Origin: Mytilus edulis
Lineage: Eukaryota
DNA length: 64,000 nt
Direction: 5' to 3'
Assembly: GCF_963676685.1 (NCBI RefSeq)
Contig: NC_092351.1
Coordinates: 90,334,001 to 90,398,000 of the forward strand
Shown here: positions 1 to 64,000 of the stretch, piece by piece
Position numbering within the stretch: the first letter of the stretch is position 1
How the letters are laid out: each line of letters begins with the position of its first letter
Notes under the pieces: generated by a model
What the model was told of the DNA's origin: nothing
Databases searched by the model: none
Seen by the model: the letters and a program-made list of their open reading frames with translations, nothing else
Translations under genes and position numbers: made by a program

Positions 1-770
1 TGGTCCATCTGTCAGTCTCTCCTTCACTCTGTCTGTTGGTCCATCTGTCAGTCTCTCCTTCACTCTGTCTGTTGGTCCATCTGTCAGTCTCTCCTTCACT
101 CTGTTTGTTGGTCCATCTGTCAGTCTCTCCTTCACTCTGTCTGTTGGTCCATCTGTCAGTCTCTCCTTCACTCTGTCTGTTGGTCCATCTGTCAGTCTCT
201 CCTTCACTCTGTCTGTTGGTCCATCTGTCAGTCTCTCCTTCACTCTGTCTGTTGGTCCATCTGTCAGTCTCTCCTTCACTCTGTCTGTTGGTCCATCTGT
301 CAGTCTGACAAACTCTGTCTGTTGGTCCATCTGTCAGTCTGGCAAACTCTGTCTGTTGGTCCATCTGTCAGTCTCTCCTTCACTCTGTCTGTTGGTTCAT
401 CTGTCAGTCTCTCCTTCACTCTGTCTGTTGGTCCATCTGTCAGTCTCTCCTTCACTCTGTCTGTTGGTCCATCTGTCAGTCTCTCCTTCACTCTGTCTGT
501 TGGTCCATCTGTCAGTCTGGCAAACTCTGTCTGTTGGTCCATCTGTCAGTCTCTCCTTCACTCTGTCTGTTGGTCTATCTGTCAGTCTCTCCTTCACTCT
601 GTCTGTTGGTCCATCTGTCAGTCTCTCCTTCACTCTGTCTGTTGGTCCATCTGTCAGTCTGGCAAACTCTGTCTGTTGGTCCATCTGTCAGTCTCTCCTT
701 CACTCTGTCTGTTGGTCCATCTGTCAGTCTGGCAAACTCTGTCTGTTGGTCCATCTGTCAGTCTGGCAAA
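1..770. repeat. Minisatellite, 36-bp unit TGGTCCATCTGTCAGTCTCTCCTTCACTCTGTCTGT with interspersed 34-bp variant (...GTCTGGCAAACTCTG...)
   Basis: Direct tandem repetition that runs off the window start. The 34-bp variants shift frame, so the overlapping ORFs are artefacts. Confidence 0.97.
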
Positions 771-1099
771 TCAGTTTTCTTTACTTTTTTTCTTCATGAG
801 TGAAGATATTGATTCAAAATTTGATAAATAGATTTATCATAGCAAGTTGCAAATCAAATTTGGATTTTGAAATGATCTGATGAGTTTGTGCAGAGACTTG
901 GTCCTTGTACAAGAAAGTTCACTCAGATAATCTGTTTTGCACACTTTTTTTGATGTGATATTTAATATATAATATACACCATGACAAGTTATAATGCAAG
1001 TTAGTATACTGTTCCAGTTCAGTGAATTTTTAACAGTTGGGGTACTATGTATTGCCACACTGTTATGGTACTATGTATTGCCATGCAATACTCTCAGGA

Positions 1100-1485
1100 T
1101 GCTTGTTTATTCATATATGAGCTTGTCAGGTTTCCGTTGTGTATGAGCTTGTCAGGTTCTCTTTATTTATTCATATATGAGCTTGTCAGGTTCCCATTGT
1201 TATATTCATATATGAGCTTGTAAGGTTTCCGTTGTTTATAAACTTGTCAGGTTTTCGTTGTTTATGAGCTTGTCAGGTTCTCATTGTTTATTCATATATG
1301 AGCTTGTCAGGTTTCCGTTGTTTATGAGCTTGTCAGGTTCTTGTTGTTTATTCATATATGAGCTTGTCAGGTTCCAGTTGTTTATTCATATATGAACTTG
1401 TCAGTTTTTCGTTGTTTATGAGCTTGTCAGGTTCCTGTTGCTTATTCATATATGAGCTTGTCAGGTTCCAGTTGTTTATGCATAC
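1100..1485. repeat. Minisatellite with core TATGAGCTTGTCAGGTT, long and short units alternating
   Basis: About 12 copies of the core visible directly. Confidence 0.92.
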
Positions 1486-2316
1486 GCTTAAACCCCGAAG
1501 TACGCCACTTTCAGAACAAGTCATGTAGTAGTGAAACTCTCAGTGTGATTCCATTTTATTTATGAATTTATGACCACTACAATGACAGCCAGTAAGATAA
1601 GAGGTTATTAGGTAAAGTAATGCAACTTGAGCATTTTGAAAATAGATTAGTGCTAGTGATATTTTTATTGGAACATGGAAGTAGCAATATAAATAATTAG
1701 CTTTAATAAAAATAAACAATTCTATGTTGTACATGTATATATGTATCCCATTCTGAATGATTCAATATAAAAATGATAAAATAAAATACTAGTACATATT
1801 CAGCAGAGGTAATGTTTCAAGTTTCAAGTTTTTTATTTCTCAAAGACCCCAACAGGGGTATGTGAACAATTACAAATACTACATAAGTATTCATAATATA
1901 ACAAATAACAAAGTATCAAAGTAATGCAGTGAACATTATAAACATTCATTAACATATATACATTTGAAAAAGTAATGCATTTAAAGGAAGACAGTAAACT
2001 TCAAATGGACATATTTTAATGGTTGAAACAATATTAGCAATATTAATGAAAACAATATAAGAAGAAGTGTTTTAATGTCATGTATTTGGTATTTTTATTT
2101 GGTAAAAGGCTATCAAGAGCTTATGTGTGTATTGTTATATGTGAACTGAATCAAAATAAAACTTTTGTATCAATCCTATAACTGGAATGGGGGGAATCAG
2201 CTGACGAAGCTATGACCTGTGTATACAAATAGAAATGAATATGCATATCACTGTATATCTTTATATATTGAAAACAAATAATATTCACACACATACAAAT
2301 AAATTATTTATCACAG

Positions 2317-3331
2317 TTAGTTTTCGGTATCTGATTCTTCATTATCACTTTCGTCAGAATCCTGAAGGATATCATCTTCAAGACCGCCATCCTGACCACG
2401 ATCACAGATATCTCTACCTATCTCACCTGATAGAAAGTTACAATAAATATCCCAAAGTGTGAAAACAAACGAGTATGTTTTGGGTTTTAGAAGCCTTTCA
2501 GGTGTTCGGTTGCGTGTCTGTGTAACGCGCCGGAAGACTTTTTCAGATGAAACAGGGCGGTCAACGTGTTCGTTCCAGTCCAGAATTCCGAGACCTGTCC
2601 TGATTTCATATGTTTGTTCACCATAGTGTATCCTTTTGTCTACATATAACAACAGTGTATTATGAAAGCTTTCAATATAATGTGTGTTCAAACAATGGAT
2701 ATACTTCTGTGGATGTTTGTACATATATAAAGATTTTATTGCTTTTTCAGGAGAACTGCTGCCAAATCATTTCGAATCATTGTTCGCGACAAAGTATAAT
2801 AGGGTTCAGTTCTGCACCTTGATGTTGGATGGCATATATCATGGCTGTTCTTGTAATGGTTCACTATATTTTCCAATGAAGCAATGAATTGCTTAACAGA
2901 TCCGTTACAGTTCTTCATTGCCAAATAAGTATGGGTCTTCACCCCAGCAGTTTTGTCAGCCAGTTCTGTGTGCCAAGTTATTCCATAATTTTTCTTTGGT
3001 CCTTAAGTTACCTTTCCGATTGATTTTCTTACTTCCTTTCCAGCATGCCATGTATCAAGGCAGTCAATTACACCAGGTTTGTCTTTTTCAATAAAAGAAC
3101 TTATCGAGGAATTCCTGTCATGGCTGTGACAACGCACTGTCACATTTTTGTACCTAATTCCTCATAGAGTTTTTTAGTTCCGTACAATTCGTGCTTTTGT
3201 GAACTTCGTTCCTGTCTTTTTGTCACATATTGGTAACTTAAGACTTTGTGTTTTTGCTGACCCAGGGCAGTTATATCGGAATTGTAACTGTTCTTTCGGC
3301 ATGCATGCCGAGCATCCGTCATGATATCTAC
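2317..3331 (-). pseudogene. C-terminal (catalytic) half of a Kolobok-like DDE transposase, inactivated
   Basis: Joining ORFs 3140-3322, 2736-2942 and 2317-2724 across two frameshifts (~3147, ~2744) and one stop (~3004) gives DIMTDARH...HSHDRNSS...CLDTWHAGK...NHYKNSHDICH...THYIESFHNTLLLYVDKR...GILDWNEH plus an acidic tail. This is a D-D-E triad with the DxxH motif of the Mutator/P/hAT/Kolobok group. The superfamily assignment is by motif recognition only. Confidence 0.85.
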
Positions 3332-3562
3332 GCAGCGACGTTAAGGGCGTTTCGAAAAAATTCTCATTTTATACACAGGAAAAAGCATATTGAACTCAAA
3401 GTTAGTTTTGTTTGCCTATAGGCCAAAAATGCACGTTAAAAGCGTAAACAGAGGAGAAAATATCTATTCTGAATTGCATTCCAAACTTTTATTTATAGAA
3501 AAATATAAATACATTGGTGTCACGTGACTTCAAACTGAAAGTAATGACATTTCCCAAATAAG

Positions 3563-3866
3563 TCAAAAGGGCAGGTGCAAGATGAAATCGGATCGCCCTG
3601 GTTTTGGGCTTCCTGTAATCGGGATAACTTATTTTACTAGAAAAGTGCTGTGCCTAGTTTGATAGCAGAGGTTTTGTAAATAAAAAACAATAAAACGTGG
3701 AGAATTTTTTCGATTTATTGACTTTTTGGCACTTCGGGTTCTGAAATTTCCTTTAAACGAACGCTATATAACTAGGCACAGCACTTTTTGGAAAATTTGA
3801 AATGTCGCCTTTCTACCAATACCAGAATCAAGTGGGTTGGTATAGTTCTTGCACCTGCCCTTTTGA
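3563..3866. repeat. Bipartite inverted dyad: perfect 20-bp and 19-bp boxes with equal 58-bp spacers
   Basis: TCAAAAGGGCAGGTGCAAGA 3563-3582 is inverted at 3847-3866. AAAAGTGCTGTGCCTAGTT 3641-3659 is inverted at 3770-3788. Confidence 0.9.
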
Positions 3867-6800
3867 ATTAATTTAACATGTCGTAGCATTATCGTCTTGA
3901 AAGGGGAGAGAAAAACGTTTGAATGACGCGGCGGAAGTCGGATCGGCTGACGGAAAAACTAAGTGTTTTTTTGTACTCGCCGTCAAGCGTTTCATAATAA
4001 GCCTACGTCTTGTTTGGGCAGATAAACACATATTCTGTTATTGCTTGCTTAATTTATTGAAGTTTCAAATTCATAATTGTTTCTATTTCAGAGAATATTT
4101 AATTGTGATAGGCAGGACTTTCATAAAATAGAATATTTACATCTTCTTGCATTCCATCTCTTGTGCAAATGGCAGAGGTGCCACCCGTGGGATTTAGATG
4201 GGCTCTGACCCCTTTGTGTGTGAACCCGTTATGTCGCACTTAATTAATAACTTCCATTATTGTTGGGACACGCACCCCCCTTTTTTGTCCAAGTCCGAAA
4301 TCCACATCTCGGGTCCTAGTGATGATCTAATTTTGCAAGTGCAAGTATATTGGGAACTATTATCATTTTAATGAAAAAAGTGGGGTTTTACAAACTTTAT
4401 ACCAAAATTCAGGATTTATTTTTTGCTCTTTGTCATTAATAATATTTAATTAATAAACATAAACTCCTACCTGCATATAAATATTCAGATTTACTAGTTG
4501 AATATCTCCTGTTACTCAAGTGCGCCTGGTATCAATTTGTAAAACATGATAGAAAGGTCTTTTTGAATTTATTCTGTAGGGACAAGGTGATTTTTTTGCA
4601 TCACTGAATATGAATTTTCACCAGTCGCCAGGGCAGTATTTTGTATGGCTTGCTTTTTTTTTTAATGATGTCCCTAGTGAATTTCTACATTTTCTTGGAC
4701 AGAATCTTCCTTTTCATTCCATCTTAAAAAACAATATTTTACTAATTCTAACAGTCTTACAGTTACTTGGTAACTTTTTTTTCTGACCTCCCATTATTAA
4801 TTTAATTCTGGTTGAAAGCACACAAAAGCATTAACAATTCTGTTTTCCTCGAATGAGTATACGTAAGTTTGAATATTTGCACAAACGTATCTTTTTTGGG
4901 GTATTATTAAAGGATTAGAAGCTATGGCGTTGAGTATCTGATACTTAAAAAAAATGTTCCTTGAGCTCTCATGGTTTCCATGTATGCATATACAATGTAT
5001 TACTAAAAGTAAATTTTAATTGCATCTGTGAAAAAATTCACATCCGATTAGTTTCAGATACTTGTCATGCTTGTACATGTACATGTATATATGTACCTAC
5101 ATATGTATGATTCAATCAGCAACCTTGAGTGACATACATTTACATGTATACATTAGCCAAAATTTTTCAACCTGTAGTATATATTTGTACCAAGAAGTTG
5201 GAAACAGTGACCCATTTGTTCTGCCGCTGATTTCATATTAAATTCCTGCCTACCAGCAGGCCAGTGTCAACCAATACAAACGGACAGCCAAGAAAAAACT
5301 AAAAGTGCTTACATGTACATGTACGTCTCATTCAGCACAATCATTTTTTTTTTCATTATCAAGTGCCATTATATTTTAAGGTTCATATTAAACATGATAA
5401 AATCAGAAAACTGATTTCCCCATCACCTGCTGAGATATATTGGAGGCTACTGAATGGTACTTTTTTTCTGTCAGAATAAAAGAAATTCTATGTACCAGTA
5501 CATGTACATAATAATTTTTTTGTTCTTCCCTCTCCAGGATTATATAATGTACATTATATATTGTATATGTATCATTGTTGAAGGCTGTACGATTACCTAA
5601 AATTGTAAATTTCTGTGTCATTTTGGTCTCTTGTGAAGAGTTGTTTCATTGCCATTGGCAATCATACCGCATCTTCTTTTTTAAGTACATGTACATGTAT
5701 ATATAATATACACATTCAGAAATCACTAAATTAATCATAGTTCTTACAAAAGTTTCAGGTGAATGAATCATGACATAGGGGATAGGACAAAATAGTCAGC
5801 ATGGAAATTAAAATGACATATATGTATGAATGCTTTAATGTATAAAACTACTGCCTTCCATGCCTACCAAATATTATTGACAAGGGTACCATCAGTGGTT
5901 AATCTTTACCTGACCTAATCACAATCATGACAAAAAGTAAAATTACTTAATTGTTAATCAAAACTTTTTTGACAATTATACCACATGCTGTTACATGTAT
6001 CTTTAAATCAAAATTCTAGCTGTATTTAAAAAATATGCATGGAACTTCAAAAAAAGAAGAAAGCAATTTCTGTCTGTGTTGGGGTCATGCTGTCTCATTG
6101 CCATACATCACATCTTATGCAAAACATGCTATATATTAGAATCTTTAGTCTACTAATACTGTGAATATTCCATCAAGTTTTCAAGTTTATATAATTATAA
6201 TGTATATCCTTCAAATAGACTCAAAAAAGTGCGAGTAAATTTAGTCCCAAGATAATAATAATTTATATTAAACAATGCCAGGACAATAAACATGATAAAT
6301 GTGAGATTTATTATTGCAGTTACAGAAAATCCTGGATACAAATAATGCATTGTAATACCATCATTTAAATAAATTTATATTTTTTTATGCCAAACATTTA
6401 CAATTATCATGTCATTAGTTTATGTCATTATATAAATAACCAATTTTAGTTTAGACAAGAACAAGAAATGAAAACATTGCATTTTATGATTTCCAAGTAT
6501 AAACAAGCTACATGTATGTACATGAGATACACATCTTCATGTACAATACATATATACATGCATGTACAAAATGGAAATTCCCATAATTATTTTGTTCAAA
6601 ATTAACCATTATGTGACTGTTATACAGATGTTTTGCTCATTATTGAAGCCCAACATCAATATCATACGACTTTCAGATGAACAACAACTGCATGATTACA
6701 ACACTGTTTTATGCTTTTGAACTTTTTGTACACCTACAAATGTAGGCCTGTATTCAGTGTTTATATGAAATGAAATAGAAAAATTATAAATCATGATAAA

Positions 6801-7860
6801 ATATGATTTTCTTGTTCTCTCATGTCTCTGCAGGTGGCCAATATATAAACAACTATTTTTTCCCTGATGGAGAGTTGTTTCATTGGCAATCTGAGTGAAT
6901 CAATTTTTTTTATATGTCATATTCTTACTTTTATCATTACATGTACATGTAACTCAAATTAGTGGTGTGTCAGTGAATTGTATGCCTACATGCATATATG
7001 TATATCGCATGTATATCTGTAGGTAGGAGATATGTTTAAATCAAATAACTTTATCTTATAATTACTCCCTGTCATGCCTGTAATTGCCAAAAAATAACTA
7101 AACACTCATATTAAAGTCTTATAAATAAATATATTTCCTTCTTTCAAATTCATCTGAATGTCATACATGTCATATGTTCATCTGTAGATCTCTAATAAAC
7201 TACTTGGTTAGATATTGCAGATTTTTCAAATATTTCACGAAAGAGACCACAAATTAAATGCATGAAACTGTTGCAACACATTTTTTTTAAATGTAATCCT
7301 TTTTAGAACTCCAATTGTAAGACATATACAAAGTCTCCAAACTGCCTGTATTTAGAATTCATTTCAACTGAGGAAAAAGCTCTCTCCGATGGTAAACATC
7401 AACTTTAATGATCACGATGATGAAAAAGAAGCTAAACTGTTCACTTAAATATTCCTCTGCATCACTGCATCAAAACACTAAACTCCAATTCAACTGGGTC
7501 TTGAAACAGCAAATGCTTCTGCTTAGTACATGATATACATGATATAGAATTGCTGTCTTTTCTTCTTTTCATTGAAATATTTGGTGGCTTTCCAAACAAA
7601 TTTTAATCAGATTTTCGGTATTAAATGGTCATGATGAGTTATAAATAAGTAACTTTCTTCTGCTGTCTCGGTACAGGTGATCATCATTGCTGAAATATGA
7701 AAATGCAAATATAATGTACATGTATATATATTTAAATGAAATGTTTAACATGATATTTATGATTAAAGTATTAAAAAGTAAGTGCAAACATATTTCTTCA
7801 AGAAGTTACTGTTAAAATGCAAACAACTAAATTCCCTGGTCTTTATTTAATAACATGAAT

Positions 7861-7968
7861 AATAAAATTGAGAAAGGAAATGGGGGTGTGTTAAAACAAC
7901 AACAACCCGACAATAGAGCAGACAACAGCCGAAGGCCACCAATGGGTCTTCAATGTAGCGAGAAATTT
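7861..7968 (+). mobile_element. Fragment of an abundant short interspersed repeat (AATAAAATTGAGAA.GGAAATGGGG...ACAACAACCCGAC)
   Basis: Matches the reverse complement of 22110-22213. Another fragment lies near 10810-10850. Confidence 0.7.
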
Positions 7969-8249
7969 CATTAAACATTTGAACAAGGATGTAATTTTTC
8001 ACACACATTTTAATAAGGTGCACTACTTTGATAAAACTTTAAAATAAAATGAGTTATATTTATTGAGATCAGAATGTGAGTTCCATTATTGCAATATTCA
8101 AAATGCAAATTTGCTATATAAAACATTACAATAACTTCTGAATATACATCATACATGTACATTAATATTCTTACAATGTAAGAAAACAGAAATTTATTTG
8201 CACAAATTAAAAAAACACTCACTAGCATATACAGTAGTTGTCTTTTGTT

Positions 8250-8488
8250 CATGTAATTTATATGTGTTTCTTGGTTTTTTTTATATAGATTAGACTGTTG
8301 GACTTGGTTTTACCGTAAGAATGGTTTTACACTAGTAATTTTGGGGCCCTTTATAGCTTTAAGTTCGGTGTGAGCCAAGGTTCCTTGTTGAAGGCCGTAC
8401 GTTGACATATAATGGTTAACTTTTATAAATTGTTATTTGGATGGAGAGTTGTCGCATTGGCACTCACACCACATCTTCCTATATCTAT
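8250..8488 (-). mobile_element. Short interspersed repeat (GAAGATGTGGTGTGAGTGCCAATG.GACAACTCTCC family)
   Basis: Same family as 11112-12760 and 55045-55162. Related copies at ~5575-5680, 20045-20135, 47155-47240 and 53047-53150. Confidence 0.75.
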
Positions 8489-9139
8489 AGACTATTAACC
8501 CCTCCACATTCTGTATGCATGTGCCTGTTATTCAGTGGCTGTCTATGTTGCTGTGTTACATATTATACTGTTAGTTTTCTCCTTTGAATTGCTAAAAAAT
8601 ACATTTGCAATTTAGGGGCCTTTTGTAGCTGAATATGCAGAATGGGCTTTGCTCATTGTTGAAGGCCATACAGTGACCTATAACTATAGTTGTTAATTTT
8701 GGTGTCATTTGGACACTTGAGGAGAGTTGTCTCATTGTACAAAAGTTAGCTGATTGCAGGATAAAACAATTTACCTGTGTATAAAAATAAAACTCTCCAA
8801 TTTCAAACCATCACTTTATATTTCATCAAACCTGGAATGGCATACTAGTGTATCTTGTAATTAACAGGTAAGCTGAAAGAAAAGGTAATCATTTAATTAC
8901 AAACAGATACTTTTTTAAATATTAGGAACATAAACATGACTTTTTGTGTATAATGATTCAAATAACTGTTAAATAAAAAAATAACGTCTGCCACATGCAC
9001 ACAACCCTTATTAGATCGCAGGATTTCCTTCATAGATACATGTATAATGCCCATTTTTTCTTGGATTTCTAGAATTATACAAAATAGAGAAATGACATGA
9101 ACACCTTGTATCACCAGTACAGCAGATATAGTTACTTAC

Positions 9140-9292
9140 CAGGGGTGGATCCAGCCATTTTAAAAAGGGGGGTTCCTAACCCAGGACAAAAGGGGGGGGG
9201 GGGTCCAACTACATGTCCCCATTCAAATGCATTGATTGTTCCAAAAAAAGGGGGGGTTTCCAACCCCCCCCCCCTCCCTGGATCCGCGCCTG
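9140..9292. mobile_element. MITE, TIR CAGG(G/C)G(T/C)GGATCCAG, 5-bp TSD CTTAC
   Basis: TIRs at both ends; CTTAC at 9135-9139 and 9293-9297. A partial second copy lies at ~10850-10910. Confidence 0.85.
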
Positions 9293-11189
9293 CTTACCAA
9301 GCAAGCATGATCGATATTGACCTCACACGGTAACGAAAATCATTGCTTTGTTCACATATAAATTTCAATATGTAACTCAATCTAAAAATAATTGTTGATT
9401 AAAGAAATGATTTGGTCGTAGGTAGAGGATTAGAGATGTCTCATTATTTTCCCAAAACAAAAACGATTACTAAAGACATGTCCAAATATCAACTGTACGA
9501 TGATACACAGTGATAATTGGCAAAAAAAAAATACATGTACATGTATACATGGTATATGTCTGTTTACAGTTACTCGACTGACCCTAATTTGAGCGCTGAC
9601 TCAAAGCTATTTTATTCCTGTCATTAAGTGAAAAATTTATAAAACTCGTGTCAAAAGCGAAGTAAGGGTTGCCAATAAATTTAATCAATTGCCTGATACA
9701 TCCCAATGTTCACAATCGTGAATATGACAGCTGTTCTAAGGAAACTTGCAACTCATGTCATAAAATAAAAACTTCACCCCCATTTTTCCAACCAATAACC
9801 AATAACCAAGGGAAATAATCCAATCATTAAAAATATGGGTAAACTCGGCCCATGGACAAATGAGACCATGGCACAACTCAAAATCATGCACAAAAAAGGA
9901 AAAGAAAAAAAATAGTAAAAGTGAAATACTGACAAAAAATGACTGACCTACCTACCCTATATAACAACAACAAACAACAACAATTTTTATTTGTCAATCA
10001 AGACGCCCCGAGGAGCAGTACAATTACAGTTTAAATTAAAGTGTACAAATAATTGTGTTGATTTTTTATATATATATTGATGATATACATGTAAGATTGT
10101 AACCTTAAACAGACAGACTGACATGGCCATATATACAAGTGTGGTCATTTTAGCTCTTCTTTATACATGTCTTAAATCAATTTTCATGATTAACTAGAAA
10201 TACTGAAATCACTGCCCGTAATAGTCAGCCCCTCCAAAATATAAAATCTAAAACAAACACCTGAATCTCTGTGAGCTACTGCTCACTAATAATATTCCTA
10301 TACCCTTAAAGTATAAGGTTAACAGAAAGTTGTTGAGTAATGAATCTGAAAAAGCATGACACAGTATAACTGACTCTGACATGCATGTATAAACTCTGAA
10401 GCCAAATTTCAGAAATCCTTGTAACATTCCTGCAAACAGTGCTATGAAAAATATTCATGGGACGGACTGACCTAAGGATGTACAGACAGTCATACAGTAG
10501 TAAAACAGTATGCCCCAACTTTTTTAAATACTAAAAGTGGTGCCGGGGTACATGTACAAATATAAAAAAAATTGCCAACAGTGGCACAGTTCATGGATTA
10601 TTTTTTGAATAATATTAAAATCCCATAAAGAGAATGAGTAAAATCTAAAAATATTCATTGTATAAAAAATCATAAGGGATCATTTCAGCAAATTTTCATG
10701 AAAATTTGTTCAAACGGTTTAAAGTCATTATTTGATAATTTCGACCCTTTATTACGAATAATGTCCCTATACATGTAGTACTCAAAAACAAGATATAAAT
10801 TATATGTAATAGAAATGTGAGAATGGAAATGGAAAATGTCACCAATGGGCTGGGGCAGATCCAATTATTTTAAAAAGGGGGGTTCCTAAACCTGGACAAA
10901 AAAAGGGGGGTATCTGTGTTCCTGATGCCTGGTTTGTATAACTGTTACAAATGAACACTTTCGTCTCAGCGGCTTATGGTAGACTTGCTTTCAGAGCAAT
11001 AAGAATATGAGACGCCCTTAATCTACAGGTTCCTACAAAGAAATGTCTTTCTCTGTTTAGAATTTAAACAACTTTCTTGCAAGCAGGCTCCCCAAGAAAA
11101 TTTTATAACTTGATATAGGAAGATGTGGTGTGAGTGCCAATGAGACAACTCTCCATCCAAATAACAATTTAAAAAGTAAACCATTATAA

Positions 11190-11590
11190 TGGTGAAGTTG
11201 AAATCATCCCTTCGTAAATTTTACGGACGCCATCACGAGTTGGTTGACCGTTATGGAATAACCGTTTCACAAATGATATCGGATATGTTCCTTACGTCGT
11301 AACTACAATCCCCTTCTCTTTCATGAATTTGACCTACCGAATTAGACTATTTACTGGATTTGTAATCACGACGGATGCCGCATGTGGAGCAGGATCTGCT
11401 TACCCTTCCGGAGCACCTGAGATCACCCCTAGTTTTTGGTGGGGTTCGTGTTGTTTATTCTTTAGTTTTCTATGTTGTGTCATGTGTACTATTGTTTTTT
11501 CTGTTTGTCTTTTTCATTTTTAGCCATGGCGTTGTCAGTTTGTTTTAGATTTACGAGTTTGACTGTCCCTTTGGTATCTTTCGTCCCTCT
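11190..11590 (+). mobile_element. 3' fragment of a Penelope-like retroelement (RT C-terminus plus 3' region)
   Basis: Reads VKLKSSLRKFYGRHHELVDRYGITVSQMISDMF, followed by the CCTTCCGGAGCACCTGAGATCACCCC tail also seen at 32640-32950 and 36225-36480. Confidence 0.75.
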
Positions 11591-11625
11591 TTAAAAGTAC
11601 AGCCTTCAACACAGAGCCTTGGCTC

Positions 11626-12496
11626 CAGGGTTTCCGCTGGCGGTCGCCATTTTCGCAATTTGCGAAAAAATAATAATTGTGGCGATAAAAATTCGTCATT
11701 TGCGAAAGAATTTGGCGAAAGAAATATATAAACCGATTTATTTTCCTCCATCTAAGGCATCTTGTTTATTTACTTTTTGTCGAGTTTGTCTGACTTTACC
11801 CGATCAGACAATACTCGGAATTCACCTTGACCTCATTAAGATTTAGACAGAAAATCAATAATCAGCTGATTGCATTTTATAGCTATCGACAACAAAGAAC
11901 TAATTAATAAAGATGTTGATTGAATTGTTTCACAAAATGATATGGTCAAATGGCTTCCGCTGTAAATGTCACATACAGAATATATTTACATCTTTGCGAC
12001 GCACGTGTTTGAAGCAAACTTTTGACATCTCTCCCTTTAAAGATAGTTTTCAAAAGAAAGCTGTTGTTGTGACGAAAATTGTTCTAAAGCAAGAAAAATC
12101 TCCGATTTAAAACTTTAATTCTTTTATCCTTTGACTTTAATAAAGTCGTTTGAGTGACACATGCACGTGTTTCAAGCATAGTTGTACGTCTCAACTTTTT
12201 CATTTACGATGGTGAAGAAAAGAAAACTGTCGTTATGAAAAAATCTATCCAAAAGGCTGGGAACAACCCCTCGAATGAGAGTAACCCTTCAATGTAATGA
12301 CTACACATGAAACGAGGGATCAATTTCATGTGATAAAAGCTTTTGTTTTGTTGTAAAAATTACTTCTTAGTACAAAAGGGCACAACAGGAAAAATATATT
12401 TATGTTACTTGGCGAAAAAAATAATAAAGTGGCGAAAAATATATTGTTTTGGCGAAAGAGGTGGCGAAAAAAATAATTGACCCAGGGGAAACCCTG
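11626..12496. mobile_element. Non-autonomous hAT transposon (871 bp)
   Basis: TIR CAGGGTTTCC / GGAAACCCTG, perfect 8-bp TSD CTTGGCTC (11618-11625, 12497-12504), and repeated subterminal TGGCGAAA motifs. Confidence 0.92.
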
Positions 12497-13117
12497 CTTG
12501 GCTCACACCGAACAACAAGCTATAAAGGGCCCCAAAATTTCTAGTGTAAAACCAACGGTCTAATCTATATAAACAAAACGAGAAACACGTATATATTACA
12601 TAAACAAACGACAACTACTGTACATCAGATTCCTGACTTAGGACAGGTGCAAACATTTGCAGCGGGATTAAACGTTTTAATGGATCCAAACCTTTTCCCT
12701 TTTTCTGAAACAATAGCATCCCTTCTGTTTAACGGGATACATACATGTATAGCTTAAAAACACGAAATCCCTGGCTTAAAAATACAAAATCTGGTGGTCC
12801 GGAAATTCGAAAAAAGAATTCCCGGATCCTGAAAGGGTCAATCCCCAAATCCCAATCTAAAAACACCTGGTCCCAGAGTCCTGATAAAGGTCCTATCCAC
12901 CCTCATAATTATTTGGACTAGGGGAGGGGTACAACATATGTTAAGCTCCAGATTACGTGTTTCAGGTTCCTTTTGAGCAAGTATGTATGCACCCCTGTGC
13001 TCCAAATTAATAGCTCCACGATATCATTATTATTTGGATTAGAGCAATATGTACCCATCCAGGAAATTAATGACAGGTACTGAGGTAGGCAGGACACCTG
13101 CGAAACGAAAATTAGTA

Positions 13118-13714
13118 TACTGAATTGTCATTGATATCGGCATTTGTCACATTGATAAATGGGACAGTCTTCAACTTTTCTTCAGATATAGCATCGCTAA
13201 TTGATAAATCCCTAAAGTATTTAACGGATTCACCATATATTCCCGCAGTTTTAGTCCGAAATCGCTTACTTGGAATGCCAATTCCCGAAAAATCTGAAAA
13301 TCTCTCATATTGGATGTTGAGAATTCCACTACACATGTAGGAATGGAACATCTTGTAATTAATATAATAATCCCCATGTAGATTTGGCGAAGAACTCCAA
13401 AACAAATACATCTGGTATAAGTCCTGTGACAATAAGGTCATCCTTGCCACATGTCCACATTTCTCATAATTCACTATTTTCAGGTTTCTGAATGTTTCAT
13501 GGAATTTTAATAGTTCCTGGATCTGGGAATATGTGCACACAAAAGTTTCATTTGGATCAATATCTAGTGTTGACTCACTCTTTAAGGATGTAATACTATC
13601 ATCAGAAAGAATTTCATTTTTGTTCACTGATTTATCTGATGTTTCTGTAGACATTGGTGTCTTCTGGTTCAAATCCAATAACTCAATTAATCTGTTGAAT
13701 AATTCTGTATTAGT
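13118..13714 (-). pseudogene. N-terminal half of the same Kolobok-like transposase
   Basis: ORF 13112-13678 extends upstream as KTNTELFNRLIELLDLNQK. It contains ETFVCTYSQIQEL...FWSSSPNL..YYINYKMFHSYMCSG..QYERF, the segment that precedes the first catalytic D, and joins 3331 in frame. Confidence 0.8.
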
Positions 13715-13715
13715 T

Positions 13716-15849
13716 TTTATACGACCGCAAAAATTGAAATTTTTTTGGTCGTATATTGGTATGATGTTAGCGTCGTCGTCGTCGTCGTCCGAATACTTTT
13801 AGTTTTCGCACTCTAACTTTAGTAAAAACGAATAGAAATCTATGAAATTTTAACACAAGGTTATGACCACAAAAGGAAGGTTGGGATTGATTTTAGGAGT
13901 TTTGGTTCCAACAGTTTAGGAATTAGGGGCCAAAAGAGGGCCCAAATAAGCATTATTCTTGGTTTTCGCACAATAACTTTAGTATAAGTAAATAGAAATC
14001 AATGAAATGTAAACACAAGGTTTATGACCACAAAAGGAAGGTTGGGATTGATTTTGGGAGTTGAGGTCCCAACAGTTTAGGAATTAGGGGCCAAAAAGGG
14101 GCCCAAATAAGCATTATTCTTGGTTTTCGCACCATAACTTTAGTATTAGTAAATAGAAATATATGAAATTTAAACACAAGGTTTATGACCATAAAAGGAA
14201 GGTTGGGTTTGATTTTGGGAGTTTTGGTCCCAAAAGTTTAGGAATAAGGGGCCCAAAGGGTTCAAAATTAAACTAAGTTTGATTTTAACAAAAATTGAAT
14301 TCCTGGGGTTCTTTGATATGCTGAATCTAAACATGTACTTAGATTTTGTATCATTGGCCCAGTTTTCAAGTTGGTCCAAATTGGGGTCCAAAATTAAACT
14401 TTGTTTGATTTCAACAAAAAATGTATTCTTGGGGTTTTTTGATATGCTGAATCTAAACATGTACTTATATTTTTTTATTATGGGCCCAGTTTTCAAGTTG
14501 GTCCAAATCGTGGTCCAAAATTAAACTTTGTTTGATATCAACAAAACTTGAATCCTTGAGGTTCTTTGATATACTGAATCTAAACCTGTATTAAGATTTT
14601 TCATTATAGGCCCAGTTTTCAAGTTGGTCCAAATTTGGGTCAAAAATTAAACTTTGTTTGATTTCAATAGAAATTGTATATATGCCGTTCGTCATCACGT
14701 TATTTCACTATGTTAAACCTTGGTAATCTAAAAGTCGTAAAGACCCTTTCATATTAAAATTTAAGGAAGTAAGCAAGATAATATTATTTGCAATCGGCAG
14801 ATATGACACACAAATATGTTTAGAAATGAACATTTGGTTACGAAAACCCTCACAAAGTATTTAACGTCAGAGTATCCCCCTTTTTTTCTCTTCGTATGCA
14901 TGGTGATTCTTTAAAGATTCATGAACAACTCAAGTATGAAAATGTGAAAAAAACAATTATTTTACATCTTTAATGTGTTTATCTCTAGTCAGAAACTATC
15001 AAAATGTCGATTATTTCGTTCCCGGCATTTTTACACCGAAAAGGGGAATAATCGATCTGAATCAATTCAGTGTTTAAATGTCGCCGAGTAAGGACTTCAA
15101 TATCATTCATCTATAAAGATCGCATTGGCGCACCCCGTTAACATTTATTGATCTCTTTAAAACTTGGCATATTTATTCTTGGAAAGCTCATGAATACGAA
15201 GATTGCTGTTTCTTGTTTTTAAAATGAATATAACATTTCTAAAATTGGCAAAATAGTTGACTTTTGGTGTGGCCACGGTTGGATTGTATGTCATTTCTGT
15301 TATTTTTTATTATGAAAGGGCACATTTAAAGAATGAAACAGCTGTTACGGGAAACATAACATATTTGTCAACCAAATACAACTTTATTTTTATTCATTTG
15401 TCTAGTTCTATGGGGTGCCCCAGGCTCTTGAAGTTGGACGTTCACACGCCATCTTTGAATGCTGCCCGTTACCATGGCAACCAGATGGAGGGTTCTGAGA
15501 CACCAGAAATTAAAACTTTGGATGATATTAGGGATGATAAAAATAAGTTCTGGGTATGAAAGTTTCTAGACAAAAATTCTAATTAATTTCAAATTTCATT
15601 GATTTTACATGAATAAATAGCCGATTTACTCTCGAACAGCATTAACCTACCTGCGTTAAAATTTAAAGTTTTTAAGTTTAAGTTCTTAGACCACATTCAT
15701 TATGTGTCAGAAAACTGTGTTGTGTCAACTTTTTAATCACAATCCAAATTCAAGCTGTATCAAGCTTGAATGTTGTGTCCATATTTGCCCCAATGTTCAG
15801 GGTTCGAACTCTGCGGTCGTATAAAGCTGCGCCCTGCGGAGCATCTGGT
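13716..15849 (+). mobile_element. Helentron-associated non-autonomous element (HINE/DINE-like) inserted in a T-run of the transposase
   Basis: 5' TTTATACGACCGCA has an inverted copy TGCGGTCGTATAAA near the 3' end, followed by a GC hairpin and CTGGT. A (GTC)n microsatellite at ~13772 and internal tandem core repeats at 13800-14680. No TSD. Confidence 0.88.
14684..15660. mobile_element. Unrelated ~1-kb segment nested in the HINE (DNA-transposon-like remnant)
   Basis: Interrupts the HINE core repeats and carries the GTTACCATGGCAACC box also found in the 20789-27379 element. Ends are not defined. Confidence 0.4.
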
Positions 15850-15851
15850 TT

Positions 15852-16005
15852 AATTATACAAAAAAAATCTATGTTCTTCCCAGCCAGACGGGAAATGAGA
15901 GCATATCAAAGTTATCTTTCTTTACCTGCTGATCGAGAGCTCTACGATAAGATAAAAGTCTATTTAAAGGATAAATTCGATCTTTTTCTGTCGAGTTTAA
16001 ACAAA
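15852..16005. pseudogene. 5' part of the transposase exon; 15852-15984 is apparently inverted (now reads on +)
   Basis: Re-inverting 15852-15984 gives splice acceptor TACTTTCTTTTTTAG (ends 16006) followed by LFKLDRKIIQKKSMFFPARREMRAYQSYLSLPADRELYDKIKVYLKDKFDL-KTNTELFNRL. Confidence 0.6.
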
Positions 16006-16393
16006 CTAAAAAAGAAAGTAAAACAAGCAATACTATAATTCATCAAAATATTGAAACCTAGAAGAACATTATGTTTTATTTAATGATTAACCACTGCAAC
16101 AGTCGATTGATCAATCTTACCGTTAAATTGTTGGATCATTTAACAGGACTAAATAGACTATAGTCAGGAATTCACTGGTTTGTTGCTGTGTTACATATTT
16201 GTTTTTCGTTGTATATAAATCTGGTTGTTAGTTTTCTACTTTGAATTGTTTTACTTTTTGTCTTTTCGGGGCCTTTTACTAGCTGAATATGCAGTATGGG
16301 TTTTATGCATTGTTGGTCTATAATTGCTAGTTTCTGTCATATGTTCTCTTGTGGAGAGTTGTCTATTTGGAAATCATAACACGTCTTTTTATG

Positions 16394-16489
16394 TTTAAGT
16401 ACATTATATATTAAGATGTATAAACTAGAAGAGGAGTTTAAAATCACTCATGTTCTAGTTTATACATCTTAATATATAATGTACTTAAA
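16394..16489. repeat. Perfect 37-bp inverted repeat with a 22-nt loop
   Basis: TTTAAGTACATTATATATTAAGATGTATAAACTAGAA at 16394-16430 and its reverse complement at 16453-16489. Confidence 0.95.
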
Positions 16490-16842
16490 GATACTGTAAC
16501 GGCAGGAAATATTGCGATGTTTTTCATAGTTTGTGAAAAATATCGACTGGTTTTATGTTAACTCGCAGAAACGGGCACGGCAAACGAGTTAGAGAGAATG
16601 GATGAATGAACATCAACGTTCAAAAATGAAAATACACGATACAGACCTTTTTTCTTAACTTTTTATACTAGTATATAAGATTCTCACATAAATCTATCCA
16701 AATTAAGATAGGGATAATTATAGCTGTTTATATAAGATTTATTCAAAGTTAGTTTCTTTTGGGTAAATGTTCGCATTACTATTATGTAGTTCTTGCTTAT
16801 TTAACAAAAATGACATCAAGGTAACAAAAAGTGTTTATCTAT

Positions 16843-16869
16843 CTATATATATATATATATATATATATA
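16843..16869. repeat. (TA)n microsatellite
   Basis: Seen directly. Confidence 0.9.
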
Positions 16870-17464
16870 ATCGTATATGGACCGATTTTGACTATTAACT
16901 GGCATTCTTAATATTACATGAGCAAGATAGCTATAAGAGCCGAGTACACGAGTTACGAAAAGAAGATAGTGAATAGAGGTGAGTGTATAAGGTCATATTT
17001 GAATTAGAATACTACACAATGCAATGCGATATTCTGTCTTAATAAGTTTGTTTAAATTTAAATTATAAAAGTCTTAATTGAGTAAACATTTATTTAAGTT
17101 TTTTTGAGAAAAACGAATTCAGATCATGTGTGTCGAATGTGAAGCAGGTCGAGGGTATATGTTCCCTTCCGTAGTACAGAATAACATAAGTAACATAGTT
17201 ACCCAAAGAAGTAGTTTTAAGGTGGTCGTTGTTTTATACGTGTTCCTTACTTGTTGGTATACGCCTGTTCTGGAATGATTGATCGCCGAGGTCTGCATTT
17301 TACAAAGATTGCTAAATTGGTGACCTTCAAAATATCTTAAAATATCTTATAAATATCTTGGACGACGTTTTATGATCAGAGGAGTGATGGGTAATAGTTA
17401 ACCATATACCCAAGTGAACCTCCATTACAATTGTATATTGAGTGTATATGCTTTCTTAACTTTA

Positions 17465-17715
17465 CGTTGGTTTCACAGTTTGTGATATTAATCTTGTGTT
17501 TCTAAACCTTGGATTGGTTTCACAGTATGAAATAGTATATCTTGTGTTGGTTTCACAGTTTGAAATGGTATATCTTGTGTTGGTTTCACAGTTTGAAATG
17601 GTATATCTTGTGTTGGTTTCACAGTATGAAATAGTATATCTTGTGTTGGTTTCACAGTTTGAAATGGTATATCTTGTGTTGGTTTCACAGTATGAAATAG
17701 TATATCTTGTGTTGC
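17465..17715. repeat. 33-bp minisatellite TGGTTTCACAGT(A/T)TGAAAT(A/G)GTATATCTTGTGT
   Basis: About 6-7 tandem copies; 11-aa periodicity in the overlapping ORFs. Confidence 0.95.
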
Positions 17716-18744
17716 ATGTTTAACAATCAATAAACTTATTGTTGTATCACATTTCACAAAAAAATGTCTAATCTTATTTCTCATCTAATTATAGATAATT
17801 ATTGAAAACTGATACTAAATACAACAATCTATGTCGAGTGTTTGTGTCACCTTTTGTAACAGGACGATTTAGTTTTGCCTCATTATGGTTTTGATTCGAT
17901 GCCGGTAGAATCATTTGCGTATCAACGTAACTTTATTGCCAAATAACAAGTTTAAATTGTTTTGAGTGAAACTGAAACCTACAATTTGTACTACAAACGC
18001 GATTTACTGACTTCTCAAAGGATCTTAAAGGTTTGAAGGACAATTACCATATTTTAACATTTTTTTTTTAATTTTGGTTTTTATTTGGCATCTGTAAAAT
18101 AAGTTATTATTTTATATTAAATGTTTATATTAATTCTTGTCTTAATTTTATTCATAATCGTATGAAATGCCTGGAAAACTTGACAAAAGCTGTTAAATAC
18201 TCATACCTTCTTATAGTGTATACGAGTAGAGTTTTCGTACACAAGATATTTGTTTAATTTTGTTCATTTATATAACCAACAATAATTGACGATTTTCCAT
18301 TTGGTATCTGACGAACAGTTGTCTCAATTCGATCAGACAACATCTACTTTTATTTTTTTTATATATATTTAAGGCTTCTTAAAAGACTTTATTAGTATCC
18401 AGATATTTTATCCAGAAACATTACAATCGACAAACATACTGTACTCTCTAAAAAGTAAAAACCAATAAAATCAAAGGTAAAGAGAATAACATGCAAATCA
18501 GATATAGTTCACACATAGTAATTAGGGTAAGGGTTATAGTTAACAATTGTGTAGAATGAAATACACTTTAGATTAAAATAAAGTGTTCATCAATATTACA
18601 AACATTAATAAGTACTACATCAGAAAAGAAATCAAACTTGCAGGGAACATGGAAAACGTCTCTTCCTCTCTCCCTCCATCCCTATGTCCGTCTGTTAATC
18701 ATTACGCCTGTAGCTCCGTCAAATGTACAGTTCTGGCCAAAATG

Positions 18745-20040
18745 TATATCATATGCGTATATCAGCAATGTCTCGGACGAGTTCTAAAACCAGTGCCGAT
18801 CAATATTTTATATCACATGTGTATATCCATAATGTCTCGAACAAATTCTAAAACCAGTGCCGATCAATATTTTATATTACATGTGTATATCAGCAATGTT
18901 TCGGACGAGTTCTTAAACCAGTGCTGATCAATATTTTATATCAAATGTGTATATCCGCAATGTCTCGGACGAGTTCTAAAACCAGTGCCGATCAATATTT
19001 TATATCACATGTGTATATCCATAATGTCTCGAACAAGTTCTAAAACCAGTGCCGATCAATATTTCATATCACATGTGTATATCAGCAATGTCTCGAACGA
19101 GTTCTTAAACCAGTGCTGATCAATATTTTATATCACATGTGTATATCAGCAATTTCTCGGACGAGTTTTAAAACCAGTGCCGATCAATATTTTATATCAC
19201 ATGTGTATATCAGCAATGTCTCGGTGGAGTTCTTAAACCAGTGCTGATCAATATTTTATATCACATGTGTATATCAGCAATGTCTCGGACGAGTTTTAAA
19301 ACCAGTGCCAACCAATATTTTATATTACATGTGTATATCAGCAATGTTTCGGACGAGTTTTAAAACCAATGCCAATCAATATTTTATATCACATGTGTGT
19401 ATCTGCAATGTCTCGGACGAGTTTTAAAACCAGTGCTGATCAATATGTTATATCCCATGTGTGTATCCTCAATGTTTCGAACGAGTTTTAAAACCAGTGC
19501 CGATCAATATTTTATATCACATGTGTATATCCATAATGTCTCGAACAAGTTCTAAAACCAGTGCCGATCAATATTTCATATCACATGTGTATATCAGCAA
19601 TGTCTCGGACGAGTTCTTAAACCAGTGCTGATCAATATTTTATATCACATGTGTATATTAGCAATGTCTCGGACGAGTTTTAAAACCAGTGCCGATCAAT
19701 ATTTTATATCACATGTGTATATCAGCAATGTCTCGGTGGAGTTCTTAAATCAGTGCTGATCAATATTTTATATCACATGTGTATACCCGCAATGTTTCGG
19801 ACGAGTTTTAAAACCAGTGCCAATCAATATTTTATATCACATGTGTATATCCACAATGTATCGGACGAGTTCTAAAACCAGTTCCGATCAATACTTTATA
19901 TCAGATGTGTATATCAGCAATGTGTCAGACGAGTTCTTAAACCAGTACCGATCAATATTTTATATCACATGTGTATATCTGCAATGTCTTGTGCGAGTTT
20001 TAAAACCAGTGCCGATCAATATTTTATATCACATTTGTTA
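18745..20040. repeat. 64-bp minisatellite (ATATCACATGTGTATATCAGCAATGTCTCGGACGAGTT..AAACCAGTGCCGATCAATATTTT), ~20 copies
   Basis: CAGTG anchor at 18791, 18855 and onward, period 64. Confidence 0.96.
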
Positions 20041-21979
20041 TATAAAAAAGAAGATGTGTACGGTATGATTGCCAATGAGACAACTATCCACAAAAGACCA
20101 AAATAACACAGACATTAACAACTATAGGTCACGGTATGCATCGAAAACATTGAATATATGGAAAGTTGTATTATTAGCGCATTCAAGTATACATTAACTG
20201 CCAATTGTTTATAAAACCTATTAAAGGTTTATAGCAAAAGTGTCTCATGCAAGTTCGGAATTCATTGCCAGATTTTTTATAGTAACTTATATTATACGTT
20301 TTTATCAGCGATGTCACGGACGAATTTGGAAATCAGTGCCGATTGATTATTTGTAAAAGGATAATGGACCTTAGAAATATCAATAATATGGAAATATGCA
20401 TTGAAAGCGCTGTCCCATGCACATGTCTGTTAGATTTTTAGTTATTGACCTTGAATAGATAAACTATCCGGTACGTCTGTTCTTTTGTTATCAATTTATT
20501 TGAGGAATATTTCCCACCATTCTAGCCTTGCGATATACTTCTATTTGTTTGAAAAACATTTCCCAACACTCTAGAATTGCGACAAACTTGTATTTATTTG
20601 GGGAACATTTCCCAGTATTCGAGCCTTGCAATATACATCTATGTGTTTGACCACGACATCATATTTCATAATAATTGATACTTTTATTGCTTACCACATT
20701 ACCTATTAACAGACTGATGTGAGTACTACTATTGAATGTTTACACTGTAAATAAATCATTATACAGAATGCCTAAGACGACAAATTAAGAGCAATTCTCT
20801 GTAACCACCAACCATTTTACATAGAGGTGCCGGCACGCATAGTCACCGATTTTCATGAAACTTAGCCAAAACATGTGATCATGTAAAAAAGTAAGAAAAA
20901 TGCCCACCCAAATGTTGCTAGGTCATGGTTGCCATGGTAACCAAGTGAATTAGATTTCCCGCAAATTTTGAGGAATTTAGCATCGAAAAAACAACTACTT
21001 TGCAGTCATTCGTAATCAAAACTAGGTTTTATTTAATGTTATTTGTAAATATTTTTTAGAAACATGAAACTTAACAAACAAAGTAGCAATGTCATATATA
21101 AAAAATATTTTGGCTGAATATTGTCACAACCGCAGAAGCAGAGGTCATTTTTCAATATAGTTCAGAAGACAAATTTTACACATTTTGTATGAACAAAATA
21201 GACATTTTTGCATCCACCTCCATTTAACCTGTGGTTATGAATGAAAAGTATCAACGTTTCTAATCAAAATAATATAACAAAATGTTTGGGAAATTAGGTT
21301 CTAGGATGGTTGCTATGGAAACAAAAATGTGTCATTTTTGCCTTTTTACCTCTAAAATGTAGCCATTTTAATAAAATAGTCCACAAAAAGTAATTATTAT
21401 TGAATGACTATGATGTGCAAACTATTGGCAATTAAATGACCATAAATTTGTCCAAAGGTCAAAGGTTATTGATGACCTTGACCTTTGACCCTGTGTATAT
21501 TAATTGAATTTTGAAAGGAAATATAATAGAAAGAGGCTACTATACATGGAGAAAATTGTCAGGATGTTTTAAGCCACCTTTTATCAGCATATGAAAAATA
21601 AAGAGTTATGGTCATGTCAAAAGTGCTTAGCAACCACCCTTATTTGATAAAAAATGTACCTAGCAACCATGCACAGCAACAGTTTATTTTAGATTTCATT
21701 TGGACAAAAATTAGAAAAAAATAATATTTAAAACACATGTCTAATCCGGAAAAGTAGATAATATAGCAAATTTAATTTCATGAGACTGATTACACATATA
21801 TACAAAAATTTAAAAGATGTCGTCTGATAAGACAACTCTCCAGAAGACAACCAAATGTTATTTAAAGACAAATTATTTATATCTACAAGAAGAAGAGAAA
21901 AGGAATATAACTGCTAAGAGATCAACCAGTTTATTTTGGTTGGAGTTAATTGGCCTTTCAAGCAAAGAAGTTAGGCACC

Positions 21980-22213
21980 TTTGTTAGTCTTGTATTATTT
22001 TAATTTTAGTTTCTTGTGTACAATTTGGAAATTAGTATGGCGTTCATTATCACTGGACTAGTATATATTTGTTTAGGGGCCAGCTGAGGGACGCCTCCGG
22101 GTGCGGGAGTTTCTCGCTACATTGAAGACCTGTTGGTGACACTCTGCTGTTGTTTTTTATTTGGTCGGGTTGTTGTCTCTTTGACACATTCCCCATTTCC
22201 ATTCTCAATTTTA
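21980..22213 (-). mobile_element. Short interspersed repeat nested in the Sola3-like element
   Basis: Ends ...GACACATTCCCCATTTCCATTCTCAATTTTA; homologous to 7861-7968. Confidence 0.75.
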
Positions 22214-23231
22214 CAATATAATCATTTTCACTCGTTATAACTTATAAGGCTTGATTATTTCATTTTTTTCATCGAAATTGTTTTTCATTGCGTACACACT
22301 GTTTTTGTATTTTAAATAGTTTTAGATGTGCATCTAAATGTACAGAAATTTGTGTTTAGCATGTTTTGGGCAATATTATTTATCTTCAGATCAAGACACT
22401 ATCACATTCATTTCGTTAAACTTCCATCATCCCCATCACAAAAGATTAAATGCTCTTTCCTAACTTTTTTTGTATATCCACAGTGGAAGATTAAAAAAAA
22501 TATATTAAAAAATACTTTGTGTGTTTAGCAAAAGTTATTTTAATAGAGTCTCAGTGCCAATTGAGATTGAGTAATCGAACAGACTAGACAATCAGGACCC
22601 CTTTTGGCCCCAAAATATAGAATTATTACATTTGCTTAAAAAGTAAACTCTAACGCTATTTATAAGAAAGTAGAAAGCGTGTGTTTGATAAATATGAATC
22701 GTCTTTGACAACACAGTGAAACAAGCGTTAAGAAATCGAGCACTTACTTATACAAGTGATGAGACAAGACATGAATTCGACAACTTCCATTTAAGACTAA
22801 AAACATTCTAAAAATGAAATGTAATAGCAAATTTGATTTATTTCCATATTTGAACTTGAATTTAAGTATTTGTAATGATGAAATCAGTTCAAATCTTTAA
22901 CACAAACTGATTGATTCAAGTGAAGTACACACTTTTTAAAGTGTCTAAAATGTAACATTTTTGGAAAAAATATCTTTTAACCGGACTTCTCCACAAACCA
23001 GATTTGGACACAATCATCATTAAAGTAATAATATACTTTCAAAATGTATCCTATGATGGCTTACATGGCTTAAATAGAATAAAGGAATAAAATGCAAGTT
23101 TAAATTGTCGATCATCATAAAAATTGTTATAAATAGAAAACCCTGAAAGGACCTTTAATATTCCGAGTGAAAGGGTCTACCAACTATCTATTTACAGGGG
23201 AATTTCTGGCCTGAAAGGATGAATGTTAACC

Positions 23232-23460
23232 TTTTTATGCCCCGCTGAAGCAGATGTGGCATTTAGTGTTACCCTTTCCATCTGTTTGTACGTTCGTCCA
23301 TCCGTATTTCCCAAAAGTTGGTATCCGTTCTCTTATTTTAGTTTGCCTTAGCCAAATATTGTTTTAACCTTACCATGCTTATTGCCACATAAAACATGTC
23401 AATTTGAAAATTGGGTGGCGTCACCTTTATCGTTTTAGAGGTTTATGACACGATTACAAA
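23232..23460 (+). mobile_element. Degenerate HINE 5' fragment
   Basis: TTTTTATGCCC start followed by a degenerate (GTCC/GTTC)n microsatellite. Confidence 0.5.
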
Positions 23461-23550
23461 TAATTTAACATGGTTAAGGTAGATCATAAAAATAGACTTT
23501 TTTAGACAAAATTTTCTTATTATTTGCTAAAATAAAGATTTAACTTTGCT

Positions 23551-24855
23551 TTTTTATCTCACCTGGCCCAAAAGGGCCAAGTGAGCTTTTCTCATCACTT
23601 GGCGTCCGTCGTCCGTCGTCGTTAACTTTTACAAAAATCTTCTTCTCTGAAACTTCTGGGCCAAATTGAACCAAACTTAGCCACAATCATCATTGGAGTA
23701 TCTAGTTTAAAAAATGTGTCCGGTGACCCGGGCAACCAACCAAGATGGCCGCCATGGCTAAAAATGGAACATAGGGGTAAAATACAGTTTTTGGCTTATA
23801 ACTCAAAAACCGAAGCTTTTATAGCAAATCTGACAGGAGAAAAAATTGTTTATCAGGTCAAGATCTATCTGCCCTGGCGTTGTCAGATAAATCGGACAAC
23901 CCGTTTTTAGGTTGCTGCCCCTGAATTGATAATTTTAAGGAAATTTTGCTGTTTTTGGTTATTATCTTGAATATTATTATAGATAGAGATAAACTGTAAA
24001 CAGCAATAATGTTCAGCAAAGTAAGATTTACAAATAAGTCAACATGACCAAAATGGTCAGTTCACCCCTTTAGGAGTTATTGCCCTTTATAGTCAATTTT
24101 TAACCATTTTTCGTAAATCTGTAATCTTTTAGAAAAATCTTCTCCTCTAAAACTACTGGGCCAAGTTTAACCAAACTTGGGCCAAGTTTAACCAAACTTG
24201 GCCACAATCATCATTGGGGTATCAAGTTTAAAAACTGTGTCTGGTGAGTGATGACTCGGCCAACCAACCAAGATGGCCGCCATGGCTAAAAATAGAACAT
24301 AGGGGGTAAAATGCAGTTTTTGGCTTATAACTCAAAAACCAAATCATTTAGAGCAAATCTGACAGGATGTGAAATTGTTAATCAGGTCAAGATCTATCTG
24401 CCCTGGAATTTTCAGATGAATCTGATAATCGATGGTTATGTTGTTGCCCCTGAATTGGTAATTTTAAGGAAAATTTGGCGTTTTTTTTTATTATCTTGAA
24501 TATTATTATATATTAAACTGGAAACAACAATAATGTACAGCAAGGTAAGACCTAAAAATAAGTCAACATGACTAAAATGGTCAATTGACCCCCTAAGGAG
24601 TTCTTTCCCTTTATAGTCAATTTTTAACAATTTTCATAAAATTTTTAAATTTTTACTAACAATTTCCACTGAAACTTCTGGGTCAAGTTCATTATAGATA
24701 GAGCCAATTGTAAGCAGCAAGAATGTTTAGTAAAGTAAGATCTACAAACACATCACCATCACCAAAACACAAGTTTGTCATGAATCCATCTGTGACCTTT
24801 GTTTAATATTCACATAGACCACGGTGAGCGACACAGGCTCTTTAGAGCCTCTAGT
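23551..24855 (+). mobile_element. Complete HINE (Helentron-associated element)
   Basis: 5' TTTTTATCTCACCTGGCCC-AAAA-GGGCCAAGTGAG hairpin, (GTCC/GTC)n microsatellite, two ~500-bp internal repeats, 3' GGTGAGC sub-TIR, hairpin AGGCTCT-TT-AGAGCCT then CTAGT. Inserted in a T-run. Confidence 0.9.
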
Positions 24856-27800
24856 TTAAAAATATAATAAAAAGGTTGGGTCACCGTGCTATTTTACAAG
24901 CTAAAAGTCATTGAAAATTGCCTAAATTTGGTTAGATTGTTCTTGAAAAAAACACACTTGTGTGCATACAGATTTTTTTCTTTGAGATAGAATTTTGAAT
25001 ATTTGTGGGAAGATAGGTTTCATCATATGTTTTTAGAAAATAAAAGAAACAATGGTGTCACTGAACTCGTTTTTTCGCTACAAGTAATAATAATAAAAAA
25101 ATCCCTATTAGTCCAGTATATTTTTTTTAACTGAAAGAGTTATCTCCCCTTAAATGGATCATTTGAAAAGAAAAATTATAGTAAAAAAAATAAGGACAAT
25201 TGTTTTTTTATGAAATTGATGTTGCTAGATTTATACTTCAGAGGACACAAATCACCCTTTATTAACCGTTGCTCAGGAATATTTCTGTTGCTAAGTAGTT
25301 GCTAAACAATTTGTGAACTCAAATTGAAGTGACTATTCATTTGTAACTTCAAGTTTTTCTCAAACCAACCATCTTATCTGGACAATATGGTTATTTGTAC
25401 AGACACATCAATTCGTATGTGCTAATTATATTATGTAGTAAAAATGGTTCTTTTAACACTCTTTTTACCTTCTTTTTACCGGAACAAAAATTTTTTTTTT
25501 TTTAAAAGTTTCTATACTGAGGCTAGCAATGGTATGAATTAAGACTTCTTTTGAGAGGGGGCCAAAAACTCCCCTTTTCATAGGTACCTTCTCCTTTGTC
25601 GATTAAGGCAATTAAGTAGACCAATTTGTACTGTGATTGCGCAATTGTTCATTTATCCATATAAGTTTCAATAAAAATAATGTTTTGTTACATTACTTTT
25701 TTACATGCGTTGAAGATTCAAGATTAAGAACATAAAAGTAAAACACGAGTCCCCTAGTTAATGAAATAATGACTCAACTGGTATTTTTTTCGTAAAATTG
25801 ATAAAATACTTTGGAAAAAACAGCATTTGTAATTCAAGTAAGAACAGGAAACAAAGTTGCTTGCAATTAACTGAAATTTACATGAGTAAACTCATGTACG
25901 TGAACTATTTAAGAAACACAATACCTGTTCTTTAAAGAAATTTGAGAATCTAAATGGAAGAATGAATTACAACTTAAGTAAAGCACCAATACAAGGATGG
26001 TTGCTATGCTTTTTCTGATCATATGAGAATGGCTGGTAAAGTTTATGTTGAAAATATTGACCCCTCAACTTTTAATTAGGATGTATATCATAGTCCTGAA
26101 CCCAACTATGTATGGTTGCTAGATACTTTTATATCAAGTAACTTAAAGGGTCGTTGCTAAGAACTTTTAACATGACCTTGACCTCTGGTATTTTGCTTTC
26201 TAACGAAATGTAAGCAAAATTTTGTTTAAACAGTTTTTTTATATACTTTTTGGGTTTATTTGATAAAATTTCTAACACAATTAAGTGCCAGTCTTTGTAA
26301 AAATCAGGCAATTTAGGTAAAAATCAAAACATGATCAGAAAAAACCCGCCGAGCTAATCATGTTATTTAGTACTAACCATCATCCTGAGTTAAAAAATGT
26401 TAGTCTTTTGTTTGTGTGTGTCTGGTAATATCAAATAACTTAGCTAGAAAATTGGTTAGAATGATAGCAAATTACAGAGTTATCTCCCCTTATTCGTTAA
26501 TTTCTAGTGCATTTCAACCAAATTGTATCTTCTATTACCAGAACAGAAAACAGAAATGAATGTTATTTGTGTGCATAAGTACATATTATGAACTAAAATC
26601 AATGTCAAATTGGGTGGGTTTTTTTTGTCATGTTTTCACCACTGCCTGATTCTTAGGCAGACTGGCACTTAAATAAAAAAAGACCGAAGGTCAAAGTCAA
26701 GGTCATAAATAAACTTTGACCTTGAGGTCAACTTTTAGGTCATTTAATGCACAAGATGTCCCAAGTGATTTCTATTTTGTATTTGCCACTGTTTTTAAAC
26801 TATTCAAATAACAATGTCAAAATTTTTCTTCAAAATACCAAAAATGACACTTTTATGTTCCCATAGCAACCACCCTAGCAACCTATTTCCTAAACCTTTA
26901 ATGATAAATTGTTCCTAGACAACAGTCATAATTTACATTTATCACTTTAGTATAAGTGGTTGTGGATGCAAAAGTGTCAAATTATGTCATGCAAAATGCC
27001 TATAATTTGCCTTTTTGAATACATTGAAAATTCCACTATTTGAACCAGTGCTGCCCCCTTCCTCCCCTTTTGTCATAAATAATTTTTATTTTCATCTTAC
27101 TCATAAAGTGTTATATTTCAATGAATTATAGTCAAAATATTCATAAAACTTGAAATGTATGCATAATAACTGCTTAAAAATGGGTAATTTGTTATCCTCA
27201 AAATATGCATTTTTGAGGCAAAATCCAAGGGGACCCGTAACCATGGCAACGGGGGCATAAACAAATTTTTTGTCAACATTTTTCTTGTTAGATTATCGAT
27301 AGCTACCAACAGACCAAGTTTCAAGAAAATCTGAGACTATGCGTGCCGCAACTTGGTTGGTGGTTACAGAGAATTGCTATTAACCTGTCTTTTATAGAAT
27401 CGATAAACGATTGATGGGAACACCAATAACACACACTAGATGTTCTCTGACAACTGTATCATAACTGTATAAGTGTAATATTTACCTATTATGGTAAATC
27501 GTCTGATGTGTTTGGGCATTTGATTTTGCCATTTGAAGAGGGACCTTCCGAGTTGAATGCTCCTCGGAGTTCGGTATTGTTTTTATTTTACTTTTACCTA
27601 GTTAATTAATGCCACAGCCCAGAATCACATTGTTTTTATTTACTCGTGATTTGTTTAAATCATATTAGGATTTTTCAAAACTCAAAATGTTCCTTTATGA
27701 CAGATTAATACTACGATGTAGGTTCTTGTATTGGAATACATAAAGGCAACAGTGGTATACCGTTGTTCATAAATCGATTGGGAAAAAAAACCAAATCCAG

Positions 27801-28714
27801 GTTTCAAACTAAAACTGAGGGAAACACATAAAATATAAGAGGAATAACGAAACAACAGAAACACAAAACAAAAAAGTTACACACACAGAAAACGAACTTT
27901 AATATAACAATGGCCATTTTCCTACCTTGGTACTGGGCACTTTAAGAAAAAAAATGGTGAACATGTAGAACATAGAAACACACAAAAAATAGCTATCAAA
28001 AGGTACCAGGTCTATAATACAACTTTTCTTTGTATTTAATTTAAAGTTGACCTACGATGAATCTGGCCATTCTTCTATGTCCTTTTTTATGATATAACTC
28101 TAATTCTGTAGTAACTAAGTGTTTATATATCACTGGCTGCCAAAAGTTTTGGATTAAACGTTCATAAGAAGGTTAATCCAGAAAAAAAGTTATTTTCATG
28201 CATTTTGGAGAACAAGCTATTTTCTATCTTCAAAGAAACTGTTATTGAAAGTAAATGATGAAGATAATATAAGAATTGATTGTTATCATATTTGTATTTT
28301 AATTGCCGGTTGACCATTATGGATCACTAAATTGTATTATTATGCTATTACATGTAAATACATTAATATCGATATTAGTCCACGTTCGTGAAAAAAGTCT
28401 AATCGATAATTCAAAATACATAACCTAGAAATTTGTCCGTACGATATATTATCTTTTTTTTAAATTGATATATTTGTGTTTATAAATAATGATTTTGATT
28501 GCCACCCCTGACCTTTTGTTCATTCCGTATACTCCATTATAAAAATCAAGGATACAGCACTATTAAAATCTAGAGGTATTATATTTGTTACAGATATTTT
28601 CATAGATCAACCAGGAGTTCACTGTTGGAATTGTTACATTGATACAACTATCATCTTTAAAACGCATGCATGACATGTTAAAGTAACACTACATTGACAT
28701 AGGATATCATAGTA

Positions 28715-28842
28715 TAACGTAAAATCACGAAATACTGAACTCAAAGGAAAATTCAAAACGGAAAGTCCCTAATCAACTGGCAAAATCAAAAGCTCAAACA
28801 CATCAAAAGAATGAATAACAACTGTCATTTTCCGGACTTGAA
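28715..28842 (+). mobile_element. Abundant interspersed repeat (AAATACTGAACTC..AGGAAAATTCAAAACGGAAAGTCCCTAATCAA.TGGCAAAATCAAAAGCTC)
   Basis: Other copies at ~27505-27595(-), 29130-29545, 31020-31500, 33520-33610(-), 36740-37090(-) and 45650-45800. Confidence 0.8.
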
Positions 28843-29183
28843 TGAAACACATACTTTTCGTAAAGAGAAACAAATATGTTTATTCTGTTATACATTGGAG
28901 AATGGAATATATCTTATTTTGGAGGTGAATCTTTTTTGGAAAAGTATTAACAAAAATTAACATATAACAGGTTTTGATACATGGACAGAAAATGAGAAAA
29001 TTAAGTCACCTTCGTCCCATCAACATCACAAGTAGTAGAAAACTTGAATTTATTTGATTATTAGAACTTTGGACGGGTAGTCTATTTATTGATATCGTGT
29101 ATGAATATATGTTTTGCTTTAAAAAAAAAAGTAATATCATAAAAATACTGAGGTCCGAGGAAATTTCTTAACGAAGAGTCCCT

Positions 29184-29489
29184 TTAAGGAATGACTGTAA
29201 TATTTTTTCTGTCTATGATGAAATAACATAAAAAAATGTGGTGAACACTGAATAACGCGCGTAGCGGGTTATTTAACAGTGTGCACCACATTTTTTATGT
29301 TATTTCGAATAGACAGAAAAAATATTACAGTCATTTCTTATAATTTAATTCTAAATTCCATTTGAAACCGTAGAAAACCATGAAAACACGTTGATGACGT
29401 CACGGTCACATGACTAAATTATATCTATGGACTGATAACAAAATAACGTCAGCCAATCAGAAGACGCATTACATCCAAAATTAAATTAT
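29184..29489. mobile_element. Palindromic MITE-like element inserted in the preceding repeat family
   Basis: Arms TAAGGAATGACTGTAATATTTTTTCTGTCTA... / ...TAGACAGAAAAAATATTACAGTCATTTCTTA (29185-29340), then a second part bounded by ATAATTTAATT / AATTAAATTAT. It splits GTCCCT|AATCAAATG. Confidence 0.8.
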
Positions 29490-32107
29490 AATCAAATGTC
29501 TAAAACAAAAGCTCAAACACATCACACGAATGGATAACAACTGTTTATTCTATGTTTAATGTTTTTCATCTCCATTTTGTCAGAAATCTCTTCGTTTTAT
29601 ATTTGTATTATTTGTATAATGTGAAATTAAATGCAACTCTAAAAAATGTCTAAAAAATGGTAGTTTGTCATCTACAAACTTTCAACGAAATTTGAAAATC
29701 ATCATTTAAAAACTTTTGCAATAAATCTTATAAAAATAACAATAATTAAAAGTTGAATTGGAGGAATTAAATAAGTATAACAATATTTCATGGAATTAAG
29801 TTAACATTATAAGAGTGAAAAATTAAGTACTAAATATTTATTAATGTAGTATATTTTATACAGGTGTTCACTGATTAATATCCCTCATACCTGTTTAAAT
29901 GATGATATGCACTACTTATCTATATTTTTTATTATATTTTCATGACTATTATCGGCATCCATCATGCTTGTAAATTTGGATGAAATATAGCATCTGTAAC
30001 GTTGTAGATATATTGTTTCTGTAAATTTACTTCATTATCTGACTCAAACATTTTGTCTTGTCATATTTCTATAAAATACATATTTTAAGTTAATCAAATT
30101 CAAACTGATGATTTACACCAGTTAAAGCGTCTACAACTAAACATAGAAAAAGATTCATTCACGTGAAATTCTCCACCACGAATAATAGAAACATTTTACA
30201 GGATGGTAGTTTAGAAAAATTATAAACTTTGAAATTCTTTATCAAATAGCAATAAAACCTCCACGAACATGTAACACTATTTGAGAATTAAATTAACTAA
30301 TGGAAAAAGGCAAAAAATTATGAATAGAAGCAACTCAAACATGACTTTTAACAAACTTTTACTTGAATGTTAGACTAGATGAACAAGAATAAGAGTATTC
30401 TGTAAAACTCAATGTTGTGTTCACTTTCTGATTTAATTTTGAATAGAAACTATTGTCCCTTTCATATCTGAAACACATGATTTTTTGTTTGAAGAATTTG
30501 TTCATAACTAACATAATATAACATCCAATTGTTTAAACAATCCGAATTTTTCAGGTTCTATTTAGAGCACAGACCCGAATTTATTACATATGGTTCCTCA
30601 CTAACATATACCTTTTGTATCACTAATACTTCATTACGACATCATATCACATGAACATTTATAATTAGTTCATTTAGGTTGCCTATTAAAATATTGAAAT
30701 GACCCATCTTAGAACTAAGAAGACCTCATCAAATATAGGTGGCATGAGATTGGTGCCAAGAAGACCTTAATAGGTGTGAGATTGGAACTAAGAAGACCTA
30801 AATAAATAAAGTTAAAAATTTAATTACAACCAAATATTCCGAATTGCAAGGTGAACCAGAATATCCAAAAAAATCTGTTAAACAATTTACAAATAAAAGA
30901 TGAACATAACTTTCATTTCCCGGACGAACAAAATATTCTGTCTATTGAGCCCCGCTTTATTTTGACATGTTAGAATTATTGGAAGGCAGAGATCTCACTG
31001 TAACATGACTATTGAATATTGTAAAAAGTACTTTAACAAAATACCGAACTCAAAGGGTAATTCTAAACGGAATGTCATTTATAAAATAGCAAAAGTCGAA
31101 ACCTCAAACACATCTAACAAATGGAAAACAACTATCATATTCCTACGAGTATCTTATAAGGAGAAACTGCAAAAATATGTCAGAAGACCTTAACTTGTTA
31201 TTGAAAAGTTAAATAACAAAATATCGCATTTAGAAGAAAATTCCAAACGGAATACCCTAATGAAATGGCAAAATCCAAAGCTCAAACACATCAAACACAT
31301 TCCAACTAATAGGTTATAACTGGAACAGACATTTCCTTATGTAGAAAATTGTATTTAAAACCAGATTTTTTAACTAGCTAAACCTCTCACTTGTATGACA
31401 GTTGCATTGAATTTCAATATATTGACAACAATGTGTAAGCAGGAAAAAACAGAAAACAGATATGAATAATGTAAAAAATAGGGTACAGCAGTTAACAATT
31501 TCTAGCTTTACTATAAATGGTAAAATTATTTATCAAGTATGACGGTTTTAATACGACGAAACAAGTTAACGTATCACAAGTGTTGGAATTTATTAACTTA
31601 TCAATGGGCGTATGTGTGGAGTCATAGTCTTTTTACTTTCTAACTCACGATATGACCACGTTTATGAAATTATTCTAGTAATACATGTCTTATGTAATGA
31701 TTTTATACATTTACATTACACGCCTGATTATTTTAAAGGGTGTTTTTTTTTAATAAAAACAAGCCTACAGCATATTTGGTAAATATTTTTACCGAACCCT
31801 AACCGAACTTAGATCTTGATAAATAGAACTGAAACACTGTTATGAAATGAAAATTATCTAGAACTTGAGAAAGAAAATATAAAATAAAAAGAAGCATACA
31901 CCAATCAAATAAAAAGATAGAAAAATGGAAAAGAAGCCAGGTATTATCTATAATGGACAAAATTTAAAACGGTCACAGGTCCTGTTGTTCTACGAGATTG
32001 CTTTGTCCAAAAATGTGTATGCATGTATTTTCTTCTCAAAACGAAGGGTCTGAATTATGAAAAGTGGAGTATAAACTGATTTCCTAATTTCATAAGAAAG
32101 AGAAAAA

Positions 32108-32570
32108 GTATCCCAGCGGCACCAGCATATGTAGTATATGTGTCTCAATTGATACGTTACTCTAGATCTAGCTCAAAGTACGTTGATTTTGTTGAACGAG
32201 GAATACTACTTTCTCAAAAATTGCTAAGACAGGACTATGAATCAATCAAATTAAGGTCATCACTGAAGAAATTTTACTGTTGCCATCATGAGCTGATTGG
32301 CCATTATGACAAAAGTGTGTCAGAAATCATATCTGATATTCTTCCTCAGTCATAATTACCTTCTATCATTAGCGAACTGAACAAAGAAATAACACGACGG
32401 GTGCGGTATACGATGCAGGAAATGCGTACCCTTCCGGAGCACCTAATTTCACTCCCGGTTTTTAGTGGAGTTCGTGTTGTTTCTTATTATTTATAACTGT
32501 TGATGTGAATGTCTTTTGGTTGTGTGATCGAGTCTTTGTTTACTTCTTGGTTTTGATTGTTATTGTCTTA
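32108..32570 (+). mobile_element. Penelope-like retroelement 3' fragment
   Basis: SIPAAPAYVVYVSQLIRYSRSSSKYVDFVERGILLSQKLLRQDYESIKLRSSLKKFY..HHELI is the C-terminal segment of a Penelope-type RT. It is followed by the CCCTTCCGGAGCACCT tail. Confidence 0.8.
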
Positions 32571-32639
32571 GCAATATCCTTTAACTCTACTTACCACTAT
32601 TGAGATGACGTTCTTTCAATAAATAATTCAGAATTTAGT

Positions 32640-32950
32640 GACGTCGTAACTACATTGCCCTTCCCTTTCATGAATGTGTCCTACCGAATCAGACTATTTA
32701 CCGGATTTTTTTATAACATAAGCAACACGATGAGTGCCACATGTGGAGCAGGATCTGCTTACCTTTCGGGAGCACATGAGATCACCGCTAGTTTTGGGTG
32801 GGGTTCGTGTTGCTTATTCTTTAGTTTTCTATGTTGTGTCATGTGTTCTAGTGTTTGTTTGTTTGTCTTCTTTCATTTTTTAGCCAGGCGTTGTCAGTTT
32901 ATTTTTCGATTTATGAGTTTGACTGTCCCTCTAGTATCTTTCGTCCCTTT
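32640..32950 (+). mobile_element. Penelope-like 3' tail fragment
   Basis: Near-identical to 11293-11590. Confidence 0.8.
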
Positions 32951-33321
32951 TTTGTTGGTAATTTTTATTATCTTTTGTTTTCTTATCCCATCATTATCTA
33001 TTATCTAGTACTTATTCCTCTATATTTTCTTTCTTAGCTTATTTTTCTCTATTCTTTTTTTTTTGGTTCATTGTTCTCTATCATGTAAACTCCATTAAAA
33101 CCCACAATTTAACACTAATGTACAGACTAGTGCAATGCATTGATTTTGTGTGAAGATTTATTAAAGATGGTGCTAATTTCAAAATAACCACGTAATTATA
33201 GCATGGTATTATATATGATGTAATTAAATCATTAAAATGAAACCTTAGAAGTCTCTGGTAACTTTGTATACGCCAGTGATGGACCAGGGTATCATTAGCA
33301 GGTTTACCTCACATCATTTCA

Positions 33322-33359
33322 TAATTCCTTTGATGGTCATGTGACTATCAAAGGAATTA
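33322..33359. promoter_or_regulatory. 38-bp palindrome containing two inverted TCF/LEF-type CCTTTGAT sites
   Basis: TAATTCCTTTGATGGTCA-TG-TGACTATCAAAGGAATTA. The palindrome is observed; the regulatory function is inferred. Confidence 0.3.
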
Positions 33360-33891
33360 CTGCACTCGTTTACCTCTCTTTTCTTATAATCGAAATTTAA
33401 ACACATTTAGAATGTATAATTTCATTTAAAGGGTCCATTCCTTTGATGTCTCAGCATTACCTCAATAGTTAGATAGTGTTTGTATTTCATAATATTTGTA
33501 TATCAAAAACAATTTCGATATTTTGATGTGTTTGATGAGCTCTTGATTTTGCCCTTTGATTAAGGACTTTCCGTTTTAAATTTTCCTCGGAGTTAAGTTT
33601 TTTATTGTGTGACTCTACATTATATTATCAAAACAGAGTACTGACCACCAATAATTTCATGTAAATGATTTATCTGACAAGGTCATTTCAAAAAATTAAA
33701 TTAATTAGCAATATTGAAAGATAATTGAATAATGAAACATAATTTGAATTTCTCCCCCCCCCCCCCCCCCCCGCGGAACGGTGCTTTGAATTTGTGTGCT
33801 CCCAGAACGTATTTTACGTTTCTGAGAACGATGATCCTGTTTTCAAATGACATATTGCAGAGTACCGAAACCATGGGATAATAATCGAAAC

Positions 33892-33898
33892 ATTATTA

Positions 33899-33973
<75 letters not shown>
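33892..33973. repeat. (ATT)n microsatellite
   Basis: Seen directly; it produces the poly-N ORF. Confidence 0.97.
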
Positions 33974-33974
<1 letters not shown>

Positions 33975-35587
33975 ATTTCCTGTTTATCTGAGAGAGCAAA
34001 AAAGAATATTTTCGTAAGTCAGCATTCTGTAAATTAACCATTATGTAATAATTACAAAACATTCCAAAGTTGTTACAAATGACAAATTGGTAGTAAAATT
34101 AATATCTTTCACTATATATTTTATAATTCACCTAAAGCTAAATACAATATATATATCTTGTTAAAGTAGAAGGTTTTATTTTTATGAGACAATAATTATA
34201 TTCGTGTCCACATAAACTATTCAAAATGGACATGTCCACATAGAGCAGATCTAATGTGACAAAATGAAATATAACATTTGCAAAATTCTTGGCATTCTAA
34301 TTTTTCATTATCTACATAAAAAAAAATCTGTAAATAAAACATCACGAATTGTAATCAAATAACGTAAATAGAATTTAAATACGAAGAATTAAGTAACAAT
34401 CGATGACTTCATATTATTTTTGATTTTCCAAAAATTTAGATGATAATATTCCAAATTTTTTGTAAAAGTTAATAATAGTTTGAATTAACCAGAGTCAATC
34501 AATACTGTATTTATTGAAAGAAAAAAAATCGAATGGGATTTAACATTATTTGTTTTTAAACATGAGGCTTTTATAATTTTATCTGAACGTTGTAGAAAAA
34601 GTTAATCTGTAGAAAAACTAAAATTCCCACGTTACTTTTACTATATCAGGAAAATGAGGAGGGAAATAACAAGAGAACATTCAAAACTCACAAATCGAGG
34701 GGAATAGAGAGTCGAATGATACCAAAAAGACATAAGTCGACAAATAAACTGACAGCGAAAAGACTAAAACAGAAAAGACAACGAACCAAACAGACAAACA
34801 ACAGTACAATAAACCCAACATAGAAAACAAACGAAAACTGAAGACGAATCAAATCTCTAAAAATCTGTAATTTCAGGTATCACTTATATGTTATGATTAT
34901 TGTTAATTATAGACCTTCCCTATTTTCATATCACATTCAGCATTACTATTGGCATCCTGTTCAACTATTTGCACCCTGTCATCAATACGACAGTTATGTT
35001 TGTTTTTTAATATTTTTAACAATTCTCATATTTTTTCATGCATCAATCTATCACTTGTATATAGTTTGATGCACAAACTGTTTTGACACAGTACTTGACC
35101 CAAGTGCCACAAAAACTACATACATCCACCACTTGTTAAATATCTTATCAGATAAAAAACCTTTACTTTTCTGTTATGTTTCTTGACCCAAGTGTTTTGG
35201 GTATTTCTAAGAAAAAACCTTTACTTTTCTAATACGGGAATTGGTACAAGTGCATCACACCAGTTGTTTCATATACTGACCAAGTAAACACCTTTCCTTT
35301 TTTAATACGGGAATTGGTACACGTGCATCACACCAGTTGTTTAATAACTGACCAAATAAAAACCTTTACTTTCCTGTTTCACATTATAGTTTATTTTGAT
35401 TCTTATTGTTTAACAATAAAACCTATTTTAAAAGAAAATTTAAAAATCATAAGTCCATTATTTATGTTCTGATACTTTTGGAAATACCGCGAAATTAAAT
35501 ACACAAGAATTCACCAATAATACCAATATCGCGTAAATAAGTACTCGCGAAAAAAAGTTATCAAAGGTACCAGGATTATAATTTAAT

Positions 35588-35630
35588 ACGCTAGACGAGC
35601 GTTCCGTGTACACAAGACTCATCAGAGACG
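35588..35630 (-). ncRNA. Hammerhead ribozyme copy, degenerate (GAAA>GGAA, stem II mismatch)
   Basis: CGUCU-CUGAUGA-GUCU(UGUGU)ACAC-GGAA-CGCUCG-UC-UAGCGU. Confidence 0.7.
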
Positions 35631-35936
35631 ATCAGATCAAAATAGAGATAAAGCCAAACAAGTACAAAGTTGAAGAGCATTGAGAATACAAAATTCCAAA
35701 ACATTGTGCCAAATACGACTAAGGTAATCTATTCCTCGAATAAGAAATCCTTAGTTTTTCGAAAAATTCTTTTATAACAGGAAATTTACAAAAATGACCA
35801 TATAATTGATATTCACGTCAACAACGAAGTGCTGACTACTGGGATGTTGATACCCTCAGGTACGAAACGTCCACTATCAGTGACATCAAACCAGTGGTGT
35901 TAATAGTTTTCAAAGGTACCAGGATTATAATTTAAT

Positions 35937-35980
35937 ACGCTAGACGCACGTTTCGTCTACATAAGACTCATCAGTGACGT
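35937..35980 (-). ncRNA. Minimal type I hammerhead ribozyme, core intact
   Basis: Minus strand ACGUCA-CUGAUGA-GUCU(UAUGU)AGAC-GAAA-CGUGCG-UC^UAGCGU. Core boxes are intact, with a 4-bp stem II and very short stem III; predicted cleavage after the C at 35943. Confidence 0.88.
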
Positions 35981-36224
35981 TCAGATAAAAAAGTAATAAA
36001 GCCAAACAAATTTGAAAAGCATTGAGAACCCGAAATTCCAAATATTGTACCAAATACGACTAAGGTAATCTTTTCCTGGGATAAGAAAATCCTTAGTTTT
36101 TCGAGAAATTCAAAGTTTTGTAACAGGAATTTATAACAGTAGCAGTAATTAATGCGTAACAGTCATTATTGCGTTTTTGCATATACCTAATCACAACAAA
36201 CGGTTAGAGGTCATAAATGTATCC

Positions 36225-36480
36225 TACCGAATTTACTTATTACCGAGTTTGTACTAACATGAGCAGTACGACGGTTGCCACGTGTGATGCAAGATCTACT
36301 TACACTTCCGGAGCACATGCAATCACCCCAGTTTTATTGTGGGGTACCAGTTGCTCGGCTCTTTCTTTTTTTGTTGTGTTTTTTGTACTGTTGTTTGTTT
36401 GTTTCTGTGTTTTTACATGGCGTTGTCAGTTTATTTCCGACTTATGAGAATGTCCCACTGGTATCCTTCACCTCTCTTTT
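36225..36480 (+). mobile_element. Older Penelope-like 3' tail fragment
   Basis: Diverged homolog of 11330-11590 (CCTACCGAATT...CTTCCGGAGCAC...GGCGTTGTCAGTTTATTT). Confidence 0.7.
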
Positions 36481-38239
36481 TTGATCGATGTCATCAAGCC
36501 CGATATATGTACATAGTTCCTTTAACGATTAGTTCCCAAATAAAGACAGAAAATTAATGAACCAGGGGTATGACAAAGACAGAAGTGATAATGCTTCATC
36601 CTTTTACACTTCCGGAGCACATGCGAACATATTTTTCTGCTCTGATCGTAGGTTGATAAGTTGATTGTTTTCTAATTTGTCTATTATGTCCATAAATCGT
36701 TTTTTTATCATTTGGTTTGTGGTCTCTCCGTTAACTATTATGTCTGTTTGTTTTGTTCACGCATCGGTGACAATATAATGGAATGTGATAGGACTGTCAC
36801 ACAAGTGTGAGGTTTAGCTAGCTAGAAAACCAGGTTCAATCCACCATTTTCTACATTTGAAATGCCTGTACCAAGTAAGGAATATGACAGTTCTTGTCCA
36901 TTCGTTTATGATGCATTTTGTTATTTGATTTTGCCATGTGATTATAGACTTTCCGAATTGATTTTCCTCTGAGTTCAGTATTTTTGTGATTTTACTTTTT
37001 ACTAGCTATTAAACCAGGTTTAATTTTAAAAATTCTACATCAATAAAATGCCTGTCCTCACAGTTCGGTATTTTTGTTATTCTAATTTTTATTTAGCAGC
37101 ATAAATTTAATGTCTTGTGTCAGATTTTTCCAGTTTCACCTAATTGATAATGGTACTTTTAATGAGTGTTTGTATCAGAAAAATAAGTTGGTAACATGGT
37201 TCATATATTCAGTAAAAAAAATCAGGCTGTTAATGTTTTAAAATGATTCCTATTCACAGTCTTATTCAGATTATAAAAAAATAAATCCCTATCTTACAAT
37301 GAATTGTGTCTCCTGTATTCACATACAAAAAATGTTGGGTAAATTGAAAATCATATAATAAGATCTATACTCGAAAGTTACAGATGTATTAAAAAACCAA
37401 TTGCCCAATTTCTTTCCCCACGAGTTCAGTGAATGTTTGATTATTTAAACCCTGTGGGAAATTAAGAACCTGGTTTTCAATTTTCGCTCAAAGATTGATC
37501 ACTCGTTTGATTTTCAATTCATTTCTATTCCCAATACATGTTTACCTATTAGAACACATTCTGGCCAATTAGTCTGGATTACTGATGAGGTGGAACTGAG
37601 GGTCAACATGTTGATATATTTTATAAACAAGTAATCGTACCAGTTAGTTACTAGTCGTCTTTTTAAATAGACTTATCATCCGCCTAATTAAATGTCTTCA
37701 TTGATTTTTTTTCTTAATTTTTTTCCTGGTAAACAATTCTGACAACATGCTATATGTCACAGTACCAGACATTATACAGAAATAAGATGCCAGGATTTCT
37801 GTCAGTTGCCTTTCTATTTGCTTTATTGTTCGTCATCACTTTGATTGATTGAAAAATCTAGTAGAAGATTGACCATTTCTTTTAATAAAATTGTACTTTT
37901 ATTTGAAATGTTTGAGCAAAGTCAGAACAGCCCTTTTATTCTCCATTTTTAAAAATATGATTGTAGTTTTTTTCTCCGTGTAATCCGTTTTATCCACAAA
38001 TGTAGAAATCGTATTGTCCGATTTATCTTTAAGTTAAAACGTTCAGTGTTAACAAATATTTCTGCTCTGATCGTTGTTTGATAAGTTGATTGTTTTCTAA
38101 TTTGTCTATTATGTCCATAAATCGTTTTTTATCATTTAGTTTGTGGTCTCTCCGTCAATTGATAAGTTTAAAACTATTTATATCGTTCGCTACTCTTTTC
38201 ATCTATTAATAAGTTCAATGTTTCTCGTTTTCTGCTCTC

Positions 38240-38672
38240 TTTTTATAGACGAAACGCGCATCTGGCGTATATACAAAGTTTAGTTCTTGTATCTATGATG
38301 AATTTATTTACAACCACTGGAAGGATGCCACTGCTGGTGGAGATATAATTCCTCGAGGGTATCACCAGTCCAGTAGTCAGCACTTTTTGTGCTGACATGA
38401 ATTATCATTGATATGGTTATATTTTTAAATTAACTGTTTACAAAATTTAGAACTCTTGAAATACTAAAGCTTTTCTACCCCAGGCATAGATTAACTTAGC
38501 TAGATTTGGCAAAACTTTTAGGAATTTTGGTCCTCAATGCTCTTCAACTTCGTACTTTATTTGGCCTTTTTAACTCTTTTGGATTCCAGCGTCACTGGTT
38601 AGTCTTTTAATATTCGAAACGCGCGTCTGTCGTATATACAAAGTTTAGTCCTGGTATCTATGATGAGTTTAT
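38240..38672 (+). mobile_element. Second retrozyme locus (365-bp unit), opposite orientation, hammerheads truncated or degenerate
   Basis: AGACGAAACGCGCATCTGGCGTA at 38247 and GCGTCACTGGTTAGTCTT...CGAAACGCGCGTCTGTCGTA at 38589-38634. The body is homologous to the reverse complement of 35640-35900. Confidence 0.8.
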
Positions 38673-38674
38673 TC

Positions 38675-41600
38675 GTAAGTTGATATATTAAATGTCTTCC
38701 CGATATTTTGGGTTGTCCATCAGTTGATATATTAAATGGTATTCTGGTTATCTTCTCTGTCCATTAGTTGATATATTAAATGTCTTCCCGATATTTTGCG
38801 TTGTCCATCAATTGATATATTAAATGTTATTCTGATTATCTTCTCTGTCCATAAGTTGATATATTCATTATTTTCTCGTTTTGTCTTCAATATTCACAAG
38901 TTAATATGTAATGTGTCCATCAATTGATATGTTGATTGTGTTCTCGCTTGTTTTTTCTGACTACAAATTGGCCTGCTTATGCTCAGTGTTTCCCCGTTTG
39001 TATTTTGTGTCCATCCGTTGATATGCTCATTGTGTTCTCGATTGTCTTTGCTGTACATAGGTCGATATGTTGATTGTTTTCTCTGTCTACTAGTTGTTGT
39101 GTTCAGTGTTTTCCCGTTTGTCATCTGTGTGAACCAGTCGATATGCTCAGTGTTTTCTCGCTTGTTTTCTCTGTCTACTAGTTGATATGTTCAGTGTTTT
39201 CCCGCTTGTCATCTGTGTGTACCAGTCGATATGCTCAGCGTTTTCTCCATCTACTAGTTGATATGCTCCGTGTTTTCTCGCTTGTTTTCTCCATCTACTA
39301 GTTGATATGCTCCGTGTTTTCTCGCTTGTTTTCTCCATCTACTAGTTGATGTGCTAAGTGTTTTCTTCATTTACTGGTTGATATGCTCCGTGTTTTCTCG
39401 CTTGTTTTCTCCATCTACTAGTTGATGTGCTAAGTGTTTTCTTCATTTACTTGTTGATGCGTCAGTGTTTTCTCGCTTGTTTTCTCTGTCTACTAGTTGT
39501 TGTGTTCAGTGTTTTCCCGCTTGTCATCTGTGTGTACCAGTCGATATGCTCAGCGTTTTCTCGCTTGTTTTCTCCATCTACTAGTTGATATGCTCCGTGT
39601 TTTCTCGCTTGTTTTCTCCATCTACTAGTTGATGTGCTCAGTGTTTTCTCGCTTATTTTCTCCATCTACTAGTTGATGTGCTAAGTGTTTTCTCGCTGGT
39701 TTTCTCCATCTACTAGTTGATGTGCTCAGTGTTTTCTCGCTTATTTTCTCCATCTACTAGTTGATATGCTCCGTGTTTTCTCGCTTGTTTTCTCCATCTA
39801 CTAGTTGATGTGCTCCGTGTTTTCTCGCTTGTTTTCTCCATCTACTAGTTGATATGCTCCGTGTTTTCTCGCTTGTTTTCTCAATCTAGTAGTTGATGTG
39901 CTAAGTGTTTTCTCGCTTGTTTTCTCCATCTACTAGTTGATGTGCTCAGTGTTTTCTCGCTTATTTTCTCCATCTACTAGTTGATATGCTCAGTGTTTTC
40001 TCGCTTATTTTCTCCATCTACTAGTTGATGTGCTAAGTGTTTTCTTCATTTACTAGTTGATGTGCTCAGTGTTTTCTCGCTTGTTTTCTCCATCTACTAG
40101 TTGATGTGCTCAGTGTTTTCTCGCTTATTTTCTCCATCTACTAGTTGATGTGCTCCGTGTTTTCTCGCTTGTTTTCTCCATCTACTAGTTGATGTGCTCA
40201 GTGTTTTCTCGCTTGTTTTCTCCATCTACTAGTTGATGTGCTAAGTGTTTTCTCGCTTATTTTCTCCATCTACTAGTTGATATGCTCCGTGTTTTCTCGC
40301 TTGTTTTCTCCATCTACTAGTTGATATGCTCCGTGTTTTCTCGCTTGTTTTCTCCATCTACTAGTTGATATGCTCCGTGTTTTCTCGCTTGTTTTCTCCA
40401 TCAACTAGTTGATGTGCTAAGTGTTTTCTTCATTTACTAGTTGATGCGTCAGTGTTTTCTCGCTTGTTTTCTCTGTCTACTAGTTGTTGTGTTCAGTGTT
40501 TTCCCGCTTGTCATCTGTGTGTACCAGTCGATATGCTCAGCGTTTTCTCGCTTGTTTTCTCTGTATACTAGTTGATATGTTCAGTGTTTTCCCGCTTGTC
40601 ATCTGTGTGTACCAGTCGATATGCTCAGCGTTTTCTCGCTTGTTTTCTCCATCTACTAGTTGATATGCTCCGTGTTTTCTAGCTTGTTTTCTCCATCTAC
40701 TAGTTGATGTGCTCAGTGTTTTCTCGCTTACTTTCTCCATCTACTAGTTGATGTGCTAAGTGTTTTCTCGCTTGTTTTCTCCATCTACTAGTTGATGTGC
40801 TCAGTGTTTTCTCGCTTATTTTCTCCATCTACTAGTTGATGTGCTAAGTGTTTTCTCGCTGGTTTTCTCCATCTACTAGTTGATGTGCTCAGTGTTTTCT
40901 CGCTTATTTTCTCCATCTACTAGTTGATATGCTCCGTGTTTTCTCGCTTGTTTTCTCCATCTACTAGTTGATGTGCTCAGTGTTTTTTCGCTTGTTTTCT
41001 CCATCTACTAGTTGATATGCTCGGTGTTTTCTCGCTTGTTTTCTACATCTACTAGTTGATGTGCTAAGTGTTTTCTTGCTTGTTTTCTCCATCTACTAGT
41101 TGATGTGCTCAGTGTTTTCTCGCTTATTTTCTCCATCTACTAGTTGATATGCTCAGTGTTTTCTCGCTTATTTTCTCCATCTACTAGTTGATGTGCTAAG
41201 TGTTTTCTTCATTTACTAGTTGATGTGCTCAGTGTTTTCTCGCTTGTTTTCTCCATCTACTAGTTGATGTGCTCAGTGTTTTCTCGCTTATTTTCTCCAT
41301 CTACTAGTTGATATGCTCCGTGTTTTCTCGCTTGTTTTCTCTATCTACTAGTTGATGTGCTCAGTGTTTTCTCGCTTGTTTTCTCCATCTACTAGTTGAT
41401 GTGCTAAGTGTTTTCTCGCTTATTTTCTCCATCTACTAGTTGATGTGCTCAGTGTTTTCTCCATCTACTAGTTGATGTGCTAAGTGTTTTCTCCATCTAC
41501 TAGTTGATGTGCTCAGTGTTTTCTCGCTTGTTTTCTCCATCTACTAGTTGATGTGCTAAGTGTTTTCTCGCTTATTTTCTCCATCTACTAGTTGATGTGC

Positions 41601-43540
41601 TCAGTGTTTTCTCCATCTACTAGTTGATGTGCTAAGTGTTTTCTCCATCTACTAGTTGATGTGCTCAGTGTTTTCTCGCTTGTTTTCTCTATCTAATAGT
41701 TGATGTGCTAAGTGTTTTCTCGCTTATTTTCTCCATCTACTAGTTGATATGCTCAGTGTTTTCTCGTTTATTTTCTCCATCTACTAGTTGATGTGCTAAG
41801 TGTTTTCTTCATTTACTAGTTGATGTGCTCAGTGTTTTCTCGCTTGTTTTCTCTGTCTACTAGTTGATATGCTCATTGTTTTCCCGTTTGTCCATCAGTA
41901 CATATTTATATATGCTTATTGTTTTCTCGATTGTCTGTTCTGTCAATCAGTCGATATGTTGATTGTTTTCTCGATTGTTTTCTCTGTCTTCTAGTCGATA
42001 TGATCAGTGTTTTCCCGCTTGTCCGCCCTGTCAATAAGTTGATATGTTAATTTTACTTGTTTGCCTGCTTTATCTATCAGTTGATCTTCAGTATGATCTA
42101 TTCATTAATTGGTATATTCATTATTTTCTTGTGTATCTGCTTTGTCTATAAATTGATCTATTCAGTGTTTTCTTGCTAGTTTTGTCTCTCCATTAGTTGA
42201 TATGTTCAGTGTTTTCTTGCTAGTCTTGTCTCTCCATTAGTTGATATGTTCAGTGTTTCCTGTGTGTCTTCTCTGTCCATTAGTTGATATGTTCAGTGTT
42301 TTCTTGCTAGTCTTGTCTGTCCTTTAGTTGATATGTTCAGTGTTTTCTTGCTAGTCTTGTCTCTCCATTAGTTGATATGTTCAGTGTTTCCTGTGTTTCT
42401 TCTCTGTCCATTAGTTGATATGTTCAGTATTGTCTTGCTAGTCTTGTCCCTCCATTAGTTGATATGTTCAGTGTTATCTTGCTAGTCTTGTCTCTCCATT
42501 AGTTGATATGTTCAGTGTTTTCTTGCTAGTTTTGTCTCTCCATTAGTTGATATGTTCAGTGTTTTCTTGGTAGTCTTGTCTCTCCATTAGTTGATATGTT
42601 CAGTGTTTCCTGTGTGTCTTCTCTGTCCATTAGTTGATATGTTCAGTGTTTTCTTGCTAGTCTTGTCTGTCCTTTAGTTGATATGTTCAGTGTTTTCTTG
42701 CTAGTCTTGTCTCTCCATTAGTTGATATGTTCAGTGTTTCCTGTGTGTCTTCTCTGTCCATTAGTTGATATGTTCAGTGTTTTCTTGCTAGTCTTGTCCC
42801 TCCATTAGTTGATATGGTCAGTGTTTTCTTGCTAGTCTTGTCTGTCCATTAGTTGATATGTTCAGTGTTTTCTTGCTAGTCCTCCATTAGTTGATATGTT
42901 CAGTGTTTTCTTGCTAGTCTTGTCTCCATTAGTTGATATGTTCAGTGTTTTCTTGCTAGTCTTGTCTTCATTAGTTGATATGTTCAGTGCTTTCTTGCTA
43001 GTCTTGTCTGTCCATTAGTTGATATGTTCATTGTTTTCTTGCTAGTCTTGTCTGTCCATTAGTTGATATGTTCAGTGTTTTCTTGCTAGTCTTGTCTGTC
43101 CATTAGTTGATATGTTCAGTGTTTTCTTGCTAGTCCTCCATTAGTTGATATGTTCAGTGTTTTCTTGCTAGTCTTGTCTCCATTAGTTGATATGTTCAGT
43201 GTTTTCTTGCTAGTCTTGTCTTCATTAGTTGATATGTTCAGTGCTTTCTTGCTAGTCTTGTCTGTCCATTAGTTGATATGTTCAGTGTTTTCTTGCTAGT
43301 CTTGTCTGTCCATTAGTTGATATGTTCAGTGTTTTCTTGCTAGTCTTGTCTCTCCATTAGTTGATATGTTCAGTGTTTTCTTGCTAGTCTTGTCTGTCCA
43401 TTAGTTGATATGTTCAGTGTTTTCTTGCTAGTCTTGTCTCTCCATTAGTTGATATGTTCAGTGTTTTCTTGCTAGTCTTGTCTGTCCATTAAATGATATG
43501 TTCAGTGTTTCCTGTGTGTCTTCTCTGTCCACTGGTTGGT
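38675..43540. repeat. Composite satellite with shared AGTTGAT(A/G)TG core: 44-bp type A (~39150-41870, plus ~30-bp short variants) and 44-bp type B (~42150-43500)
   Basis: Type A: CTACTAGTTGATGTGCTCAGTGTTTTCTCGCTTGTTTTCTCCAT. Type B: CCATTAGTTGATATGTTCAGTGTTTTCTTGCTAGTCTTGTCTCT. Degenerate units flank and separate the two domains. Confidence 0.96.
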
Positions 43541-43899
43541 AATTTCAGTGAGTTCGTGTTTGTTTGATCGATCCATCTGTTGATAGATAAGTGTAATTTT
43601 TCTGGTTTGTCTGCTCTGGACATTATATAATCAGTTTAATGTGTTCTGATTTTCCAATTTGTCCGGTTTGTCTACAAAAAAGGAAAATGTAGATGCAATT
43701 CCTTTGAGTCATGAATGATCTTCCTTTTTGAAGAACCACACTGATTCCTACAACAAATACACAGAATATGATATAATCAAAATGTGTTACTTTTCTTTTA
43801 TTGATAACCTGTTGGTTGTCATTTGAACAGATAATCTATATTCCAACTGGCTGAATTAATTTTGTACCCCTCTGCACTTTGAGACATGTTGTAGATGAT

Positions 43900-44200
43900 G
43901 TTATGAGAATCAAAGACCCATATTTCACTGAGCGCGTACATCTCATATATTCCAGGAACTTGATATATTTGAATACACTGAACGTTAAAAGTCTTATTCG
44001 TTATCTCGATCTTTCATCGATACTCAAACATATGAATGACTTCAAACTAGAACATATGATAAACGTGATGAGTTCAACTTTCCAATTGTCAATTTCCCAT
44101 TTCTCAGCAGTTACATACCGTCTTATCTGTCTTATCGCGTTTACATATCCTTGTTAATACGTTAATATTATGAATGTTAACACTCTTTTTTAGAAATATC
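43900..44200 (+). mobile_element. Decayed Penelope-like RT fragment
   Basis: YLDL..., then KRDEFNFPIVNFPFLSSYIP at ~44061-44120, the motif that precedes the SQLIRY segment seen at 32140. Confidence 0.65.
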
Positions 44201-44814
44201 CGCAACAGAGGATGATATATTAAATGACAAAAACAATTCAACATGATGATGATGGACGATGAAGTGATTTCTTAAATAAGAAATATCAGCAGAGTTCTGA
44301 AGAATTGCTGCTTTGAAAACAATAATGTCAACATGGAAAGGATATATCGGTCTGTTAAGGATGGATTACAGACTTTTTGAAACATCACAAGTGTCTGAGC
44401 AGATCGTCTCCTCGTCCTTTTTCTTAAAAAGTTCATCGGAAAATTACCAAGACCTTGTTGATAAATAATTCACGATGGTCTTGAAGTATAGTTTCTTGGT
44501 CTGTCAATGTTTATCATCTTAATTATGTGTATATAATTCTTTGTTTTGTCTTTATGAATATTACTTTTGCTGTTTAGTCCGTTTTGGTGGTATCCATTTG
44601 ACGTGACTGTGTACTTATACATCCCGTCATTTTGTTATTGTTCTATAAAATTTTTTGTATACTTGTCTTTAATATTTGCTAATATGCATTGCCTAAATGC
44701 CTTTTAGTGTTTCATTATTACAATGACATGGCTCTGTACCTATACATCCTGGCATTATTCTAGGATATTTTTTGTATTCTTATCTTTCATTTTTGCTAAA
44801 ATACTTTGTCTAAT

Positions 44815-45110
44815 AATTAGACTCTAAGGAAGAAGAAAATTATGTTTCAATGGCGGTAGGGTGACACATCTTACTCTGGACTTGGTCAGACTCCAGCAGT
44901 ATTTTCTAGTATTTTCATATCACATTAACGTAATATCGTCCTGGTATGAATGTGATTATTGTCATTGGACAAATTTCGGACGATATATAACGTTAATGTG
45001 ACATTCATATCAGGGATTACGTTGATGTCTGACCAAGTTAGTCCACCGGAAGATATGTCACCTTACCTGCATGGAAAAAGAATTTTCTTCTTCCTTGGAG
45101 TCTCAGTATT
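44815..45110. mobile_element. Fold-back MITE
   Basis: GACTCTAAGGAAGAAGAAAATT is inverted as AATTTTCTTCTTCCTTGGAGTC. The internal GGTGACACATCTT and ACTTGGTCAGAC boxes are also mirrored. Confidence 0.8.
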
Positions 45111-45934
45111 TACTCATAAATGATAATTTGTAAGTGGAGAAGCATTAAATACAAACTTCCAAGTCTGTGGTTGGATCTATCCAGTGATCGCACTATAGAC
45201 CTTCAAGTCTGTGGTTGGATCTATCCAGTGATCGCACTATAGACCTCTCAAACTCGAGGCAACAATTGGAAAGACAATACGGATAGCATACTCTCATTTT
45301 CAATTTGAATATTAAAAAATCCGAAAATTAACCAAAATATAATTATATATTATCGGTAGTTTTTGACTGGACATTCAGCATTTCTTTTTTTCAAAAAAAA
45401 ATCATTGTTGGAATGATTGATTGCATTACAAAGTTGAAAAATGACGAACAAGACAGTAATATTAGTCATACAACACTAAGACAACAATAAACGTCACAAA
45501 AAAAGTGTCCACCATGTAAACGTGTTAGTAATGGAAAAAGGTTATTTCGACTATTAATCCCAGGTGTTCCAAATGATGCTAACAGAAGACAATACTCTAG
45601 GTTACCTTTAGGAACCCTGATCATGGACAAGCAAAATTTAATAATATCGGTAAAAAGTCAAATCCCAAAAATACTGATCACCCAGGAAAATTCAGAAAGG
45701 AAGTCCAAAATCAAATGGCAAAATCAAATGATAAAACACATCAAACGAATGGACAACAATTGTCATATTCCTGACTTGGTACAAGCATTTTCAAATGTAA
45801 AAACCTCTCGGACCATTGATTGTCATTCTATGGTTGAACATTTTGTAATAATTAAATTTGAAATGGTATGACAGCAAAACCAAATGCATAATAAAAAAAC
45901 CCCAACACAATGAATAGATAGAACAAACATATAT

Positions 45935-46145
45935 CAATAACCAAATACCGGTAACCAAGTACGAATCGATAACCAAATACCGGCAACCAAGTACTAATCG
46001 ATACAACCAAATACCGGTAACCAAGTACAAATCGATACAACCAAATACCGGTAACCAAGTACAAATCGATACAACCAAATACCGGTAACCAAGTACAAAT
46101 CGATACAACCAAATACCGGTAACCAAGTACAAATCGATACAAGTA
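45935..46145. repeat. 34-bp minisatellite AACCAAATACCGGTAACCAAGTACAAATCGATAC
   Basis: About 6 tandem copies. Confidence 0.95.
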
Positions 46146-48019
46146 TGGATTTAATCGGTGGAACTAAAAAAGACAACATATATTTAATACTTCTTTAACT
46201 GTAAAATATTATTTAATAATGTTGTTTTCGCTATCTGTTTCTTGATCAGTTACAATGTTTTGTAGATTTTCTAATCAAACGTTTGCAAAACAATAATACA
46301 GAAATAAAACGAGAGGCTCTAAAGAGGCCAGTGTCGCTCACTTGGGTGTTTCTCGCTATCTTCTTTTTAAAGTTTTTACTCAAAACACAAAATCAACACC
46401 ATAATTTGGGGGTCTGGGCAGTCATTCCTATAAAGAGTGACATCCTACTATCTATAACAGCGAAATATGACTTGTAAGTATATATCAATATAAATAAGGA
46501 AACATCCCGTTGATATAATATCATTAGTAAGGGAATATCCAGTTTCATATCACTAATAAGTAAACATCCCCTGTAATATCATTAATAAGGAAATATCGTT
46601 TTTGAATAACCGAATACGCTTAGGGCATGCGTAACCCATCTTCAGGTAACAGTCATGTTAGGGTTACATGAACACAGATTTAAATGAGGTTGGATTATTG
46701 ACTTGGAAGCAAATTATACATTTGCGAGGTTTTGGTATTTATGACCTAATTGAACCAAACGGACTACTATAAGCAAAATATTATTTCCTTATTTCGCTTT
46801 TTTAAATAATTGGGGAAAAAAATCGCGTTCTAATTTTTTTTCTCAAACACAGATAAAAAGCCTTAAAAACTATAAGAACCATTTATACCACAAAGAGCTA
46901 CCAATTAATATGTATCTTTACCATAAGCTTTAAACAAACACCTAAGCTTGGTGATATATTACCGTTGTTATCAGAGCGTAGAAAGCCATTAGTAACTGTT
47001 TACTAACCAGTTTCCTATAATGACTACAACTTGTAAAATATATCCTCTTAACATTGAAATATTGTTCCTCCTTTTTCAAAGGTTTTTGTTAGTAGATATA
47101 AATCATAGTTATATATAAATTGGTGACGCGATACATTTATGTTTTGTTAATATAATAAAAGAAGATGTGGTATGAATGCCAATGAGACAACTCTCCACAA
47201 GAGAATAAAATGACACAGACGTCAACAGCTATATTTGAACTATGATATGTTAGTTGCCGTCTACCATATTGAGGCTTTTATAGCTGTCTATATAATATTG
47301 ATTTTGGTCATTGTTGAAGTTTGTACGATGACCTATAGTTGCTTAAATCTGCTACATTTGGTCCATGTTGAATAGTTGTCTAATTGGCCATCATATCACA
47401 TCTCTTCGTTTTTTGTTTGGTATAAAAAGTACGCAAAGAAAGACAAATAGTCAATTGAAATCAAAAACTCCAACCCCAGCATATATATAGCATACTTTTG
47501 CATTGTTTTTCAACACGTAGCTGTGATAGATTTTTTTAGACTGAACATAAAATGAACAGTCATTTGCAAATTACTATTTTTCTTCATTAATGAGATATGA
47601 CCATATATGAGGCATGTAATTCATATCTTTTATTAATATGCTGCAATAACTTTGTCAAATGCAATACTTAAATTGCTTTTCCTTGAGTGATCTATTGAAT
47701 CTGTCTGAAGAAGAATTACGATCCTAAAACAACTGAGTGCAATAACGTCCATTCATTCTGGAAACTTACGCTTCTGTTTTAAGATCAACTAACCATCCAC
47801 CAATAGGATATGTATATAAAAATATAATGTTATACGATTAATACATAAACTACCATAGGTTTATTTTATAACTTTCATATAATTTCATTTCCTATAATTT
47901 ATAATTATCAAATTATTATATTTTACGAATTTAAGAGTTGAAAAAAATATATACATCGTATCTTGGATTCATTTCGCTTAAACACCCAAGCTTGTTTATT
48001 GGTTCACTAGATATGTGCA

Positions 48020-48805
48020 TTAGTTGATGGTACTATTCAGACCGTCATATAGTATTGGAGGAGGGTATTGTCACTGTCAGACCGTCATATAGTATTGGAG
48101 GAGGGTATTGTCACTGTCAGACCGTCATATAGTATTGGCGGGGTATTGTCACTGTCAGACCGTCATATAGTATTGGTTGATGGTACTATTCAGACCGTCA
48201 TATAGTATTGGTAGGGTTATTGTCACTGTCAGACCGTCATATAGTATTGGCGGGGTCGGGGGGGGGGGGTATTGTCACTGTCAGGCGTCATATAGTATTG
48301 GAGGGTGGTATTGTCACTGTCAGACCGTCATATAGTATTAGCGGGTGGTATTGTCACTGTCAGACCGTCATATAGTATTGGTTGATGGTACTATTCAGAC
48401 CTTCATATAGTATTGGCGGGGGTATTGTCACTGTCTGATCGTCATATAGTATTGGTGAAGGGTATTGTCACTGTCAGACCGTCATATAGTACTGGCGGGT
48501 GGTATTGTCATTGTCAGACCGTCATATAGTATTGGCGGGGGTATTGTCACTGTCAGACCGTCATATAGTATTGGCGGGTGGTATTGTCACTATCAGACCG
48601 TCATATAGTATTGGCGGGTTGTATTGTCACTGTCAGACCGTCATATAGTATTGGCGGGGGTATTGTCACTGTCAGACCGTCATATATTATTGGCGGGGGT
48701 ATTGTCACTATCAGACCGTCATATAGTATTGGCGGGGGTATTGTCACTGTCAGACCGTCATATAGTATTGGTTGATGGTACTATTCAGACCGTCATATAG
48801 TATTG
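48020..48805. repeat. ~40-bp minisatellite GGTATTGTCACTGTCAGACCGTCATATAGTATTGGCGGG
   Basis: About 19 copies, with a recurrent short variant GTTGATGGTACTATTCAGACC. Confidence 0.95.
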
Positions 48806-49930
48806 TAAAATATTATTTATCTATCAATAATTATCAATCTTTATCATTTTCTCCCAATCATTAACTTTCAGTTGACTGTGGTCTCTGAAAAGAATTTACC
48901 TATTATAACTTTAATATTGACCATTAATATTTTCCCTCTCTATATACCTTACTATATTGTCTCTATAATTCATGTTAAAAAGTAGTACATATATATAAAT
49001 AGAGGGGGGGGGGGGGTCAGAGACAACTTCTTTTGTGTTTTAGGGGCAGTTTTGGAAGCACCAGGTTTTTTTTTGGTTTTTTCTTATTATAATCAATAAT
49101 TATTGTTTTTATTAATAATATTTCTTCATCCTAAAAATGCGGCTTTTGCTCAATTTTTGTGTCACAATTATTTCTGAGATCCTGTTCCAAATCAAAATTA
49201 TCCTAGAAACGTTGATGTGATGCTTATAGAGTTATATGAGACAATATCTGAAAAAGTATAATTTCCATGTCCCGCTATTCACCAGCAATTATTTCTTTAT
49301 TCAGGCATCTTTTTGGAAAATTTTTAGTTTTAGTATCAACTCGAGTATATAATGCACCAACTGCAACCAATTAAACATTCTTTTTAATATTTCATCTAAT
49401 GAAATATTATAATTTAAATGGTTAACCCCCAAAAAATCATGTTGTTCCCAGTTATTTTCTGAAAATTAAATCATTCAATGAAAGTCTAAATTAAGTAAAC
49501 AGCCTTCCGATTTTCACAAATCTGATAGATTATATAATTATTAATTGAAAAAGGAAGGCATTTTAAAATTCCTCGCGAAGAGAGACTTTGCAAAAAATGC
49601 AAAGTACTAGATGATGAGAAACATTTCTTAATAAATTGTTCTCATAATTCAAATATTAGATTAACATATTTTAATTGCATTAACAGAGAAAGTAATTCAT
49701 TTGCTAATCTCACTGACAATGACAAAGTTATATATATACCTAACCCATCAACACCAACACAAGTGAATAAACTAGGATCCTTTATAAAAAAGTCAATGGA
49801 ACTGAGGACAGGGGACCCTTTAATATTTACCTGCATTTGTGTATATATATTGAGTTACTTAGTTATTGTCTTTATTTGTTTTTGTTGTTGTTATATGTCA
49901 CAAACTGTAAAGTTTATATGGCAATAAAAC

Positions 49931-49997
49931 TTTGAATTGAATTGAATTGAATTGAATTGAATTGAATTGAATTGAATTGAATTGAATTGAATTGAAT
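49931..49997 (+). repeat. (TTGAA)n microsatellite, probably the 3' tail of a LINE
   Basis: Preceded directly by AATAAAAC, the layout typical of CR1/L2 3' ends. Confidence 0.85.
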
Positions 49998-51599
49998 ATA
50001 ATATACTTCTCCATTACTGGTCTTATTTTGTTATAACTAAAGCATGTATGAAAATTTTGCATTTTTAAGGGTCTTTTGAATGTTGTCCTCAGGGGTACTT
50101 TCCCTCCTGTTACCGCTGGTTTTTTTTCCACCTGTCGACACAAAAATGTATTTCTTGTAATGTAATGTGAAGAGCATCATTTCCATAATGTATGAATCCA
50201 TTTGTTTAGGTGAATAGTAGCCAGTTTAATAAAAAAATCTGAACTCCCTAAAGATCAGAATTTTGAGAAAAATAATTTTGTTGTTCTCTCCTGTTACAGC
50301 CTTTTTGTGTACCTTCTGAGAATATTTTATTGTCAGCACTATAACAGTACATGTGTTTTTATAGTGTCTTATCAAATTGATATGTAGATGAAAGTAAAGT
50401 TTTACACAATTCGAGTAAATGCGTAATTCCTTTCTGTTGCGTTCTGTCATGTTACCTGCTAAAAAGTAACAGCATAACCATAATCAGTAACAGGAAGGAT
50501 GTTCAAGACAATTTCACTGATGAATTAAAAAGTTAATCGACTATATGTCAACCATTTCATTTAATATAAGTTATCATCACCATATTAAATAAATTTCAAA
50601 GTAATATACAGTTTATTGAATGAAAAAATAGTTTTTTTGCTTTTGATAACAGCAGAGAACATTGTGCAATTCTAGTATAGGAGATAGTAACAGGAAGGAA
50701 TTTATTTTAGAATTTTTCATCACCTAGGAAGTTTTTTCATCTCAGACTAGCAAATACAGTTTCAAAGGATAAATGACATTGTTTGCTTGTGGCCAATCTG
50801 AAATGATGTATTTTTCTTAAACTATAAAATAAAGCATTTTTATGAGAAAAAAATCATACTTTTTTTTTATTTTTTCTTATTGCTAAAAATAAGACTTTTC
50901 AGATATTGTCTCATATACAGTATGCGTTTTAGAAAGTTTCTCTTTCTTGGTGCATTTAATTTAAATCTCTGAGTCACAAACTTATTGCAGTACAGTGACC
51001 CATAGTACATCATGTCCACTCTCCTGTATTTATATCTTAATTGGATCACTTGTCATATAAAAAAAAACATTTCACCATCTTATATTATGTAAATTGAACA
51101 CCCAGATTCGCGTAACCCAAACAGAGACAGTTTTGAGAAATTGCGGTATTTAACTGTATCTAGATTTTTCATTGTTATGCAAGCCTGTCGATTTCATAAT
51201 TGATTAAATCAGTTGACGTTTAAAACAGATGATTTCTATAATTAGATTGATATGCTGAACCATAGAAGCGGATAAACAAAATGATATGGCTCTCTAATAT
51301 CAAGATATTTATTGTTTTCATGTACTTAATCAATTTCCCGGATTTTATGGGCCATGATGTATTATATTTCAGTATTGCATATTAAAAATCTAATTTCTTG
51401 GTGCGTTAGCCATCTTATAGAAAAAACAATTACGGCGAAGGAATTATTAAGTGGAATGATATTCCAAGACTACTGAAAACATGTTATTAAAATAACAGTA
51501 TGAAACTCTGAAAAGTTTAAACATTGGAAAATAAACGTACAATGCGAAAAGAAAATATGACAGTAAATTGAAATAATGTGCAACTTATTATAAGACAAG

Positions 51600-51990
51600 A
51601 TACATTTGATTACGTTGGTATAAGGATTTTCTTTGGTTTGGGGGGGGGGGGGGGGGGGGGGCATTTGATTACGTTGGTATAAGGAGTCAAGTTTTCTTTG
51701 GTGGAGGGGAGGCATTTGATTACGTTGGTATAAGGATATTTTCTTGGTGGAGGGGGAGGCATTTGATAACGTTGGTATAAGGACATTTCTTTGGTAGAGG
51801 GGGAGGCTTTTGAATACGTTGGTATAAGGATTTTTCTTTGGTAGAGGGTGGGGGAGGCATTTGATTACGTTGGTATAAGGATTTTTCTTTGGTGGAGGGG
51901 AAGGGGAAGACATTTGATTACGTTGGTATAAGGATATTTCTGTGGTGGAGGGGAGGGGAAGGTTTTGATTACGTTGGTATAAGGATAGAT
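51600..51990. repeat. G-rich minisatellite CATTTGATTACGTTGGTATAAGGA...GGTGGAGGGGGAGG
   Basis: About 7 copies with variable-length G-tracts. Confidence 0.9.
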
Positions 51991-52039
51991 ACCAAACTCA
52001 AGCTGGCAGCCAATCAATCTATCATATTGTAAAATTGTT

Positions 52040-52550
52040 ATCAATCGATTTATTATCAAAAATTTTATGATCGTTTTCAATCGATTTATTACATACACGT
52101 ATGATTTTTATCAATCGATTTATTACATATGATTTTTATCAATCGATTTATTACATACGATTTTTTATCAATCGATTTATGACATATGATTTTTATCATG
52201 AATCAATAGATCAAACATATGATTTTTATTAATCGATTTATAATATGATGGTGGCGCATTCGACTCCACAAAATAATACTATAGTGTTAGAAGTGGCGTT
52301 AAACACCAACCAATCAATCGATCACTTCATTTATTATACATGACTGTTATTTGTTGATGTATTATATATGACTGTTATTTGTTGATGTATTATATATGAC
52401 TGTTATTTATTGATGTATTATATATGACTGTTATTTATGGATTTATTATATATGACTGTTATTTATTGATGTATTATATATGACTGTTATTTATGGATTT
52501 ATTATATATGACTGTTATTTATTAATGGATTATATATGACTGTTATCAAT
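52040..52550. repeat. Two adjacent ~28-bp AT-rich minisatellites (ATCAATCGATTTATTACATATGATTTTT; TATATGACTGTTATTTATTGATGTATTA)
   Basis: Direct tandem copies at 52040-52245 and 52330-52550. Confidence 0.88.
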
Positions 52551-52989
52551 ATGATAATGTATCTTAAAACAAATACATATATATAACTGTAAATTTAACG
52601 ACAACGAAAAGTCTAATGCTTTAAAGTTCAAAATAGAACCCGAATAAATATTTCCAGACTTTAACTTAGTGTTAATATATTGCAGTGAAAAAAACTGTTG
52701 TTCTTTGAATTTGCTCGTTATTTTCAACGTTTTAACTAATGATGTTTGAAATCCAGACATATCGACTTTCTTTTACAGATTAATTATCTAAAGGTACAAT
52801 TACCATTGTCTCAAACATTCTAATGATGCTGAATGAAAAGTACATAAATACATTAAATCAACAAGGTTTCCTGTCTTTGAACTTATTTTGCAGAATGTTA
52901 AGTAAACAAATATCGACAAAAATTGAATAAATACCAGGCAACAGTAGTTAACCGATAAGTCCTCTAGTTATTTTGATCGATCGCTGAAT

Positions 52990-53310
52990 CGACAAGGGAA
53001 GTGTCTCGACTTTTGCCTACACGTCTTGTGAATCGATAGGGAACGTGTTGAAGGCCGTACGGTGATCTATAGTTGTTAATGTCTGTGTCATTTTGGTCTT
53101 TTGTGGATAGTTGTCTCATTGGCAATCATACCACATCTTCATTTTTATATTGTCTCGACTTTTGCCTACACGTCTTGTGAATCGATAGGGAACGTGTCTC
53201 GACTTTTGCCTACATGTCTTGTGAGTCGATAAGGAAAGTGTCTAGACTCTTGCCTGTACGTCTTCTGAATTGATAGGGGAAACGTCACGACTTTTGCATA
53301 CTCGCCTTGA
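52990..53310. repeat. ~44-bp minisatellite GTGTCTCGACTTTTGCCTACACGTCTTGTGAATCGATAGGGAAC, interrupted by a short repeat at 53047-53150
   Basis: Units occur on both sides of the insertion. Confidence 0.85.
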
Positions 53311-54974
53311 GTCAAAACCAAGGAAACGCATTAGGAAAAAAAAGCATCACAAAATCACAAAGCAAACAAATTTAGATATTTTCATAGTTCTTAGATTTGC
53401 TATACTTAAAAGGACTATGAGAATTACCTTATTCATTAATTTCGTTTTTTTTCCCGTTTTGTTTGTTTTCAACAAACTTTTTCAGATTGAAATGGTGAAA
53501 GAGTATACTGGTATAATTACTCGGTGAGCCTCGCTTTTTTCTCCCTGTTCCTAAAGCATGTCAAATATTTATGTTTTCCTACACTGTACAAATATTGTAT
53601 CTCATCCCATATACTAGTATAAGGGTATGGATGGGGTCCTGACTAAATTGTTGTATGCTTTATATTTTAAGTTTATTTTGTTTTTACTCTTAAAATAACA
53701 GTTCTCATGAAAACGATTTTCCTTTTTTTCTGTTTTTAACCAGAATTGTATTACCTAATTATTTTTTTCCACAATAATTTTATAAATTTTGCAAACCCAT
53801 TATTCTCTATTCTTCAGGGTTTTTGCTCACTGTTCGCTATTCGTTTTGTTATACATTCTTTATATGATATCGTGCCACTATGTGCCTTCTGACGTATTAT
53901 GAGGGACCATTGAGCCACATCTTTCTTCTACTTATCTGCGATATAAAAACACTATTTGCTCTCATTATTTAAGGTCACATAATTTTACCACTATTTCTTC
54001 TATGATACATTTCTTCTGCGTGCTGTATACTTTCGCTGCTTGTAACACCAACTTTCATTACTGATGACAAATGGCGGTTTGAGTCATTTAATTCCTATTA
54101 AATAAATACCTAGCTGTTAATGATGACAAATATCTGTCGTGACAGTAATAACATCGTCATACAGCGTCTGTTTATAAATATTTACCAAACTTTCACGTAA
54201 ACGACATAATTCAGATGTTTAATTTTAGAACAAAAAAAATATTGCAGTAAATAATCTTTTCATCAAATGCAATAATTTTCCTTTCGGCATGTTAAGTTTA
54301 AACTACCATGTTAGTAGGAATAATACTGTAATGTTTGTTCAGCGCAGTAGCAGTGTGAGGTAATGACTCCAGGGCGTTCTGTACTTACGTCCATCAGTCT
54401 GTCGTGTAGTAATCTCTAAGCACCAACATTTTTGTCCTAATTTGGGAGAATCTTATTCCAGATTCTGATTCAGAGTTGATTGGACAATTTATAACCATCC
54501 ATTGGAGAATCAATCTTTTTAACACCCGTAAGATAACCATCCACAAACGACCAAAGTACAAAGATGTACCAACTCATAGGTCACCGTGTGGCCTTCCAAA
54601 CGAGAAAGCAACGGCATAATTTATACTACAATAATAAGCAAAAAAGACTAAAAGTAGACATAATCCAACGTAAGGCAATCCATGAATTAAAAACTCCTAC
54701 CCTAGGAGGTATATATCTATATAAGAATGTCTTGGCGGAAACAGATAACAAGAATGTCTTAGAGGAAATAGTCCTGTGATAGGCCAACCCTCCTTGTATC
54801 TATATAAAAGTTGCGTAGCAACAAAACATAAACATAAAAGTTAAACATCATTTTGAAAGGATAACCATATTACACTAAGAATAAGCGTTATTTTTTTTTT
54901 AACAATAATAGAAAACAACATAAAGGAACGGAATAACTTAATTATGTCAATTTCAAAACGATCTTAAGGGGGCT

Positions 54975-57900
54975 TTGATGTGAAGTCATGTGCTGCAAGA
55001 ACATTGTCTGTTTAGTCTTGTGTAGCTAGATCAATGTCAAGCATGGAGCCAAGGCTCCGTGTTGAAGGCCGTACTTTAACCTATAATGGTTTACTTTTTA
55101 AATTGTTATTTGTATGGAGAGTTGTCTCATTGGCACTCACACCACATCTTCCTATATCTATATATGGTGTTGCCAGATCAATGTCAAGTCTTGTGTTGCA
55201 AGAACAATGTTTGTTAAGTCTTCTGTTGCTAGAACAATTGCAGAACAATGTCCGTCAAGTCTTGTGTTGCCAGAACATTATCTGTGGAGTCTTGTGTTGA
55301 CGGAACAATGTCTTTCATGTCTTGTCTTGCCAGAACAACGTCTGTCAAGTCTTGTCTTGCCAGAACAACGTCTGTCAAGTCTTGTCTTGCCAGAACAATG
55401 TCCGTCAAGTCTTGTGTTGCCAGAACAATGTCTTTGAAGTCTTGTGTTGCCAGAACAACGTCTGTCAAGTCTTGCCAGAACAACGTCTGTCAAGTCTTGT
55501 GTTGCCAGAACAACGTCTGTCAAGTCTTGTCTTGCCAGAACAATGTCTGTCAAGTCTTGTGTTGCCAGAACAATGTCTGTTGAGTCTTGTGTTGCCAGAA
55601 CAATGTCTGTGGAGTCTTGTGTTGCCAGAACAATGTCTGTCAAGTCTTGTGTTGCCAGAACAATGTCTGTTGAGTCTTGTGTTGCCAGAACAATGTCTGT
55701 CAAGTCTTGTGTTGCCAGAACAATGTCTGTTGAGTCTTGTGTTGCCAGAACAATGTCTGTTGAGTCTTGTGTTGCCAGAACAATGTCTGTGAAGTCTTGT
55801 GTTGCCAGAACAATGTCTGTGAAGTCTTGTGTTGCCAGAACAATGTCTGTTGAGTCTTGTGTTGCCAGAACAATGTCTGTGAAGTCTTGTGTTGCCAGAA
55901 CAATGTCTGTCAAGTCTTGTGTTGCCAGAACAATGTCTGTGGAGTCTTGTGTTGCCAGAACAATGTCTGTCAAGTCTTGTGTTGCCAGAACAATGTCTGT
56001 CAAGTCTTGTGTTGCTAGAATCAATGTCTGTCAAGTCTTGTGTTGCCAGAACAATGTCTGTGGAGTCTTGTGTTGCCAAGAAAACGTCTCTGGAGTCTTG
56101 TGTTGCCAGTACAATGTTTGTCAAGTCTTGTGTTGCCAGAACAATGTCTGTCAAGTCTTGTGTTGCCAGAACAATGTCTGTCAAGTCTTGTGTTGCCAGA
56201 ATAATGTCTGTCAAGTGTCAAGTTACCAGAACAATGTCTGTCAAGTCCTGTGTTGCTAGAACAATGTCTGTGGAGTCTTGTGTTGCCACAAAAACGTCTC
56301 TGGAATCTTGTCTTGCCAGTACAATGTTTGTCAAGTCTTGTGTAGCCAGAACAATGTCTGTCAAGTCTCAAAGTGCCAGAACAATATCTGTCAAGTCTTG
56401 TGTTGCCAAAACAATGTCTGTGGAGTCTTGTGTTGCCAGAAAAACGTCTCTGGAGTCTTGTGTTGCCAGTACAATATTTGTCAAGTCTTGTGTTGCCAGA
56501 ACAATGTCTGTCAAGTCTTAGGTTGCTATACCAATATTTGTCAAGTCTTGTGTTGCAAAAACAATGTCTGTCACGTCTTGTGTTGAAAGAGCAATATCTG
56601 TCAAATCTGATGTTGCCAGAGTAAGGTTAGTCAAGCCTTGTGTTGCCAGAACAATGTCTTTCAAGTCTTCGGTTGCCATAACAATGTCTGTCAAGTTTTG
56701 TGTTTCCAAAACAATGTCTGTCAAGTCTTGTGTTGCCAGAACAATGGCTGTCAAGTCTTGTGTTGCTAGTACAATGTCTGTCAAGTCTTGTGTTGCCAGT
56801 GCAATGTATGTCAAGTCATTAGTTGCCAGAACAATGTCTCTGAAGTCTTGTGTTGCCAGTACAATGTCTTTCAAGTCTTAAGTTGCCAGAACAATGTCTG
56901 TCAAGGTTTCGGTTGCCAGAACAATGTCTGTCAAGTTTTGTGTTGCTAGAAAAACGTCTCTGGAGTCTTGTCTTGCCAGTACAATGTTTGTCAAGTCTTG
57001 TGTTGCCAGAACAATGTCTGTGGATTCTTGTGTTTTCTGAACAATGTCTGTGGAGTCTTGTGTTGCCAGACCAATATCTTTTGAATCTTATGTTGCAAAA
57101 ACAATATTTGTGAAGTCTTGTGGTGTCAGAACAGTATCTCTGGTGTCTTATGTTGCAGAAACAATGTCTGTCAAGTCTTGTGTCGCCGAAACAGTATCTG
57201 TCAAGTTTTGTGTTGCCGAAACAATGTTTGTGGAGTATTATGTTGCCAGAACAGTATCTCTGGAGTCTTATGTTGCAAGAAAAATGTCTGTCAAGACTTT
57301 TGTTGCCAGTACAATATATTTGTGTTGCCAAATGAGTATCTGTCAAGTCTTGTGTTGCGAAACAGTATCTGTCAAATCTTGTGTTGCCAATACAGTATCT
57401 GTCAAGTCTTGTGTTGCCAAACAGTATCTGTCAATTCTTGTGTTGCCGAAACAGTATCTGTCAAATCCTGTATTGCCGAAACAGTATCTGTCAAATCTTG
57501 TGTTGACGAAACAGTATCTATCAAGTCTTGTGTTGCCAAACAGTATCTGTCAAGTATTGTGCTGCCAACAATGTATCTGTCAAGTCTTGTGTTGCCCACA
57601 CAGTATCTGTCAAGTCTAGTATTGCCAACACGGTATCTGTCAAGTCTTGTGTTGTAAAAACAGTATCTGTCAAGTCTTGTGTTGCCGAAACAATGTTTGT
57701 GGAGTATTATGTTGCCAGAACAGTATCTCTGGAGTCTTTTGTTGCAAGAAAAATGTCTGTCAAGTCTTTTGTTGCCAACACAGTATCTGTCAAGACTTGT
57801 GTTGCCGAAACAGTATCTGTCAAATCTTGTGTTGCTGAAACAGTATCTGTCAAATCTTGTGTTGCCGAAATAGTATCTATCAAGTCTTGTGTTGCCAAAC

Positions 57901-58615
57901 AGTATCTGTCAAGTCTTGTGTTGCCAAACAGTATCTGTCAAGTCTTGTGTTGCCAAACAGTATCTGTCAAGTCTTGTGTTGCCGAAACAGTATCTGTCAA
58001 GTCTTGTGTTGCCAAACAGTATCTGTCAAGTCTTGTGTTGCCGAAACAGTATCTGTCAAATCTTGTGTTGCCGAAACAGTATCTGTCAAGTCTTGTGTTG
58101 CCAAACAGTATCTGTCAAGATTTGTGCTGCCAACAATGTATCTGTCAAGTCTTGTGTTGCCCACACAGTATCTGTCAAGTCTAGTATTGCCAACACGGTA
58201 TCTGTCAAGTCTTGTGTTGTAAAAACAGTATCTGTCAAGTCTTGTGTTGAGTATTATGTTGCCAGAACAGTATCTCTGGAGTCTTATGTTGCAAGAAAAA
58301 TGTCTGTCAAGTCTTTTGTTGTCAGTACAATATATTTGGAGTCTTGTGTTGCCAGAACAGTGTTGTGATGCCAGTAAACTGTCAGTCAAGTTTTGTGTTG
58401 CCAGAACATTATGCATGTGGAGTCTGTTATCTTTCTAAGGAAGTATTTGTCAAGACTTGTGTTGCTAGAACAGTATCTTTGGAGTCTTAAATTCCAATAG
58501 CAATATCTGTCAAGTACTGTCTTATGTTGCCAAACAGTATACCTAGAGCAATATCTGTCAAGTCTTATGTTGCCAAACAGTATACCTAGAGCAATATCTG
58601 TCAAGTCTTATGCTA
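54975..58615. repeat. 30-bp satellite GTCTTGTGTTGCCAGAACAATGTCTGTCAA, ~120 units, drifting to GTTGCC(G)AAACAGTATCTGTCAA
   Basis: Seen directly. Homogeneous core at 55540-56010, with a short-repeat insertion at 55045-55162. It explains all the Cys-rich ORFs here. Confidence 0.97.
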
Positions 58616-60167
58616 GAATAATGTGAACATTTATTTTGGCGATCTTATAATTATTATTTCCTAAAATTAGGAATGTTTATTAGAGCTGTAAGAAAAAAAT
58701 CACAATTTTCAAAACACGTGTTGTTTATCGGATTATGAAATCTTGATCTTTAAAGTGTTTCCATTACTTGGAAAATAAATGTAAAGCGATTTAGTGACAT
58801 TGGAAATAGCTTAAGGGTGCTGTCGCCGATACTTGACGGGAAAAGTCGTATTAATACATAATTAGGGAGAATAAGTCAGCAGGATTTATGACCATCAATA
58901 GCAATTTATAGTAAAGATAGAGGCGAGGGTTGTGGAAAACTAAAACAAAATACCAGCAAAAGATCAGAATTTATGAAATGACATGGCTAGTGTGAAAGAC
59001 AACGTAAGGATAATGTTGATGTAGTAAGAAAACTTATTTATTACGTCATTATATAATAAATGAATATATGCAACAGAGGGGAGGGCAGCACTTCTTTGTT
59101 TCGTTTCTGATACATGTACCATGCTCTTGATTTAAAAAAAAGTAAGAAAAAGAAGAAACCAGTTTGTCAATAATTTTTCCATCAATTAAGAATTAAAAAT
59201 CTTGAACAAAAAAGGCGTCTTCTCTCACACCCTTTTACCCTAATAAATATTTTCTAAACTTATTTGTGCAAATTTAATTTCATGGTTATTTAAAGTTTGA
59301 AATGCTAACAACCTTTGTTTCTGTCTAACTCATTTCGTATTTGTTGTCGTGCTCATTTCTCTGATATAAATTAACTTAGCTGTGTGTTGAATTATATAAA
59401 TATTTAAAATTTCTTGATGAAAAAAATGTTTCAGAAAGGTAGTGAAAAGGGTTGTTCTTTTAAATAGAAAAACCCAAAAACAACATTGATTAAAAGATAT
59501 TGTCCAAACATACAATTGGTAAACGTACCATTTTTTTTTTATTGTGTTAGATCGTCCAGAATAAACCACTGTCCCCGACAAAAGATTGTTTCAATATATA
59601 TATGTATAAGTTATACTTGTTGACCTAGATTGTCATTCTGATGATATTGGTCATAACAAAGATTCCCGTTGACTTTCTAATCCTGACTCATTGTCAAATT
59701 ATGTACAAGTTAAACATCTTAGGTAGATTTTCAATTGTTACAGTTTCTCAACAATTTTAGTTTCACTTGGTTAGCCTTATCTTAAAGGTAAATTGATTCA
59801 ATTTAAATCTTTACAAACCAAATATGTATTTTGAATTGTGTATTGAAAATGTTTTATTAGCGAATCATTTACCTGTGCTTAAAACTGGTATTAATAGCTG
59901 TATCTGATATGTTTGTTAGGATAAAGTCACTGTCGTCAATTTTAATAAAATCTTCTCAAATCTATAAAAGATTGTGAAAATGTTCTGGTTGTAAATATGA
60001 TTTTAACGGAGTTTTATATCCCGTTGAAGAAATACTATTTACGTCGTATAATTTTTATTTACGTCGTATTTAATTGTTATTTCTGATTATTTCTAAACAA
60101 GAGTTTTGATTGATACACTTTCTACAATGCACACAGATGTTCTGAAGTAAACGTCAGTCAGTTACAG

Positions 60168-61192
60168 TCGAGCGTCCAATGTCACTAAGTCTAGAGGTAT
60201 GGGAACCGTCAAGCGTCCAATGTTACTAAGTCGAGAGGTATGGGAACCGTCAAAGGTATAAGAACCGTCAAGCGTTCAATGTCACTAAGTCTAAAGTATG
60301 GGAACCGTCAAAGGTATAAGAACCGTCAAGCGTCCAATGTCACTAAGTCTAGAGTATGGGAACTGTCAAAGGTATAAGAACCGTCAAGCGTCCAATGTCA
60401 CTAAGTCTAGAGTATGGGAACTGTCAAAGGTATAAGAACCGTCAAGCGTCCAATGTCACTAAGTCTAGAGGTATGGGAACCGTCAAGCGTTCAATGTTAC
60501 TAAGTCGAGAGGTATGGAAACCGTCAAAGGTAAAGAACCGTCAAGCGTCCGACGTCACTAAGTCTAGAGGTATGGGAACCGTCAAGCGTCCAATGTTACT
60601 AAGTCGAGAGGTATGGGAACCGTCAAAGGTATAAGAACCGTCAAGCGTCCAATGTCACTAAGTCTAGAGTATGGGAACTGTCAAAGGTATAAGAACCGTC
60701 AAGCGTCCAATGTCACTAAGTCTAGAGTATGGGAACCGTCAAGCGTCCAATGTCACTAAGTCTAGAGTATGGGAACTGTCAAAGGTATAAGAACCGTCAA
60801 GCGTCCAATGTCACTAAGTCTAGAGTATGGGAACTGTCAAAGGTATAAGAACCGTCAAGCGTCCAATGTCACTAAGTCTAGAGTATGGGAACTGTCAAAG
60901 GTATAAGAACCGTCAAGCGTCCAATGTCACTAAGTCTAGAGTATGGGAACTGTCAAAGGTATAAGAACCGTCAAGCGTCCAATGTCACTAAGTCTAGAGT
61001 ATGGGAACTGTCAAAGGTATAAGAACCGTCAAGCGTCCAATGTCACTAAGTCTAGAGTATGGGAACTGTTAAAGGTATAAGAACCGTCAAGCATCCAATG
61101 TCACTACGTCTAGAGTATGGGAACTGTCAAAGGTATAAGAACCGTCAAGCGTCCAATGTCACTAAGTCTAGAGTATGGGAATCGTCAAGCGT
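60168..61192. repeat. 58-bp minisatellite made of 40-bp and 18-bp subunits sharing AAC(C/T)GTCAA
   Basis: AACCGTCAAGCGTCCAATGTCACTAAGTCTAGAGTATGGG + AACTGTCAAAGGTATAAG. Confidence 0.96.
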
Positions 61193-61204
61193 GCGTCTGT
61201 TGGT

Positions 61205-61645
61205 CTAGAAAGCATTGTTGTATGTAGACCTCCGGAAAGAATATGTGGCTAATTACAGACCTCCAGAAAGCATTGTTGTCTGTTTACAGACTTCTAAAAA
61301 GGATATTTGTCTGTTTGCAGACCTTCAGAAAGGATATGTGTCTGGTTGCAGACCTTCAGAAAGGATATGTGTCTGGTTGCAGACCTTCAGAAAGGATATG
61401 TGTCTGTTTGCAGACCTCCAGAAAGGTTATTTGTCTCGTTGCAGACCTCCAGAAAGAATATTTGTCTGTTTGCAGACCTCCAGAAAGAATATTTGTCTGT
61501 TTGCAGACCTCCAGAAAGGATATTTGTCTGTTTGCAGACCTCCGGAAAGGATATTTGTCTGGTTGCAGACCTCCAGAAAGGATATTTGTCTGGTTGCAGA
61601 CCTCCGGAAAGGATATTTGTCTGGTTACAGACCTAAAAAATATGT
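61205..61645. repeat. 31-bp minisatellite GCAGACCTCCAGAAAGGATATTTGTCTGTTT
   Basis: About 13 copies. Confidence 0.95.
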
Positions 61646-63514
61646 AAACGTCTTCCTGCGAATGTGGATTGTCTCTTCCTTGGGGATACTTGATTTAGGA
61701 GGAGAATTCTAATAAGTTCGCTGCAACATGTTTCTTTCTTAAATTTCACCACCACCAGCAGCCACAACCCCGTTTCACCTCACAATAATCCAACCAACAA
61801 ACAATAAAAAAAAATCAAAAACACAGAAACAAAAACGCGCAGAGCCAAAACCTCATCAATTTGTGTACTGAAATAGTATTACATAATTAGAATAACCTAA
61901 TAAAAGGTAAGCTTTGAACGAACTATGGTTTATTATAAGCTTTTTTTTCTGTTAATCGTACAAACTCAATTAACTGGTGACTCTCTTGTTTTCAAATTAA
62001 AGTGTAAATGTAATAGAATAGAAAGGAGACAAGGCAGTATACATTGCTAGCAAAACAATCGCGCTTTCATTGCTATCTTTCTTCCTAAAGTCACAGTGTA
62101 TTTATAATATTTCATACCCTGTGTCACTATTTTTTGCAGGATTTATAAAAGCTTTATACATCTCTCCTTTTCATTTTATCATTGCGGAGCTTGTATATTA
62201 AATTTAGCCAAGAAATAAGCTAAAAGGCACTTCACTTTTCTTTTGTCCACTAACGACTTCTATAATTTAAGGGTCTAATGTGAAAGGTGAAAGTTAAAAT
62301 CCAATTCTAATATCTTATTGGATTTGTATTGTTAGTATTGATAAGAGCCTTTAAACTTCAGGTAGATTTTAAACCTTTAAACATGAACAAAGACATATTG
62401 TAGTAAAGTAACAAATTCAACAAGACAGAAATCAATGAATCACAAAATTCACATAGTTTATATACAATAATCCAATTGCGTTCTATTTAAATAATCTATT
62501 GAGGTTTCTGTCTTACACTATAATAAAGATCAGATCTTATATTTAGGTTAAAAAATAGACAAATATAGAGACAAACATTCTCTACTGATTGTCAAAAATA
62601 TTGACCCATATGTTTTATCTCTATACGGCTGAAAAGGACACTTACGATTTATTTGTCGATTTTACATCTAATAAAACTATTTAAATTTCATATCAAAGTA
62701 AAACTCAATTTCATCATCTCAACAAATATTTGATTTTCCTCAAAAAATCACTTTATAATTTGGGAATATGCATTGTATCCGTGAAGCATTACACGAAAAC
62801 GTATTAATCCTTCCCGACAAACACACACACACACCAACCCACACAAACAAATATTTTGGATGGATAGAAAGATTTCCCCGAAATCATTCCTCCAGAGTTG
62901 ACCCATTTATGAATATTAATATAAATAGGGAAGTTTAACGTTAGTTTTATTTTAAAGTGATAACGTATAGTGAATATACAATTTATATCATTCGGATAAA
63001 AAATAACGGAAATATGAACAAGATAACCAACTGACGATTAATCTCTTACCAAAGTATTTATTCATTTATCATAAATTTATAATTTATTACAGAAAAATTA
63101 AGCAAGATTTACATGTTACATCTGTATATTGAAGGTCGATGGTTTACTTTCATAGTAAGTTTTGATCTGGAAAACGGACAGAAGAGCTGTAAAATTTTAT
63201 GCGTATAGAAAACAATAATTTCAAGACAAATAAACAGAAATGTATATGGATGCTAAATGACCAACTGCTGAAAACTAAAAATGTTGGTTTTTTTTATATC
63301 ATTTTATTCGACGCAATGCATCAATAAATGAGGATTACAAAAAGCAGACACACAACTCGCAATACCAATGATTGCTATATTATGGCTGCTCCCAAGTTAC
63401 TACACTATTTAACATTTGACATTGCAAGTTAACACTTTAGTCGGGTCGGAACCAAGTCCCATTGTCAGAACCTGTGTGAAGATTGACAAAGAATGAGTGA
63501 GTCAAAGTCACTGA

Positions 63515-64000
63515 CCTGATTCACTCCGACACTTAAAGCCGCTGAACACTCTATCACGACCTACCACAATACCACCGATCTGATTGACTCCGACACTTGA
63601 AGCCGCTGAACACTCTTTCACGACCTACCACAATACCTCAGATCTGATTGACTCCGACACTTGAAGCCGATGAACACTCTATCACGACCTCCCACAACAC
63701 CACCGATCTGATTCACCCCGACACTTGAAGCCGCTGAACACTCTATCACGACCTACCACAATACCGCAGATATGATTCACTCCGACACTTGAAGCCGCTG
63801 AACACTCTATCACGACCTCCCACTACACCACCGATCTGATTCACCCCGACACTTGAAGCCGCTGAACACTCTATCACGACCTACCACAATACCACCGATC
63901 TGATTCACCCCGACACTTGAAGCCGCTAAACACTCTATCACGACCTACCACAATACCACCGATCTGATTCACCCCGACACTTGAAGCCGCTGAACACTCT
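63515..64000. repeat. 64-bp minisatellite CTGATTCACCCCGACACTTGAAGCCGCTGAACACTCTATCACGACCTACCACAATACCACCGAT
   Basis: At least 7 copies, running off the window end. Confidence 0.96.

Follow-up and report, generated by a model that had tools for sequence, protein, structure and literature searches.

The window (the whole stretch of 64,000 nucleotides of Mytilus edulis DNA that was analysed) contains two pieces of a transposase gene, both on the minus strand. The piece at 13118..13719 is an open frame corresponding to approximately codons 73-269 of the protein of an intact copy on C7 (~607 aa), with 67% amino acid identity to that protein and 94.5% DNA identity to the sister copy on C11; it carries the motifs KTNTELF (13717) and WSSSP (13399). 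The C-terminal half of the gene (DARH, HDRN, DTWH, zinc finger and ESFHN) is found at 2317..3330, with TDARH at 3319, SHDRN at 3125, LDTWH at 3059 and YIESFHN at 2679, and in three blocks shows 79-84% amino acid identity to the C7 transposase. Comparison with the intact C7 copy confirmed the two frameshifts (1 bp each, near 3147 and 2747) and the single in-frame stop (near 3005) that an earlier note on this DNA had described in this half. The same note had placed 13118-13714 in one gene with 3331-2317, and uninterrupted copies were looked for and found: the C11 sister is continuous over the 13118/3331 join (97.3% identity over 150 bp, 94.5% over 603 bp), as is the C7 copy. The segments 13719-13118 and 3330-2317 belong to a single transposase gene, which has no interruption in C11 (94.5-97%) or in C7. 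A scan of the window with a transposase profile of 48 sequences gave only four domains with positive scores, spanning profile positions 72-554. C11, the nearest sister, differs by 3.8%, and the changed codons (7 synonymous and 15 of 22 non-synonymous) are compatible with neutral decay; at this distance and with this share of non-synonymous changes, to call the element recently intact was an overstatement.

The 5' side of the element is gone in the window (first 72 codons, second gene, and 5' end with the 5' TIR). Matches to this missing part were found on C11 and C7 only (genome search, best candidates scored), the far terminus of the family was not found in the window or in the 10 kb on either side, and a displaced 5' part was not found on C8, a second search being swamped by a repeat (best 40 of 590 scored). 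Genome searches scored the best candidates only, so that "single-copy" and "absent" are lower-bound statements throughout. The M. edulis gene model P0001 (94%) has two derived sites in common with the window, and a model of the second gene is the next accession, on a contig of equal length; together these suggest a close copy or allele that retains the 5' side.

The 3' (downstream) end of the element was placed at the TTAA target site at 1488..1491, where similarity to C7 starts. The 3' non-coding arm (1492..2316, minus strand) has the terminus ACCCCGAAG, a short imperfect TIR, and 72% identity to C7 over 1488-1581 and 2291-2381; the ends of the C7 copy read AGCCCGAAG and ACCCCGAAA. TTAA is found at the surviving end in the window, at both ends of the C7 copy and on both flanks of a short derivative on C4 (93% identical over 139 bp from 1482), and the L087/L088 similarity ends at TTAA on both sides. 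The other hits of the TIR scan were not considered as independent evidence for this target, since the scan itself required TTAA. Inside the 3' arm lies a 224-bp fragment (1814..2037) that comes from a high-copy repeat whose end is a GTTTCAA tandem (199 candidates, best 40 scored, top identity 98-99%), other copies of which extend past 2037. A 503-bp repeat lying close to three Kolobok copies was considered for a link with them and set aside, as it is present at 17 of 225 loci.

Among the 48 sequences, the catalytic D274 and D340 are invariant and E489 is conserved in at least 90%, and all three are present in the window. The C/DxxH motif is represented by DTWH (3059-3045), which lies after the second D and before the E, with W363 and H364 invariant, and is followed by a zinc finger (2861-2814) in which H427, C435 and C441 are invariant and H432 is conserved in at least 90%. 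A zinc finger between C/DxxH and E occurs throughout the Kolobok superfamily except in Kolobok1, and is absent from MuDR, P and hAT (PMC9587614). Kolobok termini are given as 5'-RR...YY-3' in the same paper, a form which the window element does not follow: the terminus is AC in the window, AG and AC in C7, AC in C9, L087, L088 and C4, and AG in L084 and L085. The relative L087 (36.7% identity to the C7 protein over 447 aa, E 3e-92) matches by eye the Kolobok_1_MyEd row of the published alignment over the ~190 residues shown, and because L087 also lacks RR, the element was filed under the Kolobok-1_MyEd clade and not under the strict Kolobok definition. The Data S5 alignment of PMC9587614 holds three rows with DARH/HDRN (Kolobok-1_MyEd, Kolobok-16_CGi and Kolobok-1_OwFu), the sole DARH rows in the supplement, and judging from these motifs and from the similarity to L087 the element would belong to the clade published under these names.

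The two pieces of the gene are separated by one ~10-kb TIR element (3331..13115) with the terminus CGCAGCGACGTTAAGG... (CGCAG ends), which has a TA target duplication at 3329-3330 and 13118-13119 and no ORF of at least 100 aa. It is colinear with sisters on C13, C5 and C11 at 1.1-1.3% mismatch (full length 10,074 and 10,056 bp) and lacks the right TIR with the rest of its last 676 bp; target duplications were of 2 bp in all five paired copies (TT, TA, TT, AA, TA). After 13115 the sisters read on as AAACGAATTTC, and in comparison with C11 the target bases are wholly kept in the window. The truncated end is followed by a 2-nt filler TA (13116..13117) in the junction AGTA|TACT, which is palindromic about the flank boundary; the filler also equals a simple repeat of the target duplication, and a hairpin is favoured by just 2 extra bases (1 in 16 by chance) at a single junction. 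Within the insert, an 871-bp insertion that is presumably hAT-like (11626..12496, ends CAGGGTTTCC and GGAAACCCTG, 8-bp duplication CTTGGCTC) is missing in all four sisters covering the site and was skipped in 4 of 4 runs, and came in after the arrival of the 10-kb element. Among the alignments listed between the insert and diverged copies, similarity was found in all frames with stops. The insert could possibly hold a gene of small exons, and no autonomous transposase partner for CGCAG elements was recognised in the loci fetched.

Upstream of the transposase, the window contains HINE (non-autonomous Helentron) sequence in a 5' and a 3' part, both on the plus strand. The 5' part (13718..14680) has a subTIR at 13718, an IR at 13747, (GTC)n at 13772 and arrays of 161 and 126 bp; the 3' part (15656..15850; 2088 candidates, best 40 scored, 95-98% identity) has a subTIR at 15812 and a hairpin at 15826-15842. 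All the modules named in the excerpted description of PMC7492417 (5' subTIR, IR, microsatellite, central arrays, 3' subTIR and hairpin) were found within 13718-15850. Between the two parts lies the right-hand 975 bp (14681..15655) of a second CGCAG-ended element, full copies of which are at least 4.3 kb: 19 of 19 other loci examined share its end base and extend leftward past 14681, and left ends were located in four of the five fetched copies. The HINE breaks the transposase gene at 13719 and is fused to the second CGCAG element at 14680, a junction with patchy microhomology between the HINE unit and that element and likely a deletion point. A metagenome scan for the flank beyond 15851 gave 0 matches. 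The segment 15853-16035 was tried as a known protein (sole match itself; one weak Pfam match, E 0.2; Atlas matches under 0.9 with low recognition) and as a host exon, which it may be: AG and GT stand there at plausible places, with no splice joint among the rows listed.

The earlier note had restored a whole gene from four pieces, one of them inverted, by placing 16005-15985 and 15852-15984 before the two pieces described above. The frame does open up to the last piece when the pieces are joined, and "DRK" and "KFD" loosely resemble FDRKFD of C7, but 15852..16005 is apparently single-copy DNA and no part of the transposase. The C11 copy, 94.5% identical up to 13719, is unlike these two pieces beyond that point, its true N-terminus reading ...KKFESAKKLLHL-KTNTELF. 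DNA scores of the two pieces were 17 against the C11 N-terminus (equalled by 397 of 500 shuffles) and 21 against that of C7 (123 of 500), and their protein scores against the sister N-termini were equalled by 1108 and 1958 of 2000 shuffles, whereas the positive control, C11 against C7, scored 171 (DNA) and 250 (protein). Since the true N-terminus of the sisters is matched no better than by shuffles, no inversion took place. In addition, the 48-sequence profile gave no domain at 15852-16005, no second genome match was found for 15852-16150 (DNA and protein searches, best candidates scored), one of the four runs gave a contig that spans 15833-16423 unbroken on the plus strand, and 15852-15984 lies inside a longer plus-strand open frame (15682-16038) that extends beyond the claimed breakpoint. 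The four-piece model is left with next to no credence, and the gene is in two pieces; a free choice of breakpoints and strand lets unrelated AT-rich DNA yield an open frame. A domesticated transposase gene in which the two halves would be spliced exons and the 10-kb element an intron is extremely unlikely: the public model P0001 strings these parts together and a little RNA covers 2564-3095, but P0001 omits the catalytic strand with DARH as well as the two frameshift sites, like an automatic model, the RNA has a depth of 1.4 with the mate direction expected for antisense RNA, and the lack of a start region, the frameshifts and stop and the codon changes against C11 point the same way.

The class of the element and the origin of the gap were weighed in the same manner. 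The Kolobok affinity proposed at first reading is supported by the DDE triad, DxxH, the zinc finger that follows it, the TTAA end and the 37% relative matching the Kolobok_1_MyEd row. A MuDR/Mutator element instead of Kolobok is very unlikely, even though the Pfam family "Mutator-like" PF20700 is found in many homologs (it is the only match of the C9 relative, just below its cut-off; the C7 protein has no match at E<=1) and the best fold match of the C7 protein is ISCth4 (E 7e-6), which we take to be IS256/Mutator-like, followed by the P element (3e-4) and Hermes (3e-3) transposases. Against it stand the 4-bp TTAA target and short TIRs, the zinc finger after DxxH, which MuDR lacks, and the Kolobok name carried by the relatives in the alignment (PMC9587614). 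As for the gap, a favoured landing pad filled by many successive insertions, as the earlier note had it, is quite improbable. The gap is packed with repeats, the 871-bp insertion is private to the window copy and the Kolobok copy has been touched by three different elements, but ~8.5 kb of the 9.8 kb aligns at 98.7-98.9% with sisters on other chromosomes, which already carry nearly all of the inner repeats: the gap is one element with its repeats on board at arrival. What stands of the nested insertions is two directly in the coding sequence and, in the 3' arm, one small fragment of a repeat, and no more; no special attraction seems to be needed, since nested insertions are frequent in other fetched loci too. 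A single cargo-laden element, and not a series of events, can account for a long gap rich in repeats.

A second ORF, about which the earlier note had asked, is present in sisters. It is located upstream of the transposase and head-to-head with it at 13 of the 16 loci tested, with 785 representatives at E<=0.001. For the second protein, P2X7 497-593 is rank 1 of 48,161 in VIA-align (Z 3.4, rmsd 3.7, 70 aligned), a place it shares with unrelated rows, and comparison with the P2X7 ballast using Foldseek gave E 4.5. Of 150 homologs, 12 had Pfam P2RX7_C at E<=1 (best 0.005), while the second-gene profile gave 0 matches against PDB sequences and no usable match in the Atlas. The second gene is probably a shortened KolX, and if so KolX would not be confined to the Kol0 lineage. 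Two by-products are perhaps undescribed, with somewhat less than an even chance for both together: a shortened KolX (P2X7 ballast relative, kin of the piggyBac KolX-like proteins) in this Kolobok clade, and at least two active mussel families of 4-10 kb CGCAG elements that have 2-bp duplications but lack a long ORF, mobilised by a putative hairpin-forming transposase whose one-ended cut would be recorded at 13115-13119.

The locus is very probably one dead Kolobok-clade copy with its transposase in two pieces, split by a single ~10-kb TIR element, and its 5' part lost, likely by a later deletion. A two-gene element of 3.5-4.5 kb would have inserted at TTAA by cut-and-paste and then undergone neutral decay. 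The 10-kb CGCAG element, moved in trans, would have landed at a TA that precedes the first catalytic Asp by ten bases, and its right end would later have been cut with loss of the 676 bp, the whole flank and palindromic junction being as after a one-ended cut with hairpin opening. The HINE would have inserted at the T-run in codon 72-73, with no fixed order relative to the landing of the 10-kb element. A deletion may then have fused the HINE array to the interior of a second CGCAG element that lay in another HINE, farther out, and so have taken away the 5' part of the Kolobok element. Neither an empty allele nor one from before the deletion was directly observed; one such deletion has a rather better than even chance, and two deletions around a single HINE form a tentative alternative that falls short of it. 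The whole is ordinary nested transposon decay, nested and truncated transposons being routine in the 1.37-Gb mussel genome, and its value to curators is modest (the intact C7 copy with both Kolobok genes, a likely shortened KolX that we have not seen described with this clade, and large CGCAG elements).

Several known systems can be compared with these elements. The HINE resembles Cg_HINE of oyster in its subTIR, IR, microsatellite, two tandem arrays, 3' subTIR and hairpin, as these are given in the excerpt of PMC7492417, a likeness by module structure alone, and differs in that a deletion junction and part of another element interrupt it. The CGCAG elements share C...G termini, TIRs and a 2-bp duplication with the CMCT group (EnSpm/CACTA, Mirage, Chapaev), for which the excerpted text of PMC12730594 gives duplications of 2-5 bp, termini CA...TG in most cases and, for the CMCT/EnSpm transposase, C(2)C and H(3-4)H motifs; the 10-kb insert has CG...CG and not CA...TG, and since no transposase was found in the loci fetched, the CGCAG elements are at most candidates for the group. 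With Kolobok-1_MyEd, Kolobok-16_CGi and Kolobok-1_OwFu the window family has in common the TDARH, HDRN, DxWH and ESF motifs and TTAA ends, but it is separate at ~37% identity, and the window copy is broken. KolobokP belongs to the same superfamily and is common in mussels (PMC9587614); the window family differs by a second gene that is upstream and divergent, and by having neither long terminal direct repeats (450 or 660 bp, flanking the element in 0 of 7 self-compared loci) nor a His-Me finger nuclease downstream (no ORF of at least 120 aa between transposase and 3' TIR in C7 or C9). The Kol0 lineage (Kolobok-1_XT) with KolX likewise combines a transposase with a small Cys-containing second protein, and the top VIA-align match, the P2X7 ballast, has the KolX fold; in the window clade, the second gene is head-to-head with the transposase, and its protein has, in place of the seven ballast cysteines, a CxxCxxxPC core that resembles the shortened KolX-like proteins listed for piggyBac.

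The window (G000:C8:90334001-90398000, in a genome of 1.37 Gb) is AT-rich and repeat-filled; its closest named proteins belong to Mytilus edulis (94%), which marks it as mussel DNA. Six-frame translation placed the motifs of the transposase on the minus strand at 13717-13118 and 3331-2317, and a genome search with each piece as query returned adjoining matches for both at two further places. In the intact sister on contig C7, both halves lie within a single open frame of 617 codons (about 607 aa counted from the first Met). A broken sister on C11, 94.5% and 97.3% identical to the window, is continuous over the junction. Because both copies are uninterrupted across the two halves, these pieces withstood both parts of the refutation proposed in the earlier note, namely that intact copies would differ in their N-terminal half or that the halves would belong to unrelated families. 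The two frameshifts and one stop that it reported in the last piece were recovered by comparison with C7, each frameshift being of 1 bp. Its rebuilding from four pieces holds for 13717-13118 and 3331-2317, and fails for 15852-15984 and 16005-15985.

The C11 sister follows the window to 13719, beyond which its N-terminus is 70% identical to that of C7 and unlike 15852-16005, the segment previously read, part of it as inverted, as the start of the frame. This segment scored no better than shuffles, its DNA score being equalled by 397 and 123 of 500 shuffles (against the C11 and C7 N-termini) and its protein score by 1108 and 1958 of 2000, while the control (sister versus sister N-terminus) scored about 10 times higher. 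A transposase profile (48 homologs, picked from 69 matches by length and coverage) detected four domains with positive score in the window, none of them before profile position 72, and in the genome search the genuine 5' part of the transposase matched on C11 and C7 only. The first 72 transposase codons are therefore lost from the window copy, and the locus holds no inversion. Region 15852-16150 gave no second match in the genome search; within it and on the plus strand, 15886-16017 is an apparently single-copy open frame, preceded by a pyrimidine run and AG and followed by GT, which could be an exon or a product of chance.

The two ends of the 9.8-kb gap between the transposase pieces (3331..13115) find their matches at shared places on C13, C5 and C11, where copies are colinear with the gap over about 8.5 kb (1.1-1.3% mismatch), inner repeats included. 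Complete copies measure 10,074 and 10,056 bp, with CGCAGCG...CGCTGCG inverted terminal repeats and a 2-bp duplication in 5/5 paired copies. Read from these copies, the gap is a single insertion and not, as had been proposed, the result of repeated nested insertions into a landing pad; a piece of 871 bp, which has its own 8-bp duplication, is a later addition to it. The final 676 bp of the window's insert are missing, yet the target bases are all kept, and the junction at the truncated end reads AGTA|TACT. This one junction could have arisen by a cut at the right end of the insert, hairpin opening and repair, a mechanism known from hAT and CACTA footprints. ORFs of at least 100 aa are absent from the insert, and the loci extracted yielded no partner transposase. 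Its duplication falls within the range of the CMCT group, but its CG ends do not fit the CA..TG termini given in PMC12730594, and the element is therefore left unclassified. The interval from about 24 to 54 Mb on C11 holds many of the diverged ends of CGCAG elements, as well as four fragments of Kolobok.

At the 5' break, a HINE (non-autonomous Helentron) starts at 13718 and carries every module listed for oyster HINEs in PMC7492417. Its array breaks off at 14680, where it joins the terminal 975 bp of a second CGCAG family (window 14681-15655; L193-L197, 4.3-7 kb; TIR ends CGCAGGCAGGTTAATGC), other copies of which extend further to the left and reach a length of at least 4.3 kb. The duplication is 2 bp in three of four paired copies and 3 bp in the other, and no transposase was seen in the window copy or in L193-L197. 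This element lies within a 3' part of a HINE, which ends at about 15850 and is followed by non-Kolobok DNA. A single deletion, from the first HINE into the second CGCAG element, would account for every loss; two deletions around one HINE are a possible alternative, because the bases directly after the HINE are TTAA, the Kolobok target. There is a hint of an allele retaining the 5' side, since a public M. edulis model has two derived sites in common with the window and is adjoined by a second-gene model. Reads of one RNA run (X24) on the HINE (13736-14799 and 15332-15863) are strongly in one direction (3772 vs 98), which suggests that some genomic copies of this repeat family are transcribed in a stranded manner.

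Of 744 bases aligned between the Kolobok pieces and C11, 28 differ; among the codon changes in the middle piece, 7 are synonymous and 15 non-synonymous. Divergence between the insert and its sisters is about 1.2%. The Kolobok copy was probably in decay before or during the arrival of the insert, and the locus is a case of ordinary nested decay.

Long minisatellite arrays occupy 1-780, 18617-20132, 38579-43641, 54981-58279 and 60180-61727 (units of 36, 64, 44, 30, 58 and 31 bp). A repeat of 503-bp units at 23551-24857 also lies close to two other Kolobok fragments; being common (17/225 loci), its nearness to Kolobok copies was attributed to chance. Some 6-8 kb beyond the window's end, a 705-codon Q/S/P-rich open frame (L155:5799-7913, minus strand) without Pfam match is probably a host exon, somewhat reminiscent of mastermind-like coactivators, and the window may be close to that gene or within it.

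The surviving end of the element reads TTAA|ACCCCGAAG at 1488-1500. The intact C7 copy (L026:3739-7293, G000:C7) spans 3555 bp between two TTAA and has two genes: one encodes the transposase of 607 aa, and the other, with two exons, is identical to a named M. edulis model. The genome matches included no further copy nearly identical to it. A short non-autonomous derivative of about 360 bp (L153:4052-4410, G000:C4) keeps both ends and the TTAA duplication. As modelled by AlphaFold (pLDDT 84), the C7 protein matches the ISCth4, P element and Hermes transposases. Kojima and Bao 2022 (PMC9587614) define Koloboks by DDE, C/DxxH, a zinc finger that precedes the last E, duplication of TTAA and RR..YY termini. 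The first four features were all found; the RR end was not, the window terminus being AC. RR ends are likewise absent from locus L087, which is 36.7% identical to the C7 protein and by eye matches the Kolobok_1_MyEd row of PMC9587614 over the roughly 190 residues compared, so that on sequence grounds the element can be filed in the Kolobok-1_MyEd/16_CGi/1_OwFu clade. The Kolobok affinity suggested earlier is thereby right at clade level.

Identity with KolobokP was rejected. Multimers recalling KolobokP occur at L154 (G000:C1:32082500-32092400), a tandem array with a period of 3025 bp whose units are 99.8-99.9% identical; every unit holds a Kolobok transposase frame of 495 codons, and none gave a second-gene match.

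In 13 of the 16 loci tested, the transposase is preceded upstream by a second ORF in divergent orientation (a fragment in one, none in two), which is absent from the window; the gene has 785 representatives at E<=0.001. No description of this head-to-head layout was found in the literature searched, Repbase reports lying outside that search, and the name Kolobok_16_CGi_2p implies that a second protein is already annotated in Repbase. Sequence profiles of the second protein gave no match against PDB. Its commonest Pfam match is P2RX7_C (12/150, best E 0.005), and the P2X7 ballast, which has the KolX fold, ranked first among 48,161 chains, with a Z of only 3.4 and a query model of pLDDT 59. By eye, its pattern CxxCxxxPC...N..RK.Y.RFW...R..MP.CV...R...PNP...Y.GH resembles the shortened KolX-like proteins given for piggyBac in Data S6 of PMC9587614, and the second gene is likely akin to KolX, the second protein of Kol0-lineage Koloboks.
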